A DNA stretch of 64,000 nt, from assembly GCA_902499925.1 (NCBI GenBank), contig GCA_902499925.1_4130.1. One strand, written 5' to 3'. Shown here piece by piece: positions 1 through 64,000 of this stretch. How positions within the stretch are numbered: position 1 is the stretch's first letter; the number at the start of each line of letters is the position of its first letter. This DNA comes from Escherichia coli. Lineage in GTDB: Bacteria; Pseudomonadota; Gammaproteobacteria; Enterobacterales; Enterobacteriaceae. A program made the position numbers and the translations under genes. Under the pieces are notes generated by a model. That model saw nothing but the letters and a program-made list of their open reading frames with translations. It did no database searches and was not told where the DNA came from.

Positions 1-337
1 GATATCACCCGAACCCAGTAACTTGTCACGGAATTGTTTAAACTCGATTTCTTCATCGGATAATGAAAAACCCAAATCCATAAAGCACATACCACCAGCA
101 CTGAAGCATGACCCAGATGATGTACCAATTAAAATATCATCCATCCCATATAAGCCGTAAAAAATATTGGAGTACCAAGTACTAAGTTTACTTCGGTGAT
201 GATATTTAAGAACATTCTTCTTGATATTTACATCTAATGAATTAGCTGTTGATATCACTTTTTTGGTTAAAATAATAGTTTTGTTCAAATTACTCAACCA
301 TACTTTAGTATCAGTTGGGCTAAGAGCAGTGTATTTC
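1..337 (-). CDS. hypothetical protein, N-terminal part only (gene runs off left edge)
   Basis: Open minus frame from ATG near 337 to window edge; contains GTSSG (GxSxG-like) motif; no family assignment. Confidence 0.4.
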
Positions 338-340
338 ATA

Positions 341-865
341 TTAATCCTCTAAATTCCATTCATCAACCATAGTTGAGCATAATTCCATGTGTCGGAAATA
401 TTTCTCATTAAGTGAATATGGACTCTTATAAAATTGTCGTACATCAGTGAATATATCATAGTTTCTATATATAAATGACATATTTTTATTCATGAATTCT
501 ATAATCTTCCATAACTTTTCTGTATCGTTTTGTATAGTTTCTGCACTCAATCCCGTCAATTTCATTAGACGCTTGATTTTAAAGCCAGACTCTATTGACG
601 TATTATTATGCTTGGTTAAGTAACTATAGCCAATGGAACTATATATTAGTTCAATACTATCAGTACTGGTTATTGTTCCTAGAAATGATTTTAAATTTCT
701 ATTCAACCAATACCATTTTTTGTTCTTGTTATAGCAAGAATACCACTTTTTAACTATAGCTATTGCCTCTGAATTTAAACTTTCGGCAAATTCATCAATT
801 AAAAACATGTGATTGAAAAATACATCACTTTGATCTTCAGATAATTTATATTGCTGCATATCCAC
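341..865 (-). CDS. hypothetical protein
   Basis: 174-aa ORF, tightly packed with neighbours on same strand. Confidence 0.55.
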   Translation of the reverse strand: MDMQQYKLSEDQSDVFFNHMFLIDEFAESLNSEAIAIVKKWYSCYNKNKKWYWLNRNLKSFLGTITSTDSIELIYSSIGYSYLTKHNNTSIESGFKIKRLMKLTGLSAETIQNDTEKLWKIIEFMNKNMSFIYRNYDIFTDVRQFYKSPYSLNEKYFRHMELCSTMVDEWNLED

Positions 866-978
866 CTACCCTATTAACAATTACACCTTGGGTATTTACC
901 TTGTATGGATCAATTTTTGATCAATATTTTTTGATATGCAGCAAATAAAATGGGAATCATGAAAGATTCCCTAAGTAA

Positions 979-1425
979 TTATTTCTGGAATGGAGTGTAC
1001 TGGTACTGCTCACAATCGGAAACAGTTAGTACACCTTCATCATAACCGTACTGGAGAATAAGATCAAATGCTTTATCAACCATAGCTACAACGTCTTTGT
1101 AACGAACAATAGTATGTGCCTGTTTCTCAACTGCTTTCATAATACCCATCAACATCCAGCGACCTTCATCAGTGTGAAGTTTAGCAAAACGAGGACGTTT
1201 AGTTGCTGCCATAATGTCAGTCCATTCTGCTTTAAACACTGATGGACGTTTAGGAATATCATACAGAGTTGTTGGGAATGTTACGTTGTTTTTCTTCATA
1301 GCTTCAGCTTGTGCAGCACGATAACCTTGACGGAATAGTGGGTGCTGTGATTTTAGCTGTTCATTGTTAAAAACTACTTTGTTTTTAAACGCGGCAGAAC
1401 CTTCTTTGTATTGTGCATTAGACAT
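979..1425 (-). CDS. hypothetical protein
   Basis: 148-aa ORF, start/stop checked against sequence (cat at 1423-1425, tta at 979-981). Confidence 0.55.
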   Translation of the reverse strand: MSNAQYKEGSAAFKNKVVFNNEQLKSQHPLFRQGYRAAQAEAMKKNNVTFPTTLYDIPKRPSVFKAEWTDIMAATKRPRFAKLHTDEGRWMLMGIMKAVEKQAHTIVRYKDVVAMVDKAFDLILQYGYDEGVLTVSDCEQYQYTPFQK

Positions 1426-1426
1426 A

Positions 1427-1756
1427 TTATTCTTTCCCCTCGTCAGTACTGATGAATTTTTTATCTGAGAATGTGCCGTGTTCTTGACGCATAGCTTCTG
1501 CGTGTTGAACTGCGTTAATTGGATTAATGTTCTTTTTAATAAGAACTTCTTGCATTAATTCGAGAACAATAGAAAAACCATTGAGTACTCGCTCTGCCTC
1601 GTCAACACCTTTCAATTCAATAGCCACTGCACTAATCTGATCTAATGCGGTATTAATAAACTCTGAATCATCTAACACATCATTGACTTCAGTATTATTA
1701 CGTACAAGAACTTTCATATAATCTCCAGAAATAAGATGCCCCAAATGAGGCATCAA
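1427..1756 (-). CDS. hypothetical protein
   Basis: 109-aa ORF immediately upstream of 979..1425. Confidence 0.5.
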   Translation of the reverse strand: MMPHLGHLISGDYMKVLVRNNTEVNDVLDDSEFINTALDQISAVAIELKGVDEAERVLNGFSIVLELMQEVLIKKNINPINAVQHAEAMRQEHGTFSDKKFISTDEGKE

Positions 1757-1768
1757 ATGAAATTCAAA

Positions 1769-2464
1769 TTAGACCCACTCTTCAACGCCACCGCGACGTT
1801 TGACGAGATACTTACCTTCTTCGTTGCGTGGTCCGAGGATGATACCATCAATGAAACCATGTTCACCGTATTCGAGTGCTTCTTCAGCGTTCAACCACAG
1901 GTCACGATCCGCATCTTTCAGTAGTTGTTCGTGTGATACACCAACTGCTTCAGCAATTTCTTTCGTCAATAGTGTGTTCAATGCATCAGAGTGTTTCAAA
2001 GAAATCTTCTGATCGGTAATCAGACCCTGAGTACCGGAACTTACTTGGTGGCACATGAAGTAAGAACGCTTACCACCTAGACGGAAACCTTTAGTACCAA
2101 CAACTGATTGAGTATAGCAACCCATTGATGCTGCATAACCCATTACTACTGTACGGATAGGAGATACACAAGACTTAGCAATGTCAGCGATACCCAAACC
2201 TGCGTGTACTGAACCACCAGGAGAACTAATGTAGAAGGTAATTGGTTCCGAACCCTGAGAATCCAACCACACCAATTGTTGCTTGATGATATGTGCCATT
2301 TGGTCATTGAAGTCAGTATCAAGGAAAATGATACGGTCTTGCATCATACGAGATGCTAGGTCATAAGTACGTTCTGCACCATTAACTTTTTCAACTACAT
2401 AAGGAATAGAAATGTTGCGAACTTCACCACCAGCATAACCACCAAAATTGAATTGTTCAACCAT
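1769..2464 (-). CDS. clpP: ClpP-like ATP-dependent protease proteolytic subunit (S14 peptidase)
   Basis: ISSPGGSV, catalytic Ser in GYAASMG, His in MCHQ, Asp in DADRD; overall colinear with bacterial ClpP. Confidence 0.85.
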   Translation of the reverse strand: MVEQFNFGGYAGGEVRNISIPYVVEKVNGAERTYDLASRMMQDRIIFLDTDFNDQMAHIIKQQLVWLDSQGSEPITFYISSPGGSVHAGLGIADIAKSCVSPIRTVVMGYAASMGCYTQSVVGTKGFRLGGKRSYFMCHQVSSGTQGLITDQKISLKHSDALNTLLTKEIAEAVGVSHEQLLKDADRDLWLNAEEALEYGEHGFIDGIILGPRNEEGKYLVKRRGGVEEWV

Positions 2465-2523
2465 TGTTATTTTCCTCTATTGTTTCATTGATGTGAGTAT
2501 TATATCACAGTGTTCGTATTTGT

Positions 2524-2907
2524 CTACAAGTTTCTTAAAAAATCTAGTAAACCGCAAATTGTATGTTTATTAAACATATCGTGGTCAATCTTTAACAACT
2601 TAACCATAGCATTATCATACACCGTAGAGTCGGTAATGTCAAACAAAGAATTTGTGTAATAACGTTCATTTTCTACATAAATGTATAAGTCATTTGATTT
2701 GTCAAGATCTTCATAGAAGTCAGCATCAAAGTACTCTGCAAATCCATCAATCCAAACCTCAACTGAATCATCATCTAAGCAGTAGTTTCTTGCTTCTTTT
2801 GAATATATTTCCAGCTTTCTGGCTGCACTGGAGTAATGTGTATACGCATTAATTACGTACTTTATTTCATCATTGTACTCAATTACATACACAACGATAT
2901 TTTCCAT
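2524..2907 (-). CDS. hypothetical protein
   Basis: 127-aa ORF. Confidence 0.5.
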   Translation of the reverse strand: MENIVVYVIEYNDEIKYVINAYTHYSSAARKLEIYSKEARNYCLDDDSVEVWIDGFAEYFDADFYEDLDKSNDLYIYVENERYYTNSLFDITDSTVYDNAMVKLLKIDHDMFNKHTICGLLDFLRNL

Positions 2908-3302
2908 CAGTACACCCCTATTGATGTAAGAGCGTATAGAAATTCATAGCGTGTACCAACTGGAATGTCATCAAAATCAATCTCAATCATTCTTAGTGAA
3001 TTTGAAAATTGTTCGTATCTAAAGAACATATTAATTGATAAAGTACTGAATGGCAACACATCACCACGACTATCATCATGAACAAGAACATACACCTTTC
3101 CCACAAATGAATCTAAATCGTCTGCTTGTTTTACATCACGGGTGAAGTGATATCTATCTTTCATCACAGTACCAGTACCATCTGGATTGTAGTATTGGGT
3201 TTTGTCACAAGAGGATAGCATACGCATACCCCATCGTTGATACATATGACAGCTACCCAATATAACAAGCATTTTGTCATCAATGTGAAATGTATGTATC
3301 AT
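2907..3302 (-). CDS. hypothetical protein
   Basis: 131-aa ORF, 1-nt overlap with downstream gene. Confidence 0.5.
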   Translation of the reverse strand: MIHTFHIDDKMLVILGSCHMYQRWGMRMLSSCDKTQYYNPDGTGTVMKDRYHFTRDVKQADDLDSFVGKVYVLVHDDSRGDVLPFSTLSINMFFRYEQFSNSLRMIEIDFDDIPVGTRYEFLYALTSIGVY

Positions 3303-3311
3303 AACCTCACC

Positions 3312-4103
3312 TTAGATTTCAAATACAAATTTAGGATCGTAATCGAAGTTCTCACATGCACCACTGTAAGATTCATAACCTCTTGGGTTACAAATGATAC
3401 GAGTTTTTCCAATGTTGTAGTCAAAACTACTATGAACATGACCATGAATCCAAACATCAGCACCCAAATCTTCGATGTACTGGTCCATATCAGAACAATA
3501 ACATCCATTCAGTGAGTCATTCTTGTATCTCGGAGATACACTCTGATAACTTGGTGCATGATGTGTTACCACCACAACCTTGATATCATTATCATTCATT
3601 AGACGAACTGTGTCAACTGAATTTTTGATAAATTGTTTATCCTGATAATGCATGAACTCAACATCATCAGGTTTGAGCTTACGTTTCCACGGTTCTGATG
3701 TTGTTCCATGACGAATGTGTTTATAATCATTCATCTTTTGTTGAGCATCAAACTTAACCAGTGCATTGCCTTTATCAAAGTCAGTCCACAGTGTACTGCC
3801 AACCAGCAGTACACCATCCAGCCATACAAATTTGTTTTGCAAAAAGATGAAATTTGGAATCTCATCTTGCATATCGGATAGTACTTTATTAGTCTTGTGA
3901 ATGTTTGAACCGTAGTACTCATGATTACCAGGAACCAGTACTACATTCTTGAACTGCTTGCACAGGGATTCGATACCAGTACGATAACGACTGCGTTTAG
4001 CTTCATCAAAGTCCCCTGCAATAATCAGCACTGTATCACTGTAATCACCACTATGGAGGTAATCAGTGCCACCGTGTACGTCTGACGTTACAACAAATTT
4101 CAT
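3312..4103 (-). CDS. calcineurin-like metallophosphoesterase
   Basis: Metallophosphoesterase signature blocks DVHG, GDFD, GNHE, HGHVH; AGGAGG RBS upstream of ATG. Confidence 0.75.
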   Translation of the reverse strand: MKFVVTSDVHGGTDYLHSGDYSDTVLIIAGDFDEAKRSRYRTGIESLCKQFKNVVLVPGNHEYYGSNIHKTNKVLSDMQDEIPNFIFLQNKFVWLDGVLLVGSTLWTDFDKGNALVKFDAQQKMNDYKHIRHGTTSEPWKRKLKPDDVEFMHYQDKQFIKNSVDTVRLMNDNDIKVVVVTHHAPSYQSVSPRYKNDSLNGCYCSDMDQYIEDLGADVWIHGHVHSSFDYNIGKTRIICNPRGYESYSGACENFDYDPKFVFEI

Positions 4104-4122
4104 AATTACCTCCTATAAATGA

Positions 4123-5541
4123 TTAACCGAGTGATTCAAGAATACTATTAGAGAACACCTCAACCGCACTATCACGAATTTCTAAGATACGAGTATAGTC
4201 GTCACAAGTGTTTTTGTCAAATCTAAATTCAATAAACACTGGTAAAAATAGTGATGGCTCGCCAGTACGCTTATCGAATACAATATCATTGCACTCTACT
4301 GTTACTACTTGACCGATGAGTTCTTGCATTCTTTCCCAAATGGTTTTAAACGTCCATTCTGCGTCTTTCTCTTTAATTCCAGTACCTACATTAACTTTTA
4401 ATGTACCACAAGCACTTTCCAGTTGTAAAGAACCAAGGCTACCTTTACGCTTACCTTCACCTTCATTGAAACCAACAATACGCAAGTCCAATTGCATCTT
4501 AAGTTTCATTTTCAATTGCTTAGGAGAAGTGTGAGATTTCCAGATACCATCTTCACATTTCAGTACTGAACCCTCTTCACCTTCGTTCATTAGTTCACTA
4601 TTGTACTCAAATGCTTCTTTGATGTTTAGAACTTTACGGAATCCAACCATACGAACAAAATCACTACCGAGTTCGTTAATTGCATCTACTAAGATCTCAC
4701 GGCGTTCTTTACGTTTTACATCCCATACACCTTCACAAAATGCATCATATGGAACAACATCCCATAGAACGAATACAGTACGCATTGCTTCATTCTGACT
4801 GATGCTATCTTTACCAGCTTTCTGGATAATACCGTTACCAGTAGTGCGTGGGAGAATGGTTTCTCCATCATTGTCCAGTACTACACCTTCACCCATAAAG
4901 ACTACACCACTACTAAAACGTTCATCTTTACTTTGGATGATGTGAGCAAGACCTGCCATTTCACCATCACGACAACCCAGGAAGTCGTATAGTTTACCAT
5001 TACGGGATGTAGAAGTTAATGAACCATTAATGACAACGTGGTTCAAGTACTGACCATCCATTTTCACTTCTGATATAGCATAACCATAATCTTTGAAGTT
5101 AATGTTCTTTGCAGTCTTTTTGTCAATCAAAGAACAACGCATGTATGGTTCGTCTTTGATGAAACCTTTCCCGAACACATCATTGCAGTTCTTTTCTTGG
5201 ATACCACAATCAAGGTTCTTCGTGAGCATTTTACGAAGAACTTCTTGGTCATCTTCTGATACAGAACCCAGTACTGAAGCAATGAAGTCACGTCCAGCAT
5301 TTCCGGTCACACCACGTTTGTAAATGCATTCTAGCTTATCAATAGCTTCATCTAATGTCATATGTTGGTATACATCATCAGCTTGTGGTAGCTTTTTATA
5401 CCCACTTACAATTGAAGGGTCTAGTGTATATTTCAGTACTTTTTGTAATGTTTGGTTATCTTTGTTTTGTTCAAGGATAGCTTTTTTACCCAGAGTACTG
5501 CTAGTATTTTTAATGCTTTCAAGAATTGCTAAAATGCTCAT
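4123..5541 (-). CDS. 30: ATP-dependent DNA ligase (T4 gp30-like)
   Basis: N-terminus MSILAILESIK...KKAILEQNKDNQTLQKVLKYTL closely parallels T4 DNA ligase N-terminus; KxDG adenylation motif EVKMDGQ. Confidence 0.9.
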   Translation of the reverse strand: MSILAILESIKNTSSTLGKKAILEQNKDNQTLQKVLKYTLDPSIVSGYKKLPQADDVYQHMTLDEAIDKLECIYKRGVTGNAGRDFIASVLGSVSEDDQEVLRKMLTKNLDCGIQEKNCNDVFGKGFIKDEPYMRCSLIDKKTAKNINFKDYGYAISEVKMDGQYLNHVVINGSLTSTSRNGKLYDFLGCRDGEMAGLAHIIQSKDERFSSGVVFMGEGVVLDNDGETILPRTTGNGIIQKAGKDSISQNEAMRTVFVLWDVVPYDAFCEGVWDVKRKERREILVDAINELGSDFVRMVGFRKVLNIKEAFEYNSELMNEGEEGSVLKCEDGIWKSHTSPKQLKMKLKMQLDLRIVGFNEGEGKRKGSLGSLQLESACGTLKVNVGTGIKEKDAEWTFKTIWERMQELIGQVVTVECNDIVFDKRTGEPSLFLPVFIEFRFDKNTCDDYTRILEIRDSAVEVFSNSILESLG

Positions 5542-5552
5542 TGTATATTCCC

Positions 5553-6755
5553 TTATAGATAATACTTTCCAATGTAAAGTTTATTACTTAGTGATAGCTG
5601 GACGTGACAAGGTTTTTCTTGGTAGTAACGAGTTGATGATGTTTTATTTTCTGTTGGTGGGAAGAAAGGAGAACGGTATCCGTTCCATGTACCAAATGAT
5701 ACATGCTCGTTTAAATCCACATCCATTGTCATAATACCATTAGCATCAATTTCAACTGGATATGCACTGTATCGTTCAAATACATCAGTGTATTGAAGAA
5801 TATAATCACCATTACGACCATAATAACTTCTGGTTGTATTGTTCTTTACACCAAAGAAAACACGATATGCCTGTTCATCAACTTTACACATGAACGGAAC
5901 GTTCTCGTTGAATCGTCCATTACTCATTATATCATCAGGATTGATTTCTTCGTACTTTACTTTCAAATCTTGTGCTTTAAACGACTTATCACTTATCAGT
6001 ACTGGTATATTGCTTTCACATAATGGGTTACTGCGATTTCGTTGGATATTTTGCCAAAATGCATTAGCTTTAACAATTTCATCTTGAACTGTTGTTTTCA
6101 CATTCAGTGCAGCACTTGGTTCTAATGCATAAGTTTCAAGACGAGCATTAAGAGCATATGTCCCACGAGTAGTATTATATACTAAGTGATACTTGGAACT
6201 CTTATCAGAAAATGAAAACTCTTTAGTTTTCTTGATACAAATAGCATTTACTTTACCACAATAATAGTAATCTTCTTTATTGTGTCTAAAACCATCACCT
6301 ACTTTCAATTTAGAAACAACTTCTTTTTGTTGTTCTTTCTTATTCTCCTTCTCAACCAATTTAGCAAAGGTTTTAGTTTTACCGTTAATTAGTTCTAAAC
6401 TATTATTAAAGAACATAGGTTCAACAAATACACCCTTAACAATATCATTGTTGATGATAAGGTCGTTCATGTTTTTAGCACTCACCAAGAACTCGAAACC
6501 TTCAGGGTGACGTATGGTGAAGTATGTTTCACGAGCATGAACAGTGAGCTTATGTACCACAGAAAATCCAATTGTAGGCACATTATCAATCCATAGTGAA
6601 GGTAGATTGTTTTTCTTAGCCCAGTACTCGGCCTTTTCTTTTTTAGTCTCAAACGCTTTTGTGTGTGATTTTGTAGCATCTATAATGTAACCAGTAACTT
6701 GGTTATGATTTACATATGAACGAGCCACAAATAACTTCTCTGGAAAATCCATCAA
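5553..6755 (-). CDS. hypothetical protein
   Basis: 400-aa ORF, no recognisable motif. Confidence 0.6.
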   Translation of the reverse strand: MMDFPEKLFVARSYVNHNQVTGYIIDATKSHTKAFETKKEKAEYWAKKNNLPSLWIDNVPTIGFSVVHKLTVHARETYFTIRHPEGFEFLVSAKNMNDLIINNDIVKGVFVEPMFFNNSLELINGKTKTFAKLVEKENKKEQQKEVVSKLKVGDGFRHNKEDYYYCGKVNAICIKKTKEFSFSDKSSKYHLVYNTTRGTYALNARLETYALEPSAALNVKTTVQDEIVKANAFWQNIQRNRSNPLCESNIPVLISDKSFKAQDLKVKYEEINPDDIMSNGRFNENVPFMCKVDEQAYRVFFGVKNNTTRSYYGRNGDYILQYTDVFERYSAYPVEIDANGIMTMDVDLNEHVSFGTWNGYRSPFFPPTENKTSSTRYYQEKPCHVQLSLSNKLYIGKYYL

Positions 6756-7171
6756 ACAGTCCTCATTGTACTAATTGCTTTTAATGTGTTAAACAATGAA
6801 CCATATTTTACTTGCATTAGTTGATCCCCAGCAGGAAGATTCATACGCATAACAGACATGTCTTCAACCATTTCAGATGTACACAGTACTGCTACACATG
6901 TAGTTGCATCATTTAATCCGGCTTCATTGAATTTAGCGAATGGCACTTTTCCCTGCTTACAAAGGTCATCATAATAAGAATTTAACTTATCATGACCACC
7001 AGCATTTAGTACTACAATAGTTTCGTGGTCATAATACCATTCATCAATAATAGTACTGAAAGCAGTACCTTCATATTCTTTAATTAGTTTTACGCCAGCA
7101 TGAAATGCTTGAATTCCAGCTTGTACACCTTGGCAGTACATGTTTGTTAAGCAATATAATTTCATTTCCAT
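6752..7171 (-). CDS. hypothetical protein
   Basis: 139-aa ORF, 4-nt overlap with upstream gene. Confidence 0.55.
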   Translation of the reverse strand: MEMKLYCLTNMYCQGVQAGIQAFHAGVKLIKEYEGTAFSTIIDEWYYDHETIVVLNAGGHDKLNSYYDDLCKQGKVPFAKFNEAGLNDATTCVAVLCTSEMVEDMSVMRMNLPAGDQLMQVKYGSLFNTLKAISTMRTV

Positions 7172-7389
7172 ACCTCTTGTTTTTCTACAAACCCTTTACC
7201 ATCACAATGTGGACAAGCATAATAACTGCGATAGTCTTCAGATGGTACTTGTTGTGTTCCATTACATGTAGGGCATACTTTACGTGCACCAGAAATAATA
7301 CGTTCATGATGTTCAGCTTGTTTAGCTGAATCAAAAATACGACCATCTTCAGTTTGGTATTTTTCTACCATAACTTGAATTACTTTCAT
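7162..7389 (-). CDS. small zinc-ribbon protein
   Basis: 75 aa with CPTCNG...CPHCDG (two CxxC pairs). Confidence 0.5.
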   Translation of the reverse strand: MKVIQVMVEKYQTEDGRIFDSAKQAEHHERIISGARKVCPTCNGTQQVPSEDYRSYYACPHCDGKGFVEKQEVWK

Positions 7390-7399
7390 TTCTATTTCC

Positions 7400-7705
7400 T
7401 TATAAAAATGTTAAATCTTCAGTACTTAATTGTGATAATTTACCATCATATTCAACTTCAACATATATTGTTTGGTCTGAAATTGTAACTACTCTTCTAA
7501 TAACACCATCAACCACGACATTTTTTTTGTAATAGAATTTAACCTCTGCACCAATAAGTTTTTTTGATAGGAAGTTACGTACCTGTTTGATCTGGTCGGC
7601 AAGTATAGAATTGATGGTTTTTTTCATAATATATAAATCATACAATGATTTTTTAATATCATCATGCATATTATTACCTTTTGAAGCGGTTAAATGAATA
7701 CTCAT
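7400..7705 (-). CDS. small hypothetical protein (loose family D, KxIGxxV core)
   Basis: 101 aa; LSKKLIGAEVKFYY segment resembles other small ORFs in 7-15 kb. Confidence 0.45.
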   Translation of the reverse strand: MSIHLTASKGNNMHDDIKKSLYDLYIMKKTINSILADQIKQVRNFLSKKLIGAEVKFYYKKNVVVDGVIRRVVTISDQTIYVEVEYDGKLSQLSTEDLTFL

Positions 7706-8432
7706 CTTTTTCTTTACGTAAGTATCTCATCCCGTCACTTTGGGGAGTTGCAAGAGTTAAATCACCAGTTAAAAACTGACTATCAATCCAGATACGATTA
7801 CCGTAGATGAGTGGGTCTGATACTGCGGTATGACCACTAAAGACGCAATGGATACCATCAAGTCTAGGGACGTAATATGTGTTATTTTTCTTGCAGTAGT
7901 CGAATGTATCACGGTCCCACAAGCACTTATCAATTATATCAGCACTAAGTGATTTTGTCCCACTAACGAAACGTTCCCATGTGGTATATTCCAAAGGAAC
8001 ACCAGCATGAACCAGTCCAATCTTCAATCCTCGGTGATTGATTTGGATAATCATAGGGAGATCCTTTAAGTACTGACGAAAGAACTGTATACCAGTCTCA
8101 CCAACTTCATCAAGGAACTTGTCGCCACCATTGGACATCCAGCAGTGATACCAGTCACGGTGAGTTTCAGAATCAACACACATGATCTCATGGTTCCCAG
8201 CAATCATAAAACGGTTTTCACCGAAAAGGAATTCAAATAGTAGTTTGGAATTCTGGTCACCACGGTCAATAACATCACCTACACAAAAAACATAGTCATT
8301 ATTGGTGATACCAAATTCTTTCTTGGTAGCATCCCACAGTTTTCCGTTGCCGTGTAAATCACCAACGATATATAAATCTTTATCATCCGGTACTGTAACT
8401 TCCAAAAAATGTTTCATTATTGTTCCAACCAT
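7674..8432 (-). CDS. Ser/Thr protein phosphatase-like metallophosphoesterase (PP-lambda/ApaH-like)
   Basis: GDLHGN, GDVIDRG, GNHE motifs; alternative start at MKHFLEV (8417). Confidence 0.75.
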   Translation of the reverse strand: MVGTIMKHFLEVTVPDDKDLYIVGDLHGNGKLWDATKKEFGITNNDYVFCVGDVIDRGDQNSKLLFEFLFGENRFMIAGNHEIMCVDSETHRDWYHCWMSNGGDKFLDEVGETGIQFFRQYLKDLPMIIQINHRGLKIGLVHAGVPLEYTTWERFVSGTKSLSADIIDKCLWDRDTFDYCKKNNTYYVPRLDGIHCVFSGHTAVSDPLIYGNRIWIDSQFLTGDLTLATPQSDGMRYLRKEKDEYSFNRFKR

Positions 8433-8671
8433 ATAATGTTAGTGTGTTTTGTAACTTGTGTTCCTGCAAAAGAACCATCTTTAAGATACGTATTAACTTT
8501 GAAACGCCATTCACCACCGCTAATATACATATCAGCGATAATGTACTTCCCATAACCCCTTGAGTTTATCAAACGTACTTCTTGTCCAATATACTTCGGC
8601 TTCAAATCATTAATAAAATCATCAGCCAAAGACATAAGATATCGCAAATGTGAATAGTCGGTGTTGAACAT
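8417..8671 (-). CDS. small hypothetical protein (loose family D)
   Basis: Track ORF 8417..8746 trimmed to internal Met (MFNTDY) giving TAATG junction with upstream ORF; KYIGQEVRLIN segment. Confidence 0.4.
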   Translation of the reverse strand: MFNTDYSHLRYLMSLADDFINDLKPKYIGQEVRLINSRGYGKYIIADMYISGGEWRFKVNTYLKDGSFAGTQVTKHTNIIWLEQ

Positions 8672-8886
8672 TATTTCTTTCTCTTGAAGTGGGATATAAT
8701 ATCTTTTATTATTGAGATAAAAAGATACACCATAGTTACAGGCCAAATTATAGCCATCAGTGCTGCTGATTGTAGACTCATTGCAGTTATGATTTCATCT
8801 TTGAAACATTTCCAATTCAGTACTAGAAAGTTACATATAAATGAGCAAAACGCTACGAACCCATATATTGCAAAAAATGTAGTCAT
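8671..8886 (-). CDS. small membrane protein
   Basis: 71 aa, two hydrophobic helices, C-terminal KRKK. Confidence 0.4.
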   Translation of the reverse strand: MTTFFAIYGFVAFCSFICNFLVLNWKCFKDEIITAMSLQSAALMAIIWPVTMVYLFISIIKDIISHFKRKK

Positions 8887-8888
8887 TA

Positions 8889-9221
8889 TTATTCCTCATC
8901 AACTTGAATAAGATATTCTAAACTTATTTCATCACCAAAGGCAGCGGCATCAATTGCATCGTGATTGATGTATTCTACTTGTGCAATTAAACGTATACCG
9001 TATTTCATAATTTCAATAATTCTCATTCTTGTATTGGAATTTATGTACTGGTAGTATGATTCATACTCTGGATCATCGTCAATTTCCGCATATCGGTTGA
9101 TGTACTCGTCAGTAAATTTTACTATCTTACCGACGAGTTCTGTTTCTGCACTTTTATAGAAATCATCTTTCATTTGATGCAACGCAATCAAGTACTGATT
9201 ATATTGTGCAAGATGTTTCAT
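8889..9221 (-). CDS. hypothetical protein
   Basis: 110-aa acidic ORF. Confidence 0.5.
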   Translation of the reverse strand: MKHLAQYNQYLIALHQMKDDFYKSAETELVGKIVKFTDEYINRYAEIDDDPEYESYYQYINSNTRMRIIEIMKYGIRLIAQVEYINHDAIDAAAFGDEISLEYLIQVDEE

Positions 9222-9223
9222 TG

Positions 9224-9820
9224 TTAATCACAGCTACCGGAACTGGAACTTGAGCTTGAATCACAGCTAGAGCTATCATATGAACCAGTATCAGCAGAAG
9301 AGATATATGGCGTTACGATTGCTGCGGTGGTGGCTGCTGTAATAATATGGGAAGTATGGTCGTGTGTACCTTGTTGTGGTTCATCTTGGACTTTGTTTTT
9401 ATTCTTCCCTTTAGTATAGCGAGCTTTCTTTGTAGTTTTGGTGTTCTTTGGTGCTTTAGTACTTTTCGGTGCTGCTTTAGGCTTTACTTCATTAACTACA
9501 GGAACAACAGTAACATTAACTTTAGGGTCAGATTCATCAAGTGCATTGTGAACATTCACTTGCATTTGAACTTCAACTTTAAGTTCTTCTTGTTCTTCAG
9601 GAATAACTTTTTCAGGTTCTGGTGTAACCTGATCACGTTTATCATTAATCATGAAGTTGATATTACGTTCACCTAGTACTAATAAAGTAACAATGGTGAG
9701 TACTGGGGTCAGTACTAGACTAAGTAGTACATAACCGATAACACTACGGTTGTAATTGTATGCAAGCATACCTGCAATGACTACACCTAGTACACTAATA
9801 ACTGCTGCGATTGTTAACAT
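9224..9820 (-). CDS. membrane-anchored protein with Lys-rich and Ser/Cys/Asp-rich tail
   Basis: N-terminal TM helices, KxK-rich middle, C-terminal SSSSSSSSGSCD low-complexity. Confidence 0.5.
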   Translation of the reverse strand: MLTIAAVISVLGVVIAGMLAYNYNRSVIGYVLLSLVLTPVLTIVTLLVLGERNINFMINDKRDQVTPEPEKVIPEEQEELKVEVQMQVNVHNALDESDPKVNVTVVPVVNEVKPKAAPKSTKAPKNTKTTKKARYTKGKNKNKVQDEPQQGTHDHTSHIITAATTAAIVTPYISSADTGSYDSSSCDSSSSSSSGSCD

Positions 9821-10133
9821 ATTCTACTCCTTTGTATATAAATTTACCAATATCTTCGATGTATAAACAGATTCCACCTCGTTCATTTAACACAACCCAA
9901 TCACCAAAACCGCAACGAATGTTTTGTATATTAAATTCTTCAATACCATCCGGTGAATACGCAATGAATGGACATAAATCATCTGATATCCCATTTACAT
10001 AGTTATTACATATTAAATCAAATGTATGTGAACTATAAGAATTATCAGTACTGAAAATGTGCATTAATGAACTAGATAGAATTACTATTGTTTTTTCCCA
10101 CATTTTTAAAAAATCGTTATTCACAACAACCAC
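9795..10133 (-). CDS. hypothetical protein
   Basis: 112-aa ORF. Confidence 0.45.
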   Translation of the reverse strand: MVVVNNDFLKMWEKTIVILSSSLMHIFSTDNSYSSHTFDLICNNYVNGISDDLCPFIAYSPDGIEEFNIQNIRCGFGDWVVLNERGGICLYIEDIGKFIYKGVEYVNNRSSY

Positions 10134-10181
10134 TCCATGTCAGTGTCGTAATGAAATTATATCACCGAATCAAGATATGTC

Positions 10182-10487
10182 TCATGAGATTCGCATTTCA
10201 TCCAGATATAAACTACATGCTTCGAAATTGTTGTCAGCACTTAAACCTAAATCAACCATCAGACCACAATGCGTTCCCCAGAATTTCTTTATGTATAGTT
10301 TTTTGCTACTATTACCTAAATCATAAACATATTCATTTTTAAATATACTTTTTAATTCTTCACATATACATTTTATTATCTTCATTAATTGATTATGATA
10401 TTCGTATGGTATTCCATCAAGTTCGTTAATTATTAATGCAAAACCATCATCATAGTACTTAAGTTTATTGAATGTTTGTATATCCAT
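10182..10487 (-). CDS. hypothetical protein
   Basis: 101-aa ORF. Confidence 0.45.
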   Translation of the reverse strand: MDIQTFNKLKYYDDGFALIINELDGIPYEYHNQLMKIIKCICEELKSIFKNEYVYDLGNSSKKLYIKKFWGTHCGLMVDLGLSADNNFEACSLYLDEMRIS

Positions 10488-10784
10488 TTAATATATAATC
10501 TCACTAGCTTCTATTGTGTAGACACCATCATCAGTCATTAATCTTACTGCAACTTTAATATTACTAGACATTCGTGTAACTATCAATCCAATAATTATAC
10601 CATTCTTTAAAGTACCATTATGGTATCTAACTTTTACTTCAGTTTTATTATCAATTAAGTATCTTCTAATTATGTGTATTTCATTTCTGAATAATTCTAA
10701 AAAAGCTTCACTATTTTCTTTATCTGACCCGTCTGAACACCAGTACAATAAATTTACTTGTTCAAATAATTTTTTTATATTCAT
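10488..10784 (-). CDS. small hypothetical protein (loose family D)
   Basis: 98 aa; EVKVRYHNGTLKNGIIIG segment. Confidence 0.45.
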   Translation of the reverse strand: MNIKKLFEQVNLLYWCSDGSDKENSEAFLELFRNEIHIIRRYLIDNKTEVKVRYHNGTLKNGIIIGLIVTRMSSNIKVAVRLMTDDGVYTIEASEIIY

Positions 10785-11083
10785 AAAAATCTCACAGATT
10801 TAATATTACTGGTTACATGATTTACCCAAGTGTTATCGAACTTGTAAACAATTGTATTAAGTGATTTATGAAAATTAACCTCGCACACTAATGCCTTGGA
10901 ACCATTGATTGTACAGACCGTGGATGGTAAGTTGTTTGCTAATATCTCTTTTTCATCTAAACAAAGTGAACTAATACAATCATAATAGAGAGGTTCAAGA
11001 ACTTTTTCAGTACTGAGAAAGTCAAAAGAAAGATCATCTATTAGTTTTATGTAATTGAATAAATTTTGATAGTACTCATTCAT
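10781..11083 (-). CDS. hypothetical protein
   Basis: Track ORF 10781..11140 trimmed to internal Met (MNEYYQ) to avoid overlap with upstream ORF. Confidence 0.4.
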   Translation of the reverse strand: MNEYYQNLFNYIKLIDDLSFDFLSTEKVLEPLYYDCISSLCLDEKEILANNLPSTVCTINGSKALVCEVNFHKSLNTIVYKFDNTWVNHVTSNIKSVRFL

Positions 11084-11327
11084 TGTCAATCCTCTTGAAT
11101 TTAGCATTATTCGAATAAGTATATGAATGTCCAAAATCATTTACACCATGCACATTCAATACACCGTCGATGAAATAGATTCGGTCAATGGTGAGTTCAC
11201 GTTTATAATCCGAATCATCATACCAGCACAGAACACGAATACCTTTGTACTTTGTCGTTAGCTCTTTTTCTAATGTAATTAAGTACTCGATATAACTTTT
11301 GAATAGCTCTAAGTCCTGCTCAAACAT
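11076..11327 (-). CDS. small hypothetical protein (loose family D)
   Basis: 83 aa; TTKYKGIRVLCWYD segment. Confidence 0.45.
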   Translation of the reverse strand: MFEQDLELFKSYIEYLITLEKELTTKYKGIRVLCWYDDSDYKRELTIDRIYFIDGVLNVHGVNDFGHSYTYSNNAKFKRIDNE

Positions 11328-11587
11328 CAGTGTTCCTCGTATAATTCTATGTCATCAACTCCAACTTGGCGAATTGCAGTACTTCTTTTAAATGTACCTT
11401 TTTCATATAAACATACAGTTAAACGTATTTCACACTTCAATGCACTGTAATAAATCATATCAATAACACCATATGTTTCATACATTTCTACGTATACATT
11501 TCGTCCTAAGTACTTTTCTTCTAAATCAGTAATTAGACTATTGATAAGATTACCTATCTGTGTTATATCTGTGTGAAATTTATCCAT
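11327..11587 (-). CDS. small hypothetical protein (loose family D)
   Basis: 86 aa; LEEKYLGRNVYVEMYE segment. Confidence 0.45.
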   Translation of the reverse strand: MDKFHTDITQIGNLINSLITDLEEKYLGRNVYVEMYETYGVIDMIYYSALKCEIRLTVCLYEKGTFKRSTAIRQVGVDDIELYEEH

Positions 11588-11812
11588 TACAATAATCCTC
11601 TCACATAAAACATTGATGAAAATAGATAATCTTCAGTACTAGAATTTAGTAGTTTATCAAAACTATAATTTTTATGCTTATTTTCATACAAAGACATTCT
11701 GTAGTATCTTTCTATATTTTCTAAGTAGTCTTTTCGTAATAACATCTGTGTTGTTACATTCACTATAATGTACCTTAAAAGAAAAAGGGACCAATATATG
11801 ATCCCTTTTGTA

Positions 11813-12745
11813 TTAGAAATTTCCTTCTGCCACTTGGAAAACTTTCATCCCAAGTAGCTTACGCCACATGAATACAACTTGATTGCGGTCATCATAAACC
11901 TTTTTAACATCGTAATGATCAACCACATTTTTCATGTACAGGTCGAATTTGACAACATCATCAGGACGTTTATCATCAATGTCTCGCATAAACAATGCAT
12001 CGTAAGGAATACCCCAATTCTTAAGCCACTGTTCGGTATCAGCACGACACCCTTCAGTACGCCCACTCATGACGATAATCTTGCGTTTATGAAAAACTGC
12101 TTCTGCGATAATAGACAAAATAACTTCTTCGTCTGGTGTATCCTGGAGTACAGTACTTTCATCGAACGGATTACGCCCCCATTTATGAGCAAGAGTTCCA
12201 TCGATATCAACGATGATAGCAGCTTCGCGTGAATTACCATAGTAACCAATGTGTAATGCCTTACTATAATAGTACGTATCTGCCATTGTGTCAATGATAT
12301 CATCTTGTACTGAACGCTCACGCTGGAGATTATATTTCTTACAAAGTTTTACGAACTCTTTAATCTTAAAGAATTCATGAACATCTGCACCACGGTCTTC
12401 ATTAGGTACAAAATCATCATAGAAGTTCTTTTCTTTGTAATCATAACCATTATCTTTAGCCCACATTTTCCATTGATCACGGAAATGTGGTTTAAGGTTC
12501 GTATCGGATACGATGATGTTCCAACCATTCTCTGCTGCTGAATTTGCTGCACTGAACTGTAAATTAGTTACGTACTTCTCATTAGCATCATTGAATTTGT
12601 AAGCATCATGTGAACCAGCCATAGATTCACGAATATCATCACGGTTGATGTTGATAGTCTTGGATTTGGCTTTTTTAATCTCTTGCACTGCCCATGTAGT
12701 TTTACCACACCCAGGCAATCCAACTGTTAGTGTGATAGTTGGCAT
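11813..12745 (-). CDS. pseT: polynucleotide 5'-kinase / 3'-phosphatase (T4 PseT-like)
   Basis: Walker A GLPGCGKT, NINRDD, phosphatase DxDGT motif IVDIDGTLA, C-terminal DDR..VV.MW block; colinear with T4 Pnk. Confidence 0.9.
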   Translation of the reverse strand: MPTITLTVGLPGCGKTTWAVQEIKKAKSKTININRDDIRESMAGSHDAYKFNDANEKYVTNLQFSAANSAAENGWNIIVSDTNLKPHFRDQWKMWAKDNGYDYKEKNFYDDFVPNEDRGADVHEFFKIKEFVKLCKKYNLQRERSVQDDIIDTMADTYYYSKALHIGYYGNSREAAIIVDIDGTLAHKWGRNPFDESTVLQDTPDEEVILSIIAEAVFHKRKIIVMSGRTEGCRADTEQWLKNWGIPYDALFMRDIDDKRPDDVVKFDLYMKNVVDHYDVKKVYDDRNQVVFMWRKLLGMKVFQVAEGNF

Positions 12746-12748
12746 ACT

Positions 12749-13078
12749 TTAATCCTCTAAAAATTTAACATGCTCTATATTATGATAGGTGAGCCATTCC
12801 TGTGGCGTTCCCTTGCGTATTAAAACACCAATATACGCAATACCATTAATTAGACCATTACTATCAGTATTCACATCAACTTTCACAATCTCAGAATCAT
12901 ACCAGTGTTTGAATGTGTAATCCCAACATCTGACTTTCTTTCCAATAAGATTGTTCTTGTATTTGTCAATCATTTCATCAACGATTGTTTGTACTGAATT
13001 TTTAATTTCAGCTTCTACTGACTTTATATACAGTAAATTACTTTGTGCATTGTTTATCATTGTATTTCCCAATCCCAA
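12749..13078 (-). CDS. small hypothetical protein (loose family D)
   Basis: 109 aa; KNNLIGKKVRCWDY segment. Confidence 0.45.
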   Translation of the reverse strand: MGLGNTMINNAQSNLLYIKSVEAEIKNSVQTIVDEMIDKYKNNLIGKKVRCWDYTFKHWYDSEIVKVDVNTDSNGLINGIAYIGVLIRKGTPQEWLTYHNIEHVKFLED

Positions 13079-13274
13079 ATCGCTTGGAGATTTTCACAAG
13101 TACAGATTCATCACAACGAATACTAGCAGTATCATTGGATGAACTGTACTTTAATGGGGTCCACTGTAATTGAGATTCTTCTAGGAACTTGATACATCTG
13201 AAATAATCTTTCAAGGAAAGAAATTTAACTACTGACATATCCTGAACAATACTATGCTGAACTTCAACTTTCAT
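13038..13274 (-). CDS. hypothetical protein
   Basis: 78-aa ORF overlapping neighbour 3' end; weakly supported. Confidence 0.3.
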   Translation of the reverse strand: MKVEVQHSIVQDMSVVKFLSLKDYFRCIKFLEESQLQWTPLKYSSSNDTASIRCDESVLVKISKRFGIGKYNDKQCTK

Positions 13275-13283
13275 ATGAACTCC

Positions 13284-13541
13284 TTATAGTGGGTCGAATT
13301 TATTTTCACGTTTCGATGTATAGCGAGTTACATCATGTATTCTCGGCTTAACACCTTTTGGTTTCCTTTTCTTCTTGTATTCAGTACTACTACACCCGAA
13401 AGTATTCTCGATTCGTTTCTTACTAATCTTCACACCTTTCTTAGAGCGTTTGTGCTGTAATTCATCGATTTCTTCTTGTATTTTCCTGAATTCTGTCGGA
13501 GAAAGGGAACCGTCATTTTTATACTTAGGTTTAGCCATCAC
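13284..13541 (-). CDS. small basic protein
   Basis: 85 aa, Lys/Arg-rich. Confidence 0.4.
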   Translation of the reverse strand: MMAKPKYKNDGSLSPTEFRKIQEEIDELQHKRSKKGVKISKKRIENTFGCSSTEYKKKRKPKGVKPRIHDVTRYTSKRENKFDPL

Positions 13542-13567
13542 TTCTCCTTGTGCTAGGCTAGATAGTA

Positions 13568-14710
13568 CTAAAAATCCTTTAGTACAATTTTCATGTACTT
13601 AATAAGAGTCTCTTTGTAATCGACTTTCTTATTGTTGTACATTGCAAAGGCCAAGCCCTGACGATTCAGTTCATTAGTTAAACACTCCTGAACCTTCTTA
13701 GCGAATTCCTTTCGCTCCAAGTGCTTGTGTTCCTTGACGAAGCTTTCAACTTCATCTTGTAAAGCATTATAGCACGAAAAGACTAGTTGTTCCATTCTTA
13801 ATATCTTTTGAGTAGCATATTCGTCAGTACTGAACAACTGTTTTAAATCATCACTCGAACCATTTAATACAGCTTCATATAAATGGGAATCGATTATAAT
13901 ACTGTCTTTCGTTAAATGCAAAGAACAATACCAGTCGGTTTTGATTTTGCACATTGTACCATTATTTAGGATGCACACAAAACCTTCAATGTCAAGCATT
14001 TTCTTAACTTCTTCAACACTTTCTTTGAATGTAGCACGAACAGGGAAAGTGTAATGAATATCTTTACCTGTCATATTAGTACTGTACTGTGCAAGGCATG
14101 GAAACTTATTACGTAATGCAGAACCACATAATAGTTCACCACTCTTGCGATGGCGAACGTTTAGTACAAATAATTGTTCAACCTGGTATGGTAATACAAT
14201 ACGGTACTCTGGACTTGTATACTCCAGATTAACAGTATAGCCCAAACGGTCTGCTTCGTCAATGTATTGATACAAATTTTGGTTCTCATTGAGAAGACGA
14301 GTACTGTTAATCGCATGGTCTGAATACAATGCAGTATGTGATTTACAACGAATTACACCATCATTATCACGGTAAGTACTGATTACTGAACCATCCAACT
14401 TAGGCATCACTACTGCAATGTCATCGAATGTGGTATCAGCAGGGAACATTGTAGCAGGATTTTCATAAGCATTGAAGAACTTTTTCATAGTACGAGCAGC
14501 ACAACGAATCATATCACCGTCTTCATCAATTTCCCACATAGAACCACGGGTTTCTAATGCATTGGGTTGCATGAAATCGGTATATGATGCTAGACGATAA
14601 CTGAATACACGATATGTTCCACCAGCAGGACTTTTATGATCCACATAAAAGAAAGCCTCACGGGTATTACATAAGTGCATTAAATCTTCATATATTTGTA
14701 AAAGGGTCAT
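13568..14710 (-). CDS. rnlA: RNA ligase 1 (T4 Rnl1/gp63-like)
   Basis: Colinear with T4 Rnl1: TYRVFSY, RGSMWE, adenylation motif KLDGSVISTY, later blocks EGFV and KIKTDWY. Confidence 0.9.
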   Translation of the reverse strand: MTLLQIYEDLMHLCNTREAFFYVDHKSPAGGTYRVFSYRLASYTDFMQPNALETRGSMWEIDEDGDMIRCAARTMKKFFNAYENPATMFPADTTFDDIAVVMPKLDGSVISTYRDNDGVIRCKSHTALYSDHAINSTRLLNENQNLYQYIDEADRLGYTVNLEYTSPEYRIVLPYQVEQLFVLNVRHRKSGELLCGSALRNKFPCLAQYSTNMTGKDIHYTFPVRATFKESVEEVKKMLDIEGFVCILNNGTMCKIKTDWYCSLHLTKDSIIIDSHLYEAVLNGSSDDLKQLFSTDEYATQKILRMEQLVFSCYNALQDEVESFVKEHKHLERKEFAKKVQECLTNELNRQGLAFAMYNNKKVDYKETLIKYMKIVLKDF

Positions 14711-14970
14711 TTTATTACCTCTATATCTACATCTGTGCCATAGTAGGAAACGTAACCATTATCTGAATTACATTGAATTGATAACTCTGATTCATAGTAT
14801 GTTACTTTGAACACTGTTAGAACTTTTTCATCAATTTTTCCCGTTAAATAATCCATTTCACGAACACGAACTTTGGTTCCTTTTGGGAGTTCTTGTGCAA
14901 TTTTATTAACAAGTTCAAAAGCAGCTTCTTCAAGTGTGTGCAACAATTGCAATCTATCTTGGATATTCAT
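14707..14970 (-). CDS. small hypothetical protein (loose family D)
   Basis: Track ORF 14707..15015 trimmed to internal Met (MNIQDR); PKGTKVRVREMD segment. Confidence 0.4.
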   Translation of the reverse strand: MNIQDRLQLLHTLEEAAFELVNKIAQELPKGTKVRVREMDYLTGKIDEKVLTVFKVTYYESELSIQCNSDNGYVSYYGTDVDIEVIK

Positions 14971-14971
14971 A

Positions 14972-15661
14972 TTATTTCCACCAAGTTGTATCACGACCAC
15001 CAGACAAAGATTCATTGTACTGATGTCTGAAATTAGTATTTGGATTATTTGTCATTGTACTAATAAAATCAAATTTAACATTCTCTTGAATGTAATTAAT
15101 AACATTATCTTTAAATTTAATAGTACTGAAGTCTAAATCTAAATGTTCATACAATACAGGATGACAAAACTCATGTGTACGCAATGATGGCATGGTATCC
15201 TTAATGTATTGCACAGTGTTAATCATTGCATTGTACTCAGGCATAGCACGCATCATCATTAGCTGAAAGTGTTCTTCCTCTGACATTGACTCATCCAAAT
15301 CAATAACTACTTCATCATTTTTAGAGTCATATACTTTAATGGAACTCTTTGTTGGATCAAGCATAGCCCACTCTGGATACAGGCATGTTTTCCAAAAAGG
15401 ATTATTGCACTGAAACATACTAATGAGATTTTGATTTTTATCAAAAATAGCAAATCCAAGATCCGAACTTGGCTGTACTTCACATACACAAATATCATAA
15501 GGGGAGTCTTCAGTACTGAATGAACCAACTACATTTGATATATGTGAATATGGAGTTTCTCTTGATTTTAATTCAAAGGCTCTCTCCATACGATTAACCT
15601 GTGGTTGTAATGTAATTACACCCCTCAGTACATATAAAATTCTATCTAAATCTTTAATCAA
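14972..15661 (-). CDS. hypothetical protein
   Basis: 229-aa ORF. Confidence 0.5.
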   Translation of the reverse strand: MIKDLDRILYVLRGVITLQPQVNRMERAFELKSRETPYSHISNVVGSFSTEDSPYDICVCEVQPSSDLGFAIFDKNQNLISMFQCNNPFWKTCLYPEWAMLDPTKSSIKVYDSKNDEVVIDLDESMSEEEHFQLMMMRAMPEYNAMINTVQYIKDTMPSLRTHEFCHPVLYEHLDLDFSTIKFKDNVINYIQENVKFDFISTMTNNPNTNFRHQYNESLSGGRDTTWWK

Positions 15662-16236
15662 AATTCTATCCTCGTATCGGTTAATTTCGTTCCGTCCATG
15701 TACTTAACAGTTATTTCAATGCGACGATCAGTACTCAATTTTTGAAGATCATTGTAGTACAATTTAAATTCTTCAAAGAACTCAAGTGGGGGAATATCGT
15801 ATAAAGTACCAATCTGGAAGTGCTCAGGTAATCCAAATTCCAATATATCAATCTTAGGCATAAGTCCATCTGCTGCTGCACCTTCTGGAGTACTGCTGTC
15901 TGCTATATAAAACATAGAATTACCATGACGCTGGATAACGAATATGCAATCATCTTCACTTACATAAATCATATTTCCAAGGTATGGATCGTTATCACAC
16001 AAATTATCATGGACGAGTTGTTGAACTTGAAGTAAATCTTTTATAATTCCCTGACCACTATCGTCAACTAGAATATGTAAACCAGAACAATCTTTGCTCA
16101 ACCAGCGGTATCTTGCATCACATCCTGATTCCATAAATGGATATTTTGAAAAATCCATATCAGTACCATTATAAAACCAATCGTACCACTCATTACGCAT
16201 AGTAATCAGCTTAGTACATAATTCTAATACATTCAT
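15658..16236 (-). CDS. hypothetical protein
   Basis: 192-aa ORF, 4-nt overlap with downstream gene. Confidence 0.5.
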   Translation of the reverse strand: MNVLELCTKLITMRNEWYDWFYNGTDMDFSKYPFMESGCDARYRWLSKDCSGLHILVDDSGQGIIKDLLQVQQLVHDNLCDNDPYLGNMIYVSEDDCIFVIQRHGNSMFYIADSSTPEGAAADGLMPKIDILEFGLPEHFQIGTLYDIPPLEFFEEFKLYYNDLQKLSTDRRIEITVKYMDGTKLTDTRIEF

Positions 16237-16243
16237 TTTAGTT

Positions 16244-16546
16244 TTATCCTCTTAGTTTAATAATACTGGCTGGATAATCTACCATAGTACTATCTGGTAA
16301 TCCTATACAGTAATAAGGAAAATATCCCATCTTTATATTAATACCAATTAACATTCCAGTTTTATATGAAGTATTAATTTCATAGTGGTCGTCTATATCA
16401 ACCGCCAGTCCATATAAGGATATGTTACAATCCTTGATGTATCGTTCAAAGATTTTATACATTGATGGGTATAAAGTTCCATTGGATTCTCTTACTATAT
16501 CAGCCAACAACTTTATAGTACTGTTAATTAAATCTATACTAATCAT
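16244..16546 (-). CDS. hypothetical protein
   Basis: 100-aa ORF. Confidence 0.45.
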   Translation of the reverse strand: MISIDLINSTIKLLADIVRESNGTLYPSMYKIFERYIKDCNISLYGLAVDIDDHYEINTSYKTGMLIGINIKMGYFPYYCIGLPDSTMVDYPASIIKLRG

Positions 16547-16590
16547 CTTTGTACCTGCGAAAAAAGACCAGCAAACGCTGGCCTTAACAT

Positions 16591-16872
16591 TTAAATTATT
16601 TCATACAGACAATATACACCATCAACGCCATCACAAGGAAAATCAACATAGAAATTCACACTAACAGTATCATAATCAATCTCAGTGATGCGTCCGGTTT
16701 TACCTACACTCTTCACGAATAGGTCAGAGCCAAGATATACAAACTCAAACTCATCTGCATACTCTTTTATAATATCAGCAAAATCACAACCATATCTGGG
16801 ATCAGTATTAATAATCTCAAGATATAATGTAATGTATTGTTCGTATGACCATGTGTGTAGGTAAAAATCCAT
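16591..16872 (-). CDS. hypothetical protein
   Basis: 93-aa ORF. Confidence 0.45.
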   Translation of the reverse strand: MDFYLHTWSYEQYITLYLEIINTDPRYGCDFADIIKEYADEFEFVYLGSDLFVKSVGKTGRITEIDYDTVSVNFYVDFPCDGVDGVYCLYEII

Positions 16873-16881
16873 AACAGTTCC

Positions 16882-17619
16882 TTAGAAATATACCATACCC
16901 ATCAATTCTGAATCTTCAGGGCGAGTATAGCCTTGTTTCTTAACTTTAAAGTAGAAGGATTCATTGTCTTCTAAATTATAACGTTTCTTCAAGCAACGGG
17001 TATATGTCTGGCAATTAGGATGAACCCATTCATATATATGAACACCATCTTCATTATAACCATTTATACTACAACGGTTGCCTTCATGTTTCTTGTAGTT
17101 CTTGCTTTTCTCGGTAAATTCTTTTACAGCAGTAGTACTTGGTGATTTATATTCAAAAGGAACTTCAGTCATACGGAAATAATAATATTGATCGTCTTCA
17201 TCATATCCCAAGAGCACTGTGTTAGTTTCACGTACATTGTAATGATTCTTACTTTTCAATTCATTTTCATATATATCTTGAAGTACTTCTTCAAATACTG
17301 TAGTACTGTCAGCATTTGGGTTGGATACACCTGATACTCTTCGTTCAATAATAAAATCAGTATATTTGCGGTCTTCTGCAATGTCTTCATTCATATAAAG
17401 ACTAACGAACTTATCCTTGTACGTCTTTACACTGTATTGTTTACTTTGAACTTCGCTATATACATCTGCTAACATATTCTCCTGACCGCACTGCACACCA
17501 CTTACAGAATAAGCACATGCATGTTCAGCCATCACTGATGTTAACATTTGAAAATTTGCCATGTTTAATTCATTCGCCATCTCTGTAGCGAAACGGATAC
17601 GGTCAAGCACTTTCCACAC
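16882..17619 (-). CDS. hypothetical protein
   Basis: 245-aa ORF. Confidence 0.5.
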   Translation of the reverse strand: MWKVLDRIRFATEMANELNMANFQMLTSVMAEHACAYSVSGVQCGQENMLADVYSEVQSKQYSVKTYKDKFVSLYMNEDIAEDRKYTDFIIERRVSGVSNPNADSTTVFEEVLQDIYENELKSKNHYNVRETNTVLLGYDEDDQYYYFRMTEVPFEYKSPSTTAVKEFTEKSKNYKKHEGNRCSINGYNEDGVHIYEWVHPNCQTYTRCLKKRYNLEDNESFYFKVKKQGYTRPEDSELMGMVYF

Positions 17620-17668
17620 TCCTTGTGTTAGTTATTGTTCCTTATCCATTATTATATCACTACTTGAG

Positions 17669-17971
17669 CTATCGTCCCGCTTTGTAACAATAAAGATTCT
17701 CAAATTTAAAGTTCTCTATATCACATTCCTCACGAACTCGGTTCTTGTTCCAGAACAGAATACGAATCCTTTCATAATCACGATAAACACTAATAATACT
17801 TCTGTGTTTAGATTTGTAGTACTGCTGTATAACCTGAAGAGTTATATCCCTCAGCTTGGACTTAATTGGGTAAGACATATCATTACTAGTTGTTATGGTA
17901 TAAACCATCTTCATTGTTTCAGCAACAAGTACTTCATTCGATTTATTTGCCATTAAAATCCTTACAAACAC
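17669..17971 (-). CDS. hypothetical protein
   Basis: 100-aa ORF. Confidence 0.45.
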   Translation of the reverse strand: MFVRILMANKSNEVLVAETMKMVYTITTSNDMSYPIKSKLRDITLQVIQQYYKSKHRSIISVYRDYERIRILFWNKNRVREECDIENFKFENLYCYKAGR

Positions 17972-18112
17972 TATGTAAAGTAAATCCTAAACCTACACCT
18001 ACGAATGGGAATAGTAAATTAATGTACCAGACATTCATTGTCGATAAGAAACAAATCCCACTTACGGTTAGTACTGCCAGTGAGAAAAGACTCCAGATAA
18101 AAAATAATGCTC

Positions 18113-18403
18113 TCATAAAAATGTTACCTCGTTAGATGAGTAGTTACGATATATTTGTGAATTATGTTCCACACCATGAATTGTTATATGCCCGTTGTAG
18201 AAAAAAGTAACATCTACTACTTTTAGTTCTTTGCGTTTTTTAGTACTGAAATATCTACCAACTAACGCAGCATATATATAATCCCTGTACTCTTGAGTAA
18301 TGAATTTATACATATTATGATTTGCACTACACTTTTCATCATAAGTATTAGTATATTCTTTCATCAGTAGAGCATATGTTTTTTGTATTAATATGATATT
18401 CAT
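18113..18403 (-). CDS. hypothetical protein
   Basis: 96-aa ORF. Confidence 0.45.
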   Translation of the reverse strand: MNIILIQKTYALLMKEYTNTYDEKCSANHNMYKFITQEYRDYIYAALVGRYFSTKKRKELKVVDVTFFYNGHITIHGVEHNSQIYRNYSSNEVTFL

Positions 18404-18663
18404 CTGTAGTTTAATATTGAAATGGGAAGACTATATATATGTGCGTAAAGTTTATCAACTCTTTCCATATTCACTTTTAAAGTACTTCCATAACGACTAA
18501 TGCTATCTATACGATAAAGCACGTCATTCAGCATCATTACGGTATCGGTGTAATCTTCACTAAGAGATTCAATGTAGATATCTTCAAGTTTCACATCCAT
18601 GCGTGGTATATCTAAATCCCTCAATAAACGCAGTGTTTGCACGATCAGTTCAGCTTTAGTCAT
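18400..18663 (-). CDS. hypothetical protein
   Basis: Track ORF 18400..18786 trimmed to internal Met (MTKAEL); ATGACTAA overlap with upstream zinc-ribbon ORF. Confidence 0.4.
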   Translation of the reverse strand: MTKAELIVQTLRLLRDLDIPRMDVKLEDIYIESLSEDYTDTVMMLNDVLYRIDSISRYGSTLKVNMERVDKLYAHIYSLPISILNYR

Positions 18664-18856
18664 GAATACGCTCACATGCCAGACAATAAATGCACTCAAT
18701 GTCAGGTCGCCATGATTTATCGAAATCTTTGTGCTGTTCTTCAGTGTATTCCGCATCATCATTGATAGGAAAGAAATCCCCAGCACCAGAGGCCCAGTCT
18801 GAATCTAAACGGAAACGAGCTAATTGAGTACTGTTGCAATATGGACATTTATTCAA
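18656..18856 (-). CDS. small zinc-ribbon protein
   Basis: 66 aa with CPYC ... CIYCLAC. Confidence 0.45.
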   Translation of the reverse strand: MNKCPYCNSTQLARFRLDSDWASGAGDFFPINDDAEYTEEQHKDFDKSWRPDIECIYCLACERIHD

Positions 18857-19133
18857 AATTTATTCCTTCTAACTGATATACGTTTAATGAAAATGACCCA
18901 CTATTATTATCGCATCTGAAACACAGTGTTAAAGAACCATTAAAACTAACAACATCAGTACATATACATTTTTCACCATTGGATATGATAGATTTTCCTA
19001 TATATAAATCTCTTACTATAGTACGGTAATGTTGCCATAAAAAATAATACACACTTTCATAGTACTCATCTTTTACATATGACAAGTATAAGAATTTATA
19101 AAATACTTGTATTTCCTTTAAGTTGTTTTTCAT
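18849..19133 (-). CDS. paralog family C member
   Basis: N-terminus MKNNLKEIQVFYKFLYLSY shared with four adjacent ORFs. Confidence 0.55.
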   Translation of the reverse strand: MKNNLKEIQVFYKFLYLSYVKDEYYESVYYFLWQHYRTIVRDLYIGKSIISNGEKCICTDVVSFNGSLTLCFRCDNNSGSFSLNVYQLEGINFE

Positions 19134-19407
19134 TCTCCAACTCCAGTAAATTTACACCAATCCAATCAACATCACTATCAGTACTTAATTCCAATCGTAG
19201 CTTACCGCTATGACTAACAATATCGCGGAATTTGTATATTTTATTATCACGAACTATACACAAATCATGGTAATATTCATGTAATTCATCCAAAAACTTT
19301 ATCCATACCGAACGATAGATTTCACCGTAGAGATATTCTCCAGCATCAACCGTAGCGTATTGGATATACAAAAATTTGTATGTGAATTGTATATCATTAA
19401 TATTCAT
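19096..19407 (-). CDS. paralog family C member
   Basis: MNINDIQFTYKFLYIQY. Confidence 0.55.
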   Translation of the reverse strand: MNINDIQFTYKFLYIQYATVDAGEYLYGEIYRSVWIKFLDELHEYYHDLCIVRDNKIYKFRDIVSHSGKLRLELSTDSDVDWIGVNLLELENEKQLKGNTSIL

Positions 19408-19417
19408 ATGTCAACTC

Positions 19418-19729
19418 TTATAGGTCCGTTAACTTCATAACTTTAATCTCCATAAATTCCCTATCAGTTTTTTCAAGAAATTCTACATGGATAATACCTT
19501 GATAAGATTTTACACCTGAATATTCAAATATGTCATCTCCATCAGTGTAAGTACTGTAATTCTTTTTTATATATTCAGCAATAGAATCTAAGTAATCATA
19601 GTAATTATTAATAAATGGTGATTCTTTTGATTCGACATGTTCACCAATCTTCCCACTAAAAAGATACATGTCATACAAACCATATATATTTTTATACGTG
19701 AATTGAACATCATTCAAATTTAATTTCAA
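19418..19729 (-). CDS. paralog family C member
   Basis: MKLNLNDVQFTYKNIYGLY. Confidence 0.55.
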   Translation of the reverse strand: MKLNLNDVQFTYKNIYGLYDMYLFSGKIGEHVESKESPFINNYYDYLDSIAEYIKKNYSTYTDGDDIFEYSGVKSYQGIIHVEFLEKTDREFMEIKVMKLTDL

Positions 19730-19986
19730 GGGAATATCTCCAGAGGAACACTCGTAAATCCAAAATCAGTGAAGAACTGTACCTCGACTTTACCATCGAG
19801 CTTAATGATTATATCTGAAAATTCTGCATGATCGTTGTTAATAATTACAGTACTGAATTTTTCTTTAATCCTCTCACGCACAATATTAATCATTTCAATA
19901 CATGTATCTTCTAAAAACACACTATTATTTTTATTTGCTAGGTCACGAATGCACTTGAATGTTAATTGGAAATCTTTATAATTCAT
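19726..19986 (-). CDS. paralog family C member
   Basis: MNYKDFQLTFKCIRDL; 4-nt overlaps on both sides. Confidence 0.55.
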   Translation of the reverse strand: MNYKDFQLTFKCIRDLANKNNSVFLEDTCIEMINIVRERIKEKFSTVIINNDHAEFSDIIIKLDGKVEVQFFTDFGFTSVPLEIFP

Positions 19987-20252
19987 ATATTCACCAAATC
20001 AACAGAGAATAAGTCGTTATCAAATTTATATGAAAGTACTAATCTACCACCAAAACTATCGACTCTAAGTATCTTTCGTTTTTTCCCATTAATGAAAATT
20101 TCAGTATTAATAAAATACTCACGTAATTCTTCTAGGTAATTTGACCATAATTTATGAGTAAACGCATTTTTATTAATTGTGTTAGTACTTCTGTGATTAT
20201 GGTGTAATTTAAATAATTCCATATAAGTGAATTGTATATGTTTGTAATTCAT
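19983..20252 (-). CDS. paralog family C member
   Basis: MNYKHIQFTYMELFKL. Confidence 0.55.
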   Translation of the reverse strand: MNYKHIQFTYMELFKLHHNHRSTNTINKNAFTHKLWSNYLEELREYFINTEIFINGKKRKILRVDSFGGRLVLSYKFDNDLFSVDLVNI

Positions 20253-20298
20253 ATTTCCCCTTACAAAAATAGCCCGAACTTATGTCGGGCTATATGTA

Positions 20299-20958
20299 TT
20301 ATTCATCGTCATCATCGTCGTCGAGATCTAGGTAAATGTCAGCATCACCATCATCAAAGTACTCAACAACTACACCAGGAATGTTCAGTGCTGTAAACAT
20401 CGCATCATATTTTTCATCAGATGGGATAAGAACAAACTCATCAATGCTTTGAATTTCAGGCATACGATCTTCAGGAATACCCATTTGCAACAAGGATTGG
20501 ATGATTTTTTCCTTGTATTCTTGGAACTTCTCTTCTGATTCGAAATCCATAATAAGTTGTGCTACATAACCATCTTCGTTACCAAATGCGATTGACATTT
20601 GTGCATCAGTACCGACATATGACCATGTACGCTTGCCAGTATTTTTCTCAATGAAGTTCTGAATTTCAAGAACGATTTCATGACGAGAACTATTGGCAAT
20701 GTTGTTAAGGTTAGCAACACCAGCAATAATTTCTGAACTATCATTGGATTCTTCGAATGTACCATAGTCACCTAATACATATTGAACACCATCACAATGT
20801 AATGCATATGCATAATCCAAATCAGCAAGTGAATCACACTTACCACGGATTGGGCGTAGGGAAAGCCCTAGGCGAAGATAACGAAAGTATGTATTAGTAT
20901 TTGTATTTGTCAACGTAATGCTCCTTAACAATATAAAAGTAGTTGCTGTTGTTGTCAA
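20299..20958 (-). CDS. acidic protein with poly-Asp C-terminus
   Basis: Ends DLDDDDDDE; true start uncertain (long N-terminal extension, next Met at residue 121). Confidence 0.45.
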   Translation of the reverse strand: MTTTATTFILLRSITLTNTNTNTYFRYLRLGLSLRPIRGKCDSLADLDYAYALHCDGVQYVLGDYGTFEESNDSSEIIAGVANLNNIANSSRHEIVLEIQNFIEKNTGKRTWSYVGTDAQMSIAFGNEDGYVAQLIMDFESEEKFQEYKEKIIQSLLQMGIPEDRMPEIQSIDEFVLIPSDEKYDAMFTALNIPGVVVEYFDDGDADIYLDLDDDDDDE

Positions 20959-21202
20959 AAAAGATGACTAATCCTTTGTAGACATTTACACCAATCTTGA
21001 TTTGGCATATTTTATTCGATTTACAAGCCTCAGTCAATAACATCTTGTGCTCTTTACTGAAAGTGTGGAATAGTGGTTTTACATGCCACATCTCCACACC
21101 ATCTAGTACTGGAAAATGTTCACTGAATTTGATCATTGATTCTTGTAAAAAATAACCTGTTAGATTCGAATCATCAGACATGTAAGTTCGCCAGGAAGTC
21201 AA
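20894..21202 (-). CDS. hypothetical protein
   Basis: 102-aa ORF. Confidence 0.4.
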   Translation of the reverse strand: MTSWRTYMSDDSNLTGYFLQESMIKFSEHFPVLDGVEMWHVKPLFHTFSKEHKMLLTEACKSNKICQIKIGVNVYKGLVIFFDNNSNYFYIVKEHYVDKYKY

Positions 21203-21467
21203 TTACTTCGTCATGTGTTAACTTATCACTACGCTCTAGAACATTGATGATGAATGGTGTTTGACTATATAATTCAGCCAGAAAAGCAACTTCATCAGAT
21301 GTATAAGAATATCCCATAGGAACAACTTGTGCAGTCCAGTTTCCTAAAGTTTTGTTTGCAATGATTGCAACCACCGTATTACCTTTGAATTCAACATGGA
21401 TTGAACGGAAACCCGAATCCTCATTCTGATCCCAAAGTACTGGGTTAGTTTTAAACAGTACTGACAT
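21174..21467 (-). CDS. hypothetical protein
   Basis: 97-aa ORF. Confidence 0.45.
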   Translation of the reverse strand: MSVLFKTNPVLWDQNEDSGFRSIHVEFKGNTVVAIIANKTLGNWTAQVVPMGYSYTSDEVAFLAELYSQTPFIINVLERSDKLTHDEVIDFLANLHV

Positions 21468-21469
21468 AG

Positions 21470-22003
21470 TTATTTCCTCATGTATTTTATTACATCTTCA
21501 AATAGTTTAGTTTTCAGTGCATCATCATTACCAGGTAGAAAAGTACTGAAGCTATTAAAATCTTCATTCTTGGCAAACTCACGCATCTGTGTGGAACTGT
21601 AGCGACTTACATTTCGGTCAATTCCAGCTTGAACTGCCTTGATTGAACAAAAATTATATAACTTCCCATTGTACGTGTCAAGTGTTTTTTGGAATGGTTC
21701 AAGTCTGTCTGAACCACATATGAAAAGAACATCTAAGTACTTTCCATCCAGTTCTCTCATTATATCAAACAGATTATCTTCTGTATAGATATTTTCTTGT
21801 ACAGATGGGTAAAATCCTTCTGTATAGTACATTTTCAGTTCAGGAGGTAATGGGTTTTTGACGGCATCAGTACTGGTACTAAGGAATATTTTCAAATCAG
21901 CATTGTACTGTTCTTGTAGTGCTTGAGCTTTTTCAAACACTAAACCATGACCTCGATGTACAGGGTTAATTCTTCCGAATGTCACTACGCATGTTTCTTT
22001 CAT
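21470..22003 (-). CDS. cytidylyltransferase-like nucleotidyltransferase (PPAT/NMNAT-like)
   Basis: N-terminal FGRINPVHRGH (GxFxPxHxGH) and C-terminal YSSTQMR (ISSTxxR-like) signatures. Confidence 0.65.
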   Translation of the reverse strand: MKETCVVTFGRINPVHRGHGLVFEKAQALQEQYNADLKIFLSTSTDAVKNPLPPELKMYYTEGFYPSVQENIYTEDNLFDIMRELDGKYLDVLFICGSDRLEPFQKTLDTYNGKLYNFCSIKAVQAGIDRNVSRYSSTQMREFAKNEDFNSFSTFLPGNDDALKTKLFEDVIKYMRK

Positions 22004-22524
22004 ATGTTCTTCATCACCTGACCAATAGATTTAAGATGGTTGATTTTAGCTGGAGTCAAATACTTATCCAGTACTATTAAACAACTAGGGAATGGAGCAC
22101 TGTCAGTCTTTTTATCTGGTTCTTCAGGGATACCGAACTTTAAGCGACCTTTTATAAAACAAATACAGTCGCATAACTTAGACGCATAGTCCTGGAACGC
22201 AATAGTATCAGTTCTTGATGGTACGAGAATCAGTACTGTAGCACCTTTGTTATATGCATCAACTGCCTTAGATAACCACGTTTTCAAATCACTGTACGGT
22301 GGGTTGAGCCACACGATATTGTTTCCCCAGTCCTGTTCAAGTGAATTGTCTTCTGGTGTAAAGAACTTATCACACAATGCAGTTTCTTTGACACAAGCTG
22401 CATCTAGTGTAAATTCCCAGAGTTCATCCAAATCTTCAAAGAAATCCTTTGGAGTAGTCCAGTTATCTTTTCCAGTACTGAAATGTACTGATTGTTTTTT
22501 CTTCGAAGCATCCTTCTTCGACAT
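22000..22524 (-). CDS. phage-type DNA N6-adenine methyltransferase (Dam-like)
   Basis: Catalytic NPPY (WLNPPYS) in a ~170-aa protein; 4-nt overlap with nucleotidyltransferase gene. Confidence 0.75.
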   Translation of the reverse strand: MSKKDASKKKQSVHFSTGKDNWTTPKDFFEDLDELWEFTLDAACVKETALCDKFFTPEDNSLEQDWGNNIVWLNPPYSDLKTWLSKAVDAYNKGATVLILVPSRTDTIAFQDYASKLCDCICFIKGRLKFGIPEEPDKKTDSAPFPSCLIVLDKYLTPAKINHLKSIGQVMKNI

Positions 22525-22540
22525 ACATAATTTCCTTTGA

Positions 22541-23137
22541 TTATAGACAGTTAAGTACTATGTCATCAAAAGTACTACTGTCAATGTTGTATTCATATAA
22601 AAATTTAAAATGTGATCCATAACGCATCATCAGATTAAACTCTTCTTCAGTATTAAATTTGTAATCATGAAGAGTTTCAAGGGTACATGTTAAACCTAAA
22701 AACTCAATAATTTCTGATGTTACATCATTTCCTGAATTGAAGTATTTAACCCAAACACATTTTCCTTGTGGGTTGAATTTTCTATATTCTCCTTCTAGTT
22801 CTCCATTGACGATATGTGCTTTCGCACTGATTAGATTATTACTATAACGCTCTTCGTAGTAGTTCCCATAACGAGCTTTAAGAATTGTAGGCTTCTTGGT
22901 TGGGAATAACTTAATGGAAGTTAATTCAAAACCGCACTGCAACTCTTTGATGTACGAAATACATCCCTTTTCTTTAATCACAACAAAACCAGTAAAATTC
23001 TCTTGGTCTTGGTTCTGATTGTCTGAATCAACAAATTCTAGTGTTTTATAAGTGACGCTTTTAGATTTTTTAATAAATGACATCATTATTCCTATGGAAA
23101 CATCAATGACTGTACATGGCGTTGACTTCATCAACAC
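22541..23137 (-). CDS. hypothetical protein
   Basis: 198-aa ORF. Confidence 0.5.
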   Translation of the reverse strand: MLMKSTPCTVIDVSIGIMMSFIKKSKSVTYKTLEFVDSDNQNQDQENFTGFVVIKEKGCISYIKELQCGFELTSIKLFPTKKPTILKARYGNYYEERYSNNLISAKAHIVNGELEGEYRKFNPQGKCVWVKYFNSGNDVTSEIIEFLGLTCTLETLHDYKFNTEEEFNLMMRYGSHFKFLYEYNIDSSTFDDIVLNCL

Positions 23138-23704
23138 CAGTCGAATTATACACGCTTCGCATGTCTAATTCAACGAAAGTACTATGATTTGTTTTAATTA
23201 ATATTGACGGGGTTTGCTTGAGCATATTTCATCCCCCCGCAGGGGAAAGAACAAAAAAAGTTTGACGCTGGTGGCCTTCACATAGTTCATATCACGAATT
23301 CTCTTACGAGGCGAAAGCGGGTTGCTCTGTTTCTCTCTATCGCGGTTCTTGTAGCAACGGTCGTCGGTCTTAAACATCCCGACACATAATACAAATACCA
23401 TATGACCAGTACTTGTATTTGATTTCACGAATTTTGGACGCAACTATATTGTATAAATTACGACCGCAAATTTCTCATGAAATCTCCCTTAGATAATTGG
23501 TAAGGTGCGATCCTTATATGTCTATCGAGGAACTCTCTTTATCCTATTGGAGTTCTTTATACAGCCGCATTGCCGTGAGTGGTTCAAACTATGCCATCAT
23601 CTAACGGGTTTCATTTGCTGTTCGTACTGAAAGGACTACTCATCTACCCTCTACTTTTCGAGTGGATTAGGCTTTAATCATTTCCATATGGAACCTTTCA
23701 GGAT

Positions 23705-23735
23705 TAAAAAAGGCGACAACATATTCTGCTGTCAC
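23705..23735 (-). terminator. rho-independent terminator candidate
   Basis: Minus-sense GGUGACAGCA-gaauau-GUUGUCGCC (9-bp stem, 2 GU) followed by UUUUUU, ~30 nt after stop of 23767..24615. Confidence 0.55.
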
Positions 23736-23766
23736 CTTACATTATATCATAAACTTATGGTATGTC

Positions 23767-24615
23767 TCAGTTGTATTCTGTTTTTTCAGTGAAATTAGTT
23801 AAGATATCTGCACTTAAGCTTCTCATAACCTCAATCTTACTTGGCATGAATCTGTGCTTGTTTTTTACATACAACTCGTCATCTTCAATGAAAGATGTGA
23901 ACATGAATACCATATCTTCACGTGGGATTGAGAGAATATTACAGTTTTCATTTTCAGCAACAGGGGAATCATTGTAGTACTTAGAGAATGCAGTACTTTG
24001 ACGACCGATTATGATAGAATTACGGATTAGAAAATTACTACAGTACTGAAAATCTTTGTAGTACTTGTCAAGGATATATGGCATTATCGCTTCTTTCACT
24101 TCTTCATATCCATTGGTACTATCAATTTCAGTACAATAATCTTCTCGGTCTTTATTCCCTCGATGATTATCAAACTCGTACTCAAAGAATAAATTTTCAT
24201 TTAATGAATTATTTGAACCAACTGATCCACTATAGTATGATTTTCTATCATTCATTCGATCATCGGGGCATGATGCATACATAGAAATGTCATGTGTTGA
24301 CGTACCGATATAAATTTTCTTAGTAATGTGATTGTACGCGATGTAATCATAATCTTGTACTCCAGTGAGCATTAACTGGAACATCAATTCATCAGGAACA
24401 TCAATCAACGGGTACTCAAACTTCGAATATCTACTACGACAGAAATTCTTTTCAAATGCTCGATATGCGATGAAATCTTTTAGGTTTGTAATAGATTCAT
24501 GCTCATGTGTATTACTGGTGCGTACATTGACATTAGTAGACGAGCAATACCCTTCAGATTCTTCTGCGTAGTCATAATAACCCTTACTGTAGTCAACGAT
24601 TAGATAAAGTTTCAT
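23767..24615 (-). CDS. hypothetical protein
   Basis: 282-aa ORF. Confidence 0.5.
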   Translation of the reverse strand: MKLYLIVDYSKGYYDYAEESEGYCSSTNVNVRTSNTHEHESITNLKDFIAYRAFEKNFCRSRYSKFEYPLIDVPDELMFQLMLTGVQDYDYIAYNHITKKIYIGTSTHDISMYASCPDDRMNDRKSYYSGSVGSNNSLNENLFFEYEFDNHRGNKDREDYCTEIDSTNGYEEVKEAIMPYILDKYYKDFQYCSNFLIRNSIIIGRQSTAFSKYYNDSPVAENENCNILSIPREDMVFMFTSFIEDDELYVKNKHRFMPSKIEVMRSLSADILTNFTEKTEYN

Positions 24616-24627
24616 ATATCTCCAGAC

Positions 24628-24656
24628 AAAAAAAAGACGAGATATTATATCCCGTC
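24628..24656 (-). terminator. rho-independent terminator candidate
   Basis: Minus-sense GACGGGA-uauaaua-UCUCGUC hairpin followed by U8; sits between 24667..24972 and 23767..24615. Confidence 0.5.
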
Positions 24657-24666
24657 CTTTGGTTTA

Positions 24667-24972
24667 TTAGTGGCTTGCCCAGCAGTAAACAGGACGTAGA
24701 TTTTCCATTGGGTTTACTTCAGGCTTCAGTACTGTAACACGAACTTCATACGGAGTACCATCTGCATGATGGAACGTTTCGTAATGAATACTCTCAATGA
24801 AGGTTTCATATTCTTCTTGAGAACGTGAACGAACTGATGGGGAATATTTCTTTTTGGTATCTGATTTTAGTGTAACACTTACTAGTTCTGATTCTTCACC
24901 ATTTTCAAGATTATTGAAATCGAACTCTGGTACACCTTCAAACATATCAAATTTCATTCCGTTGTCTTCCAT
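24667..24972 (-). CDS. hypothetical protein
   Basis: 101-aa ORF. Confidence 0.45.
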   Translation of the reverse strand: MEDNGMKFDMFEGVPEFDFNNLENGEESELVSVTLKSDTKKKYSPSVRSRSQEEYETFIESIHYETFHHADGTPYEVRVTVLKPEVNPMENLRPVYCWASH

Positions 24973-25023
24973 TTTAAATTCCTTTTTATATAATGTTAGT
25001 TAGATAGTTTTTAATAAATCAGA

Positions 25024-25410
25024 TTAGATTACGTCATACGGTAGAGTACCGTGACGGAATTTATCAAGTTGTGCAAGAACTTCTTTACGTTCTACAATCT
25101 CTGGCACATCTTCTTGCAGTTGGTCACATACTTCAACGATGAAATCCCAATCGCTCTCACAACTCACACGTACTGCTTCAATTGTTTTCCAATCAGCACT
25201 AATTTCACCTTCAGGATTTACATACGAAGGCCATACCTTTCCATAGTCTTGTACTGATTTGTCGTTAAGAACACGAATAGCATTGAAAATCTGTCCAGTA
25301 CTGAAGTGTTTAGTATTCTTCATGTCTTCTAAGCAACATAGCTTAGGTTCACCCTGGACTTCAATCAGAAGTACACCACCAATCGCTTTTAGAACAGAAC
25401 TTGTATTCAT
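25024..25410 (-). CDS. hypothetical protein
   Basis: 128-aa ORF. Confidence 0.5.
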   Translation of the reverse strand: MNTSSVLKAIGGVLLIEVQGEPKLCCLEDMKNTKHFSTGQIFNAIRVLNDKSVQDYGKVWPSYVNPEGEISADWKTIEAVRVSCESDWDFIVEVCDQLQEDVPEIVERKEVLAQLDKFRHGTLPYDVI

Positions 25411-25481
25411 CTATATCTCCATTTATCAAAAAAAGATGTGAACATTATATCACAAGGAATTGTCATGTCCACAATATTTTA

Positions 25482-25775
25482 TCAAATAGTCAAACTTTCG
25501 TGCCAGTTATTGAAATCGTTAATAGCCAGCATAAACATATTCTCATCATTAAATTCTAGAATGTGTTCATTGTATAAGTAGCTAATGTACTTATTACTAC
25601 AGTGTTTGCTATTCATAATTAGCATTTCAACTGCACGTTCATATGAACATGGGCTGAGATACAATTTTGTTCCATCAGGATGCTCAATCTCCACTGCACC
25701 AGGTGGAATAAAACGTTCACCAGTATAAGGGATATACGGCTCTGTTTTGAAAATAAGTTTGAATTTAGTATCCAT
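25482..25775 (-). CDS. hypothetical protein
   Basis: 97-aa ORF. Confidence 0.45.
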   Translation of the reverse strand: MDTKFKLIFKTEPYIPYTGERFIPPGAVEIEHPDGTKLYLSPCSYERAVEMLIMNSKHCSNKYISYLYNEHILEFNDENMFMLAINDFNNWHESLTI

Positions 25776-25791
25776 ACCAAATCCTCCATAA

Positions 25792-26649
25792 TTACATTGT
25801 TTCTTTTATGTTGCGTAACATAGTATTAACTATGTTCATCTTCCCGCCTAACTTGAAGTAATATTCCAATTTATTAATAATATTACTTTTTAATATCTCA
25901 AATATTTGATATTCATTTGTTTCGAAACTAAGTTCGAATTGGAAAGTATATAAATTGTTGAATAGATGTACCAACGATGCATCAGGTGATTCCATTGTAA
26001 ATGTGTAGTTGGCACGATAACCAGTACTAATCACTACTTCCGATGATTCACCTTTCATGGATATGTCAATATTATACATCATTGGGCGACCAGTTGCAAT
26101 ATCTTTCATTCGGAAGAATGCAGTACTACGATACACAACACCATCTTCGGTAACCTGTTCTTGTATAGTGATATTTGAAACTTCACTCTCTTTGAATTTG
26201 GATTCGAATGAATGAATACGATTTGATGTTTCATCATCCGTATACATAGTGCATGTATATTTTCCAAAATCATCTCTAGATGTATAAGATTTATCACTGG
26301 CGGTTTTATAAAACGAAACCCCATTGACGTGTTCTTCTTTGTACATCATAGTGTCATGTGATTTGTAGTATGAACAATTAGGTGTTGAAAGAGATTCAAA
26401 ATTGTTCACATCATGACAGTAAGAAATAGAAGAATCGCTATACAGTACTACATCACGAATTGCAACTTCTTTTGAAGTACCTTTTTTGACAGAAATTTGA
26501 AAGTCATTGCATGGGAAGATTCTATATCCATCGTATGTATCTGATGTACTGATACCAAATGGTGTTGGGGAATTTAGAAATTCGTTGATATGTTCAAGTA
26601 CTGAATACTTTTTGAAATTGCGAAAGTCAGTGCTATCTAACATATACAA
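25792..26649 (-). CDS. hypothetical protein
   Basis: 285-aa ORF. Confidence 0.5.
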   Translation of the reverse strand: MYMLDSTDFRNFKKYSVLEHINEFLNSPTPFGISTSDTYDGYRIFPCNDFQISVKKGTSKEVAIRDVVLYSDSSISYCHDVNNFESLSTPNCSYYKSHDTMMYKEEHVNGVSFYKTASDKSYTSRDDFGKYTCTMYTDDETSNRIHSFESKFKESEVSNITIQEQVTEDGVVYRSTAFFRMKDIATGRPMMYNIDISMKGESSEVVISTGYRANYTFTMESPDASLVHLFNNLYTFQFELSFETNEYQIFEILKSNIINKLEYYFKLGGKMNIVNTMLRNIKETM

Positions 26650-26806
26650 TCTCCATAAATTTGGACAAAAAATTAGTCGAGAATAAATCTCGACTTGTGT
26701 TTTACTTTACCATTCTTCATTGCTTTTTTACGGTCCACATGTGTTTGAGGTTTATTAAACTCATTCATATGCTTTTGTACAAAGTTGTTTACATTTTTAG
26801 CCATAC

Positions 26807-27280
26807 TTACTCCAAATCGGGATCTTTAACTGTTAGGCTTTCAATATCACTTGCGTAAAGAACTACATTAGTTTGTGTCTCTGATACTTTAAAATCATGA
26901 TAACTATCTTTCACTTTAAAATTATCCAAAATAAACCCTTTACTACAACACATCATGATTTTATCATCTTTGATGGTGTATGTATTCTTTTTCTTACGTA
27001 CTTCAGATTGTGGGGTAATATTATCATTGTTACGAATAACACAATCAATGTACTCGTCATTTGTACTCATAGGCATACCCATGATAAACGAATTACTAGT
27101 ACTGATTGTTAGTATAAAAACATTAGTATTTGGATTGTGAAAGAAGTCGTGCATAGTTTTACTGCATAAAAACAAGCACTGAATTATGTCCTTTACATTG
27201 AACATTATATCATGAACTTTGAATGCGTCCAACTCTAAAATGTCATCTATCTTTCCATTCTCAACAGTTTTAATCTCCAT
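26807..27280 (-). CDS. hypothetical protein
   Basis: 157-aa ORF. Confidence 0.45.
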   Translation of the reverse strand: MEIKTVENGKIDDILELDAFKVHDIMFNVKDIIQCLFLCSKTMHDFFHNPNTNVFILTISTSNSFIMGMPMSTNDEYIDCVIRNNDNITPQSEVRKKKNTYTIKDDKIMMCCSKGFILDNFKVKDSYHDFKVSETQTNVVLYASDIESLTVKDPDLE

Positions 27281-27322
27281 GATCTATCCTTGATCTTCAA
27301 AGGCACTCCATGTGCACATATA

Positions 27323-27823
27323 TTAGGTCACAGCTTTGTATTTCTCCATTGCTTCGGTGATATTCAATACTGCTTGCGGTACGTCACTTTTGTTGTATGC
27401 AGTGTTTAGTTTTTCCATGTTATTGAGAAGACTTAGAAACAATGGAAGTACTTCTGCATTGTCACTGAAGTTACAATCATTGACAGTACTCAATTGAAAT
27501 AACTCACCCGCATCAACATTGAGTGTGTTGTATTCTTTAACAATGTTTTCTTCAGTATTGAAGATGTAGAATACAGTCCCCATGTGGTGTAAGTATACAC
27601 CAGTTTCATTCTGAATATGACATGGGGTGATTACAATTGCTGTGTTATCAATATTATTTACTATTGTCAAACGCAGACTATGTAACCCAAAGATTACAGT
27701 ACAATCCTTTGTACTGTGTTGGATCTGGTCACTAGTAAAGGAAGACCCACTATGATTTTTAGAACCATTTAGTATTTCTTTGATAATTTTAAATGAATTC
27801 TTCATCGAATTAGTTAAAAGCAT
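27323..27823 (-). CDS. paralog family A member
   Basis: core GELFQLSTVN. Confidence 0.55.
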   Translation of the reverse strand: MLLTNSMKNSFKIIKEILNGSKNHSGSSFTSDQIQHSTKDCTVIFGLHSLRLTIVNNIDNTAIVITPCHIQNETGVYLHHMGTVFYIFNTEENIVKEYNTLNVDAGELFQLSTVNDCNFSDNAEVLPLFLSLLNNMEKLNTAYNKSDVPQAVLNITEAMEKYKAVT

Positions 27824-28223
27824 GAACTTTACCTTTAAGTAGATTAATTAATGTTCGCATAGATTCAGTACTGACAGTACCAAAATCAACACCTAAGCAC
27901 TCGTATTGAAAGAACTCAATAGAATCAATTGAGTCCAAAGGAATCTCAACAACCTGATTCCCTATACCAGACATAGTAACATTGCTTTTATTAATCGTCA
28001 AGAAGTTTTTTGAATAAGTATTAAATTTTAGTGAAATCGCGTCGGGGTGCTTTGTAACAATGCAGTACTGGGAACCATACACATATAGTACTTTACTTTC
28101 ACTAAGATCCGTTTTAAAAAAATGAATCCCATTGAAGTATTTCTCATTGGCTCCCATCGCCGCGATTAGTTCATCTGTTGTTGTTAACCTTGTTTCGTTC
28201 TTCGTTAAACTGTTGAAAAGCAT
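27810..28223 (-). CDS. paralog family A-like (divergent)
   Basis: IEFFQYECLG. Confidence 0.45.
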   Translation of the reverse strand: MLFNSLTKNETRLTTTDELIAAMGANEKYFNGIHFFKTDLSESKVLYVYGSQYCIVTKHPDAISLKFNTYSKNFLTINKSNVTMSGIGNQVVEIPLDSIDSIEFFQYECLGVDFGTVSTESMRTLINLLKGKVHAFN

Positions 28224-28644
28224 AGAATACTACCTTAACCATTTGTAGTGTTTCAGACATTACTTCTGATGAAAATTCAACATCATTGAATTTCAGCATA
28301 GTGTTCTGTGTAAAGAAAGTTGCTTCTAAGTCTTCCAGATTGAAGGGTTCATCAAACAAATTAGTACTGAACATGTCAGTCTTCTTCTTGTATGTGAACA
28401 AGAATTTGGAATTATAACGAAGAACTACTTCATCTTTATTGACCAAAATACGTGCAATGTTCTGACGTGCTAATGTTGTAATGTTTAAATTGAACACGTT
28501 CTTGCGTGTTTCAGTGATATCAACAAAATACCCATCTCCCTGATGGATATTACATCGTACATCCAACCCTTTCTGTACTGTATTGAACAGTGCATCTTGA
28601 ATAAAATAATTTGCTGTATCGATGTTTCCTAAAATATCTAACAT
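28171..28644 (-). CDS. paralog family A-like (divergent)
   Basis: EATFFTQNTML. Confidence 0.4.
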   Translation of the reverse strand: MLDILGNIDTANYFIQDALFNTVQKGLDVRCNIHQGDGYFVDITETRKNVFNLNITTLARQNIARILVNKDEVVLRYNSKFLFTYKKKTDMFSTNLFDEPFNLEDLEATFFTQNTMLKFNDVEFSSEVMSETLQMVKVVFYAFQQFNEERNKVNNNR

Positions 28645-29156
28645 AACTTCTCCTTGATTGCTGTCATATTTAGAAGAAATTCTTCAAGCAATTCCTCTGT
28701 AACATACTCAACATACCAGAATATCACAATATCTTTTGAAAGTCGAGTATTAATAAAAATATCTACTAACTCTTTGTAGTACTTTAAATCATTAAGATCT
28801 TTTAAAATCAATGAGTACTGAAATATTAATTCTTCTGTTAACTTAAATTCTGGATATAGTAGATCATTAAATTCCTTTGACCCAATTAGGACTTTAATTT
28901 CTTTAAAATTATTTGTTATACCACCATTGCTTCCATATAACGCCGCATATTCCATGAATTTGGCTTTGGGGTTCCAGTCCAGAACCGTTTCCCCTTTATA
29001 TGATAAACGATAGAACGCAGAGAACTTGGTTATTTCCCACGGTTGCTTAATGCCTAATTCATGTATATCAATCCCACTGTACAAAATATCAGTGAATATC
29101 TCACCAATCTTCAATAATAATTTAGTACGTGCTAGTACTGTCATAGGTTCAATCAT
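28638..29156 (-). CDS. paralog family A member
   Basis: EELIFQYSLIL. Confidence 0.55.
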   Translation of the reverse strand: MIEPMTVLARTKLLLKIGEIFTDILYSGIDIHELGIKQPWEITKFSAFYRLSYKGETVLDWNPKAKFMEYAALYGSNGGITNNFKEIKVLIGSKEFNDLLYPEFKLTEELIFQYSLILKDLNDLKYYKELVDIFINTRLSKDIVIFWYVEYVTEELLEEFLLNMTAIKEKLC

Positions 29157-29569
29157 TATACACCTTCATATTCATCAAGGAAATCTTCGATGATCATTTC
29201 TGCGTCATCCATGTGCATAGCATCAACTTCAACAATGCGAACCTTAGACGTATCCCAAATCATATAGCTAGGAACTGTATCTGGTTCGTAATCGTTTTGG
29301 TACTGAACTGCATCATAGCCGTTAATCTCGCAGTACTCAATCACTCCACGCCATTCATCATCACTGCCCATATCCGTCCATAGAAGCACGTTATCAACAT
29401 CAACTTCTAAGGTATGCAAGTATACTGTATCAGCGTCAACGACGTTTAGTGGGCTTCTCAGTTTGCGTAATGCAGCTTCTAAAGCACTGTGTTTACCTCC
29501 CATATGAAGGCCACCATACGGGATATAAAAGTTATCAATTTTTACAGTACTCGCATGATACAGTTTCAT
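29156..29569 (-). CDS. hypothetical protein
   Basis: 137-aa ORF without family A core. Confidence 0.45.
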   Translation of the reverse strand: MKLYHASTVKIDNFYIPYGGLHMGGKHSALEAALRKLRSPLNVVDADTVYLHTLEVDVDNVLLWTDMGSDDEWRGVIEYCEINGYDAVQYQNDYEPDTVPSYMIWDTSKVRIVEVDAMHMDDAEMIIEDFLDEYEGV

Positions 29570-29578
29570 TATTCATTC

Positions 29579-30163
29579 CTATTTCAGTACTTTGACCAGG
29601 GCTTTAACCGCTGTTTCAAGTTGTGCAAAGTCGTTGATTGTAAGATAATGAATACCCAATGTACTCATTTCTGAATCTATTTTACTATACAAATCGAACA
29701 TGTCAAGTAGATATTGATATGTATATGACTCCGATGACACACATGATTCTTGAAATAGACGTTCTTCCATATCATTTACTACTTCATCATTTACGTCTCG
29801 AATCACACCATCTTTGTATGTGTAGTAAATCTCATCCCATTCATCTGATAAGCGGAATAGTAAAGGTTTACCATTAAACATCTCAAGGTCATATGCATTG
29901 ACTTCACTCAATAACATATCATCAGGATCAGGTGTGAAATCGAATTGAGCGAGTGAAGAACCATCATAATCCTTAAGGAATACACCAATAGCATTCAATT
30001 TAACTTCGCCATAATTGCCATTCTTGAACTTCACACGAATATTAATATCAATGCTTTGAACCGTATCATCATCTTGGAACTGATAATCAATTTTATACTT
30101 TTCCCAAAGTTTTTTAATATCTTTGAAGTACTTAATTTTACTTTCTATTTCTTTAAAGTTCAT
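29579..30163 (-). CDS. paralog family A member
   Basis: EERLFQESCV. Confidence 0.55.
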   Translation of the reverse strand: MNFKEIESKIKYFKDIKKLWEKYKIDYQFQDDDTVQSIDINIRVKFKNGNYGEVKLNAIGVFLKDYDGSSLAQFDFTPDPDDMLLSEVNAYDLEMFNGKPLLFRLSDEWDEIYYTYKDGVIRDVNDEVVNDMEERLFQESCVSSESYTYQYLLDMFDLYSKIDSEMSTLGIHYLTINDFAQLETAVKALVKVLK

Positions 30164-30791
30164 CTGGAACCACCATCTCTTGTATGTTCTTGCATTTTAT
30201 CATTGCACAATTAGTATGTAAAATGATAGAGTACTTATGTAATGATTTAATTTTATAACACTCATTAAGTACTGAAATGATGCCCCATAACTCTTCTACA
30301 TCAATAGTGATAGGTTCACTAGTACTAAGTTGCATTAGTGCTGCTTCCACATCATCTTTATTATTGATTTTGAACTGCATACCATGTTTCAGTATTTTGG
30401 TTTTTGGATTATACTCTGCCATTACATCACCTTCAGGGTAACCCTCGTGTAATAATAATGTTGTATCATAATCTCCACAATTGAAATTAATTTCATCATA
30501 GTCAGGAACACAAATCATTCCTTCACCATATTGATTATCTACTGATTCGATTGTTAAAATACGCTGATGTTCATTACTCAGGATAATAGAATCGTGCCAG
30601 TACTGCGTAGTAAATTTACTACGTTTCTTTTGACAGCACATACTTGACATAGAGCCATACTTTTTATATAGGGACTTCTTGAATGCTATCGCACCAGGAG
30701 CCACCTTAATAACTTCTCGAATTAGGTCAATAGCTTCTTGATAACTTTTTCTCATTTGTCGTACCCATATAAAATATGATCTAGTGTGCAT
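30153..30791 (-). CDS. paralog family A-like (divergent)
   Basis: ALMQLSTSEP; start may be internal Met. Confidence 0.45.
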   Translation of the reverse strand: MHTRSYFIWVRQMRKSYQEAIDLIREVIKVAPGAIAFKKSLYKKYGSMSSMCCQKKRSKFTTQYWHDSIILSNEHQRILTIESVDNQYGEGMICVPDYDEINFNCGDYDTTLLLHEGYPEGDVMAEYNPKTKILKHGMQFKINNKDDVEAALMQLSTSEPITIDVEELWGIISVLNECYKIKSLHKYSIILHTNCAMIKCKNIQEMVVPDEL

Positions 30792-31303
30792 TGTACTTCT
30801 TCATGGAAGAACAATGGGTAAATTTGTATCAATTTTTCTTTAAGTTCAAGTGAATGGCATAATTCTAATGCTTTGATACAATCTTCATATTGAACTAAGC
30901 TATGTATTGTACTTAACTGGAAATGTTGTTCTTCAGAGTAAGCTAAATCATATACCAAATTATCATCTAAAAGGTTTGATTTCTTTGAAGGATCAAGTAC
31001 TGTGTTGCTATGACCTACCCAGAAAAAAGCATTGGTGTTCATATTATTACAACCCCAACCTTCCCCCATTTTCTGGTGAATAGCAAAGACACAACTATCA
31101 TAGAGATTAATACCAAGACGTTCTTCGTTGACATAAATCGTAACACCATCGATTGTCATGGTTATTTGGAAACGCATTGAACCTTCACTTCGTGAACGTG
31201 CACAGAAGCCAAGATAACGGTTAATAATTGTATTGATTTTATCTGCCCATCCTTCCACATCTTTGGATGCACATAATTTAAAAAGATCATGACTTTGATT
31301 CAT
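30752..31303 (-). CDS. paralog family A member
   Basis: EEQHFQLSTIH. Confidence 0.6.
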   Translation of the reverse strand: MNQSHDLFKLCASKDVEGWADKINTIINRYLGFCARSRSEGSMRFQITMTIDGVTIYVNEERLGINLYDSCVFAIHQKMGEGWGCNNMNTNAFFWVGHSNTVLDPSKKSNLLDDNLVYDLAYSEEQHFQLSTIHSLVQYEDCIKALELCHSLELKEKLIQIYPLFFHEEVQCTLDHILYGYDK

Positions 31304-31314
31304 GTAGTTCTCCG

Positions 31315-31896
31315 TTAATCAAGCATAAGTGGGATCATCGCCCATATCTTTTTCATAATCATATCTTCAGTAAAAACAAACGTTTTAGGTGCAGTATATG
31401 ATATTGACAACCCAAATGGAAGTACGATTGCATCATCAATTATATTATGAATATCAAACCATGTTTTTACACAATCATATGGTGGAAGTTCATGTATTGT
31501 ACTTAACTGAAAGTATTGTTCTTCACCAAATGTACTGCAATCAATATCACAAATTTTAGTGAATTGATGATTCCATTTAGATATAATACTGTTTTTATTA
31601 TTGAACATATTAGTTCTATGCATGAAACCATTTCTGCTAATATGATTTGATATTGCGTTTTCTTCAATATCATTGCTTATTTTAAAATTCATGTCAAAGT
31701 TGTAGTACGAACTCGACGATTCTTTGAATTTTAAATGAAAATAACGATTGTTATTAATTTCCATTTCAATACAAAACACATCTGAATCAAAACGATTAAA
31801 CTTGTAATCGTTGTCTTCAGGTAGATTCTGTAATTTTTTCATAACACCAAGCATAGGGTGAACTAAACTTCTAATAAAATCATTAGTTATTTTCAT
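31315..31896 (-). CDS. paralog family A member
   Basis: EEQYFQLSTIH (near-twin core of previous gene). Confidence 0.6.
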   Translation of the reverse strand: MKITNDFIRSLVHPMLGVMKKLQNLPEDNDYKFNRFDSDVFCIEMEINNNRYFHLKFKESSSSYYNFDMNFKISNDIEENAISNHISRNGFMHRTNMFNNKNSIISKWNHQFTKICDIDCSTFGEEQYFQLSTIHELPPYDCVKTWFDIHNIIDDAIVLPFGLSISYTAPKTFVFTEDMIMKKIWAMIPLMLD

Positions 31897-32389
31897 AGTA
31901 TTCCTTTAGAACTTTAAATGATTCAACAATACTATCTTGTGTGTAATTAGAACTATATACAATTGCATTTGATTTGATTGACCACAGATATGACATAAAG
32001 GTTATAACACTACTACATGAACTTAATGTATTGTTTTGGAATTCATTTTCTTCAATGTTATCAGTACTGGTATTGATGAATTGGATAGTATCTTGTTTCT
32101 GATTAGACATTGAAACTAAAGTACAATCAGTATAAGGAGTGTACAAAAACGTCTCATTACTAATTGAACTATCATTAGTATATGATGGTTTGGTAATATA
32201 AATCAAACGCATGATATCACGCTCAATACCCGATTTACGACTTTCCACTAAAGAAATCATATCTATATTTTTCATATGATCAACATTGACATGGAACTTT
32301 TTGTTGAGAATTACATCTTTTGGAGAATTTTTATATGAAGATAAGATCTCATACATCTCAACTAATTCTCGTGCATTTAATAAACTCAT
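31883..32389 (-). CDS. paralog family A-like (divergent)
   Basis: EENEFQNNTL. Confidence 0.45.
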   Translation of the reverse strand: MSLLNARELVEMYEILSSYKNSPKDVILNKKFHVNVDHMKNIDMISLVESRKSGIERDIMRLIYITKPSYTNDSSISNETFLYTPYTDCTLVSMSNQKQDTIQFINTSTDNIEENEFQNNTLSSCSSVITFMSYLWSIKSNAIVYSSNYTQDSIVESFKVLKEYYENN

Positions 32390-32814
32390 GTTTTGTCTCT
32401 TAATGAAAGAATATCCTTAGTATAAACTGAAACTGAAATATGATTATATTTCATCATTAATTTATACACATAAGAAGCTAGTACTAAATCGTAAATTAAT
32501 TTAGTATCATACAGTACTCCGTATTGTAAAGCAAGTGAATCAATATCATCTTTACTTTCAATATCCAGAAATGTGCCGAAATATGTAGTACCGTAGAGAT
32601 GAAAAGTGGAATTAATGCAATCAATGCATTCATTGTCCAATAGAGTAGATGCTGATGCCCTCGGTGAATCCCAAATAGTCACTGCGTGTATGCCCTCAAC
32701 GAACAAATCTATCCATATTTTGTGTCGTTGTCTTTTTTGTTTTTTATATTTTTCTGGATTTGAAAGTGTAGTGTCAATTATATCCCATATGTATAAGCAT
32801 TCATCTCTTGTCAT
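32386..32814 (-). CDS. hypothetical protein (possible degenerate family A)
   Basis: 142-aa ORF within array; LALQYGVLY. Confidence 0.4.
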   Translation of the reverse strand: MTRDECLYIWDIIDTTLSNPEKYKKQKRQRHKIWIDLFVEGIHAVTIWDSPRASASTLLDNECIDCINSTFHLYGTTYFGTFLDIESKDDIDSLALQYGVLYDTKLIYDLVLASYVYKLMMKYNHISVSVYTKDILSLRDKT

Positions 32815-33392
32815 TATAGCACCTTATCCATTGCTGCATTTAATGCTTTTAAACGATCAACATTCAAAGTATTGAAGATGTACGTTCCTAAAATGTGGAA
32901 ATCGAACTGGTTCTTTTTGTATGTGTGATAAATTAAACTACAAAAAACAACAGTACTAAGAACCTCTTCCGGTATAACGGTGCTCATCTGAAACAGTTCT
33001 TCATCAACTGTACTTGATTCTGGATTGATAGCTTTTAACTTATACTCTTCATCACCGAATAGTACTTTAATATTATATAAAACACCAACAGTACTAATAT
33101 GAAATGGATGGTGTGAAAAACTTCCATCATCATTAATTTGGATATCGGATCTAATCTCGCACTCTTCATTACTTTTACTATTATTTTTTACAATACAAAT
33201 ATTCCTGGCACCAGAAATAGTAAGAATACCGTGATCGTAATATTCTTTGGACATACATTTAGATGAAAATGACACATCACGGATGAGGTAATGTTTGTTA
33301 ATTTCTTTGGTACTACCAACAATGGATAACATTTTTGTACTGATATCATATAGCTGTTGGTGTCGGGCTGTCATATAACTATAAGCGTTCAT
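32814..33392 (-). CDS. paralog family A member
   Basis: DEELFQMSTVI. Confidence 0.55.
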   Translation of the reverse strand: MNAYSYMTARHQQLYDISTKMLSIVGSTKEINKHYLIRDVSFSSKCMSKEYYDHGILTISGARNICIVKNNSKSNEECEIRSDIQINDDGSFSHHPFHISTVGVLYNIKVLFGDEEYKLKAINPESSTVDEELFQMSTVIPEEVLSTVVFCSLIYHTYKKNQFDFHILGTYIFNTLNVDRLKALNAAMDKVL

Positions 33393-33963
33393 ATGTATCC
33401 TTGATGTTTTTGATTGCCGTGTGTAGCTCTTTTAATGTATCGGATTCACAGTTAATGAACTTACTATACATTACCAATTCACCAGTGTCAATAGCTTTTG
33501 CAGTTTCATAGCAAAGCATCATGTACTCAAACTCCTTGAAGTTGTCAAGTACTGATCTCTGGAAAATGTATGCTTCACGAATGTCTTCACTTTGATCTAG
33601 TTCTGGTGGAATTTCCAAATATGTATCATTCTCTACGTCATCAAAATTGGATTCGACAATTCGATTAATATCTTCGTGTAAAGCATTGACAAATATCATG
33701 TTTGGAGTAATGGAACCGATTTGCTCACTATGCCTTGATGTGCGGATATACATTGCCATAGTATCCCATGAACCTTTTTTCGTCGTTCCATAATCGTAAA
33801 CTTTATAAGACTCCAGTACTACTGAACCAAAACGATATGGTGATTTGCATTCAACTTTAAGACGATAATTTCCAATAGGCTCATGTTCAGTAATGTTGTG
33901 CTTTTCAGATAGTTCTGCAATGTCATGCATCAATTTCATAATTTGAATGTGTTCAGCTTGCAT
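33379..33963 (-). CDS. paralog family A member
   Basis: EAYIFQRSVL. Confidence 0.55.
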   Translation of the reverse strand: MQAEHIQIMKLMHDIAELSEKHNITEHEPIGNYRLKVECKSPYRFGSVVLESYKVYDYGTTKKGSWDTMAMYIRTSRHSEQIGSITPNMIFVNALHEDINRIVESNFDDVENDTYLEIPPELDQSEDIREAYIFQRSVLDNFKEFEYMMLCYETAKAIDTGELVMYSKFINCESDTLKELHTAIKNIKDTYERL

Positions 33964-34526
33964 TATAAGTCCTCTAATTTAACAGGTACATGTTCATTGA
34001 TGAACGTCTTAAGAGCCAGTACTAGATCTTCTAATTCTTCTGTACTGAATTTTAATATAGTTTTAAAGATTATCAATTCATTTCTTTCTATAATCTTTGG
34101 AATTTCATATGCTAACATAAGATTGCGAACAGTACCAGCGTTGTGTATGAGGTTCGCATTGAATAAAAGTACATCGTACTCGTCTTTTTTAATTTTATAA
34201 TTGTACTCTTCAATTACTTCATGTGTGTATGTATTCTTATAAGCAATTTTATTTTTATGAAATTTATAACCAACAGTAACACTATCATCATAAAATGTAG
34301 AACGATAATCTTGTTTTCTATCGCCGGACGAAATGATGTGTAATGCTGTGTATTTGTCCTCAACATCTAACTCAATGTTTGCATAACTGTTAACAGTTTC
34401 ATTCTTTAGGACGTTAATGTTATATTTCTCATTAACTTTAATGTACTGGCGTGAACCATTATCATCAATGAACTTAAAACAATGCTTTACCAACAATGTG
34501 ATTTCTTTAATTAATTCAGTACTCAT
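33963..34526 (-). CDS. hypothetical protein (possible degenerate family A)
   Basis: 187-aa ORF within array. Confidence 0.45.
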   Translation of the reverse strand: MSTELIKEITLLVKHCFKFIDDNGSRQYIKVNEKYNINVLKNETVNSYANIELDVEDKYTALHIISSGDRKQDYRSTFYDDSVTVGYKFHKNKIAYKNTYTHEVIEEYNYKIKKDEYDVLLFNANLIHNAGTVRNLMLAYEIPKIIERNELIIFKTILKFSTEELEDLVLALKTFINEHVPVKLEDL

Positions 34527-34553
34527 ATCTTCTCCTGTACTCTGTTAAAAGCG

Positions 34554-34582
34554 ATTATAACACACCTGAATGCTCATGTAAA
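34554..34582 (-). promoter_or_regulatory. sigma70-like promoter candidate
   Basis: Minus-sense TTTACA-17nt-TATAAT with TGn extension, ~25 nt upstream of ATG of 33963..34526. Confidence 0.5.
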
Positions 34583-34584
34583 GC

Positions 34585-34613
34585 ACTAAACACAAAAAGA
34601 CCCATAAGGGTCT
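34585..34613 (-). terminator. rho-independent terminator candidate
   Basis: Minus-sense AGACCC-uuau-GGGUCU followed by UUUUUGUGUUU immediately after stop of 34614..35198. Confidence 0.55.
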
Positions 34614-35132
34614 TTATTTTGGTAAAACGCTGTCAATGTACGCTAGAGCCTCATCTCGGAGGTACGTTCCATCTATCGTTATGTAATAGTTCTTAGGGAT
34701 ATCACTACCAATCTTCTCGTAAATTTTCATACATGATATCACATCTTCATCACAAATGGTACTCAATTGAAACTGTACTTCATCAGTTAAAGGTACGATA
34801 TCATGTTTAGATGGGGGGTTGGTATTTTCATTCAAAACAATATCAAACAAATTAGGAGTATTCTTTGACGAAATGTAACGATGTTTACTACGAATTACCA
34901 TTCTCGACAGAGAAATACTGGAACTCCATCTTGGGTCCACATCTTCGTATGTTAACGCAATTAACATTTCATAATAATCTTGGAATTTCATTGATGCATA
35001 ATATGTTTTGTCCTCACCGTACATTCCAAATGATTTGAATTCAATGTCACCTACATTGTGTGTATCACTATCACTATTCACGAATTTTAACAGACTGTTG
35101 ATTAGTCTGATTAGAATATCATCTTTATTCAT
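34614..35132 (-). CDS. paralog family A member
   Basis: DEVQFQLSTI; track ORF 34614..35198 trimmed to internal Met (MNKDDIL). Confidence 0.5.
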   Translation of the reverse strand: MNKDDILIRLINSLLKFVNSDSDTHNVGDIEFKSFGMYGEDKTYYASMKFQDYYEMLIALTYEDVDPRWSSSISLSRMVIRSKHRYISSKNTPNLFDIVLNENTNPPSKHDIVPLTDEVQFQLSTICDEDVISCMKIYEKIGSDIPKNYYITIDGTYLRDEALAYIDSVLPK

Positions 35133-35682
35133 TATCAGATAGCTCCCTGTGCATGTTGTATAAATCTCTAAAGTCCTGATAGAAATCTTTTTCTTCAAGA
35201 ATATCTTTTAAACTAGGAATCTCATCCATAATCTCATCGATATCAGTTTCAATAGTAAAACCTGATTTATAATTTTGTAAGAGATAACTAAAAGCAACAA
35301 TGTAAAGAATTTCATTTGGTTTATGGATTAACATGTGTTGGAACATAACTGATTCTAAATCAGATTCAGTACAAAGGTCAGCATAACATGTATCGTTTGT
35401 GTCAATTCGTACTTTACTTGAATTTGGATTCCATGTAAAGCAATGTGTTCCAACTGTTCCCAAACATCCTACTCTTGTACTATCATTTGTTCCCAAAAAG
35501 ATATCAAAATACGTTTCATCTGTATAATCGTATTTTTGTACTTTACCTTTTTTAAGGCACAAATCATTATCCTTTCGAAAAGTTTTAGATGATAATGTAT
35601 CAATGATGCACATTAATGTTTTTGCAAATGCAATACAATGACGTAATTCAAGTCTATGGAAATTATAATTAGTAAAATTCAT
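35125..35682 (-). CDS. paralog family A member
   Basis: ESVMFQHMLI. Confidence 0.5.
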   Translation of the reverse strand: MNFTNYNFHRLELRHCIAFAKTLMCIIDTLSSKTFRKDNDLCLKKGKVQKYDYTDETYFDIFLGTNDSTRVGCLGTVGTHCFTWNPNSSKVRIDTNDTCYADLCTESDLESVMFQHMLIHKPNEILYIVAFSYLLQNYKSGFTIETDIDEIMDEIPSLKDILEEKDFYQDFRDLYNMHRELSDNE

Positions 35683-36224
35683 AATTGTACCTTCAATATT
35701 TTATCAGCAATTGATATAACCTTCTCACTGAATACATTACCAATCTCAATCCTTATATACATAGCAGGTGGAATCTTTCCTTGAAGTGCATAATATGTTT
35801 GTATACCTAAGTACTCATTATTTGATAATGAAAATTTGATTCTCTCCATATCTATGTCTGATTTTGGTAAATCTAGTAGTTCATGGTGGTAGTCAACATT
35901 TTCAGTGTATATTTGATTTAAGTAATTTGAATGATCACTACTAATGTAGATGCTATCATCACGAATAATTACTTTATAATCAGAAGGTTCAAACTTATCT
36001 TTAGGCGAAAAGAAGACATCATCTATCTTCTCTTCTCGTATACCGAATAACAATTTGCCATCGTACTTTACATCAAGCATACCACCTAGAATAGTAATTA
36101 CACAATGTTCATCAATGTCATGACGTAAAGAACGAGTCTTGTATTTTGGGTTAATGAAAATTTTCATTAATTTTATACAAATGTCGGCAATGCATTTTAC
36201 ATTATCATTTTCTATGTACATCAA
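35679..36224 (-). CDS. hypothetical protein (possible degenerate family A)
   Basis: 181-aa ORF in array. Confidence 0.45.
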   Translation of the reverse strand: MMYIENDNVKCIADICIKLMKIFINPKYKTRSLRHDIDEHCVITILGGMLDVKYDGKLLFGIREEKIDDVFFSPKDKFEPSDYKVIIRDDSIYISSDHSNYLNQIYTENVDYHHELLDLPKSDIDMERIKFSLSNNEYLGIQTYYALQGKIPPAMYIRIEIGNVFSEKVISIADKILKVQL

Positions 36225-36699
36225 AAACCCTCTTTAATTCTTTTACATTTTTAATGAATACTTTCATTGCAGAGATCTCAAAAGATAATGATTTAAAATT
36301 GCAGTACTTTTTAAAGTACGACATAATGAATAGCATCTTGAGTTCTTTTTCTGTGTAAATTAAACTATTTTGAAAGTAACTTTCTTCTGATAAATCATCA
36401 AGAAACGGATATAAAACTCCATTTGTTCTCAAGAACATGATACCTTCACTCCATGATCTAAATGAAAGGTAATCAGTCTTACCACATTCATATAAGGAGT
36501 TTATCATTCCATCAATCATTAAGGAGAACTCAATACTGTATCCTAATCTTTGACACTTGTATCTCTTATCTTCTTTCTTTGTAATTACGAAGTGATGACC
36601 CAGTGAGTCTTTGTTATCGAAAATGAAATCAACTGTCTCTAAACACTCCTTAGCGAACTTCATAGTTTCTCTGTACTTTCGGTTCATTAGTCTCTCCAA
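36205..36699 (-). CDS. paralog family A member
   Basis: EESYFQNSLIY. Confidence 0.55.
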   Translation of the reverse strand: MERLMNRKYRETMKFAKECLETVDFIFDNKDSLGHHFVITKKEDKRYKCQRLGYSIEFSLMIDGMINSLYECGKTDYLSFRSWSEGIMFLRTNGVLYPFLDDLSEESYFQNSLIYTEKELKMLFIMSYFKKYCNFKSLSFEISAMKVFIKNVKELKRVFDVHRK

Positions 36700-37100
36700 A
36701 CTTTACCAGGGAAGTGTTTCTCGTAGAACTCATCATCACTTAACATATAATCAGGTGTTTCTACTTCTATGGGTTTGTAGAATGTTTCTGGAATGTGTGT
36801 GATTTTATTTGGTTGTACTTTATGTTCGCGTAAAACCTTCTGTATAGCTCCTAGACGTTGTAAATCAATACAGGTGGGCAGAACTAAGCTGTACTGAAAT
36901 AGCTCATCAGGGGTCATTATAGATACATCCTTGGCTTGTTTGATTTTATTGTTGGCATCAATGAATATATCAAATCCAAGTACTGCATTATAGCTTACAT
37001 ATGTTGTTTTGTTTTTGTCAATAGCTGCACTTAAACTATATCCATATATTCCATGTTGGTCAACAATGCATCGTTGCATAATTTTAATCATTTCGAACAT
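36687..37100 (-). CDS. paralog family A member
   Basis: PDELFQYSLVL. Confidence 0.55.
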   Translation of the reverse strand: MFEMIKIMQRCIVDQHGIYGYSLSAAIDKNKTTYVSYNAVLGFDIFIDANNKIKQAKDVSIMTPDELFQYSLVLPTCIDLQRLGAIQKVLREHKVQPNKITHIPETFYKPIEVETPDYMLSDDEFYEKHFPGKVWRD

Positions 37101-37446
37101 AATTTACCTCGTATGTGTTATAATTCCACGTTTTAACACTATCCATTTGTATATCCTGAACTTCATGGAAATATTTAAGTACCTTCTGGTATTCCATTAG
37201 TTCGTATACATCTTCAGTATTGACAGTGCTCTCCTGAAACAATTCCTCTTCTGATAAAGTACTATAATCAGGGATTTTTATTTCAGAATATATCTCATTC
37301 ATATATGAATCATTTTGGTAAATCTGTAGATAAAACTGATTATATTCAGGGATATAGGTTACGAAATGGTTCTTGATGAATTCATATCTTGAAGCAAAGC
37401 AATCATTGCCATCCGTCATGTACTGAATTGTTGTTGTATTATGCAT
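37084..37446 (-). CDS. paralog family A member
   Basis: STLSEEELFQESTV. Confidence 0.55.
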   Translation of the reverse strand: MHNTTTIQYMTDGNDCFASRYEFIKNHFVTYIPEYNQFYLQIYQNDSYMNEIYSEIKIPDYSTLSEEELFQESTVNTEDVYELMEYQKVLKYFHEVQDIQMDSVKTWNYNTYEVNYVRND

Positions 37447-37921
37447 TCAAATAATCCACGCATTTATGGTATACATCTAAATCTAAAAAGAATCGTTGTT
37501 TGTATTTGTAATGATGAAGTAGTGCACCATAAAGTAATATAGCATTAAGTACTTTTGCATCATGAATACAAGACCCTTGGAAGTACATTTCTTCAGTCAT
37601 GAAAACTAACTCATTGTAAGGGATAAGCACTGAATCTCTAAATGTATCAATGTTAATCTTCAAATCGGACCCTTGGCAATATGAAATATATTCACCTCTG
37701 TAATGAAAGTCATTATCGTCAAAGTACTCAGCATATACTTGATTGTCCCTATTATTTTTAAAGGCAAGTCTTCCTTTGGTTGAACTGAATTGGTCATATT
37801 GGAACATTCCACCAAAAGGAATTCCACCGAAAGGTTGGGGACTTCTGAACTCCTTTGCAATGCGATGAATGTTAGATGCAAATTCTAAAACACCATCGTA
37901 ATCATATTCTGTTGTAATCAT
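37439..37921 (-). CDS. paralog family A member
   Basis: EEMYFQGSCI. Confidence 0.55.
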   Translation of the reverse strand: MITTEYDYDGVLEFASNIHRIAKEFRSPQPFGGIPFGGMFQYDQFSSTKGRLAFKNNRDNQVYAEYFDDNDFHYRGEYISYCQGSDLKINIDTFRDSVLIPYNELVFMTEEMYFQGSCIHDAKVLNAILLYGALLHHYKYKQRFFLDLDVYHKCVDYLNA

Positions 37922-38397
37922 AGACCATTTTTCTCCATGTACTCAATGATTTCATCTACGAAGTTTAAATCCATATAGAATCTATCATTTGCGTCATTGA
38001 GTTCATCTTTAAGTACTGTAAAAATTGTAGAACTAAACACGATTCTCTCATTGTACAAAGTACTGTACTGGAAGAATTCTTCTTCTGATCTAACATTAAA
38101 TGTGTCATATTCATCATCAACATCAGATCTAGGATGATAGTACTTAAAACTATCAGATGTATGGAAACAATATGAGATAAAATCCCCTGATGGTGCATCG
38201 TCAAGTACACGAATACCACAGAAATTCTCATCTGTAGTATGCAACAAATTGCTATTCATTGACAAATAATTTTTGTACGCATAAAGTGTGCATCGTGGGA
38301 GAATTATATTCTCTTTAACTGTTACAAGGAACTTATGAAGTTTAATGATATTTTGTGCGATTTTTTGTGCATTGCTAAATGATAGGTCTTTGGACAT
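37918..38397 (-). CDS. paralog family A member
   Basis: EEEFFQYSTLY. Confidence 0.55.
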   Translation of the reverse strand: MSKDLSFSNAQKIAQNIIKLHKFLVTVKENIILPRCTLYAYKNYLSMNSNLLHTTDENFCGIRVLDDAPSGDFISYCFHTSDSFKYYHPRSDVDDEYDTFNVRSEEEFFQYSTLYNERIVFSSTIFTVLKDELNDANDRFYMDLNFVDEIIEYMEKNGL

Positions 38398-38456
38398 TGT
38401 GATATAACCCTTTACAATTAATATAAAGAGATTATATCACAAAGATTTGGAGGGTG

Positions 38457-38990
38457 TCAAGAGTTCTCACGAAGTTCTACCATTTCTTTCCATACTAAAT
38501 GGTAATCTTCTAAGTCCAGATAGAAGTCTTCATTTAAGTGCTCATATAAGTACTTGTACATGAATAGTACACCTAAATTGTATTCAGTAGTAAGCAATGA
38601 TTGTTGGAAGTAGTTTTCTTCATTTAGTTCTATATCCATGAACTCAAATCTACCTAGACCTTTTAATGTACGTATCTCAACATGTGAAGTATCTGTTTTA
38701 CTGAAGCACATGAATCCACCTCTAAATTCGGGATCATATTCACATTCATACTGTCCACTGTTATTATAGAAATCTCTATTACCATCCTTATCTTTTGGCT
38801 TAACAACTGATACGTGAAGGTCGTCATCTTTGTACATTGTACGTTCTGGCGTTTTCACACATTTTAACTTATTTTCTTTAATGTACTTGATAATATCAAT
38901 TATATCTTGTGCAGTACTGATTGCTGCCTCGAACGTATCCAACTTAAGATGATTGTATAGAGTTCCCTCGTTCTTTATTTTATCTAACAT
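38457..38990 (-). CDS. paralog family A member
   Basis: EENYFQQSLL; track ORF 38457..39047 trimmed to internal Met. Confidence 0.5.
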   Translation of the reverse strand: MLDKIKNEGTLYNHLKLDTFEAAISTAQDIIDIIKYIKENKLKCVKTPERTMYKDDDLHVSVVKPKDKDGNRDFYNNSGQYECEYDPEFRGGFMCFSKTDTSHVEIRTLKGLGRFEFMDIELNEENYFQQSLLTTEYNLGVLFMYKYLYEHLNEDFYLDLEDYHLVWKEMVELRENS

Positions 38991-38997
38991 ACTAACC

Positions 38998-39336
38998 TCA
39001 TAGTTCATACATCTTTGATTTGAATTGCATTGGTCCACCAACTTCACATGGATAATTTTCCATAATACGATTCAAAAGTATCTGGTACTGTTGTAGTACT
39101 TCAATTTCCAAATGTATACTACTATCCAGTACTAATGACTCCTGAAACAATTCACCTCTATCTAAACCTGAAAAATCATTTATAGTTAGCATTGGCTTAT
39201 CATTTGTACGCAATGTAAATGATTCCTCATTTCGGATTAATGTACAGAATTCATTATGTTTTCTGTTGTAATCCATTTTAACCAATAATAACTTGGTGTG
39301 AGTTGCGTACATTATTTTTACTAATTCAGTCTTCAT
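38998..39336 (-). CDS. paralog family A member
   Basis: RGELFQESLVL. Confidence 0.55.
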   Translation of the reverse strand: MKTELVKIMYATHTKLLLVKMDYNRKHNEFCTLIRNEESFTLRTNDKPMLTINDFSGLDRGELFQESLVLDSSIHLEIEVLQQYQILLNRIMENYPCEVGGPMQFKSKMYEL

Positions 39337-39685
39337 AACGGAATAAAATTCTCCTGTACTGCTCCGGCTTAGTACTCAATCTCTTCACTGGATAATTGTC
39401 GAAGATCCTTTTCATTTCTTTCTGGATTAAACAAAGAAAATCAAAATCACAATAGTATTTTTTATCCCATACTAAACTTTCTTGAAACAACTCATCTTCT
39501 TGCATTAGCGTAGTATCAATTGTATCTTCACGTGTATTTGAGTACGCTTCATGACATTGAAAACCATCCTCGGATAATCCTAATGTATATGCCGCCATTT
39601 CAAACATATCATCATTTGTCTTTAACGAAAGTAAACAACAAACGTATTTTTTCGTTGTGTAGTAAGTAATGCTAATGGTATTCAT
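39326..39685 (-). CDS. paralog family A member
   Basis: EDELFQESLVWDKKY. Confidence 0.55.
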   Translation of the reverse strand: MNTISITYYTTKKYVCCLLSLKTNDDMFEMAAYTLGLSEDGFQCHEAYSNTREDTIDTTLMQEDELFQESLVWDKKYYCDFDFLCLIQKEMKRIFDNYPVKRLSTKPEQYRRILFRYED

Positions 39686-39690
39686 TGGAT

Positions 39691-40293
39691 TTAAACCTCA
39701 GTATAAAGCTTACAATAGCTTTCATCGAAATCAAAAATACTTCTCAAGAACTGACAAAGGTCAGTAAAAATATTTACATTTGCTATATACACATTATCAA
39801 ATTCTGTTCTTTCGAAGAATGTATGCATAGAATTTGTAATATATCTCATTGCAGATTCACGCTGCATTGTTATATCATTTGTGAACATCGCATCTTCATC
39901 AGTACTGACTAATTCAATATCAAATGATTGCATATATGGGATACTCTTCCCTAGTGCAAAGCTATCACCGTATGATGCTTCAACTGCATCTTTAGAATAC
40001 ACCAATTGATATAAGTCCGAAATAGGGTTATAAAAAGTACGACATATTGATGAACATAATTTATTATCTATCCAAAAGAAAACCCTATTTGTATTACCGT
40101 CAAATGCTATACGCAATCCATCACCATCTAACGATATATCACCATCGAGATTAAAAGAGAACTGAACTAATGCTTTTTCTAAGTCCATTCTTTTGTGATA
40201 AATGATTTCTTGCATATAGATAATATCATTTACTAATTTCTTAAAATACAAATGAACCTCAGTACTACAACATTTATTTGCATTTAATAACAT
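39691..40293 (-). CDS. hypothetical protein (possible degenerate family A)
   Basis: 200-aa ORF in array. Confidence 0.45.
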   Translation of the reverse strand: MLLNANKCCSTEVHLYFKKLVNDIIYMQEIIYHKRMDLEKALVQFSFNLDGDISLDGDGLRIAFDGNTNRVFFWIDNKLCSSICRTFYNPISDLYQLVYSKDAVEASYGDSFALGKSIPYMQSFDIELVSTDEDAMFTNDITMQRESAMRYITNSMHTFFERTEFDNVYIANVNIFTDLCQFLRSIFDFDESYCKLYTEV

Positions 40294-40880
40294 AGTAGAT
40301 CCTTATACATTGCATGTATTCTTACAATGTCTCTGTAATAACTCATATCTTCACGATTATCATTAAAAACAGTAACACTGAATACAGCAGTACTAATTGA
40401 ACTATCAACAATGTACTCTTTTAATTTATTATAAAGATATATGCACTTAGTAGATGTATCATCCCACATAAGACTATTTTGAAAGATGTTTTCTTCTGTG
40501 TTAGGATATAAGTACTGATCAATCTTGTACCCCAATGAACTATCACAGTTTTTATATACAGAAATAGATGGGACATTCATATTGCACATAATACTAATAA
40601 CATTATCATTGTATGTAGAAATTAAACTGGTACTGGATGCTACACTTTCATCATAATTCAGTACTGAAATTCTTGCATTATCTGTGCAGTACAGATGTTT
40701 CATTCCACCTCTCATAGCCATAGTAAGAAATTTATCAGTGAACCATATTCCTTTTGTTTTCAGTATAGTTTCATGCATAAGATAAGTTTCAATGAAGATT
40801 TTTACACGCTCAAATGCCAAGTCAAGTTCATTGTACATAACGGATATCCTTCTGTAAAGAATCAATATATTCTTTAACAA
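40284..40880 (-). CDS. paralog family A member
   Basis: EENIFQNSLMW. Confidence 0.55.
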   Translation of the reverse strand: MLKNILILYRRISVMYNELDLAFERVKIFIETYLMHETILKTKGIWFTDKFLTMAMRGGMKHLYCTDNARISVLNYDESVASSTSLISTYNDNVISIMCNMNVPSISVYKNCDSSLGYKIDQYLYPNTEENIFQNSLMWDDTSTKCIYLYNKLKEYIVDSSISTAVFSVTVFNDNREDMSYYRDIVRIHAMYKDLLCY

Positions 40881-41019
40881 CTTGTTCCTGATACTGTGTA
40901 CCCAAATACATCAGTACTTTTAATTCTTTGAATTCAGTACCATATGAGTCGATTTGCATCATTCTTTTAGAGTATATACCGAATAGTTTATCAATATCAT
41001 CTTGGTTTATTATTTTCAT
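40828..41019 (-). CDS. paralog family B member (dispersed copy)
   Basis: LGTQYQEQVVKEYIDSL. Confidence 0.5.
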   Translation of the reverse strand: MKIINQDDIDKLFGIYSKRMMQIDSYGTEFKELKVLMYLGTQYQEQVVKEYIDSLQKDIRYVQ

Positions 41020-41224
41020 AAACCCTCTTCTGGATTAGTTCCTGTAAGTGCTGAATATAACCCTTCATTGCAACATCCTGTTTGTTAGAGCCAACGAAGA
41101 ACAATAGCTTAAAGTCATGGTAATCCATTTTTGGTTTAGTAGTGAACCATATGTCCCACACTGCACTCACAGTTCTCATGTATTCAATTCGATTAAATGT
41201 TTTTGAATACTTCATCGAAATCAA
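40997..41224 (-). CDS. paralog family B-like (dispersed copy)
   Basis: VGSNKQDVAMKGYIQHL. Confidence 0.45.
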   Translation of the reverse strand: MISMKYSKTFNRIEYMRTVSAVWDIWFTTKPKMDYHDFKLLFFVGSNKQDVAMKGYIQHLQELIQKRVYENNKPR

Positions 41225-41726
41225 CCTTTAATAAATTGATATTTAAATTACTGTTAAATGCCATCTGTAATTCCATATAGAACTGAATAATAGCATAGTC
41301 AGGATCAGTACAAGATAGTTGAAAGCACTGTTCTTCAAATGAATTGTAATTGTACTTAGGAATATTAATAGTACGATATAACTCTGGATAACCCCATATC
41401 ATAGTGTACACGTCAATTTCAGTACACTTTTTCTTAAAAGTCATCTGTCGAATAGTTTCAGATCTGGATTCAAGGTATACAACATTCTTATGAACGGCTG
41501 AACCAATTGAAAGCAATGATGTATCAATGACGTGTTTCTCACGTATATCACACTTCTGGAATGCACCATTCCCTTGTAACAGTTTATGGAAATCGTACTT
41601 CTCACTAATAACTGTACTAGGATCAATTAATCCAGTACTGCATTTTTTCAGTACTGGTACGATAGTGCGAATCTTTTTTGATAAATCTTGTAATGCATCA
41701 TAATCATTAATGTTAATTTTTCTCAA
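41193..41726 (-). CDS. paralog family A member
   Basis: EEQCFQLSCT. Confidence 0.55.
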   Translation of the reverse strand: MRKININDYDALQDLSKKIRTIVPVLKKCSTGLIDPSTVISEKYDFHKLLQGNGAFQKCDIREKHVIDTSLLSIGSAVHKNVVYLESRSETIRQMTFKKKCTEIDVYTMIWGYPELYRTINIPKYNYNSFEEQCFQLSCTDPDYAIIQFYMELQMAFNSNLNINLLKVDFDEVFKNI

Positions 41727-42169
41727 ACGGATGCCTCTTCTATAGTAACGAAATCAACTAACCTATCAAGTTTTTCAGTGTCTAGATAAAATATATCCAG
41801 TACTGACTTCTGATATAGTACACTAAATGTACATAGATTGTCAAGTGTTCCTTCATTATAAACAGTACTTCCCTGGAAGTACCCTTCTTCTGTACTCAGA
41901 GATAAAATATCAGAAATTTTAAAAGATTCTTCATTCTCATGACGCTCTATCGTAACTTCATCATATTTTCTGTTCAATGAAATATAATCGTATGCTAATT
42001 CAATAGTACTACAGTTGTTGTTGCTAGTGTCAAATAAAGAATCAATTGTAATCTTCGTACCATTAGAAACTTCTCTGCGTTTATCATCTACGTATTCAGG
42101 ATTTTCTTTGAAGAACTTAACAACTTTTAGAATATCATTTGCTTTCTTGATTGCACTTTCGTAACTCAT
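41723..42169 (-). CDS. paralog family A member
   Basis: EEGYFQGSTVY. Confidence 0.55.
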   Translation of the reverse strand: MSYESAIKKANDILKVVKFFKENPEYVDDKRREVSNGTKITIDSLFDTSNNNCSTIELAYDYISLNRKYDEVTIERHENEESFKISDILSLSTEEGYFQGSTVYNEGTLDNLCTFSVLYQKSVLDIFYLDTEKLDRLVDFVTIEEASV

Positions 42170-42608
42170 TTTTTCTGGACTCCATATATATCACCTGATT
42201 TAGTTCATATACATAATCTAAATCAATGAATATAGAATTATTAAAGTTCTCTTTCAGAAATGCATTAAAAACTACTAAAGCTCTTAATGCACTATTTGGG
42301 TATATAGTACTGTACTGGAAGTAAGCATCTTCTGAATTTAAGAATAGTACTTCTTCTTCGGTGAATTCAAAATATTTTCCACTTTCATCGATTGAATAGA
42401 AAGTTCCAGAATCCCATACGAAGTACTTGAATTCCAAATCATAATCATGGGACTCGTACTTATATTCATTACCTAATCCTAGAATATCTGTACCAACACT
42501 TATAGTACTAATATATGCCCCTTTATGGTCTAAGTACTTTACATTATTTTGAAAGAACTTTACTATATTAACTAATTCTTCAGCGTGCTTAAGATCACTT
42601 TCGTACAT
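42135..42608 (-). CDS. paralog family A member
   Basis: EDAYFQYSTIY. Confidence 0.55.
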   Translation of the reverse strand: MYESDLKHAEELVNIVKFFQNNVKYLDHKGAYISTISVGTDILGLGNEYKYESHDYDLEFKYFVWDSGTFYSIDESGKYFEFTEEEVLFLNSEDAYFQYSTIYPNSALRALVVFNAFLKENFNNSIFIDLDYVYELNQVIYMESRKNELRKCNQESK

Positions 42609-42922
42609 TATATTTCAACCTCTATATATTCTTGGGTAATTAAGTAATCCCAGTAGTACTTCACTTGTTTTTGTATCTCAATTAAAGCATAAAAATTAAT
42701 TCTCTTATCCCATACAAGTGATTCCTGAAAAAGAAATGTTTCATGATCATCTCTGTAATCACATTCAAGGAAGTCAGGAATATAATCACAATCGTGAAGA
42801 TATTCAATCATTAAAGATTCATTACATCTCCTAACTGCAAGATGTTGGAAATTATCATGATCGAAGAAATACATTAGACTAATTGTTCCAGGAATGTACT
42901 GAATACTGTATAAGAATTTCAT
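42608..42922 (-). CDS. paralog family A member
   Basis: ETFLFQESLVWDKR. Confidence 0.55.
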   Translation of the reverse strand: MKFLYSIQYIPGTISLMYFFDHDNFQHLAVRRCNESLMIEYLHDCDYIPDFLECDYRDDHETFLFQESLVWDKRINFYALIEIQKQVKYYWDYLITQEYIEVEI

Positions 42923-43362
42923 CGTTTACCCTTATATACTTCACGTACATATTCATAATCCAAATAAAATCTTGTACTATCAATACTTTTAAAGTACCAC
43001 ATAATAACTAAAGTATCTAGTACTTCATCATCATACAAAGTACTATTCTGAAAGTAATACTCTTCACTATCCCACGGACCTTTCAGTACTTCAAAGTTCA
43101 ATTTTAAAGGTCTGCTGCGATTATAAAAACGGATTTCACCACCATAAGCATAACTGATAAATTCTGCATCTGGATTGTATTGTGAAAAATCTGCGGGACT
43201 TTTGGAATTCAACCCAAGAATAACTGTAGTTGTAGCAAAATCACTATCCTTGTAGTAGTTACCATTCTCGGCTTTGTATACTTCTTCGAACTTCCCAGCC
43301 TTAATGTCTTCAATATATGCCTGTAGTTCTTTTGCTTTATCAAGAGCACTTCGTAATGACAT
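42919..43362 (-). CDS. paralog family A member (EEYYFQ subfamily)
   Basis: WDSEEYYFQNSTLY ... VIMWYFKS. Confidence 0.6.
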   Translation of the reverse strand: MSLRSALDKAKELQAYIEDIKAGKFEEVYKAENGNYYKDSDFATTTVILGLNSKSPADFSQYNPDAEFISYAYGGEIRFYNRSRPLKLNFEVLKGPWDSEEYYFQNSTLYDDEVLDTLVIMWYFKSIDSTRFYLDYEYVREVYKGKR

Positions 43363-43828
43363 TATCTTCCCCTACAGTATTCTCTACGTATTCATAATCG
43401 AAATAGAAACTACCAGAACCAATACTTTTAAAGTACCACATAATTACAATAACATCTAATTCTTCTTCATTGTACACAGTACTGTTCTGGAAGTAATATT
43501 CTTCACTATCCCACGGACCTTCTAGTACTGAATACGGAATGATTGTGTCATCAACATCACTATCTGTGTTGTAGATGGTAATATCTTCATTACGGCAATA
43601 ACTAATGTACTGATTGTACATATGATATTCACAGTTATCACTATCACCCGTATCAGTGTGTAGTACTAACGTTTCTGCATGTATCTCTGACTCATCATAA
43701 TCGTCGCGGTCTTTTACAAAAAATTCAGTATCAGATGTTTTATACACCCCAGGAACTGAACCTTCTTGTACCATAATCATGTACTCATGAATCTTCTTTG
43801 CTTCTTTCAATGCACTTTCTAATGACAT
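43340..43828 (-). CDS. paralog family A member (EEYYFQ subfamily)
   Basis: WDSEEYYFQNSTVY ... VIMWYFKS. Confidence 0.6.
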   Translation of the reverse strand: MSLESALKEAKKIHEYMIMVQEGSVPGVYKTSDTEFFVKDRDDYDESEIHAETLVLHTDTGDSDNCEYHMYNQYISYCRNEDITIYNTDSDVDDTIIPYSVLEGPWDSEEYYFQNSTVYNEEELDVIVIMWYFKSIGSGSFYFDYEYVENTVGEDNVITKCS

Positions 43829-43830
43829 TA

Positions 43831-44271
43831 CTAATCCCCTGTACTTAAATATTCACATGCTCCCCAGTCAAGGAAGAAGGGTTCAAAATTCAATTCCTTA
43901 AAGTACCACAAAACAACCAAGGAATCAAGCATTTCTTGGTTAAAAATAAGACTCTGTTGGAAGTAATACTCTTCAGTACCCCACGGCCCATCAAGTACCC
44001 CGAAGTCAACAGGTGTATTTGATGTGTCAAAAGTAATCTTAGTACCTGGAATATATACAAAAAAACTAGTATATTGACTACATGAAGAGTACTGTATAGT
44101 ATTGTCTTTATCATGGCCCATAAGTAAAATATCATCAGAGTATGTCTTTATACCTGATAGATAATACTCATTACCAAATGCACTTACTTTATCACCATAG
44201 AAACCACTTTTTATGTTATCGTGGAAGTGATGTATTTTGTGTGCCAGTTTAAGTGCACTTGCTAAACTCAT
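43831..44271 (-). CDS. paralog family A member (EEYYFQ subfamily)
   Basis: WGTEEYYFQQSLIF ... VVLWYFKE. Confidence 0.6.
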   Translation of the reverse strand: MSLASALKLAHKIHHFHDNIKSGFYGDKVSAFGNEYYLSGIKTYSDDILLMGHDKDNTIQYSSCSQYTSFFVYIPGTKITFDTSNTPVDFGVLDGPWGTEEYYFQQSLIFNQEMLDSLVVLWYFKELNFEPFFLDWGACEYLSTGD

Positions 44272-44738
44272 ATATCCTCTTTTATAACTCGTAGTAGATC
44301 CAAGTCCAAATAGAAGCTAGGACAATCTGTATTATTAAAGTACCACAGAATGACAAGCTTGTCAAGTACATCTTCCTCGTAGATAGTATTCTGCTGGAAG
44401 TAGAACTCTTCACTTCCCCAGTCATTATCCAGTACTGAATACGGAAGATGTTTCTCTGCTGCACCAGTTATAATGTCAGTATCTTGTATTAAAATATCAG
44501 CATCACGACAGAAGTACATGTAATTATCTTCCAAATTAACATCACACCCATTGAGTGTTGTTTCAGAAGAATCTAAGTTTTCTTCATACATGTGAATGTA
44601 CTCACTACTGTCATCGTATATCATTCGACAATAAGCTTTACCTTCCTTGAATAGATACCCATTGAGTCGATTGAGTACTATTTCCTTTTTACATAAATCA
44701 ATTAACTTAGCAATTTCTAATGCTCTTTCAAAACTCAT
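44268..44738 (-). CDS. paralog family A member (EEYYFQ subfamily)
   Basis: WGSEEFYFQQNTIY ... VILWYFNN. Confidence 0.6.
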   Translation of the reverse strand: MSFERALEIAKLIDLCKKEIVLNRLNGYLFKEGKAYCRMIYDDSSEYIHMYEENLDSSETTLNGCDVNLEDNYMYFCRDADILIQDTDIITGAAEKHLPYSVLDNDWGSEEFYFQQNTIYEEDVLDKLVILWYFNNTDCPSFYLDLDLLRVIKEDI

Positions 44739-44739
44739 A

Positions 44740-44925
44740 TCAACTCCTGTGTTGTGTCTTGATATAATCTCGGTACACCATGTGAATATTAGCTATATAC
44801 AATTCACTAATATCATATGTACCGAAGTACATGTCATTCCTAATGCTGTTGTTATGTCTAATATCAATTACGAATCGTCGAAGTATTGTATTCATGAATG
44901 ATTCCATTTGTTCTTTTTTATTCAT
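44740..44925 (-). CDS. small hypothetical protein
   Basis: 61-aa ORF filling the gap between array members. Confidence 0.35.
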   Translation of the reverse strand: MNKKEQMESFMNTILRRFVIDIRHNNSIRNDMYFGTYDISELYIANIHMVYRDYIKTQHRS

Positions 44926-45266
44926 AGCTTAAAACGATACCTATCTTTGGAATCAGTCTCTATACAGATTCTTCTATATTCTTTCATCTTCTGTTGGAGT
45001 TCAATGACTTCCTCTAGTGTACACAAGTACTTCTTGTCAAATATTAATGACTCTTGAAATATTTCAGCCTCACCCTGTACTGTTGTATAGTCTTTCATAT
45101 TTTCTACAACTGTTCCTTTGGACTGATAATCAATGAAGCTAAAGTAAGCACCATTAAATTTAATGTACTGATCCATTTTGTGTTCATAATCACCTTTGTT
45201 AAGATTGCAATACACTTCCAGTGAAGTACTAATCTTAGGTATAAACATAGAAAAATCATATTCCAT
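44922..45266 (-). CDS. paralog family A member (CNLNKGD subfamily)
   Basis: AEIFQESLIFDKKYLCTLEEV; track ORF 44922..45338 trimmed to internal Met (MEYDF). Confidence 0.55.
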   Translation of the reverse strand: MEYDFSMFIPKISTSLEVYCNLNKGDYEHKMDQYIKFNGAYFSFIDYQSKGTVVENMKDYTTVQGEAEIFQESLIFDKKYLCTLEEVIELQQKMKEYRRICIETDSKDRYRFKL

Positions 45267-45267
45267 A

Positions 45268-45633
45268 TTACTCACCTGCATTGAAATAATAACTACTTGT
45301 TGTTGGTGTAGATGTATCAAAGGTGTTTTCTTTAACATATCTCTTCATTTCATTTTGTATAAAAATCATATCTTCTATTGTACATGAGTACTTATTCTTG
45401 TCAAACACCAAAGAAGCTTGAAATAGTTCAACATCATCCAGTACTGTATAATCTGTAATACTTTCAGAGTTATAGTCGAAGTCATCATGCAATACATCAA
45501 TGAAATTAAAACACAAATCCGAGTACTGAATATATAAACTCAACTCATGTTCCGAATCACCCTTGACAAGATTGCAGCACAAATCCCACCCCGTTCTGGA
45601 CTTACAAACGTACATCGAATAATCAAATGTCAT
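45268..45633 (-). CDS. paralog family A member (CNLNKGD subfamily)
   Basis: VELFQASLVFDKNKY. Confidence 0.6.
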   Translation of the reverse strand: MTFDYSMYVCKSRTGWDLCCNLVKGDSEHELSLYIQYSDLCFNFIDVLHDDFDYNSESITDYTVLDDVELFQASLVFDKNKYSCTIEDMIFIQNEMKRYVKENTFDTSTPTTSSYYFNAGE

Positions 45634-45986
45634 TCTGGTATTCCTATATTGAATTTGTATTCTTGATTAATACTGACATTGCCTTTATTCAAAGAGTCAT
45701 ACTCTTTCATTTCATTTTGTATTGCAATAACTTCTTCAAATGTACACAAGTACTTCTTATCAAATACTAATGACTCCTGAAATAGTTCAGCGGCATCCAT
45801 TACTGTATAATCCGGCATATCCTGATGCGGATACTGTAATGAATTATAATCAATGAATGTGAATTTACCCTGAGTGAAATGAATATACTCATTTGCACTG
45901 TGCATTAAATCACCTTTGTTTAAATTACAAAAGTACTGAAAACTGTTCTTAAAAGAATGTACTGATATTACAAAATCAAATTCCAT
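45630..45986 (-). CDS. paralog family A member (CNLNKGD subfamily)
   Basis: AELFQESLVFDKKYLCTFEEV. Confidence 0.6.
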   Translation of the reverse strand: MEFDFVISVHSFKNSFQYFCNLNKGDLMHSANEYIHFTQGKFTFIDYNSLQYPHQDMPDYTVMDAAELFQESLVFDKKYLCTFEEVIAIQNEMKEYDSLNKGNVSINQEYKFNIGIPE

Positions 45987-46354
45987 CAGTACTCAACCTC
46001 TAAATTAAAAGATTCAGGAAACTTAGTCATATAATCTTCAGGATAGTTCTGCATTGTTTTGATCATCTCTACCTGTGTAGCACGGACGTATTCAATTGGT
46101 GCTCCTGGTAAATTCCAGACAGTACTTTCCTGAAAGAATTCCTCTTCTGACAGTACTGTAAGATTTACAAAATCATTACGGTAATTTTTTGAATCATCAT
46201 ATGTGAAGATTTTAAAAGACCCATTTTCATATAGTACAAGAACAAAATGTGAGAATTTTTGTAATGCACCACCCATTTCCACGTCCGCATGATTCAGTGT
46301 ACAGATGACCTCTTTTTTCCTCATACCGAATTGAATTCTAATTTCTTTTTTCAT
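45986..46354 (-). CDS. paralog family A member
   Basis: EEEFFQESTVW. Confidence 0.55.
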   Translation of the reverse strand: MKKEIRIQFGMRKKEVICTLNHADVEMGGALQKFSHFVLVLYENGSFKIFTYDDSKNYRNDFVNLTVLSEEEFFQESTVWNLPGAPIEYVRATQVEMIKTMQNYPEDYMTKFPESFNLEVEY

Positions 46355-46357
46355 AAA

Positions 46358-46494
46358 ATCTCCTTCAGATTAGTACTGAATTTGTACAGAATATTAGAAC
46401 TGTATCCATAATCAAATCACCTTTGTTTAAATTACAAAAGTACTGAAAACTATTCTTGAAAGAATGTACTGATATTACAAAATCAAATTCCATC
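46358..46494 (-). pseudogene. truncated duplicate of the 5' end of family A gene 45630..45986
   Basis: ~85 nt near-identical to 45903-45986; encodes MEFDFVISVHSFKNSFQYFCNLNKGDL then diverges and stops after ~45 codons; coordinates approximate. Confidence 0.55.
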
Positions 46495-46966
46495 ACTCTT
46501 CCCCTAGATTGAAATAATTACTAAAATTAGTTTCACCAGTTTTACACCATTTATCGATACAATCCTTGTGAATAAATTTGATCCTACGCTGGATTTCAAC
46601 TATCTCTTCTAATGTACAGTTGTACTTCTTATCAAATACTAATGCCTCCTGAAACAGTGCAGCCTCATCCATTAATGTATAATCCAGCATATCGGTTGCT
46701 TTACCCCTAAACCCAGTACTAAAATCCATCAAATAAAATTGAGAATTTTCGAACTTTATAAGTTTGTCCCTTGCGTAGTTTAAATCACGCTTGCACAAAT
46801 TACAGCACGTAATAAACTCACCAGTGTACATCCATGTCCCTATATGAAAATCTTTATATTTCATTTGCATCTTCATTTCAATTGTAATCTTTACTGTAAT
46901 TAATAAGGTAAACTCCAATATAAGGAGCACGTTCGCGGCGGGGTATTTTTTTGTTTCAGGAAACAT
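46493..46966 (-). CDS. paralog family A member (CNLNKGD subfamily)
   Basis: AALFQEALVFDKKYNCTLEEIV; true start probably internal (MKYKDF, near 46864). Confidence 0.55.
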   Translation of the reverse strand: MFPETKKYPAANVLLILEFTLLITVKITIEMKMQMKYKDFHIGTWMYTGEFITCCNLCKRDLNYARDKLIKFENSQFYLMDFSTGFRGKATDMLDYTLMDEAALFQEALVFDKKYNCTLEEIVEIQRRIKFIHKDCIDKWCKTGETNFSNYFNLGEE

Positions 46967-47078
46967 GAACTGTACTCTGAAAACACATTTTAAAACTTTA
47001 TATTAAACATATACCTTAACATGTTTTTCAGCGAAAATTTTTTTGACCCCCCCAGCGGCCTGTGAAAACGAAACGTCT

Positions 47079-47324
47079 CTATTTATTCAGCCTAGAAAGC
47101 TTGATTTCTTCAATCCTTTTCATCGCACAAAGCCTTCGACTCGTCCTCTCGTACATATTCAATACTCGTTGTAATGCATTATCTGTATTATCTGTAACTG
47201 CAATCTGAACCAAATATGTATCCTTCAAAATCGAATCCATCATGAATTCAAAACCTTTCACACTAAAGCAATATACCACTTCCGGCTCTTCAAACGTAAT
47301 CATAATTCCAATCCCCTGTCCCAT
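47079..47324 (-). CDS. hypothetical protein
   Basis: 81-aa ORF without family core. Confidence 0.4.
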   Translation of the reverse strand: MGQGIGIMITFEEPEVVYCFSVKGFEFMMDSILKDTYLVQIAVTDNTDNALQRVLNMYERTSRRLCAMKRIEEIKLSRLNK

Positions 47325-47493
47325 CTAACCTTCTAAGATATCTTGCGTAAATTATTTCGAAATATCTGTGCAACGAAATTACGGATTGCTCATAATCATC
47401 ATTCCTGTACATTGTGCATGTAAGAAAATCATTTAAACCGTAATCTAAACTGCACTTGAACTTCTCCTTTGCAACATCTCTAAAATTATCCAT
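47290..47493 (-). CDS. hypothetical protein
   Basis: 67-aa ORF. Confidence 0.35.
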   Translation of the reverse strand: MDNFRDVAKEKFKCSLDYGLNDFLTCTMYRNDDYEQSVISLHRYFEIIYARYLRRLDGTGDWNYDYV

Positions 47494-47656
47494 AATATGT
47501 CCTCTGCACAGCGTAGGTGTACTGTGAACTCAGCACCGTTAATAGGTAATCTATGTTGTAAGCACGATTTCCTCGTTGACTAGCACGACTAGAATAAAGA
47601 ATATTATCCACATATGTATCGAACTGTTCTTCAAATAACTCTTTCATCAGCACCCT

Positions 47657-48283
47657 TTAGCACCCTTTAACAACTTTTGAAATGTAATCTTCTAATGCAC
47701 CAATGTTCTTTGTATTCGTTCGAACTAAAAGATAACTTAAATTCTCGAACTCCTGAACATAATGCTTAACAGCGTACATGCATCGTAATTCAAAATCTGT
47801 ATGAACCGTTTTGTACTGAAATAACATCTCTTCTGAAGCATCTAAAAGCTCTGTAGCTTGTTCTGTACTGAACTTAAAGGGATTCTGTACTCCTGAACTA
47901 AAACACTTTTGTACGTTCGTCTGGACACCCTGTGATAGATATAATCCTGTACTACCATCTTGTGTTGATATCGAATTGAAACCATTACTTGCAACCATTA
48001 AATCTGAACTCAATACAAATAATAATTTATCTTCCTTATGAATTAATAAATCTGACTTCAGGGATTTTATTCCTGTACTGGTTATATCACCTATACTAAG
48101 ATTGTCACTGAACTTCTCAGCGTTGTTCGCAATGCTCTGGACAAGATTTTTTAATCTCTTAATGGCACTTCTGTCTTTTTCTAATGTATCTAATAAACTC
48201 ATTGAACTCATTGTACTTTCCTTACATATTTGTACTGAACAAAACGGAACTTTGAATGCCATTAATCGACACTTCATGTACAT
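47657..48283 (-). CDS. paralog family A member
   Basis: EEMLFQYKTV. Confidence 0.5.
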   Translation of the reverse strand: MYMKCRLMAFKVPFCSVQICKESTMSSMSLLDTLEKDRSAIKRLKNLVQSIANNAEKFSDNLSIGDITSTGIKSLKSDLLIHKEDKLLFVLSSDLMVASNGFNSISTQDGSTGLYLSQGVQTNVQKCFSSGVQNPFKFSTEQATELLDASEEMLFQYKTVHTDFELRCMYAVKHYVQEFENLSYLLVRTNTKNIGALEDYISKVVKGC

Positions 48284-48566
48284 ATATATTTTGTCTGAAT
48301 ACCTGAAGCAATTGAACTAAACTCTGTTGCATAATAATATGCATCGCTAAATTATCAAAGGCCGTTTCGTATTGGAATCGTGCAGCATCATCTTCTATGA
48401 AATTCGGAACTTGGACTGGATTTTCAAAATTTGTCCTTGTACTGAACTGTACATCATTGTCCTGTACCTTAATACCATATGAATTATCTTTGTTATCAAC
48501 TACATCAAATTCAATTAAACTACCATCTTTACTGACGTTTACTATATAAACTGAAAATCTACTCAT
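48222..48566 (-). CDS. paralog family A-like (divergent)
   Basis: DAARFQYETAF. Confidence 0.45.
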   Translation of the reverse strand: MSRFSVYIVNVSKDGSLIEFDVVDNKDNSYGIKVQDNDVQFSTRTNFENPVQVPNFIEDDAARFQYETAFDNLAMHIIMQQSLVQLLQVFRQNIYVHEVSINGIQSSVLFSTNM

Positions 48567-49204
48567 AATCCTATTTCCTTTAAATCTTCCAAAAATGTTT
48601 CATAATCACTTAAGGAAAAAAAGATATCCGTATCGATGTTCGCATCTAATACATTATACAAATTCTGCATCTGTAACACATCAGGAGCATCAATCAATGA
48701 TTGCTGGAAATAGGCAGCTTCATCTTCCAAAATATCTCTGAATGTTCTCTCTCGTACTCTGTGGTGTACTGAATTGAATATTGATTTCTCATCCTTAAGC
48801 ATTGGTAGGTATCGAATGTACATGTGTTCTCTTAGCTCTGGACTGATGGAACCCCTGAACTGTAACACGTATTCGAAGCACATAGCAACATCCTGAAGGT
48901 AATTGGCACTGTAATTATTGCTGTAAACAATCTTATGACTTCTGAACTCATCATCATTTCTGAACCAATTGTCACCTACTTTGGTGTACTTATGACTAAG
49001 CAATCCACCCTCTAACGCTTTGATGATCTTCAAAATGTTGTGTGCAAATGCATATGATGTATTGTACTTGGCCTGATACATGTGTGCCTCATCTGCCTCA
49101 TTTGGCGTTAAAATATTCACTGAAATGATTATAACACAAAAGCACCACGATGTTAAGCACTCTGTTGTCAAAATCATCTTGTGATGCAGGATGCAAGGAC
49201 GCAT
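48563..49204 (-). CDS. paralog family A member
   Basis: EAAYFQQSLI. Confidence 0.55.
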   Translation of the reverse strand: MRPCILHHKMILTTECLTSWCFCVIIISVNILTPNEADEAHMYQAKYNTSYAFAHNILKIIKALEGGLLSHKYTKVGDNWFRNDDEFRSHKIVYSNNYSANYLQDVAMCFEYVLQFRGSISPELREHMYIRYLPMLKDEKSIFNSVHHRVRERTFRDILEDEAAYFQQSLIDAPDVLQMQNLYNVLDANIDTDIFFSLSDYETFLEDLKEIGL

Positions 49205-49293
49205 TGATGTTAAAATTCACTATATCATTGTGGAATTGGTATGTGAACAAATCAAACTTCGTATGCCTTTGTTTGATATCATCGGCGGTCATA

Positions 49294-49902
49294 TTATATA
49301 TTCAACCCTTTAACAATGGAAATAAATTCTTTGTATACATTTTCAGGTAAAGCTCTACTACCATAAAGAACACTAAATTCAGGTAACATATCCGAAATCT
49401 CTTTCGCTAAATTTATTTCATCCCTGAACATTTGCACAGGCATGATATCCTGTACCAATGATAACTGAAAGAAAAATGATTCAATATCTTCATGCACCTC
49501 TGAATTTAAATAAATCTCTTCTGGAAACTGGTCTGTACTGTAATAATAAAATACGTCAATTCTTTTTTCATTATTTTGTACAAGAGGTAAATTTCTTTCG
49601 TCTCTCTTATTAATATTTGTTTTCCATGACTCAATGTTATTCGGAACCCAAAACTCATAAGGTGTTTTCTCTCCTGAAATATTATCCAGCTTCAATCCAT
49701 AATATTCACCTTCGCCGTACTTCTGCTTCAAAACAATACCTGTACTACTGATGTTTACAATGTACGTATCAACAATCCCCTCTGCGGTAAAAGGAATATT
49801 TAACTCTGAACCTTCAGGGTACTTAGCATTGAATGCATCTAATGCTTTACTAAGCACTGGAATTGCACTTGTACTGTACTTCATTAATTGATCTATGTTC
49901 AT
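49294..49902 (-). CDS. paralog family A member
   Basis: ESFFFQLSLV. Confidence 0.55.
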   Translation of the reverse strand: MNIDQLMKYSTSAIPVLSKALDAFNAKYPEGSELNIPFTAEGIVDTYIVNISSTGIVLKQKYGEGEYYGLKLDNISGEKTPYEFWVPNNIESWKTNINKRDERNLPLVQNNEKRIDVFYYYSTDQFPEEIYLNSEVHEDIESFFFQLSLVQDIMPVQMFRDEINLAKEISDMLPEFSVLYGSRALPENVYKEFISIVKGLNI

Positions 49903-50483
49903 TTTAATGCCCCTGTAATCATACTGAAATTTGAACGATACATATCGTACACTGTACTTTCTTTCTTGTGCACAATGAAATCATAAAGATCGACGAATGC
50001 AGGAATAATAATCTTGAATGATTTATTCTTGTACGTCCCAAACTCAACGGTGCTCAATTTTGCAACGAGCATAGCAACAAAGATTTCTTCTGGACTATGC
50101 AATGTACTGTACTGAAAATAATCCTCTGCACTTATTTCACCCATTGCACTAATATCTTGTACTTGTAATGAAATTTTAAGATAATAATAAGAAAAATCAT
50201 TCTCTGATTTGTTTTGTATTTTGTATTGGTCTATGGGTACATCTCTCATGAACCATAAACGGTCCTGACCATAAAAAGGAATGATTGAATTTGGGGAACC
50301 CAAAAAAACTTCTTCTCTATCAATATCCTTTAACTCAATTTGCATACTGGATGAATTGGCAATAATTAATTCATTAAAAATGTAATGAACCTTGTGTACC
50401 ATCTCTTGTACTGAATTGAAATCATCTGGTATTTTAAAATTTTCCATAGGTATCTCCTTAAAAATGATTACACATTGTACCAT
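49899..50483 (-). CDS. paralog family A member
   Basis: AEDYFQYSTLH. Confidence 0.55.
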   Translation of the reverse strand: MVQCVIIFKEIPMENFKIPDDFNSVQEMVHKVHYIFNELIIANSSSMQIELKDIDREEVFLGSPNSIIPFYGQDRLWFMRDVPIDQYKIQNKSENDFSYYYLKISLQVQDISAMGEISAEDYFQYSTLHSPEEIFVAMLVAKLSTVEFGTYKNKSFKIIIPAFVDLYDFIVHKKESTVYDMYRSNFSMITGALK

Positions 50484-50519
50484 GCATTTGTACTGGTGTC
50501 AAACAAAAAAGCCCATATC

Positions 50520-51017
50520 TTACGATACAGGCATGTTTATTTGAATTTCATTGTACAAATCATCAATATATAGACATGAAAACGATAAACTTTCTTTAAC
50601 TATATTGTTGTGATAAAGCATTTTAAACACTATATAGAAAAATAAATCAATATCATCATGTACTAAATTCTGCTGGAACCACCACTCTTCTGTTAAATCT
50701 TGTGCATTAAAATCATCAGGAACTTCAATTGACGACATATCAACATCTTCTTTGTACTCAAACCACATGTCGTCATTCGGATAACGTTCATGTTTTTCTG
50801 GGTAACAATTGCTGGGATTAAATGCTAAAATATAAAATGTCGTCGCAGAATGTTCTTTATTAAAAAATGAATTATTCCACACCTGATACCTTTCACCAAC
50901 ATCAATCTCTTTTGATACTGATGTTATTGCACATAATGTACGATATATTGTTTCTATTTTGTGAACAAATTTAAAGGCTGCATCTAAACTGAACTCTAAA
51001 TCAGACATGCGGTGCAT
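50520..51017 (-). CDS. paralog family A member
   Basis: EEWWFQQNLV. Confidence 0.55.
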   Translation of the reverse strand: MHRMSDLEFSLDAAFKFVHKIETIYRTLCAITSVSKEIDVGERYQVWNNSFFNKEHSATTFYILAFNPSNCYPEKHERYPNDDMWFEYKEDVDMSSIEVPDDFNAQDLTEEWWFQQNLVHDDIDLFFYIVFKMLYHNNIVKESLSFSCLYIDDLYNEIQINMPVS

Positions 51018-51337
51018 AAAATTATCTCAACTAAAATAAGAACGGTATTGAATTCGAGGCAACCTTTGATACCTTGATTGTACATGTACTTTGCTACTAC
51101 ATATTTCTGTACTAAATTATAATTATTAAATTCCTCAAAATTGTAATTTAGAATGAAATTTGTACTCAAAAATAACTTATGCATCTCTAATGCACTCTGA
51201 TAATATTTGTACAACTCACTGATATCAATACTTTGTAAATCACTTTGTTCATATGTATGATAAGGAATGGCGTCAATTTCAATATTATTAAACCATTCTC
51301 TTAACTTATTAATATCAAATGTATTATTCAGCTTCAT
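50996..51337 (-). CDS. hypothetical protein
   Basis: 113-aa ORF in array, no clear core. Confidence 0.4.
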   Translation of the reverse strand: MKLNNTFDINKLREWFNNIEIDAIPYHTYEQSDLQSIDISELYKYYQSALEMHKLFLSTNFILNYNFEEFNNYNLVQKYVVAKYMYNQGIKGCLEFNTVLILVEIILCTACLI

Positions 51338-51890
51338 AACTCAATACCTCCATTAAGCACTCATAAACACCATCAATCGCATAAGCACAAAAACTGAAAT
51401 TAATTTTGTTATTCTTGTGTAATGGACTATTGTATACTGTACTCATTATGACATTATAAAATAACAAACGCACTGGTACAAGCATTGAACCTTGGAAAAA
51501 TTCTTCCTCTGATTTATATGTATTGTACTCTATTGCTTTGTTCGTTTCTGTATCATATTTTACCATTACTAACGGGGCATTTTTATTATACCATGCGTAC
51601 TCTAAATCATTCTTTCCAATAACAGCACCAGGGGCAAAATCCAAAAGACTAATAACACTACGGGCATTTGGGGTATCAGGTGTATTGAATCGTTTATCAA
51701 AATGTCTCGTGCACGCAATATATGTATTGTACTTCGATGGAATAATACCAATACATTTGTGGATGTGACGCTTGTAATCTTTCTGTGCATTATATAAGGC
51801 TGCAACAATACAAGCTAACTTTTGTCCCATAAGGATTGCATTAGCGTAGGTGTACTGAATTTCATTGTACTCACTGTACGTCGATGTCAT
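51324..51890 (-). CDS. paralog family A member
   Basis: SEEEFFQGSML. Confidence 0.55.
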   Translation of the reverse strand: MTSTYSEYNEIQYTYANAILMGQKLACIVAALYNAQKDYKRHIHKCIGIIPSKYNTYIACTRHFDKRFNTPDTPNARSVISLLDFAPGAVIGKNDLEYAWYNKNAPLVMVKYDTETNKAIEYNTYKSEEEFFQGSMLVPVRLLFYNVIMSTVYNSPLHKNNKINFSFCAYAIDGVYECLMEVLSYEAE

Positions 51891-52182
51891 AATACGCTCC
51901 TACCTCATAATCTTTCTTGCTTTGGAATTCATTAACGACTTTCTGTATATTTCTTAATGTTACCATGTCATGTCCGTACATGTCAACCACCAATTGCATT
52001 TGGAAAAATTCTTCTTCAGATAATGTATTAAAATCTATAAAATAATCCGTAACAACCTGTGCGTCTAAATTTGCCATGTACCATTGATTGGTATCGACCT
52101 CTTTAACCAAATTCCATGCATCTGAATCGGATTCTAATTCTACATATATTAATGTTAATGTATAAAGCATTTTATACTTCAT
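51871..52182 (-). CDS. paralog family A member
   Basis: LSEEEFFQMQLV. Confidence 0.55.
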   Translation of the reverse strand: MKYKMLYTLTLIYVELESDSDAWNLVKEVDTNQWYMANLDAQVVTDYFIDFNTLSEEEFFQMQLVVDMYGHDMVTLRNIQKVVNEFQSKKDYEVGAYYDIDVQ

Positions 52183-52732
52183 AACTGTATCCTTGCATTA
52201 AAAGATCATAAGCAATATCAACTAATTCTAAACGAATGAAAAATTTTAAATTATCTTTCAATGGATTCAAATGCATTGTACTAAACAACATAAGATACTT
52301 CATTTGATTTGTATTGTATATTAGGGATGTCTGAAATACTTCTGCTTCATTGTAAGGATCAATGAATTTTATACCTTCTTCACTGTAATCCGTTTTGGAA
52401 TTCTGATATATAAAATAATCATCACCAGCATTATACCACAAATAACCTTCAAAACTAGAATCAAATTCTGAATTTTCATTTCGCATTAAAGGTGATACTG
52501 AAATTGGATTTGAACCAACTGTTGCACAAACCTCAAGGAAAGCATCTTCACTTCCCTTAACTTCCTCTTTGATTTTATCATTGTACTGACCTGCAAAACC
52601 AGCTTTTACTTCCAAATATAAACTACTACCAACTTTATTAATTCTTAAAAGGGAACTCTGTACTGTATTCGCATTATTCAGCACAAACACTATTGTGCAA
52701 ATCTTATGTACCAATAACTGAATATCATTCAT
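52172..52732 (-). CDS. paralog family A member
   Basis: EAEVFQTSLIY. Confidence 0.55.
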   Translation of the reverse strand: MNDIQLLVHKICTIVFVLNNANTVQSSLLRINKVGSSLYLEVKAGFAGQYNDKIKEEVKGSEDAFLEVCATVGSNPISVSPLMRNENSEFDSSFEGYLWYNAGDDYFIYQNSKTDYSEEGIKFIDPYNEAEVFQTSLIYNTNQMKYLMLFSTMHLNPLKDNLKFFIRLELVDIAYDLLMQGYSYEV

Positions 52733-52733
52733 A

Positions 52734-53063
52734 TTATACCCTTGTGCATTTAAGCACTGTAACTAAACCTTTTGCGTTCTTGAAATGCATTAACGATAAT
52801 GATGCATCAACGTATTGTAATGATACAATTACATCTTCTGATGTGTTCTTGAATAAAAATTCCTGTACTGAATTCTCACCAAAATAAATGTACTTTGTGG
52901 ACTCAATTTGCAAATACGGAATTTCTGTACTATGTAAAAAGATATCAATTTTATCATTGTTTTGTAATCTGCAATCAAATTGATATACTTCATAATCAGC
53001 GGCCTGTACTGTATTAGAGAACATTGATAAAATAAATGTTAGAGCTAAAATAATTTTATTCAT
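52734..53063 (-). CDS. small secreted/periplasmic protein candidate
   Basis: N-terminal signal-peptide-like MNKIILALTFILSMFSNTVQA followed by AD; 109 aa. Confidence 0.5.
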   Translation of the reverse strand: MNKIILALTFILSMFSNTVQAADYEVYQFDCRLQNNDKIDIFLHSTEIPYLQIESTKYIYFGENSVQEFLFKNTSEDVIVSLQYVDASLSLMHFKNAKGLVTVLKCTRV

Positions 53064-53396
53064 ATTGGTATTCCTTAATTTGGTGGATTTGGATGTAATA
53101 AATGATCTATATAATTTAAATGTTCTATTGTAACTAATGAAAGATAATAATTGTAATCATCAATACCACCCTTTAAATGTATATTGTAATACATCTTGAT
53201 ACTTACTAATAAAGAATCATTTAAATCATTTATTGCTTTTGTATTAACGTCTTTCATTAATGTTCTTCTCTTAAAAAACGCTTAATGGCACAATCTAAAT
53301 AAAAATCATAATACATCATATCTCGATTCTTAACCCATACACAATAATCTGCATTAATATTTCTTAATAATATATTCATATTATAATCTTCACTCC

Positions 53397-53786
53397 CTAA
53401 TCGTGCCATTTAATAGGATACTCCGTTCCATTTATTGTATAAGATATAATCCATCCGTAATGAATAGGACTATTCTTTTCTCCTTTAGGAATAAAATATA
53501 AAGATGTACTAGGATTATAACTGAATAAATCTTTATTGTCAAATGTAAAATGAGATAACGTTATCTTCCTTGAACTTGGACTAATAACATTCTTAACACC
53601 AAACACGGTATCTTGATATTTCTCTGAAAATTCAAACAATGCATCTGTAATTAAATCATTGAATTCTATACATAATGGTTTAAAAGAACCATCATTATCT
53701 TTGAATTCCTTATATAAAGAGCTTCTTGTATTCAAAAGAAATATTACTTTTTTAAGATCCTGAACTATTTCTGGATTCATATTCAT
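53397..53786 (-). CDS. hypothetical protein
   Basis: 129-aa ORF. Confidence 0.45.
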   Translation of the reverse strand: MNMNPEIVQDLKKVIFLLNTRSSLYKEFKDNDGSFKPLCIEFNDLITDALFEFSEKYQDTVFGVKNVISPSSRKITLSHFTFDNKDLFSYNPSTSLYFIPKGEKNSPIHYGWIISYTINGTEYPIKWHD

Positions 53787-54003
53787 TTATCTCATCCTGT
53801 AACTTAAGCATCAAAATTTGCATATTAATTTTTTGTACAAGGTGATTGAGAAATTTCTGTACTGTATCTTCTTGTTCTTTTGACCCAAGATAAAATAACA
53901 TATTAAATTCCGATAACCTCAGAGCAAAATCGTCATCTCCCCCTTGTAAACAAAAATCCCTGTACTTTGATGCATACAAATAACGGTTTATTTTTTTGTA
54001 CAT
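53752..54003 (-). CDS. paralog family B-like (dispersed copy)
   Basis: LGSKEQEDTVQKFLNHL. Confidence 0.45.
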   Translation of the reverse strand: MYKKINRYLYASKYRDFCLQGGDDDFALRLSEFNMLFYLGSKEQEDTVQKFLNHLVQKINMQILMLKLQDEINEYESRNSSGS

Positions 54004-54031
54004 TTATATTGCATCTCCTTTAGGTATATTC

Positions 54032-54343
54032 TTATATGTCAATTTCAATGATCCTCCCTGACATACCTTGTATTAGCTTATCATACATATCGAGCATCAC
54101 TTTTTGAATACTAATTAATACTGGCATCGTGCAAATATCAATGTCGTATATTAAGCTGTACTGGAATAATTCCTCTTCCTGCATTTGTACTAAATTAGGT
54201 AAAAGATAATTGTCTGCCTCTTCATCCTGGTACTTGAAATGCATAACGCCATCCTTTTTGTACAAAAGAATGTCAATATCACCTAACTCTTCTGCATAAC
54301 CAAAAATACATATACTCGATGTTTTTGCTATATTAAATTTCAT
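54032..54343 (-). CDS. paralog family A member
   Basis: EEELFQYSLIY. Confidence 0.55.
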   Translation of the reverse strand: MKFNIAKTSSICIFGYAEELGDIDILLYKKDGVMHFKYQDEEADNYLLPNLVQMQEEELFQYSLIYDIDICTMPVLISIQKVMLDMYDKLIQGMSGRIIEIDI

Positions 54344-54352
54344 ATTCTTCTC

Positions 54353-54703
54353 TTATATGTGGAATTCACATACGTGTTGAACAAAATTCTTTGGAAGATG
54401 ACAATGTGTAATCATCTGCTTTTGTACTTCCTTCATATCTTCGAATGTAAATCCTAAAGAATCATCATGTACTAACAAGTACTGAAACTCTTCTTCTTCA
54501 GAGATAGAACATAAATTCGGTACTGAAATTGTTTTTGTTTTTCTTGCACCTAATTTCCAATGAAAAGAATTATTGCATTTTCTGTACTCAAATATCTTCA
54601 ACCCAGAACCTGTATTAAAATCAGCTACTACAATGTAACATGAATTCTTACGTACAATACAATTGAACTTACGCATTATCTCCACCTCTCTCCGTCTGTA
54701 CAA
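54353..54703 (-). CDS. paralog family A member
   Basis: SISEEEEFQYLLV. Confidence 0.55.
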   Translation of the reverse strand: MYRRREVEIMRKFNCIVRKNSCYIVVADFNTGSGLKIFEYRKCNNSFHWKLGARKTKTISVPNLCSISEEEEFQYLLVHDDSLGFTFEDMKEVQKQMITHCHLPKNFVQHVCEFHI

Positions 54704-54921
54704 GAGTACTGGTACGTTGTCGTTAGGGTAGGAACCATGTTTGTAATGGGCATATTGTTAACAATAACCGTAACAGGCATAAGAATCGTCTCTTCTCTAC
54801 TCTGTCCTGTCCTTGTGCAATTCATCTTCTGCATTTCATCTGAATCCATGAAATACAATACAAATGGTGCAATCCCAAGAACAATACACAAGACGATAAG
54901 GAAATTTAAAAAATTTAACAT
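54676..54921 (-). CDS. small membrane protein
   Basis: 81 aa, hydrophobic N-terminal helix MLNFLNFLIVLCIVLGIAPFVLYF. Confidence 0.4.
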   Translation of the reverse strand: MLNFLNFLIVLCIVLGIAPFVLYFMDSDEMQKMNCTRTGQSREETILMPVTVIVNNMPITNMVPTLTTTYQYSCTDGERWR

Positions 54922-54990
54922 AATTTTTACCCTCTATTTGAACGCTCAAAAAGTACAGGTACTATAGCACTAAAGAAAAGTACTGTCAAG

Positions 54991-55356
54991 CTAGTATTGC
55001 ACTGTTCTAATGAAAGTACCTGAACTCATGGATTTAAGCTTATGAACCTCTTCCTGTATACCCTTGAGCAACTCTAAAGGCATTGGTACATCATGTACTA
55101 AGCTGTACTGAAAGTATTCTTCTTCAGATAAAGTACTAACATCTGGGACGCCAATTTTAGTTAGATAATCTTGATGTGTTGACCAATAAATTATATCTTC
55201 AGTACAATTGTACTCCCCATATACTGAACAATATTGATGAATATCTTTCCTGTACCCTTGAGCAATAAAGAACTTATCTACGGCATTAATAGAACTCACT
55301 TCGATTGTTACAGTACTTGAGCTTGTTTTTCCTTTATTATGCATATTAATCCCCAA
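54991..55356 (-). CDS. paralog family A member
   Basis: STLSEEEYFQYSLV. Confidence 0.55.
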   Translation of the reverse strand: MGINMHNKGKTSSSTVTIEVSSINAVDKFFIAQGYRKDIHQYCSVYGEYNCTEDIIYWSTHQDYLTKIGVPDVSTLSEEEYFQYSLVHDVPMPLELLKGIQEEVHKLKSMSSGTFIRTVQY

Positions 55357-55532
55357 ATTAGATATCGAACACTATCAGCTTGATAGTTAGTTCCTACTGT
55401 GTGTTTTAATATTAACTCATCTTTCAGTACTGAACATTCTGCATTAGATATAGGAAGTGAATTAATTCTTTGAATTTCTGGTCGCAACATACCGCGAATC
55501 TTGCGATAATCTTCGTATGATAATCTTTTCAT
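55308..55532 (-). CDS. paralog family B member (dispersed copy)
   Basis: VGTNYQADSVRYLIWGL. Confidence 0.5.
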   Translation of the reverse strand: MKRLSYEDYRKIRGMLRPEIQRINSLPISNAECSVLKDELILKHTVGTNYQADSVRYLIWGLICIIKEKQAQVL

Positions 55533-55535
55533 GGT

Positions 55536-55880
55536 TTAATACTCAATAATGTGTTCTTCATAATCACCATTAGGCTCCTGTTTAGCTTCTTTCATTAGTA
55601 CTATCATCTTATGTACTAATGGCATAGGAAACTCTAAATCCCATACTAATGATTCCTGAAAGTATTCCTCTGGTGATAAAGTACTTAAATCTTTAATATC
55701 AACGTGCTTGTATATTTTATTTTCGTAATTAACAAATGATATATATAAATCATTAATATAAGAATCATACGTAATTGTGAATGGCTTACCCTTGTAGTCC
55801 ATTACATCTCTACATAGACTACTTTTGATATATATATGTTCATAGGATTTATATACCTTGAGTTGTATATTAGTTTTCAT
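55536..55880 (-). CDS. paralog family A member
   Basis: STLSPEEYFQESLVW. Confidence 0.55.
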   Translation of the reverse strand: MKTNIQLKVYKSYEHIYIKSSLCRDVMDYKGKPFTITYDSYINDLYISFVNYENKIYKHVDIKDLSTLSPEEYFQESLVWDLEFPMPLVHKMIVLMKEAKQEPNGDYEEHIIEY

Positions 55881-56121
55881 ATTTCTCTTTATTAGCTTGT
55901 TTGGTTTTATAGTGAATTAAATCTATTAATGTAATCAAGTACAACTTCAAAAAGTACTCTTGATGGTTCGTACCTAATGATACAAAGAACTTATGCTCAT
56001 AAATCAAAACCTGTTTCACTTCAAAGGGACACTTAATCCTCTGTATAGGTTTAAGTAAATGATAGTACTTATTAAATCTATGATACATTTCTAGTTCTGT
56101 CAGTACTTTCATATTAAACAA
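55870..56121 (-). CDS. paralog family B member
   Basis: LGTNHQEYFLKLYL. Confidence 0.55.
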   Translation of the reverse strand: MFNMKVLTELEMYHRFNKYYHLLKPIQRIKCPFEVKQVLIYEHKFFVSLGTNHQEYFLKLYLITLIDLIHYKTKQANKEKYEN

Positions 56122-56335
56122 TCACTCCATTAGCTGTAGCATCACGTAAAGCTCTCAAATACTTCTGTACTGCTTGCTCTTGCTTATTTGTACCTAAAAG
56201 TATATACATCCATAATTCACTGTAATGTACATCTTGTGTATAAGGGTTGTTGTAACTTTTTGATAATATAGCATCAAATTCAGATGCATGAACCCTTGTG
56301 AACTTAAGAATATCTTGTTGTGTTATGATTCTCAT
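56114..56335 (-). CDS. paralog family B member
   Basis: LGTNKQEQAVQKYL. Confidence 0.55.
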   Translation of the reverse strand: MRIITQQDILKFTRVHASEFDAILSKSYNNPYTQDVHYSELWMYILLGTNKQEQAVQKYLRALRDATANGVIV

Positions 56336-56547
56336 ATCTTTTCCTGTACTATCTGTATAAGAATCCCTATGTGTGAATTAACAGTTCTCTCTTGATGCTG
56401 TGTTCCTAAGAGTGTCAGTACTATCATCTCTGAACGCAAAAGATTTTTCTGAAGTTCACTTATATCAGTCCTCATATCAAGATTCAGAAATTCTTGACTA
56501 TTTTTTCTGAATAGTGCCAAGTACTCTTGATTTGATATTTCCTTCAT
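56332..56547 (-). CDS. paralog family B member
   Basis: LGTQHQERTVNSHI. Confidence 0.55.
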   Translation of the reverse strand: MKEISNQEYLALFRKNSQEFLNLDMRTDISELQKNLLRSEMIVLTLLGTQHQERTVNSHIGILIQIVQEKI

Positions 56548-56774
56548 AGTTTATCCCTGATGCCATTTAAAAGTGCTCTAATATGCTCCTGTACGAATTT
56601 GTACTGACTGTCTGTTCCTAGAGTGAGTAGCAATCTTAAATCTGAACTTTTGATGTGATATTCTAAATCATTATTTGATTCTTGCATCAGTTTCTTAAAG
56701 GATGAGAAGTTTGCAGCCATTAGTTCAATGTATTCTGCTGTTCCTAGTGGTTTGTGTATTGGCTGTTTGTGCAT
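56544..56774 (-). CDS. paralog family B member
   Basis: LGTDSQYKFVQEHI. Confidence 0.55.
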   Translation of the reverse strand: MHKQPIHKPLGTAEYIELMAANFSSFKKLMQESNNDLEYHIKSSDLRLLLTLGTDSQYKFVQEHIRALLNGIRDKL

Positions 56775-56986
56775 TTTAATTTTATTACCCTTTTGAGTGT
56801 ATTAATGTAATTATACACATTGGCTTCTTGATAGTTAGTTCCCAGTGTAGCTTGAACATAGATTTCATTTAACTTAATAATTTTATCAGTATCTGGTAGT
56901 TTTGATGTGTTAATGGCAAATAACTTCAAAAACAGTCCATTTAAGATTGTTAGGTATTCTTCGTCGGTAATGATTCGCATTTGCAT
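56744..56986 (-). CDS. paralog family B member
   Basis: LGTNYQEANVYNYI. Confidence 0.6.
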   Translation of the reverse strand: MQMRIITDEEYLTILNGLFLKLFAINTSKLPDTDKIIKLNEIYVQATLGTNYQEANVYNYINTLKRVIKLKCTNSQYTNH

Positions 56987-57192
56987 TGGATAAACCTTTT
57001 TAGTTCTTTGATGTAATCATTAATATTGCATTCTTGATAGTTAGTCCCTAGGGTAGCTTGAACATAGATTTCACTCATTAGAATATTTTTTTCTTCATCA
57101 GGTAAATCTGTGGTCTTTGCTATATACAATTTTAGAATTAAACTACTTAATAGTTCGTGGTATTCACTTGGTGAAAGGATTTTCATTTGCAT
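56950..57192 (-). CDS. paralog family B member
   Basis: LGTNYQECNINDYI; near-duplicate of 56744..56986 at DNA level. Confidence 0.6.
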   Translation of the reverse strand: MQMKILSPSEYHELLSSLILKLYIAKTTDLPDEEKNILMSEIYVQATLGTNYQECNINDYIKELKRFIQCKCESLPTKNT

Positions 57193-57398
57193 GTTCTCAG
57201 TACAGATTCTTTAAGTTCATCGATGTAGTCCTCAACGAATTGCTCTTGGAAGTTAGTTCCAATATATAAAAGAACTCTTAAATCTGCTCTAAGTAACTCT
57301 TTTTCATCATCATCTATATCAGACAATGTTATGTTTAAGAATTTACTTGTATTAAAGATTAACAATTCTGTTTGTTCACTGTGGCTTAAAATTTTCAT
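57183..57398 (-). CDS. paralog family B member
   Basis: IGTNFQEQFVEDYI. Confidence 0.55.
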   Translation of the reverse strand: MKILSHSEQTELLIFNTSKFLNITLSDIDDDEKELLRADLRVLLYIGTNFQEQFVEDYIDELKESVLRTCK

Positions 57399-57606
57399 AA
57401 TCTCTTTTTGCTTTCCTCGACAGTAGGTACAAATACGATTCTTCGTATTGTGCTTGGAAGTTTGTGTTTAAGAGTCGAAACAACTTCTGTTCTTCTAGAA
57501 CGAGTTGCTTATCTTCATAACAACGGTAGCGTATCAACTTTTTGTATTCGATGTTGATTACATCCATTACTATAAGCCCATGTTCATCATCTGTCAAGTG
57601 CTTCAT
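57376..57606 (-). CDS. paralog family B member
   Basis: LNTNFQAQYEESYL. Confidence 0.5.
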   Translation of the reverse strand: MKHLTDDEHGLIVMDVINIEYKKLIRYRCYEDKQLVLEEQKLFRLLNTNFQAQYEESYLYLLSRKAKRDYENFKPQ

Positions 57607-57845
57607 GCTTTTTTTCTTTTCCTGATGTGTTTAGTTAAAAGGTATATTAGTTTTCTGATGTATTCTTCCTGATAGTTTGTTCCTAATAGTGCAAGAAGTT
57701 TTGCTTCAACTAAAGCTAATTGACGTTCTTCAAATGTGTGTTCCAGTATGTACTTTGGGTTTGATTTTTTAGAAATTGCACTATTAGTTTTCATTACAAT
57801 CTTATGATATTCATTAACTGTTAGGATTTTTAAATTCTTGAGCAT
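57603..57845 (-). CDS. paralog family B member
   Basis: LGTNYQEEYIRKLI. Confidence 0.55.
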   Translation of the reverse strand: MLKNLKILTVNEYHKIVMKTNSAISKKSNPKYILEHTFEERQLALVEAKLLALLGTNYQEEYIRKLIYLLTKHIRKRKKA

Positions 57846-58071
57846 GTACCTTTTCCTTTATAGAGAATTTAAGATATCGAAGCATACTTTCAATGTAATA
57901 CTCTTGTCTGTCAGTTCCAAGAAAGTACAGGAGTTGAATGTATAAAACTTCTGCACTCCTTTCGGCATGTGACTTGTTTGTGTCGTTTGGAAGTTGATTT
58001 GTAAGTTTTCTGGATTTAATTAATCGTTCTTTTAACTCATCGTCTGTTAAGTATTTCATTTGCATTTGCAT
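57814..58071 (-). CDS. paralog family B member
   Basis: LGTDRQEYYIESML. Confidence 0.55.
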   Translation of the reverse strand: MQMQMKYLTDDELKERLIKSRKLTNQLPNDTNKSHAERSAEVLYIQLLYFLGTDRQEYYIESMLRYLKFSIKEKVHAQEFKNPNS

Positions 58072-58297
58072 TTACTTTTTCCTTAATAGTGATTTTAAGA
58101 TATCTAATCATACGTGCAACATATTCCTCTTGTCTATCAGTTCCCAGAAGATATGGTAGTGATTGGAATAATACTTCTGCACTCCTTTCTGCTGGGGTTT
58201 GGTTTAGGTCAATTGGACGTTTATTGGTATATCTCTTGGCACGAACTAATCTCTCGACGTATTCATTATAGGTTAAGTATATCATTTCATTTTGCAT
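58037..58297 (-). CDS. paralog family B member
   Basis: LGTDRQEEYVARMI; twin of 57814..58071. Confidence 0.55.
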   Translation of the reverse strand: MQNEMIYLTYNEYVERLVRAKRYTNKRPIDLNQTPAERSAEVLFQSLPYLLGTDRQEEYVARMIRYLKITIKEKVNANANEILNRR

Positions 58298-58533
58298 TTA
58301 ATGTTTCTTACGTAAATTGTCTGGATTAAACAATCAATCCAAGTTTGAATATATTGGTTTTGATACTGTGTGCCTAAGAGACTCTGCATTTTAAACTCTG
58401 CTTCAAGTTCATATCTCTTTTCTATAGAAAAGCTCAAATGACCATATTCTTTATCGTATCTTCTCAGTGCTTCCCCAATTCTATCAAATCTTTCTGCTAA
58501 TCTGATGTTATTCACAATATTCATCGCATTCAT
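58282..58533 (-). CDS. paralog family B member
   Basis: LGTQYQNQYIQTWI. Confidence 0.55.
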   Translation of the reverse strand: MNAMNIVNNIRLAERFDRIGEALRRYDKEYGHLSFSIEKRYELEAEFKMQSLLGTQYQNQYIQTWIDCLIQTIYVRNIKCKMK

Positions 58534-58808
58534 CGATCAGTACACCTCAGTGGTTGGGTCATTTGATGAAAGTACAGCTTACCTCTGATTTCCAGTAGTA
58601 ACTCCGCGATTAAGCGATTTACTTCTGTATCTTGATAGTTTGTTCCTAAGAATACACCCATCTTTAACTCACGCATCATAATCATTTTCTTACTGTGTTG
58701 AATTTCTGGGTTGTGATAGATTGTATTACGTTTGTGCGTAATTTTTGTCATACGCTCGGTATATTCATCTTTACTTAAATTAATCATTTTTATTCTCCAA
58801 AGCATCAC
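58530..58808 (-). CDS. paralog family B member
   Basis: LGTNYQDTEVNRLI. Confidence 0.55.
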   Translation of the reverse strand: MMLWRIKMINLSKDEYTERMTKITHKRNTIYHNPEIQHSKKMIMMRELKMGVFLGTNYQDTEVNRLIAELLLEIRGKLYFHQMTQPLRCTDR

Positions 58809-59019
58809 ATTTATTTTCGATACAAATCATTAGTTCTCTAAGATAGTTTTTTATCTTACCTTCCTGATGGTTCGTCCCCAGGAAGTTGCATAACTCTGCT
58901 TCTATTATTTTGATTCTTCTGGTGTCAGGTTTCAATTTTTTGTTATTGAAGATTTGAATCCTTATATCCCTTGATGCATTTAAACGTTTTTGATATTCAT
59001 GGAAAGATAAATTAATCAT
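58780..59019 (-). CDS. paralog family B member
   Basis: LGTNHQEGKIKNYL. Confidence 0.55.
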   Translation of the reverse strand: MINLSFHEYQKRLNASRDIRIQIFNNKKLKPDTRRIKIIEAELCNFLGTNHQEGKIKNYLRELMICIENKCDALENKND

Positions 59020-59234
59020 TTACTTTGTATCTCTCTCTTGAGGGCATCAATTAACAACAGTACAGCATTCTCTTGATAGTTTGTTCCTAAGACTGAAAGC
59101 ATCTTAATCTCATTTACTACAATCAACTTCTTTGAGCGTTCAATAATGTTACTATTATAAACGGCGTTACGTGCTGGATAAGTTTTTGCAAGACGAACAT
59201 AATATTCATCTTTACTTAAATTAATCATTTGCAT
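59016..59234 (-). CDS. paralog family B member
   Basis: LGTNYQENAVLLLI. Confidence 0.55.
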   Translation of the reverse strand: MQMINLSKDEYYVRLAKTYPARNAVYNSNIIERSKKLIVVNEIKMLSVLGTNYQENAVLLLIDALKREIQSK

Positions 59235-59443
59235 TTACTTTGGATCTCCTTGACTAATGCATCAACCCACATGTCTATATACATTTGTTGATAGTTTGTC
59301 CCTATGAGTGCCCCTGCATAGAGTTCAGCTACCATTGCATGTTTTAGGTTGGCAGGGATGCTCTTATCAGATTGAATCTTTACTCTTCTGTTGGCACATG
59401 TTTTCAGAAGCTTAACATATTCGTAACCTATTAATTTTCTCAT
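59225..59443 (-). CDS. paralog family B member
   Basis: IGTNYQQMYIDMWV. Confidence 0.55.
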   Translation of the reverse strand: MRKLIGYEYVKLLKTCANRRVKIQSDKSIPANLKHAMVAELYAGALIGTNYQQMYIDMWVDALVKEIQSKCK

Positions 59444-59655
59444 TCTTTTGATATCACCTTGTTACGTAAGGCACTTAACAATACGTCAGTGTAGATGTTT
59501 TGATAGTTTGTTCCTACGAATACACCCAACTTCATTTCAGCTATTATAACACATTTGTCCTCTTGTGCAATAGACTTGTCTAAAGAAATACTAACAACTT
59601 TCCTTCTTATAGCTTGTAACCTCCAATGATACTGATACTCATTTAGGGTTATCAT
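59440..59655 (-). CDS. paralog family B member
   Basis: VGTNYQNIYTDVLL. Confidence 0.55.
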   Translation of the reverse strand: MITLNEYQYHWRLQAIRRKVVSISLDKSIAQEDKCVIIAEMKLGVFVGTNYQNIYTDVLLSALRNKVISKE

Positions 59656-59890
59656 TCTCTCGCCTCCATTTCTCGGTTCTAATGTGTTGACATTGTGCTT
59701 CGATGAACATATCTATTGATTTGGCAATTGCTTTTTTATCTGTGCCTGTCATCAGTACAAGCATCTCGGCCTCACAGTGAAGTAAACGCATGATATCATA
59801 GGGTAATATTCCAGATACCGTGTCATAGTGTTTCTGTGCCAGTGTCTGTAATAGTTTACAATACATTTTGTGATTTAGTCTGTGTCGCAT
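59639..59890 (-). CDS. paralog family B-like (divergent)
   Basis: TGTDKKAIAKSIDMFI. Confidence 0.45.
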   Translation of the reverse strand: MRHRLNHKMYCKLLQTLAQKHYDTVSGILPYDIMRLLHCEAEMLVLMTGTDKKAIAKSIDMFIEAQCQHIRTEKWRRENDNPK

Positions 59891-60147
59891 TGTTTATTCC
59901 ATTCTTTTTTGGCCTTGATGGTTTTATATTGGATTTGGTTTCTTAATGCTGATAAGTATCGTTGAATGAACAGATCTTGATAGTTTGTTCCAATGAATTT
60001 CATCAGATAAAGTTCACCGTTGATAACATCCACTTCAGGTGCACCATATAAGGCATTGTTTTTTCTAAGGGTATGGATTAAAGAGAATAGGGCAGTTTGA
60101 TACTCAACTCCTGATAAAGTCTTCATGTTTTGTGAGCCAATAATCAT
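59875..60147 (-). CDS. paralog family B member
   Basis: IGTNYQDLFIQRYL. Confidence 0.55.
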   Translation of the reverse strand: MIIGSQNMKTLSGVEYQTALFSLIHTLRKNNALYGAPEVDVINGELYLMKFIGTNYQDLFIQRYLSALRNQIQYKTIKAKKEWNKQCDTD

Positions 60148-60361
60148 CTAGTTTATCCTGTATAACATTCATTAATTGTTCGACATATTCTGTGCAAAAC
60201 TTATCTTGATATTGAGTCCCCATAAAGTACAACAACCATAGCTCATTAACTTTAGCTCGCATTTGGTTCCATGTAAGGCTGGGGTCATCGTAGACTATCC
60301 TTGCTATAGGGGTTAGTTTACGGACTATAGTTTCATATTCATCTAGTGTTAAGTGTTTCAT
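60104..60361 (-). CDS. paralog family B member
   Basis: MGTQYQDKFCTEYV. Confidence 0.55.
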   Translation of the reverse strand: MKHLTLDEYETIVRKLTPIARIVYDDPSLTWNQMRAKVNELWLLYFMGTQYQDKFCTEYVEQLMNVIQDKLDDYWLTKHEDFIRS

Positions 60362-60576
60362 TTACATTTGTCCCTTATTAGATCAGTGAGGGCAACTATG
60401 TGTGCAACAACATACTCTTCCTGAAAGTTCGTCCCCAGTACAGCCATCATGCGTATATCGGTGGTGTTTATCCTGTGTTCCCTTACACATAAACCTTCTG
60501 TGTGAGGAAGTGTAAAATATTTGTTTATTGCAGCAACGATAATTTTATTCTTCTCGGAGTTACTTAAATGTTTCAT
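60358..60576 (-). CDS. paralog family B member
   Basis: LGTNFQEEYVVAHI. Confidence 0.55.
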   Translation of the reverse strand: MKHLSNSEKNKIIVAAINKYFTLPHTEGLCVREHRINTTDIRMMAVLGTNFQEEYVVAHIVALTDLIRDKCK

Positions 60577-60785
60577 AGTTTGCTCTTAATGTATTTCTGG
60601 AGTGCAATTATATACTCATTCAAGAAATGCTCCTGATAGTCTGTGCCGAGGAATGCACCCAATAGTATATCATTTTCCAATACTAATGCTAAGTTTAAAT
60701 CATCAGTCTCTTCATATACTATGAGAATTTCAAGTTGTCTGGCAGCGACGCGTTCGGTATATAGATTTGAGTTAATGCTATTCAT
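60573..60785 (-). CDS. paralog family B member
   Basis: LGTDYQEHFLNEYIIALQKYIKSKL. Confidence 0.55.
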   Translation of the reverse strand: MNSINSNLYTERVAARQLEILIVYEETDDLNLALVLENDILLGAFLGTDYQEHFLNEYIIALQKYIKSKL

Positions 60786-60994
60786 AGTTTACTCTTAATG
60801 TAATTCTGGAGTGCAATTAAGTATTCCCCTACATAATACACCTGAAAGTCTGTATCCAAAAATGCACCCATAAGTAAATCTTTTTCTAATACCCTTGATA
60901 AGTTAAGGTCTGCATTTGAAAGGTATATAAGTAAGATTTCACCCTGTGCGGAATTGAAACGTTTCTTATATTCTTCTGGTGTTAAAAAAATCAT
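60782..60994 (-). CDS. paralog family B member
   Basis: LDTDFQVYYVGEYLIALQNYIKSKL; twin of 60573..60785. Confidence 0.55.
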   Translation of the reverse strand: MIFLTPEEYKKRFNSAQGEILLIYLSNADLNLSRVLEKDLLMGAFLDTDFQVYYVGEYLIALQNYIKSKL

Positions 60995-61200
60995 AGTTTC
61001 CTCTTAATATCTTCTATTAAAAATCGAATCCAATCGTCAACATACTCTTCCTGATGGTTTGTGTTCAGTACAGCCAACATGCGGATCTCTGCTCTTGCAA
61101 CTTCAATTGCAGTTTTAGGAAGGTCTTTTCTGATATCCAACATTAAGTCCATGTATCTCAAGATAAGACCGTATGATTGGGTTCGTGTTATAGTTTTCAT
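60991..61200 (-). CDS. paralog family B member
   Basis: LNTNHQEEYVDDWI. Confidence 0.5.
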   Translation of the reverse strand: MKTITRTQSYGLILRYMDLMLDIRKDLPKTAIEVARAEIRMLAVLNTNHQEEYVDDWIRFLIEDIKRKL

Positions 61201-61397
61201 TGTTTCCTCGTGGATAATATTTCATTTTTCAATGCATCCATATATTGAATCACCCATCTTCCCTGATAGCTTGTTCCCAATGTAATCAAAAGGTATAACT
61301 CAATTCGTTCTAAGTTTGTGTCTGTGTTATAAATCTTTACCATGTTTTTACGTAACAGTTCTTGATAATCTTCTTTATTTAAAATACGCATTTTCAT
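61197..61397 (-). CDS. paralog family B member
   Basis: LGTSYQGRWVIQYM. Confidence 0.5.
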   Translation of the reverse strand: MKMRILNKEDYQELLRKNMVKIYNTDTNLERIELYLLITLGTSYQGRWVIQYMDALKNEILSTRKQ

Positions 61398-61591
61398 AGT
61401 CTACCTTTTATGTCCCTTCGTAATTCTTGTAAGTATAGTTCGATATACTTTTCTTGATAGTTAGTTCCTATGAAAAGTTTCATAACCAATTCACGCTTAT
61501 ATGCAATACCACGGATATGTGACATATGTAGGATATATGCCATGTTGGATATGAGTGTGTGGTTGTGCTCTTCTTGAGTTAAAATACGCAT
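61394..61591 (-). CDS. paralog family B member (first gene of the tandem array in transcription order)
   Basis: IGTNYQEKYIELYL; track ORF 61394..61621 trimmed to internal Met (MRILTQ) preceded by GGAG. Confidence 0.55.
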   Translation of the reverse strand: MRILTQEEHNHTLISNMAYILHMSHIRGIAYKRELVMKLFIGTNYQEKYIELYLQELRRDIKGRL

Positions 61592-61619
61592 AGGGACTCC
61601 ATTAAAAATAATATCAATC

Positions 61620-61650
61620 ATATAATATACAATTCATATAAAAAGTCAAT
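61620..61650 (-). promoter_or_regulatory. sigma70-like promoter candidate upstream of family B array
   Basis: Minus-sense TTGACT-~16nt-TATTAT/ATATTA with TG upstream; approximate. Confidence 0.4.
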
Positions 61651-61840
61651 AACATTTTATTAGTAATACCCCTTTATCGAAGTCGCTAAGGTTACCCGCC
61701 CTTTAGCCCCCTACGCATTTTGCCATAGTCCAATCCCTTTTTATTCATAAAAGTCAAGGGATTACCTATGCATTTTTTTAACGCTGAAATTTAAAAATGC
61801 CTTGACTTTTTTATGATTCAGTACTAAATCCTTTTACGCA

Positions 61841-62050
61841 TTAATCCTTCGTTACGCTTACGATTATCTGTGTATCCCCATAGTCCTGCCATACTTCCAC
61901 GCCAGCCGCCGCCCTGGTTAGTCGTGCTGTCATCTGCTTAATGGTCTTAGGCTTTAGTGGAACCTGTTGCAGTACTGTACGCATAGCACTATCGACGTTA
62001 TCATGTACGCCTGCAATAGTGCCTAGAACGTTGTATACTGTATAGATCAT
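61841..62050 (-). CDS. hypothetical protein
   Basis: 69-aa ORF in GC-richer early-type block. Confidence 0.45.
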   Translation of the reverse strand: MIYTVYNVLGTIAGVHDNVDSAMRTVLQQVPLKPKTIKQMTARLTRAAAGVEVWQDYGDTQIIVSVTKD

Positions 62051-62118
62051 GTGTATGTACTCCTGATATAGTTAAGGCCGCTAGAGAGCGGCCTATGATG
62101 TTTGATGATGTGTAACGC

Positions 62119-62520
62119 TTACAACCCTAAGATAGTACGTGCTTCGTTGCGTTCCGTCCACAACTGCATGATGTGAGCAAGTAAGTCCTTGCTAATGTAT
62201 CCGGTGTTCATAGCTTCACGGATAGATACATCATAAGCACCGAAGCCAGTGCGAACGATACGCACATCATTCAGGTTAGTGTTATAGATACCGCCGAGAT
62301 CAACGGCTTCGAATACTGCATCAACAGAATATTCATTGTTGCCATCGTTGAAGTTTTCCAGTGCAATAGTATTGGATACCGCCCAACGTTTGCAGTTTCC
62401 AATGATGCGGCACTGTTCCGGTTGGATAGTGCCATTACTTACAGCGTACTCCAGTGCATCTTTACCAAAAGTCCGAGCCAGTACTAAAACGTCAGCGAAG
62501 GAAGTGATTGAGAAGGTCAT
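62119..62520 (-). CDS. hypothetical protein
   Basis: Track ORF 62119..62583 trimmed to Met (MTFSIT) that has AAGGAG RBS 8 nt upstream; the upstream codons overlap promoter/leader. Confidence 0.55.
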   Translation of the reverse strand: MTFSITSFADVLVLARTFGKDALEYAVSNGTIQPEQCRIIGNCKRWAVSNTIALENFNDGNNEYSVDAVFEAVDLGGIYNTNLNDVRIVRTGFGAYDVSIREAMNTGYISKDLLAHIMQLWTERNEARTILGL

Positions 62521-62537
62521 GATAAAACTCCTTAATT

Positions 62538-62602
62538 TAGGAGGGAGAACCATTTCCCCCTCTCTATGTAAAACATTATACATGAATCTAAGTACTATGC
62601 AA
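62538..62602 (-). promoter_or_regulatory. sigma70-like promoter plus conserved leader hairpin (copy 1)
   Basis: Minus-sense TTGCAT-16nt-TGTATAAT then leader GAGGGGGA-aauggu-UCUCCCUC hairpin before RBS. Confidence 0.6.
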
Positions 62603-62609
62603 GTACTTT

Positions 62610-62942
62610 TTACATTTTGATACCTGGATTCAGGTAGCGGTGAGATCCATATTCTGGATCGGTTTCGGCCCAGTACTGTAAATCTATAGTACCTTTAGCG
62701 TTAATCTTGTCTACCAGCTTATTCATCTTAGCGTATACTACATCAGCATCGATGCGTTTAAAGCCAGTGGCTTTAGTGAAGTAGTAGTGATTTGCTTCAC
62801 TATCATTAAGGATGTACCGAGCACCGTTTGCCGTTTGTGCAATAATGATTGAGTATTCTACGTTACGGTCGAGGCCGTCAATGAATACAGAGGAAACATT
62901 AGTACGGATGAAAGCTTTAACGATAGCGATTGAAGTAGTCAT
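62610..62942 (-). CDS. hypothetical protein
   Basis: 110-aa ORF; AGGAG RBS. Confidence 0.5.
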   Translation of the reverse strand: MTTSIAIVKAFIRTNVSSVFIDGLDRNVEYSIIIAQTANGARYILNDSEANHYYFTKATGFKRIDADVVYAKMNKLVDKINAKGTIDLQYWAETDPEYGSHRYLNPGIKM

Positions 62943-62996
62943 TTTGAATCTCCTAACTTTGTGGGCCGTCGCACCGTTGCCGCCCTACGAGATACA

Positions 62997-63025
62997 TTAT
63001 CGCAGTACTGATATACTTTGTCAAT
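62997..63025 (-). promoter_or_regulatory. sigma70-like promoter candidate
   Basis: Minus-sense TTGACA-17nt-GATAAT upstream of 62610..62942. Confidence 0.5.
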
Positions 63026-63147
63026 ACTTTTTTATTAATAGTTTCCACTCCACCAGCAGATAGTTACTCACCGTTATTAACTATATATTTTGGGTACACC
63101 TATGCACCCTGTGGGCTAGTTTTTGTCTATGCGTATATAATAGCAAA

Positions 63148-63177
63148 GGGACTGACCGGAGTCAATCCCTTTTTTTA
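63148..63177. terminator. terminator-like hairpin (strand ambiguous)
   Basis: GGGACUGAC-cgga-GUCAAUCCC; T7 run follows on plus strand, weaker U-tract on minus strand downstream of 63188..63388. Confidence 0.45.
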
Positions 63178-63187
63178 TTCTTTTTTG

Positions 63188-63388
63188 TTAGATGATTCTC
63201 CAATCATCAACGATCATGGTAAGATACCGAACCAGTGATCCGAGTGATTCGTGTTCTCGATAGTCTGCCGCTCCACCAGCGGTACAAGTACAGCCGATTA
63301 AGCCGTTTTGTAGTTCCTGGATCTTTACGTCGATCTGGTTGGCTTTAGCTTCTTTCAGTACTTCAACCAGGGCGATAGCGATAGACAT
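63188..63388 (-). CDS. hypothetical small protein
   Basis: 66-aa ORF with GGAG RBS, immediately downstream of consensus promoter. Confidence 0.5.
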   Translation of the reverse strand: MSIAIALVEVLKEAKANQIDVKIQELQNGLIGCTCTAGGAADYREHESLGSLVRYLTMIVDDWRII

Positions 63389-63410
63389 AATGTTTTACTC
63401 CAAACTATTG

Positions 63411-63471
63411 GCGGGAGAACTATTCCCCCGCTCTATGTAAAACATTATACATTACTGGTTAGTACTGTCAA
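63411..63471 (-). promoter_or_regulatory. sigma70-like promoter plus conserved leader hairpin (copy 2)
   Basis: Minus-sense TTGACA-16nt-TGTATAAT (perfect consensus) then leader GCGGGGGA-auagu-UCUCCCGC hairpin. Confidence 0.65.
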
Positions 63472-63478
63472 ATAGTTT

Positions 63479-63736
63479 TTATGAAATATCTTCGATGTAG
63501 TCGGCCCATTTCATTTTTTCAGTACTGTCAATGGCGACCGGATTATTTGGATCAAACCATTCACCATCACCGCAATACATACCCACGGCTACGGTTTTAT
63601 AGCCATCCTGGGCCGCACTCCACGACATTGCACGATAGATATGGCCTTTAACTGGTTGCAGTACTGGTAACGTTTTATGGTCTTCTACGTAGGCCATAGC
63701 TTGAGGATTTACCCGATATTGTGTGAACTGATCCAT
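63479..63736 (-). CDS. hypothetical protein
   Basis: 85-aa ORF. Confidence 0.5.
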   Translation of the reverse strand: MDQFTQYRVNPQAMAYVEDHKTLPVLQPVKGHIYRAMSWSAAQDGYKTVAVGMYCGDGEWFDPNNPVAIDSTEKMKWADYIEDIS

Positions 63737-63818
63737 TATGTTTCCCCTTGTAGTTAGTAAAGTTATTACATCAGTACTATCAAGCTATGTCAATAGTACT
63801 GAAATAAAACTTTTAGAT

Positions 63819-64000
63819 TAGATTATTGAGGCCGTCAATGGTAGACTCACTTTCTTCTTTCTCCCATTGTCGGTAGTACTTCCATGCTTCATGATAGGTG
63901 GCGATTAGTTCATCTTTTTGATCCTGGTTACATGCCAGTACTGAATCACGGTGAGCGGTGTTATAGATAGAATCGAATGATTTCTTCTCTTCTGCCAGGT
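63819..64000 (-). CDS. hypothetical protein, C-terminal part only (gene starts beyond right edge)
   Basis: Open minus frame entering from right edge and ending ...IDGLNNLI near 63819. Confidence 0.4.

Follow-up and report, generated by a model that had tools for sequence, protein, structure and literature searches.

An old illegitimate insertion as the probable source of a truncated gene start in a paralog array of an Asteriusvirus jumbo phage

The window analyzed here, a stretch of 64,000 nucleotides, comes from an Asteriusvirus, a jumbo coliphage of the 121Q/PBECO4 type. A megablast search with positions 44900-47100 matched 36 records, every one of them a jumbo phage of the genus Asteriusvirus with E. 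coli or Salmonella as host (121Q, PBECO4, and their relatives), and the closest match was Turkey3 (94.7%). In this region, every gene lies on the minus strand; the 5' to 3' order is gene P, a short ORF, gene122, and gene A, and consecutive genes of the array are joined by a TGATG stop/start overlap. Gene P (46493-46870) is an upstream paralog of family A; its start was placed at 46870 on the basis of 378-nt homologs, and the open frame reaches 46966. Gene122 (45986-46354) is an accessory gene of 122 codons, and gene A (45630-45986) is intact with 118 codons. The PHROGs database assigns A and P to phrog_15629, gene122 to phrog_13866, and neighboring genes to phrog_9317, all of which are families of unknown function. 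Pfam gave nothing above threshold for family A or for gene122. The short ORF (46365-46493) consists of 42 codons and a stop codon. Its homologous start is the ATG at 46493, which overlaps the TGA stop of gene P as TGATG (the program-made ORF list begins at a GTG at 46496), and its own TGA stop at 46367-46365 lies inside the GAAGGAG Shine-Dalgarno sequence of gene122, 10 nt ahead of the gene122 ATG.

The short ORF begins within one of two copies of an 85-nt direct repeat, both on the minus strand. The downstream copy (DR-R, 45904-45988) is the genuine start of the intact gene A, which was the donor of the duplicated segment, and the upstream copy (DR-L, 46411-46495) comprises the TGATG stop/start overlap and codons 1-27 of a family-A gene. 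The copies are spaced 507 nt apart and are identical at 82 of the 85 positions (96%), with mismatches at repeat positions 38, 44, and 83, and both encode MEFDFVISVHSFKNSFQYFCNLNKGDL. A first-pass annotation of this DNA had described about 85 nt as nearly identical to the 5' end of gene A and as encoding the same first ~27 residues, and both descriptions hold. A search of the window for the 85-mer with at most three mismatches found exactly these two sites, whereas none were expected from 100 shuffles; a chance match, short or otherwise, is thus ruled out as the source of the repeat. The annotation had also suggested looking for further partial copies across the array. Among the other direct-repeat families of at least 45 nt in the 64-kb window, none exceeded 83% identity (the remaining paralog repeats fell between 60 and 83%), and the 85-nt pair is the sole outlier.

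The likeness between the two copies ends sharply past codon 27, after which the upstream copy continues for 15 codons to the TGA. The annotation had correctly noted an early stop after the divergence, but the sequence past codon 27 is not random. In phage A4, an intact 192-codon gene, A4_364, is located directly upstream of gene122, with no A gene nearby. The last 47 residues of A4_364 (DLIMDVDSAATYSSNVLCKEFQNSKILELLYIADCNILYKFCTHLKEIL) can be aligned to the residues that come after the 27 A-type residues in 121Q gp366, the corresponding short ORF. The 121Q tail and A4_364 are identical at 124 of 142 nucleotides without gaps, and tblastn using A4_364 as the query detected the 121Q tail at E = 3e-13. 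These alignments show that the truncated start is a chimera: its first 27 codons are those of gene A, and what follows derives from the 3' end of another gene. In the window, 56 nt (46355-46410) are left of the last 142 nt of the A4_364-like gene, and they contain two deletion junctions and the GAAGGAG ribosome-binding site of gene122; the codons of the short ORF beyond the 27th are a frameshifted remnant of this 3' end. A simpler assignment of the short ORF as a truncated A paralog, with the 56-nt tail taken as the 3' end of A on account of the shared TACAAATTCA, was dropped in the face of the A4/121Q alignment. No other full-length copy of A4_364 was found by tblastn among 50,697 phage records. 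The adjacency of the 364 gene and gene122 also occurs on Logan contig L021, and the intact 364 gene was found only there and in A4. The best relative of A4_364 in the window (39733-40290) is only 25.6% identical, which rules out an origin of the tail elsewhere in this genome.

Comparison with the 36 related records, which the annotation had proposed as a check for presence or absence, was informative. Searching them with the remnant and gene122 (45986-46495) showed that 12 records, representing 11 phages, carry the whole block at the same place and keep the order P, small ORF, gene122, and A. In 23 of the 36 records, there is only a single copy of the 85-nt sequence, and the cassette (the tail and gene122) is absent. 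Phage A4 possesses gene122 and 41 nt upstream of it without the 85-nt copy. In the ten cassette-free genomes that were inspected (including fEgEco12, Ecwhy_1, PBECO4, WPEC5, EC.P1, ph0011, UE-S1, SD-2_S15, and vB_Ec-M-J), P is directly followed by A with the TGATG overlap. Three pairs of phages, Turkey3/fEgEco12, G17/SD-2_S15, and BF17/PBECO4, show almost no differences over 3.5-5 kb around the site apart from one 529-nt block with its ends in the repeat. The flanks of the block-bearing phages are 79-90% identical to those of the window, whereas gene122 of the window is 99.5% identical to that of slurp01 and 98.6% identical to that of 121Q, the flanks of which share only 79-90% identity with the window. 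Searches for further contexts of gene122 yielded only 121Q and one distant locus in IMG/VR, nothing in the JGI metagenomes, and a single A4-like Logan contig in a collection of 5.8 billion proteins.

Both ends of the inserted segment display short microhomologies. The left join, located after codon 27 of A, has an 8-nt microhomology, GATTTGAT. With the join marked by a slash, the sequences are ...AAAGGTGATTTGAT/GCACAG in A (fEgEco12 allele), ...CAACAGGATTTGAT/TATGGATG in A4_364, and ...AAAGGTGATTTGAT/TATGGATA in the chimera. The right join has a 7-nt microhomology, TGATGGA, at the stop/start overlap ahead of A. The corresponding sequences are ...GAGTACTGATGGA/TTTAGT in A4 (gene122 stop and A4_366 start), ...GAGTACTGATGGA/ATTTGA in the window (gene122 stop and A start), and ...GAAGAGTGATGGA/ATTTGA at the P/A boundary of the cassette-free phages. 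We consider it likely that the truncated start is the left junction scar of one old illegitimate insertion, which was followed by repeated gain and loss of the cassette through homologous recombination in the repeat. The junction sequences suggest that the ancestor had a P-A array as seen today in Ecwhy_1, fEgEco12, and PBECO4, and that the last 142 nt of a 364-like gene together with the following 122-codon gene were spliced into it from an A4-like array. The path would exit the P-A array after codon 27 of A at GATTTGAT and re-enter it at TGATGGA before A. Re-entry would thus have occurred 85 nt before the point of exit, which would have left the first 85 nt of A duplicated. Template switching or two illegitimate crossovers may have been the route, and either would give the same product. 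Both parent arrangements, the P-A arrays and the 364-gene122 arrays, have been sequenced in present-day phages. Two lasting effects of the remnant may be presumed: it would deliver ribosomes coming from P to the gene122 Shine-Dalgarno sequence, and it would form, together with the true A start, an 85-bp direct repeat around a cassette of ~0.5 kb. Homologous recombination in this repeat, mainly in its 31-33-nt invariant 3' part, could then delete the cassette or move it between co-infecting relatives.

The same junction might instead be the scar of a deletion. The ancestral order would have been P, A', other genes, 364, gene122, and A, and a microhomology deletion would have removed everything between codon 27 of A' and the final 142 nt of the 364-like gene, leaving the repeat as a relic of two A paralogs. 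The GATTTGAT junction is equally compatible with such a simple deletion, small microhomology deletions are frequent at the site (the 63-nt and 19-nt deletions described below), and a whole gene was lost in the same array of vB_Ec-M-J. However, this ancestral order is absent from the 36 records, IMG/VR, the JGI metagenomes, and the 5.8-billion-protein collection, whereas both parents of the insertion exist today. Moreover, gene122 in A4 is followed by A4_366 with TGATGGA at the boundary, which gives the junction between gene122 and A the appearance of a second join. We regard a deletion as an unlikely origin.

The chimeric ORF has evidently been shortened stepwise. In 121Q, the remnant (gp366) has 74 codons with the full 142-nt tail. 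An in-frame deletion of 63 nt gave a 53-codon remnant in at least seven relatives (it was seen in slurp01, G17, BF17, CRJP21, and Turkey3), and the partial Sharanji record has the same shortened tail. This deletion is flanked by the short direct repeats TCTAATGTTCTGT and TGTAATATTCTGT (TAATRTTCTGT), and its junction in the window is located at ~46386-46396. A further deletion of 19 nt occurred between two ATACAG repeats (window ~46400-46405), ATGGATACAG[ATACAGAGGCTGTATACAG]TTC. The short 510-nt span that marks it was found in none of the 36 records, only in the window. The remnant stops early at 42 codons in the window because the 19-nt loss, on top of the older 63-nt deletion, shifts the frame.

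Little of the family-A domain is left in the remnant. The window remnant has just 27 residues in common with family A. Against the phrog_15629 profile of ~120 residues, which includes the LFQES helix, A and P match positions 1-120 (E = 1e-54 and 7e-50), whereas 121Q gp366 matches positions 1-39 only (E = 2.7e-6) and the remnant does not qualify as a full-length family-A protein. The AlphaFold model of A (pLDDT 84.5) comprises five strands and two helices, and residues 1-27 would form strands 1 and 2, that is, the first hairpin, and a loop. With its deletions, with only the first hairpin of the predicted fold, and with the match of gp366 confined to profile positions 1-39, the ORF is best read as a decaying pseudogene remnant.

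It is conceivable that the short ORF is functional, either as a micro-protein with the N-terminal hairpin of family A or as a translated leader coupling P to gene122. The ORF has the translation start of A, overlapping the P stop, and is open in every relative inspected, where it ends on the gene122 start codon as ATGA. The 63-nt deletion kept the frame, and even the frameshifted version in the window still stops inside the gene122 Shine-Dalgarno sequence. On the other hand, the ORF occurs in three lengths, having lost 21 codons and then its C-terminus to a frameshift. It would retain two of the five strands of the predicted domain, and it is absent in 23 of the 36 related records. The copy in 121Q and CRJP21 has seven amino-acid changes in the 27 shared residues, one of them within a 31-nt block in which genuine A genes do not vary, and gene122 has its own strong GAAGGAG site. 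A function of this kind thus appears quite improbable. A degree of selection to keep the ORF, perhaps because it couples translation to gene122, is nonetheless conceivable given the open frame in the relatives.

The divergence of the two copies varies from genome to genome. In addition to the 82 identical positions of 85 in the window, the copies share 82 positions in slurp01, 80 in Turkey3, 73 in CRJP21, and 71 in 121Q. The upstream allele of the 121Q/CRJP21 type looks like the oldest, drifted version. It is absent from every record as a functional A allele (the best match, in UE-S1, is 89%), and its interpretation as a relic of a sampled A allele was accordingly dropped. DR-L of the window is the single-copy allele of ph0011 except at position 83, and DR-R is the single-copy allele of Ecwhy_1, which differs from that of WPEC5 only at the synonymous position 83. 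A profile of identity in 50-nt bins revealed that the window is a three-part mosaic that switches at the repeats. The 3' half of P together with DR-L is ph0011-like (49-50/50 per bin), and the tail and gene122 are slurp01-like (50/50 in all bins but one). The third part, consisting of DR-R, A, and the next gene, is WPEC5/fEgEco12-like (48-50/50 in all bins but one), with slurp01 reaching 38-48/50 there. Because DR-L and DR-R match the single-copy A alleles of different relatives and the window is a mosaic, the 82/85 identity in the window is best explained by later homologous exchange with the A alleles of other phages, not by the youth of the duplication.

If the start of A had recently been copied in this genome, by tandem or segmental duplication or by unequal exchange within family A, with the copy running into random sequence, this would suit two copies 507 nt apart that are far more alike than the other paralog repeats of the window, but it is highly improbable given that 11 other phages share the arrangement with diverged flanks, that their common left junction and common tail exclude independent events, that the copies have diverged to 71/85 in 121Q and 73/85 in CRJP21, that the homology of the sequence past codon 27 is to the 3' end of A4_364 and to nothing at the A locus, so that no head-to-tail unit exists, and that the repeat alleles point to exchange rather than copying in situ. 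The annotation had called the duplication recent, and this part of its proposal is not borne out. Its description of a truncated duplicate of an A start left by illegitimate recombination stands, but recombination between family-A paralogs is not supported, in that the tail is that of A4_364 and came in with gene122.

The preferred reading, an old insertion followed by homologous gain and loss, is consistent with the alleles in the phage pairs. Between Turkey3 and fEgEco12, identity is 100% at the end of P, in the remainder of A, and in the gene downstream. Gene122 of Turkey3 is 100% identical to those of G17, CRJP21, and Sharanji, and its DR-R matches theirs at 84 of 85 positions, whereas its flanks are only 80-90% identical to those of G17. 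At position 83, DR-R of Turkey3 has the fEgEco12-type base (G). Such a patch would be expected if a G17-like phage had donated the cassette through two crossovers, each within a repeat, which favors gain or replacement. For G17/SD-2_S15 and BF17/PBECO4, loss by a crossover between the two repeats and gain by a double crossover predict an identical allele pattern. An attempt to separate gain from loss by the hybrid repeat alleles alone was abandoned; both predict an S allele with an L-like 5' part.

Part of the repeat is unusually conserved. In an alignment of 16 distinct A alleles, in which 156 of the 357 columns are variable, the longest invariant run is 31 nt, TCAGTACTTTTGTAATTTAAACAAAGGTGAT, at gene positions 48-78 (46416-46446 in DR-L and 45909-45939 in DR-R). 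When the variable columns were placed at random 20,000 times, a run of 31 nt never appeared (P < 5e-5). The block is invariant at all synonymous sites in the 16 alleles, whose CNLxKGD motif is specified by different codons in paralogs. It is also the longest perfect homology between the repeats, and every inferred crossover lies at or beyond it. The invariance may arise from a nucleotide-level constraint, a recombination hotspot, or homogenization.

The closest described system is the shuffling mediated by PeSLs in T4-type phages. In the hyperplastic regions of these phages, modules are shuffled through PeSL repeats, which consist of a strong sigma-70-like early promoter and a stem-loop terminator, and modules have been proposed to be deleted, inserted, and passed horizontally between phages by recombination between the repeats (Arbiol et al. 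2010, PMC2839356; Comeau et al. 2014, PMC4122927). The present locus resembles that system in that small non-essential ORFs of unknown function lie between short direct repeats, and nearly identical phages differ by an exact repeat-bounded ORFan unit, here the 529-nt block in the three pairs. The locus differs in that the repeat is a coding segment, composed of the translation start and 27 codons of a paralog gene, and in that there is one repeat pair at this site instead of a dispersed repeat family. A consensus scan of 44800-47400 for the PeSL elements found no terminator-like site, and promoter-like sites were no more frequent than in shuffles. The promoter-like matches overlapping the repeats were weak (9/12) and lay on the opposite strand only; no promoter or terminator was found on the gene strand in the remnant. 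One may speculate that the 5' coding segment of family A, especially the 31-nt block, is a dedicated portable recombination site, a coding-sequence analog of the PeSL, which exchanges accessory genes such as gene122, possibly excised as circles of ~0.5 kb, between co-infecting Asteriusvirus phages. We think this doubtful; if it were true, the paralog arrays would represent an organized cassette-exchange system and not passive mosaic debris.

In the Hendrix/Hatfull model, illegitimate recombination creates the mosaic junctions and moron insertions of tailed phages, and a classical moron carries its own promoter and terminator. Like a moron, the cassette places a foreign gene between P and A, which are neighbors in relatives; like mosaic junctions, it has joins with a few bases of microhomology near gene boundaries and later spread via homologous flanks. 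In contrast to a classical moron, the cassette has neither promoter nor terminator, the insertion was accompanied by duplication of 85 nt of the recipient and produced a two-parent chimeric ORF with a translation start, and the donor and the recipient are paralogous arrays of one phage genus. A transposable element does not match the locus, in which the duplication is 85 nt (compared with 2-14 bp) and the cassette ends lack terminal inverted repeats. Neither does a homing endonuclease or intron: gene122 has no Pfam match, and no Rfam match to an intron or any other non-coding RNA was found at E < 0.6 in 44500-47500.

Other changes in the array were observed in relatives. On a 28-kb Logan contig, P0008 is a P::A hybrid, the N-terminal two thirds of which are of the P type and the C-terminus of the A type. 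It apparently arose from an unequal homologous crossover in the stretch coding for LFQESLVFDKKY (window 45699-45806 versus 46571-46678), which would be a second, independent route of array contraction. In UE-S1 (L015 1527-2255, minus strand), P and A are fused in frame into a two-domain ORF of 242 residues (...NHFNLGERVMEFDFLIS...) because the TGATG stop/start register is lost. The vB_Ec-M-J array (L022) has no homolog of the window gene at 45268-45633 (the 369 homolog). A 61-codon ORF and a 138-codon family-A-like gene (window 44740-45270) are present in the window, fEgEco12, Turkey3, WPEC5, and ph0011; in 121Q, slurp01, G17, and Ecwhy_1, an unrelated 495-nt gene (gp370) occupies this position, and the alignment is lost at ~45270.

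The genomic accordions of poxviruses are gene arrays that expand and contract by unequal recombination. The change of paralog copy number via repeats, as in the P0008 hybrid, the UE-S1 fusion, and the loss of the 369 homolog in vB_Ec-M-J, is reminiscent of them. At the present site, no gene was amplified; a different family member was imported with only a gene start duplicated, and no link to a selection pressure is apparent. The first-pass annotation had seen in the truncated copy an explanation of how the array expands and shuffles, and the scar does document reshuffling but not expansion. The locus is a well-resolved instance of classical phage mosaicism, in which a rare illegitimate join is followed by homologous spread, and involves no new mechanism.

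Small paralogous genes are arranged in long arrays in the jumbo phages of the Rak2/121Q group, and the diversification of these arrays is so far undescribed; our literature search found no paper describing these arrays or this junction. Here, each step can be read from the sequence, including the parents, the two joins, the stepwise decay across lineages, and the repeat-bounded polymorphism, and the locus offers a testable model for the flux of accessory genes in coliphages that are therapeutic candidates. It also carries a warning for annotation: ORFs of 42-74 codons at this position, such as 121Q gp366, are probably junction remnants and not genes.

Several minor observations concern the array and the window at large. 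On the minus strand of the window at 38457-40293, four genes form a distant paralogous copy (25-37% identity) of the A4_364/gene122-like/A4_366/A4_367 block with its order kept. This copy suggests an old duplication of a unit in which the 364 gene and gene122 were already adjacent. Nearly all of the approximately two dozen small genes at ~37900-50500 on the minus strand, which belong to several PHROG families, share the motif E-x-x-[LYF]-F-Q-x-S, with examples such as EEGYFQGS, EENYFQQS, and AELFQES (e.g., in the genes at 41723-42169, 38457-39047, and 45630-45986). The motif resembles a 3C/TEV-like protease site. The family alignment shows no variation at F69 and Q70, and both are placed within a confident helix in the AlphaFold model, so that a structural role is more probable than one in cleavage. 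In the 64-kb window, GCGC does not occur (23.8 expected from a second-order Markov model), and GATC occurs 102 times, which is 0.44 of the expectation (234). The depletion of both tetranucleotides may suggest restriction avoidance. GTAC is enriched 1.6-fold (585 versus 364 expected) and is densest at 40-56 kb, in the paralog arrays.

Follow-up and report, generated by a model that had tools for sequence, protein, structure and literature searches.

Organization of the array and its gene family

The window analyzed here, i.e., the whole 64,000-nucleotide stretch, belongs to an Asteriusvirus (PBECO4/121Q-like) jumbo coliphage. Its ORF listing contains 26 abutting minus-strand genes (55870-61621, 64-85 aa), and the spacing between successive ORFs never exceeds 5 nt. 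All 26 consecutive minigenes of the original prediction were present and could be aligned, and the alignment recovered the three elements described for them: an N-terminal [LI]-[TS]-x-x-E-Y segment, found as M-K-x-[LI]-[TS]-x-x-E-Y, a GTN-type core ([LIVM]-G-T-[ND]-x-Q-[ED]), and a Y-I-x-x-L-x-x-x-I tail, found as V-x-x-Y-I-x-x-L-x-x-x-I-x-x-K. A family HMM built by leave-one-out (LOO) matched 25 of the 26 array genes (E about 1e-9 to 1e-23), or 26 of 27 sequences when the member at 55308-55532 is included, and gave no matches in shuffled windows. These results identify a genuine protein family rather than a chance resemblance.

Numbered from the high-coordinate end, with LOO E-values in parentheses, the array opens with member 1 (65 aa, 61394..61591; 5.6e-13) and member 2 (64 aa, 61197..61391; 3.5e-12), for which an alternative start at 61397 would produce an ATGA overlap. 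They are followed by members 3 (69 aa, 60991..61200; 2e-15), 4 (70 aa, 60782..60994; 2.1e-16), 5 (70 aa, 60573..60785; 3.6e-14; acidic, pI 4.4), 6 (72 aa, 60358..60576; 7.3e-18), 7 (85 aa, 60104..60361; 2e-18), and 8 (83 aa, 59875..60126; 1.2e-13). Member 9 (83 aa, 59639..59890) is divergent, with a TGTDKKA core, and is the gene missed by the LOO HMM; its membership is supported by hhalign against the rest of the family (77%, E 2e-5 over 76 columns) and by an AlphaFold (AF2) model (pLDDT 83) in which the H3 and H4 boundaries are as in the family. Next come members 10 (71 aa, 59440..59655; 1.2e-15), 11 (72 aa, 59225..59443; 3.8e-20), which was modeled with AF2 as the representative, 12 (70 aa, 59016..59228; 6.8e-20), 13 (79 aa, 58780..59019; 4.8e-17), 14 (85 aa, 58530..58787; 1.3e-19), 15 (80 aa, 58282..58524; 8.1e-10), 16 (82 aa, 58037..58285; 1.7e-13), 17 (81 aa, 57814..58059; 2.4e-16), and 18 (80 aa, 57603..57845; 2.7e-16; pI 10). 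The remainder comprises members 19 (76 aa, 57376..57606; 6.4e-9), 20 (71 aa, 57183..57398; 3.5e-19; acidic), 21 (78 aa, 56950..57186; 8.4e-23), 22 (78 aa, 56744..56980; 3e-20), 23 (76 aa, 56544..56774; 2.7e-13), 24 (71 aa, 56332..56547; 6.4e-15), 25 (73 aa, 56114..56335; 1.3e-11), and 26 (80 aa, 55870..56112; 7.5e-12), the last of the contiguous array.

The series is then interrupted by a 114-aa minus-strand gene (55536..55880), which sequence comparison places in another paralog family (EEELFQESLV motif) and which hhalign found to be unrelated to the array family. One gene past the array lies a 27th member on the same strand (74 aa, 55308..55532; LOO E 1.5e-10). Three outlying minus-strand genes, none of them in the training set, were also matched by the HMM: a weak 83-aa member at 53752..54003 (E 4.9e-5) and two members at 40828-41019 and 41000-41227 (E 1.9e-12 and 2.5e-5). 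The family is thus not confined to the array and has four further members elsewhere in the window.

Seven window members were tested, and each matched phrog_4148 from end to end (E 1e-9 to 1e-22; e.g., member 12, 1.2e-22; member 22, 2.5e-19; the 27th member, 1.3e-9), and phrog_28039 was matched more weakly. By these sequence matches, the array family is phrog_4148, a cluster of unknown function. Its entry holds no function, structure, or account of tandem organization, all GenBank records inspected label the genes 'hypothetical protein', and sequence and fold searches retrieved no relative of known function. The array can therefore be called a known repeat protein family only loosely, in that the cluster is catalogued but uncharacterized. 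We conclude that a single family of small proteins has undergone a lineage-specific expansion in this region of the phage.

Terminal repeat, promoter, and gene junctions

Alignment with vB_Ec-M-J, annotated with a direct terminal repeat (DTR) at 1..21525, and with fEgEco12, the DTR of which measures 20,993 bp, as PhageTerm and restriction digests confirmed (PMC13070987), mapped the inner boundary of the left DTR to 61680..61700, at ~61689. Sequence above this position belongs to the repeat of ~21 kb, and the array, which is single-copy, starts ~100 bp inside the boundary. Between the two, on the minus strand, lies a putative sigma70-like promoter (61622..61649, TTGACT-16-TATTAT, 10/12 consensus match), which corresponds to the promoter-like sequence originally noted at ~61.62-61.65 kb. 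Its hexamers are invariant in the window, 121Q, vB_Ec-M-J, and fEgEco12, with a variable spacer. The longest ORF of the first gene does reach 61621, as predicted, but with a -10 element extending to 61622 the start is more likely at 61591, which is preceded by an SD sequence (GGAG).

Two internal sigma70-like sites were found, in member 7 (TTAACA-17-TATAGT at codons 4-13) and in member 19 (TTGACA-17-TATAGT at 57597..57569), the latter 100% conserved in 121Q. All nine sigma70-like matches of at least 11/12 between 36 and 64 kb are in the coding orientation. Counted together, promoter-like sites do not exceed the frequency seen in shuffled sequence. The search for coding-strand terminators within the array returned only a weak 5-bp stem (56287-56271) and none that was convincing; the seven terminator-like matches found are within chance (4.0 ± 2.2 expected). 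With starts placed at the conserved Met, 13-14 of the 25 junctions are 4-nt ATGA overlaps, so that the claim that most junctions are of this type is true by a narrow majority, the others being overlaps of 8-32 nt or gaps of 1-5 nt. These overlapping junctions are compatible with translational coupling, as judged from sequence. An SD-like word lies ahead of 15 of the 27 starts, versus a background of 18%.

The genes are packed as one unit behind the promoter-like site, in line with the original prediction. Proximity to the DTR, the promoter match in four phages, the coding-strand sigma70-like sites, the SD-like words, and the near-absence of terminators together suggest an early operon. Host RNA polymerase would transcribe the array early in infection as one long unit, from roughly 61615 to about 54991, with coupled translation.

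Age, turnover, and selection

Identity among array paralogs averages 25%. The adjacent pairs previously described as near-twins (members 4 and 5, 16 and 17, and 21 and 22) share merely 51%, 53%, and 50% of their residues, respectively, and 65-69% at the DNA level. Tandem Repeats Finder detected no DNA-level array, and no recent duplicates were found within it. Each slot has its own positional ortholog, at 74-100% identity in vB_Ec-M-J and at 73-100% in fEgEco12; most slots are still recognizable in 121Q, and slot order is kept among close relatives. The number of contiguous units ranges from 23 (121Q) through 26 (the window and vB_Ec-M-J) to 28 (fEgEco12), and the two extra units of fEgEco12 share no more than 32% and 53% identity with the paralog nearest to each. 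Since the closest paralogs share ~50% identity, each slot has an ortholog in related phages, and the extra units are likewise distant from their paralogs, the duplications predate the divergence of the genus. The proposal that the array is actively expanding is thus not supported; copy number shifts as old units are lost, acquired, or swapped. The earlier observation is partly confirmed overall and fully so at its core, and the interpretation given to it is partly supported.

Whole-unit indels occur at gene junctions, and patches of 78-90% identity stand within a background of 97-100%. At the same locus, Turkey5 carries ~20 members that are 31-46% identical to any window member, while the DTR genes adjoining the array are 94-100% identical (about 97%). 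Because the neighboring ~35 kb is equally divergent between phages, this fast turnover characterizes the whole region and not the family alone. Farther afield, Klebsiella phage RaK2 has ~12 members, and an uncultured contig carries a tandem run of at least 12.

Such quick turnover of the repertoire fits any arms race. The family could serve phage-phage competition or a persistent (carrier-state) lifestyle, e.g., by blocking superinfecting phages or slowing infection, instead of the takeover of a naive host. Asteriusvirus genomes are common in E. coli isolate assemblies, which has been interpreted as persistent infection (bioRxiv 10.1101/2024.12.31.630880), and many database homologs lie on ~350-kb contigs labeled E. 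coli. We nevertheless regard this explanation as quite unlikely: the family has no specific link to persistence, it also occurs in RaK2-type phages of Klebsiella, and its members lack the membrane segments that many exclusion proteins have.

Alternatively, the ORFs could lack a function and be either annotation artifacts or duplicates, neutral or in decay, left by recombination in a hyperplastic region. The array tolerates losses and gains of units, C-terminal tail lengths vary through shifted stop codons, and dN/dS between the window and 121Q orthologs is higher in the array (0.18-0.90, median 0.39, n=19) than in neighboring genes (0.25, n=67; Mann-Whitney p=3e-4). However, none of the 26 reading frames is disrupted, and every testable gene has a dN/dS below 1, as opposed to 1.4-3.0 in overlapping out-of-frame spurious ORFs used as a control. 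Core residues are conserved in at least five lineages, Klebsiella phages included, the fold is predicted confidently, and SD-like words are threefold above background. The dN/dS values, the out-of-frame controls, and the core conservation largely refute this reading, which we consider highly improbable: the array genes are genuinely coding and evolve under purifying selection. As dN/dS stays below 1 throughout, positive selection has left no direct signature at the whole-gene level.

Predicted fold and possible role

The AF2 model of member 11 (pLDDT 97, pTM 0.82) contains four helices (residues 6-14, 17-25, 31-45, and 52-71), with residue 2 bridged to residue 49. The family product is thus confidently predicted to be a four-helix protein of ~70 aa, in agreement with the small helical protein originally envisaged. 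Profiling of 80 non-redundant members, drawn from five lineages, column by column showed conserved hydrophobic positions (L4, Y9, L13, I23, V35, L40, L42, L46, V55, I59, L62, and I66), along with E8, E39, G47, T48, Q51, and K69, while all other columns fell below 1 bit. The conserved set comprises the hydrophobic core and two motifs of the form [ST]-x-x-[EQ], each at the N-terminal end of a helix. This division suggests a constant scaffold with variable surfaces. No transmembrane segments were predicted in the family (maximum 19-residue hydropathy 1.38), and its proteins (gp467c-gp489c) are absent from Table 1 of the phAPEC6 virion mass-spectrometry study (PMC7247149); absence from that table and low hydropathy point to a non-structural, non-membrane role.

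The N-terminal strand and the GT loop form a conserved pole in the model, which might act as a common interface if the paralogs were subunits of an intracellular hetero-oligomer. Tandem order and coupling would then balance dosage, and the ATGA overlaps, the abutting genes, and the conserved slot order would fit such a complex as well. On the other hand, there are 23-28 units, single ones are present, absent, or replaced with their neighbors undisturbed, Turkey5 has an almost wholly different repertoire, which would not be expected of a co-adapted complex, and the modeled monomer is already well packed. We therefore view a hetero-oligomer as quite improbable.

Charge would also fit nucleic-acid binding: 19 of 27 members are net positive, the median pI is ~9, and the C-terminal ends are rich in Lys/Arg. 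The paralogs could be small regulatory proteins, either TF-like or nucleoid-coating, each with its own sites on phage or host DNA or RNA. The L-G-T-x-x-Q pattern presumably recalls, superficially, the turn and recognition helix of a Cro-like HTH. However, no HTH or other DNA-binding Pfam match was obtained, the modeled helices flanking the motif (15 and 20 residues around a 6-residue loop) are unlike an HTH, and six members are acidic (pI 4.4-6.1). A precedent exists in the Bacillus jumbo phage G, where ~35 zinc ribbon copies, a similarly large within-genome expansion of a small domain with a guessed function, were proposed to be specific TFs or DNA-binding proteins (PMC7824862). The array, in contrast, encodes a four-helix protein without a Cys/His metal site. 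Overall, we deem this alternative unlikely.

Most plausibly, the copies form a varied toolkit for host manipulation early in infection. Specifically, we give about an even chance to an early, translationally coupled operon in which one scaffold with diversified surfaces supplies host-takeover or anti-defense effectors. The shared stable scaffold with its varied surfaces would bind different host proteins, resulting in takeover of the host or neutralization of its defense systems, and exchange of units between phages would re-tune the repertoire to the host population. No similarity to known host-takeover or anti-defense proteins was found in sequence or fold. The effector reading draws on analogy with the host-takeover module of Bacillus phage SPO1, i.e., 26 small early genes in its terminal region, several products of which shut off host processes (PMC6873191). 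In both of these large myoviruses, ~26 small genes lie at or beside a long terminal repeat and have promoters and ribosome-binding sites that the host machinery recognizes. The SPO1 genes are inside the repeat and divided among several operons, with targets demonstrated for some of them, whereas the array is a single family just outside the repeat, apparently in one operon, with no sequence similarity to them. To our knowledge, the SPO1 module genes are not one paralogous family.

Among large eukaryotic DNA viruses, the ASFV MGF110/360/505 families, poxvirus host-range genes, and 'genomic accordions' are multigene families close to the genome ends, likewise paralog arrays by terminal repeats that vary in copy number and content between isolates and act on host defenses. 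Accordion expansions consist of recent, near-identical copies, unlike the old copies of the array, and these viruses belong to another realm, without homology. In T4-like phages the hyperplastic regions, and in T5 the pre-early (terminal-repeat) genes, group small early genes with no assigned function behind host-type promoters; these clusters vary strongly between otherwise similar phages and are thought to adapt them to particular hosts. Those regions are mixtures of unrelated ORFs, whereas the array comprises 26-30 paralogs of one fold.

A tandem family of small, predicted helical proteins

The array comprises 26 successive minus-strand ORFs between positions 55870 and 61621 of the window, and its protein family (family B) consists of real, old, and selectively maintained small soluble helical proteins whose complement of units changes rapidly from phage to phage. 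Alignment recovered the motifs of the original prediction, centered on an LGTNYQE core, in all 26 ORFs. A family HMM was trained on 27 sequences (the 26 array ORFs plus ORF 55308-55532), and leave-one-out profiles recognized 26 of the 27, with E values from 6e-9 to 8e-23. The sole failure was 59639-59890, in which TGTDKKA replaces GTNYQE. Nevertheless, a profile of its orthologs matched the rest of the family (hhalign 77%, E 2e-5, 76 columns), and its predicted structure would place the last two helices at the same positions (pLDDT 83). The array therefore holds 25 clear members and one divergent one, and the proposed run of 26 successive family genes is borne out by the ORF listing, the alignment, and the leave-one-out profiles. 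The family HMM also retrieved three minus-strand ORFs from outside the training set, at 40831-41034 (E 2e-12), 41000-41227 (E 2.5e-5), and 53755-54003 (E 4.9e-5), and gave zero matches on five shuffled windows. Family B is genuine and the observation sound.

As to whether this is a known repeat protein family, it is already catalogued as phrog_4148, but that entry carries no function. Specifically, the PHROG profile HMM matched seven of seven tested members at positions 1-70 of 74 (E 1.3e-9 to 1.2e-22). When 1.84 billion representatives were scanned exhaustively with HMMER, just 86 clusters were retrieved, all of 52-121 aa. Searches with family B against PDB sequences, NCBIfam, and Pfam returned nothing informative, and we found no description of the array in the searchable literature. 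PADLOC-DB models gave isolated single-member matches only (E 0.0016 or weaker); without a convincing model match, a known anti-phage defence component was rejected. Kinship with the 114-aa gene family that borders the array (LSxEEYFQ motif) was likewise rejected (hhalign probability of 0.2%). That family, which also carries an EEELFQESLV motif, has 15 members of 103-193 aa, including 55536-55880 and 54991-55356 beside the array. It is one of three further paralog families on the array strand (30752-55880, 36208-44792, and 18852-20279, minus); the other two have 9 members of 146-184 aa and 3 members of about 90-100 aa.

The AlphaFold2 model of the 72-aa member 59225-59443, computed from a 28-sequence alignment from the window, reached a pLDDT of 97 and a pTM of 0.82. 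It predicts helices at residues 6-14, 17-25, 31-45, and 52-71, with residue 2 bridged to residue 49, so that the conserved N-terminus and the LGTN loop would lie together at one pole. When 80 non-redundant members drawn from five lineages were profiled column by column, conservation was seen in the hydrophobic core plus E8, E39, G47, T48, N/D49, Q51, E/D52, Y58, and K69, and most of the remaining columns fell below 1 bit. In the model, [ST]5-x-x-E8 comes ahead of helix 1 and T48-x-x-Q51 ahead of helix 4, and both resemble helix N-capping boxes, which suggests that the role of the conserved polar residues is to set the fold and not a common binding site. The predicted fold is confident and, among small folds, apparently new.

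Several protein classes were weighed against these features. Hydropathy revealed no transmembrane segments in family B members, and the maximum 19-residue Kyte-Doolittle mean of 1.38 and mostly negative GRAVY values led us to reject a membrane or secreted (exclusion or holin-like) protein. A virion or internal head protein was rejected because the array homologs gp467c-gp489c are absent from the published virion proteome of the related phage phAPEC6 (62 proteins, Table 1; PMC7247149), an absence to be read with the reservation that small proteins can escape detection, although a 4.7-kDa protein was detected there. Charge bears on two further classes. DNA-mimic anti-restriction proteins of the Ocr/ArdA type need a strongly acidic surface; this class was rejected, since net charge is positive in 19 of the 27 members and just 6 are acidic. 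The same positive charge would suit nucleic-acid-binding proteins, but the 6 acidic members count against such a role, as does the finding of neither a helix-turn-helix profile nor a helix-turn-helix fold with a 3-4 residue turn, on which a Cro/CI-like protein was also rejected; we regard nucleic-acid binding as distinctly unlikely.

Age, constraint, and turnover of the units

A total of 41 phage records matched the 7.5 kb around the array, all of them from jumbo phages of Escherichia or Salmonella that belong to the PBECO4/121Q group (genus Asteriusvirus), and no complete E. coli genome matched the window. Identity to the window over the matched region was 96% for CMSTMSU, WPEC5, Ecwhy_1, and fEgEco12, 88% for PBECO4, and 85% for 121Q. 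Every gene under the phage-record match is annotated as a hypothetical protein. Jumbo phages of this group are under characterization for therapy, and more than 80% of their genes are without function; family B makes up about 5% of the genes in the window phage.

Nei-Gojobori comparison of the window with 121Q orthologs gave dN/dS values of 0.18-0.90 for 19 array genes, with a median of 0.39 versus 0.25 for 67 neighbouring genes (Mann-Whitney p=3e-4). The internal control, overlapping ORFs in the wrong frame, gave 1.4-3.0. The array genes are therefore coding and constrained, though less tightly than their neighbours, and neutral decay of the array ORFs is largely excluded. Whole-gene positive selection was not seen, as omega was below 1 in every array gene tested.

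Adjacent pairs had been described as near-twins and the array as actively expanding, and neither description held. Mean pairwise identity among the paralogs was 25%, and at the protein level the three supposed near-twin pairs were just 50-53% identical, with 65-69% identity in DNA. Tandem Repeats Finder detected no DNA-level array. Recurrence at the DNA level was limited to stretches of 20-47 nt, mainly CTTGATAGTTTGTTCCTA encoding LGTNYQ, and the best array pair shared 124 nt at 77%. The array holds no recent duplicate, and recent tandem duplication (a genomic accordion) was rejected on these grounds.

Comparison with relatives showed the slots to be positional orthologs. By HMM, the window and vB_Ec-M-J have 26 contiguous units each, fEgEco12 has 28, and 121Q has 23 (PBECO4, phAPEC6, BF17, UE-S1, and CMSTMSU lie outside these counts). 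Positional orthologs were 74-100% identical to the window in vB_Ec-M-J and 73-100% in fEgEco12; in 121Q the recognizable ones were 48-94% identical, and for three slots a counterpart could not be recognized. Nucleotide alignment to vB_Ec-M-J and fEgEco12 was 97-100% identical with local patches of 78-90%, and whole-unit insertions sat exactly at gene junctions, near 59210-59228 and 60364. The nearest paralogs of the two extra fEgEco12 units matched them at 32% and 53% identity; these units are thus old ones kept in one lineage and absent in another rather than new copies.

The more distant phage Turkey5 has about 20 members at the same locus, all but two of which are 31-46% identical to any window member. 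When Turkey5 (PQ471516.1, 15000-60000) was compared with window positions 27000-64000, six terminal-repeat genes were 94-100% identical (median 96.6%), and the repeat boundary marked the exact point at which protein identity fell to about 38%. The low identity spans about 35 kb of paralog-rich genes, with a patchy rise again below position 27000. The Klebsiella phages RaK2 and K64-1 carry about 12 more distant members in small clusters, and an uncultured 101-kb contig carries at least 12 in tandem and 4 scattered. In RaK2 (NC_019526.1, 225169-265531), ORF362 (121 aa) joins an N-terminal family B domain to a C-terminal extension and follows a gene-free gap of about 780 bp, itself preceded by a run of widely spaced genes; the RaK2 paper mentions only paralogy of about 10% of RaK2 proteins (PMC3622015). 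The same layout of spaced genes followed by a tight family B array was observed in an uncultured relative (ENA ERZ14189038 NODE_1, 55948-76184), in which a spaced upstream gene (3046-3297) matches the ParE_like toxin Pfam. Its blastn similarity to Asteriusvirus is confined to the surroundings of the last terminal-repeat gene, a stretch that also matches Erwinia, Yersinia, Pectobacterium, and Serratia jumbo phages.

Position beside the terminal repeat and candidate roles

The direct terminal repeats of vB_Ec-M-J are annotated at 1..21525, with the first array gene from 21624, and the fEgEco12 repeat of 20,993 bp was confirmed by PhageTerm and restriction digests (PMC13070987), with the first array gene from 21091. 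Both place the repeat boundary at about window position 61689, with the -35 hexamer of the array promoter match roughly 40 bp downstream. The array begins about 100 bp past this boundary and thus adjoins the repeat without lying within it; since the window minus strand is the phage plus strand, it comes first after the left repeat. The 250-bp intergenic block that holds the boundary (61590-61845) is 96% identical even to 121Q, compared with about 85% genome-wide. This block also contains a GC-rich core, GGGGGCTAAAGGGCGGGTAACCTTAGCGACTTCG, a possible terminase or terminus recognition sequence.

The array belongs to a known phage feature, in which families of accessory genes have expanded within plastic early regions, and is notable for its size, strict tandem packing, confident orphan fold, and sharp repertoire turnover beside a conserved terminal repeat. 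[quoted passage not shown] Its closest evolutionary analogue is the zinc-ribbon expansion of about 35 copies in phage G (PMC7824862).

The array lies where early host-interaction genes are expected, and its content differs sharply between otherwise near-identical phages. This context points to an early-effector reading: the host polymerase would transcribe the array early as one coupled operon, and its products would be diversified host-interaction effectors, for takeover or anti-defence, on one scaffold. A bolder version, which we consider unlikely in full, makes the array a germline-encoded binder repertoire on an undescribed, very stable 70-residue four-helix scaffold with fixed fold residues and varied surfaces, each paralog neutralizing a different host defence or factor and units being swapped cassette-like; this repertoire, more than receptor-binding proteins, would set the E. 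coli strains that are taken over or persisted in. If the units are takeover or anti-defence effectors, each genome offers 25-30 candidates for new inhibitors of bacterial proteins, with several dozen distinct sequence types across relatives, and the locus could be a marker explaining host-range differences. A role in phage competition or a persistent lifestyle, which has been reported for the genus (bioRxiv 10.1101/2024.12.31.630880), seems very improbable to us.

Gene starts, junctions, and transcription signals

With the conserved Met of M-K-x-L-[TS]-x-x-E-Y taken as the start codon, ATGA overlaps occur at 13-14 of the 25 junctions. The original prediction that most junctions are 4-nt overlaps thus stands as a bare majority; at the remaining junctions there is either a gap of 1-5 nt or an 8-32 nt overlap, the latter because of the longer C-terminal tails of some upstream genes. 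Of 27 starts, 15 have a Shine-Dalgarno-like word of 4 nt or more upstream, compared with 18% of random positions. Should the units bind DNA or one another, this would be an unusual translationally coupled 26-paralog operon; that the paralogs form a hetero-oligomeric assembly is in our judgement a slim prospect.

A sigma70-like promoter match (10/12 to the consensus) precedes the array, with both hexamers invariant among relatives and a variable spacer. The first array gene most likely starts at 61591, with GGAG upstream, since the -10 element of this match ends at 61622. A 16-nt direct repeat at 61608-61641 (plus-strand ATAATATACAATTCAT, 2.2 copies) doubles the -10-like TATTAT, giving two candidate -10 elements. 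Between 36 and 64 kb there are nine sigma70-like matches scoring 11/12 or 12/12, every one of them on the coding (minus) strand, although the total of promoter-like sites equals the shuffle expectation. Three of the nine are perfect 12/12 consensus matches, at 63471, 53542, and 38460. The next strong promoter match beyond the array is at 54989, and the coding strand of the array holds one weak terminator-like match (5-bp stem, 56287-56271), the count of such matches being within chance.

Within the array, promoter-like sequences occur on the minus strand at 57569-57597 (TTGACA-17-TATAGT) and 60324-60352 (TTAACA-17-TATAGT), in both cases over codons 4-13 of a paralog (L-T, x-I-V; the MKHLTDDEHGLIV/MKHLTLDEYETIV pair). 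The former is 100% conserved in 121Q, and its host gene has an unusually low dS of 0.10. These sites may be internal promoters or may reflect recent exchange; as good matches occur in two paralogs only, at homologous codons, internal promoters were rejected as a general array feature. A hairpin-promoter motif was also rejected, as CCCTTGAC and GGGATTGAC were not enriched. Outside the array, a promoter match at 50502-50474 comes immediately after a terminator-like hairpin at 50532-50511. Finally, plus-strand AT skew is -0.20 to -0.22 across 56000-60000, whereas most of the window lies at about -0.03 to -0.07; the difference reflects the A-rich (Lys/Asn/Glu/Ile-rich) coding strand of family B.

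Follow-up and report, generated by a model that had tools for sequence, protein, structure and literature searches.

A recurring DNA word in a tandem gene array of an Asteriusvirus-type jumbo phage is probably a by-product of a conserved protein motif

The early and pre-early blocks with which phages T4 and T5 take over their hosts lie at the end of the genome that is first to enter the cell and are built of short overlapping open reading frames (ORFs) downstream of host-type promoters, and they consist mostly of unrelated genes, most of them without detectable homologues. Tandem arrays of a different kind are the gene accordions of the poxvirus type, which arise by recent tandem amplification through unequal crossing-over and contain near-identical copies. 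Among giant phages, lineage-specific expansions of small proteins have been described for Bacillus phage G with around 35 copies of a zinc ribbon (PMC7824862) and for the Rak2-like phage CBB with 22 paralogous ORFs (PMC5259590). Here, we analyzed a tandem array of small paralogous genes, called family B, in which a short DNA word recurs; to judge from the searchable literature, the organization of this array and the G-T-x-x-Q hinge of its proteins are first described here.

The analyzed stretch of DNA (64,000 nucleotides from Escherichia coli assembly GCA_902499925.1; "the window") belongs to an E. coli jumbo phage of the Asteriusvirus type (121Q/PBECO4-like). At 84-97% identity, it matches 36 phage records, all of them from Asteriusvirus jumbo phages of E. 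coli or Salmonella, and the array genes are annotated as hypothetical in every matching record. Array members are packed head to tail (Table 1), with 4-nt ATGA overlaps at 12 of the 25 junctions and overlaps of 8-44 nt at the remaining ones, and the family HMM matches all of them (E = 1e-16 to 1e-27). Because their dN/dS relative to orthologues is 0.32-0.40, we regard these ORFs as real coding genes. The window contains at least 4 further family B members outside the array.

Table 1. Positions of the family B genes, their core motifs, and the putative promoter in the window
Feature	Position	Strand	Core	Core position	Remarks
Sigma-70-like promoter (putative)	61622-61649	-			TTGACT-16 nt-TATTAT, directly upstream of first array gene; consensus scan, 10/12
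Tandem array	55870-61621	-			26 family B genes; ORF list; 66-92 aa as longest ORFs
Member 1	61394-61621	-	IGTNYQE	61451-61471	promoter-proximal
Member 2	61197-61397	-	LGTSYQG	61260-61280	
Member 3	60991-61200	-	LNTNHQE	61048-61068	
Member 4	60782-60994	-	LDTDFQV	60839-60859	
Member 5	60573-60785	-	LGTDYQE	60630-60650	
Member 6	60358-60576	-	LGTNFQE	60418-60438	
Member 7	60104-60361	-	MGTQYQD	60203-60223	
Member 8	59875-60147	-	IGTNYQD	59974-59994	
Member 9	59639-59890	-	TGTDKKA	59729-59749	array's most divergent
Member 10	59440-59655	-	VGTNYQN	59497-59517	
Member 11	59225-59443	-	IGTNYQQ	59285-59305	
Member 12	59016-59234	-	LGTNYQE	59070-59090	structure-predicted protein
Member 13	58780-59019	-	LGTNHQE	58861-58881	
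Member 14	58530-58808	-	LGTNYQD	58629-58649	
Member 15	58282-58533	-	LGTQYQN	58357-58377	
Member 16	58037-58297	-	LGTDRQE	58127-58147	
Member 17	57814-58071	-	LGTDRQE	57901-57921	
Member 18	57603-57845	-	LGTNYQE	57666-57686	
Member 19	57376-57606	-	LNTNFQA	57451-57471	
Member 20	57183-57398	-	IGTNFQE	57243-57263	
Member 21	56950-57192	-	LGTNYQE	57031-57051	missing in SP27, G17, 121Q
Member 22	56744-56986	-	LGTNYQE	56825-56845	
Member 23	56544-56774	-	LGTDSQY	56601-56621	
Member 24	56332-56547	-	LGTQHQE	56389-56409	
Member 25	56114-56335	-	LGTNKQE	56177-56197	window's only member with core Asn = AAT
Member 26	55870-56121	-	LGTNHQE	55957-55977	end of contiguous array
Family B, amid family A genes	55308-55532	-	VGTNYQA	55377-55397	exact 18-mer
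Family B, divergent	53752-54003	-	LGSKEQE	53869-53889	HMM E = 3e-7
Family B, ~15 kb away	40828-41019	-	LGTQYQE	40885-40905	
Family B, ~15 kb away	40997-41224	-	VGSNKQD	about 41075-41095	

All 6 array members that were searched match phrog_4148 over their full length (E = 1e-9 to 1e-22), an entry without function, motif description or structure in PHROG, and sequence searches of Pfam, NCBIfam and the PDB gave no match for the family. Among 1.84 billion proteins, the family accounts for just 96 clusters at 50% identity. It is confined to phages of the Rak2-like group, namely Asteriusvirus, Alcyoneusvirus RaK2 and one metagenomic lineage. Its proteins of about 65-90 residues share the motif (L/I/V)-G-T-N-Y-Q-(E/D), and in the family alignment Thr, Gln and one Leu are conserved at 90% or more while the mean column identity is 29%. 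An AlphaFold model of member 12 (pLDDT 97.3, pTM 0.83) predicts with confidence that family B proteins fold as a four-helix bundle (residues 8-17, 19-26, 33-47 and 54-71, with bridge residues 4 and 51) in which the motif would form the connection from helix 3 to helix 4. In this model, helix 3 is followed by Leu-Gly, Thr pairs with residue 4 in the N-terminal segment through a beta-bridge, and the chain then runs through Asn-Tyr into the last helix, whose first residue is Gln.

At the DNA level, the window contains 5 exact copies of CTTGATAGTTWGTTCCYA (0 expected) and 16 matches with up to 3 mismatches (0.33 expected by chance), 15 of which are on the plus strand between 55379 and 61470. All copies of the word lie in frame within family B genes, on a single strand throughout, and a previous sequence-only reading was right to take the word for the complement of the LGTNYQ codons in a tandem gene family. 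The positions given in that reading (~56.83, ~57.05, ~58.63, ~59.08, ~59.51 and ~59.99 kb) also hold, either exactly or with 1-2 mismatches: The 20-mer cttgatagtttgttcctaag is exact at 58631 and 59072 and 2 bases off at each of 59499 and 59976, and cttgatagttagttccc is exact at 56827 with 1 mismatch at 57033. That the word occurs once per gene is true of the protein motif but not of the DNA, where it is found within 3 mismatches in 14 of the 26 array genes and in the neighboring member at 55308-55532; array genes beyond this limit carry motif variants such as GTDRQ, GTQHQ or NTNHQ. Successive cores are spaced by 219.8 nt on average (range 191-272). Adjacent genes had further been thought to share longer identical tracts, but the longest exact word common to any 2 members (29 nt) links the N-terminal ends of the non-adjacent genes 58530-58808 and 59016-59234, and the remaining ones are at most 22 nt long and located at the core. 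The closest adjacent pair (60573/60782) has 77% identity across 124 nt.

The word recurs because Gly, Thr and Gln of the motif are nearly invariant, because Asn, Tyr and Glu are common, and because most of these are two-codon residues in an AT-rich genome. The sequence-only reading had instead considered conservation of the DNA beyond that of the protein, but comparing the arrays of 8 genomes showed that synonymous sites of the core are as variable among orthologues as those elsewhere. At columns with invariant amino acids, synonymous variation affects 40/171 in the core and 251/1417 elsewhere; 14% of 2-fold sites are variable in both, and 4-fold sites vary at 22/53 (42%) in the core compared with 45/195 (23%) elsewhere. 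Variability over all sites is 15.6% in the core and 17.7% in the flanks, and within clusters of at least 96% identity it is 2.4% and 2.2%, respectively. The core thus changes at the rate of its flanks, with free third positions changing faster, so that there is no DNA-level purifying selection on it and the word is not maintained by selection on DNA.

Between paralogues, 3 core codons are nevertheless more uniform than amino acid constraint and codon usage predict, and this part of the claimed DNA-level conservation stands. In the core, AAC encodes Asn in 17 of 18 members compared with a background of 26% (p = 2e-9), TAT encodes Tyr in 15 of 15 (p = 3e-4 vs background), and the Gly codons are rich in GGA (p = 2e-5 vs background). 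These are the only deviating codons among 42 conserved columns, and their bias is stable across all 8 genomes. For core Gly, Gln, Glu and Leu, codon matching between paralogues is at or below expectation. The 10 members of GTNYQ type have 64% of their core Gly/Thr/Gln codons in common (38-44% for other pairs) while being barely closer outside the core (24% vs 21% amino acid identity). Outside the core, paralogue pairs with the same amino acid agree in its codon at a frequency of 0.440 compared with 0.416 expected, and synonymous sites between paralogues are therefore saturated. The bias is specific to the lineage of this array and absent from 2 independent lineages of the family: A metagenomic jumbo phage contig with 17 members (core Asn AAT in 2/2, Gly GGT in 8/14) and Klebsiella phage RaK2 with 10 members (AAT in 3/4, GGT in 6/8) both follow their own background (Fisher p = 8e-4 for Asn and 2e-4 for Gly between the window array and these lineages).

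On the opposite strand, the word mirrors the (L/I/V)-G-T-N-Y-Q-(E/D) codons in PHROG 4148 paralogues of an Asteriusvirus-type phage. We consider it likely, with a probability of roughly 0.8, that it is a coding by-product whose residual codon uniformity would stem from founder codons and short-patch exchange. The sequence-only reading proposed that the repeats provide homology for unequal crossing-over, and the word might accordingly be a favored crossover point for unequal homologous recombination that would drive copy-number change and shuffling of N- and C-terminal halves and may be uniform for this reason. Copy-number variation among isolates, which that reading had suggested looking for, is present with 23-29 array genes in the 8 genomes; the longest exact words between diverged members are nearly all the core, its free sites turn over faster among orthologues, and the breakpoint interval of 2 of the 3 strongest paralogue chimeras lies inside or overlaps core columns 138-159. 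The last gene in SP27, ph0011, G17 and 121Q joins an N part from 61394 to a C part from 60991, and in the second chimera, the extra gene found in EC.P1, SP27 and G17, the N part resembles 58530 and the C part 60782. However, around 10 gene-sized indels in the array all have their edges ~0-40 nt from gene ends and none at the core, and the genes whose presence differs between genomes are old paralogues with ~30-55% identity to any neighbor rather than recent duplicates, with no paralogue pair exceeding about 57% amino acid identity. Across 16 gene groups, significant mosaic change-points are dispersed, with 2-3 of 16 near the core where ~4 would be expected. Efficient RecA-type exchange in E. 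coli is usually quoted to require a minimum of ~23-27 bp, and the exact identity of 17-22 nt between paralogues at the core is at or below this value. A role of the word as homology for unequal crossing-over is therefore weakly supported at best, and we view the favored crossover point as quite unlikely.

Site-specific selection on translation or mRNA, be it for accurate decoding of a critical Asn, a programmed pause at GGA as the rarer codon or escape from cleavage at an AU-rich AAU-UAU site, would fit a deviation that is confined to 3 central core codons and kept in all 8 genomes despite AAC-to-AAT changes in single orthologues. Neighbor context does not explain the bias since AAC-TAT is the rarest Asn-Tyr dicodon elsewhere (6/50), and AAC makes up 38% of Asn codons in family B genes but 26% in other genes. 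Yet the equivalent position in the 2 other lineages, which have related hosts, is AAT in 5/6 and GGT in 14/22, and synonymous variability of core Asn (2/18) and Tyr (1/15) among orthologues equals that elsewhere (9/83 and 14/99). The codons preferred here for Tyr, Gly and Gln (TAT, GGA and CAA) are, moreover, not known as favored codons of highly expressed E. coli genes. We regard such selection as unlikely, and a founder state or short-patch exchange fits the bias better. Far less probable is a functional nucleic acid site (protein-binding site, sRNA target, antisense promoter or nuclease site) that lies within genes by accident. The word is strongly over-represented and strictly strand-specific, and its plus-strand TTGATA looks like a -35 hexamer, but it always occupies the same frame and the same codons of proteins that are homologous, both paralogues and orthologues vary freely at its third positions, and the Gln codon within TTGATA is CAG in 10 of 29 members. 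No complementary copy was found elsewhere in the window, Rfam gave no match, a consensus scan counted 58 promoter-like sites compared with 60 expected, and matches of the 17-mer in IMG/VR outside this phage group were chance singletons only. A non-coding repeat array (CRISPR-like or satellite) with spurious ORFs, as the regular ~220-nt intervals of the word might suggest, is refuted and has practically no probability left: Units are only ~40% identical in nucleotides outside the core, Tandem Repeats Finder reports no repeat of a period near 220, dN/dS shows the ORFs to be conserved, the family alignment yields a high-confidence fold prediction, and protein homologues exist in other phage genera.

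Overall, the word is thus an ordinary by-product of coding that leaves one small codon quirk. The uniformity of Asn AAC, Tyr TAT and Gly GGA would go back to the codons of a founder and have been preserved by occasional exchange of short patches between paralogues, with no function of the DNA word, and the family as a whole may have evolved by ancient duplication, whole-gene loss and patchy recombination, both from phage to phage and from paralogue to paralogue. The codon deviations and core-internal chimera junctions leave room for an effect at the level of DNA or RNA.

The element upstream of the array is a putative promoter by consensus match only, and its position would place the actual start of the first array gene at the ATG at 61591 (MRILTQEEH), which is preceded by GGAG. 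The annotations of EC.P1 and SP27 start the orthologous gene at the equivalent ATG, which gives 65 aa. In vB_Ec-M-J, the array starts just inside the annotated direct terminal repeat of 21,525 bp, and the operon would begin at a sigma-70-like promoter ~40-70 nt within the inner edge of a ~21-kb direct terminal repeat. Position, promoter consensus and analogy suggest that the array may be an early operon transcribed by host RNA polymerase, and its products might be small binding modules that have diversified to serve host takeover or counter-defense.

Compared with known systems, the array members share their size of ~70 aa and their phage origin with the phrog_4148 family. The expansions of phage G and CBB resemble the array in comprising dozens of small paralogues per giant genome in accessory or early regions, but the array copies form one uninterrupted head-to-tail operon beside a terminal repeat, and their predicted four-helix bundle has no zinc ligands, unlike the zinc ribbon of phage G. 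By analogy, the array would resemble the early blocks of T4 and T5 in its short overlapping ORFs behind a host-type promoter while consisting of 26 paralogues of one predicted fold. Poxvirus accordions likewise contain tandem gene copies whose number differs between isolates, whereas the closest paralogues of the array are 51-57% identical in protein sequence, with saturated synonymous sites and indels that represent old cassettes lost or gained. As in concerted evolution by gene conversion, for which the evidence at the core is statistical only, the short tract GGR ACW AAC TAT CAA is synonymously more uniform than the rest and paralogues are patchy mosaics, but the array genes are not homogenized as a whole: Orthologues are 80-100% identical in nucleotides and paralogues ~40%.

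The sequence-only reading had singled out a word of 18 to 20 nucleotides recurring on the + strand of the array of family B, a family of small proteins (PHROG 4148), and the positions that it quoted for this word proved right to within 0 to 2 mismatches. The sequence CTTGATAGTTWGTTCCYA is present in 5 exact copies against 0 expected, and in 15 + strand copies against 0.33 expected when up to 3 mismatches are allowed. Every copy, read as its complement, spells the codons of the motif (L/I/V)-G-T-N-Y-Q (the "core") at a constant frame and position in family B genes, with a mean core-to-core spacing of 219.8 nt (range 191-272); in about half of the members the core has diverged to versions such as GTDRQ, GTQHQ, or NTNHQ. 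The word is real but ordinary: it is the trace left in coding DNA by a structural hinge of tandem paralogues. Adjacent genes were also said to share longer identical tracts, but the longest exact word shared between any two genes measures 29 nt and lies in two non-adjacent ones, and all remaining shared exact words are at most 22 nt long and are the core itself. In IMG/VR, the word is otherwise found only as scattered singletons, except for 121Q and one family member of Klebsiella phage RaK2. As a DNA feature the word matters little, beyond illustrating that tandem paralogues with a conserved protein motif can mimic a repeat array.

The window has a G+C content of 33.6%, 148 of its 150 long ORFs lie on the - strand, and no tRNA was found in it. 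It is matched at 84-97% identity by 36 phage records, all from Asteriusvirus jumbo phages that infect E. coli or Salmonella (including 121Q, PBECO4, vB_Ec-M-J, and CMSTMSU), and the matching parts contain only genes annotated as hypothetical. ATGA overlaps are found at 12 of the 25 array junctions, and all window members of family B match an HMM built from the array. Seven of them match phrog_4148 (function unknown) with E values of 1.3e-9 to 1.2e-22 over profile positions ~1-72 of 74, and the alignments display both the length of ~65-90 aa and the conserved G-T-x-x-Q hinge of that family. Searches against Pfam, NCBIfam, and PDB sequences gave no match for family B, the literature search found no description of the family or its array, and nothing was found by IMG/VR scans with the queries P0172 and P0168 or by tblastn of P0172 against phage records. 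The dN/dS values of 0.32-0.40 for array genes indicate that the encoded proteins are functional but fast-evolving, and their predicted pI spans 4.4 to 10.0. Family B outnumbers every other paralogous family located at the early end of Asteriusvirus jumbo-phage genomes, and it is uncharacterised and moderately interesting. A second paralogous family of ~100-120 aa, family A (54032-55880, - strand), shares the motif S-(E/P)-E-E-x-F-Q-(Y/E)-S-L-(V/I)-(H/W)-D, its two tested members match phrog_13866 (unknown function), and one family B member (55308-55532) is set amid its genes. The tetranucleotide GTAC occurs 585 times in the window against ~195 expected from base composition.

Coordinates of family B, its relatives, and associated features (window positions unless another record is named)
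Feature	Location	Strand	Remarks
Family B array	55870-61621	-	26 small ORFs in a row, 66-92 aa, all one family
Further family B members	55308-55532, 53752-54003, 40828-41224		in-window total 30
Toggling core codons 4-5	e.g. 56183-56188 in 56114-56335		between invariant Thr and Gln; NK, NY, DH in the 56114 group
Co-changing Gly/Thr third sites	vB_Ec-M-J orthologue of 60104-60361; SP27 orthologue of 57603-57845
Blocks of low identity to vB_Ec-M-J	56155-56240, 60899-60967, 55472-55524
Sigma-70-like promoter TTGACT-16-TATTAT	61649-61622	-	consensus match; abuts first array gene
Sigma-70 consensus sites	63444-63471, 53514-53542, 62996-63024, 54961-54989, 57569-57597	-
Family A genes	54032-54343, 54353-54703, 54991-55356, 55536-55880	-
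Family B groups of RaK2	e.g. ORF399-401, ORF407-409
P0193	Escherichia phage EC.P1 338002-338808 (L003 1-246, cut)		also in phage UB

An AlphaFold model built from a 29-sequence alignment of the family is very confident (pLDDT 97.3, pTM 0.83) and predicts four helices at residues 8-17, 19-26, 33-47, and 54-71. Leu49-Gly50 are predicted to come after helix 3, Thr51 to pair through a beta-bridge with residue 4, in the N-terminal segment, and Asn52-Tyr53 to run into helix 4, which begins at Gln54. The family alignment has just three columns with at least 90% conservation, namely Thr, Gln, and a Leu further downstream, and distant relatives keep L-G-T-x-x-Q with two variable residues in the middle. 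These middle residues (Asn and Tyr) toggle even in closely related orthologues whose remaining sequence is 90-98% identical (NK/NY/DH, NH/DQ, NH/NY, and SY/NY), and they may form a specificity-determining surface beside the hinge. Helix-turn-helix DNA-binding proteins were considered for the L-G-T...Q turn, and no match in fold or sequence to a known HTH domain was found. Family B brings together a confidently predicted fold without known relative, fast evolution, variable membership, and two hypervariable residues beside an invariant hinge.

Conservation of the word at the DNA level, as the sequence-only reading had proposed, did not hold up when the window was compared with seven related arrays (vB_Ec-M-J, EC.P1, SP27, ph0011, G17, 121Q, and one Logan contig): the core is as variable as elsewhere, which is the very outcome named in that reading as speaking against it. 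At amino-acid-invariant columns, synonymous variation was seen at 40/171 in the core and 251/1417 elsewhere. Variable 2-fold sites make up 14% in both, and variable 4-fold sites amount to 22/53 in the core and 45/195 elsewhere (p = 0.009). Counting all sites, 15.6% of the 21-nt core and 17.7% of the 60-nt flanks are variable, and within clusters of at least 96% identity the values are 2.4% for the core and 2.2% elsewhere. The nucleotide word as such is not under purifying selection. At the core Gly and Thr third positions across all array members, the proportion of variable 4-fold sites is about double that found elsewhere in the same genes, and the two third sites sometimes change together in genes that are otherwise 95-99% identical.

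Several other explanations of the word as a DNA element were considered and rejected. A CRISPR-like or other dispersed non-coding array needs near-identical direct repeats of ~23-50 nt, unique spacers of ~25-75 nt, and non-coding units, whereas the repeat here is an imperfect 17-22 nt with only about half of the units within 3 mismatches of it, the spacing is 191-272 nt, and the units are ORFs conserved at the dN/dS values of 0.32-0.40. For a satellite, head-to-tail units should be at least ~70% alike, yet units are ~40% identical outside the core and TRF detected no tandem repeat with a period near 220 in the array. Readings as an antisense -35-like TTGATA, as an IHF-like site, or as hidden stop codons ("ambush") fail because the third positions of Gln, Thr, and Gly vary, so that none of them is kept across members in the codon table as inspected by eye. 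No complementary copy of the word that could belong to an sRNA partner was found elsewhere in the window, and Rfam gave no family match.

Relatives of family B also occur outside Asteriusvirus. A distant metagenomic lineage was found through contigs encoding family proteins and a 17-mer scan, and its jumbo-phage contig (ENA ERZ14189038 NODE_1, 101 kb, 34% G+C) carries 17 members at ~7460-16122, of which 12 form a single tandem run, with the motif LGTxxQ, variable middle residues, and a ParE-like gene ~4 kb upstream. RaK2 (genus Alcyoneusvirus, record 246634-271234) has ~10 members in small groups and no long array, and its ORF400 bears the exact 17-mer GGAACTAACTATCAAGA. P0193 is a fusion protein of 269 aa in which residues 1-63 form a family B domain; the other relatives of its C-terminal domain are only ~200-aa proteins of Klebsiella RaK2-like phages (40% identity), and neither part matched a known family.

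Among paralogues, codon statistics on HMM-aligned columns showed that synonymous sites are saturated, with a same-amino-acid codon identity outside the core of 0.440 against 0.416 expected from codon usage, and in paralogue pairs the core Gly, Gln, Glu, and Leu have codon identities at or below expectation. Three central core codons nevertheless stand out in a scan of 42 conserved columns: Asn is AAC in 17 of 18 cases (background 26%, p = 2e-9), Tyr is TAT in 15 of 15 (p = 3e-4), and Gly is GGA-rich and GGT-poor (p = 2e-5), a bias that is present in 8 of 8 genomes. It is absent from the metagenomic jumbo-phage contig (17 members; Asn AAT 2/2, Gly GGT 8/14) and from RaK2 (10 scattered members; Asn AAT 3/4, Gly GGT 6/8), two independent lineages that differ from the window array at Fisher p = 8e-4 for Asn and 2e-4 for Gly.

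This absence makes a decoding-accuracy rule tied to the fold unlikely, and translational accuracy at a critical Asn was rejected as a general rule with RaK2 and the metagenomic lineage using AAT at the same position. A neighbour-context bias for AAC-TAT was discarded as well: outside the family, this is the rarest Asn-Tyr dicodon (6/50), and TAT before C reaches just 71% and GGA before ACN 38%. Members of the GTNYQ type might also be a young clade, but outside the core they are just marginally closer to each other (24% vs 21% amino-acid identity). Concerted evolution by gene conversion would make paralogues within a genome more alike than expected, also at synonymous sites; whole genes do not show this, but the core Asn, Tyr, and Gly codons do, as do the Gly, Thr, and Gln codons among GTNYQ-type members, so that conversion may have acted on the core. 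We infer that short-patch exchange and a founder state may be the source of the codon uniformity: if array members exchange short core patches, they are not independent samples and the anomaly shrinks to a single founder state, and such exchange would also account for the faster turnover of polymorphic third positions. The array-specific fixation of AAC, TAT, and GGA offers a small, clean case for studying conversion versus selection in the synonymous uniformity of multigene families.

Taken as the longest ORF, the first array gene would start at 61621, directly after the -10 hexamer of the sigma-70-like promoter, but its true start is probably the ATG at 61591 because of its family-consensus N-terminus (MRILTQEEH) and GGAG. 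Several other members have likely downstream starts as well (e.g., MQM..., MQMQM..., or VMLWRIKM...). In vB_Ec-M-J, the array starts ~100 bp past the inner boundary of an annotated 21.5-kb direct terminal repeat, a position equivalent to ~61.69 kb in the window, and ~20-kb terminal repeats have been experimentally confirmed for a relative (PMC13070987). By consensus and position, the array has a putative sigma-70-type promoter at its head and would lie at the first-entering genome end, as expected of an early operon. From this position, the promoter consensus, and analogy, we infer that the array may be an early operon whose products are diversified small binding proteins that would serve host takeover or counter-defence. 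The sigma-70 consensus matches comprise two of 12/12 (TTGACA-16/17-TATAAT) and three of 11/12, one of the latter inside the array near the start of 57376-57606; the count of promoter-like sites in the window is not above shuffled expectation. Asteriusvirus jumbo phages are candidates for phage therapy, and should family B proteins act in host takeover or counter-defence, the array would provide ~26-30 natural variants ready to screen.

Copy number, which the sequence-only reading had suggested comparing, does differ among isolates: according to per-genome member lists for eight genomes, the contiguous array comprises 23-29 genes (23 in 121Q; 26 in the window, vB_Ec-M-J, SP27, and the Logan contig; 27 in ph0011; and 29 in EC.P1 and G17). 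The differing genes are old paralogues, ~30-55% identical to anything else, and the edges of ~10 gene-sized indels fall within ~0-40 nt of gene ends and not at the core. Mosaicism is patchy and common, with significant change-points scattered in 16 gene groups, of which 2-3 lie near the core against ~4 expected, i.e., without enrichment. Two of the three strongest paralogue chimeras join inside the core while the third does not, and the two core-joined ones are older. At 17-22 nt, the stretches of exact homology are of marginal length for RecA-type exchange. The variable copy number and two core-joined chimeras speak for the suggestion that the word provides homology for unequal crossing-over, and the indel edges and change-points speak against it. 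The core can serve as a joint and is not demonstrated as a hotspot; given the small array-specific codon uniformity and the two core-joined chimeras, exchange through the word may play a minor role. Relative to vB_Ec-M-J, the window has 50-90-nt blocks of <85% identity within an alignment that is otherwise ~96-100% identical, a pattern that indicates patchwise replacement within single genes.

A far-reaching extension, which we regard as improbable, is that the G-T-N-Y-Q word acts as a micro-homology "joint" through which members swap their C-terminal helix and the three helices that precede it, with short-patch conversion keeping the joint uniform; the phage would then hold a self-shuffling library of ~26 small early proteins sharing a fold not described before, each directed against a different host or defence target. 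Among known systems, the array resembles a gene accordion (recent tandem amplification) in that copy number differs among isolates. An accordion would, however, be expected to have near-identical neighbours and gain/loss junctions in the shared repeat, whereas the closest pairs here have 51-57% protein identity with saturated synonymous sites, and the junctions of gain and loss lie at gene ends instead.
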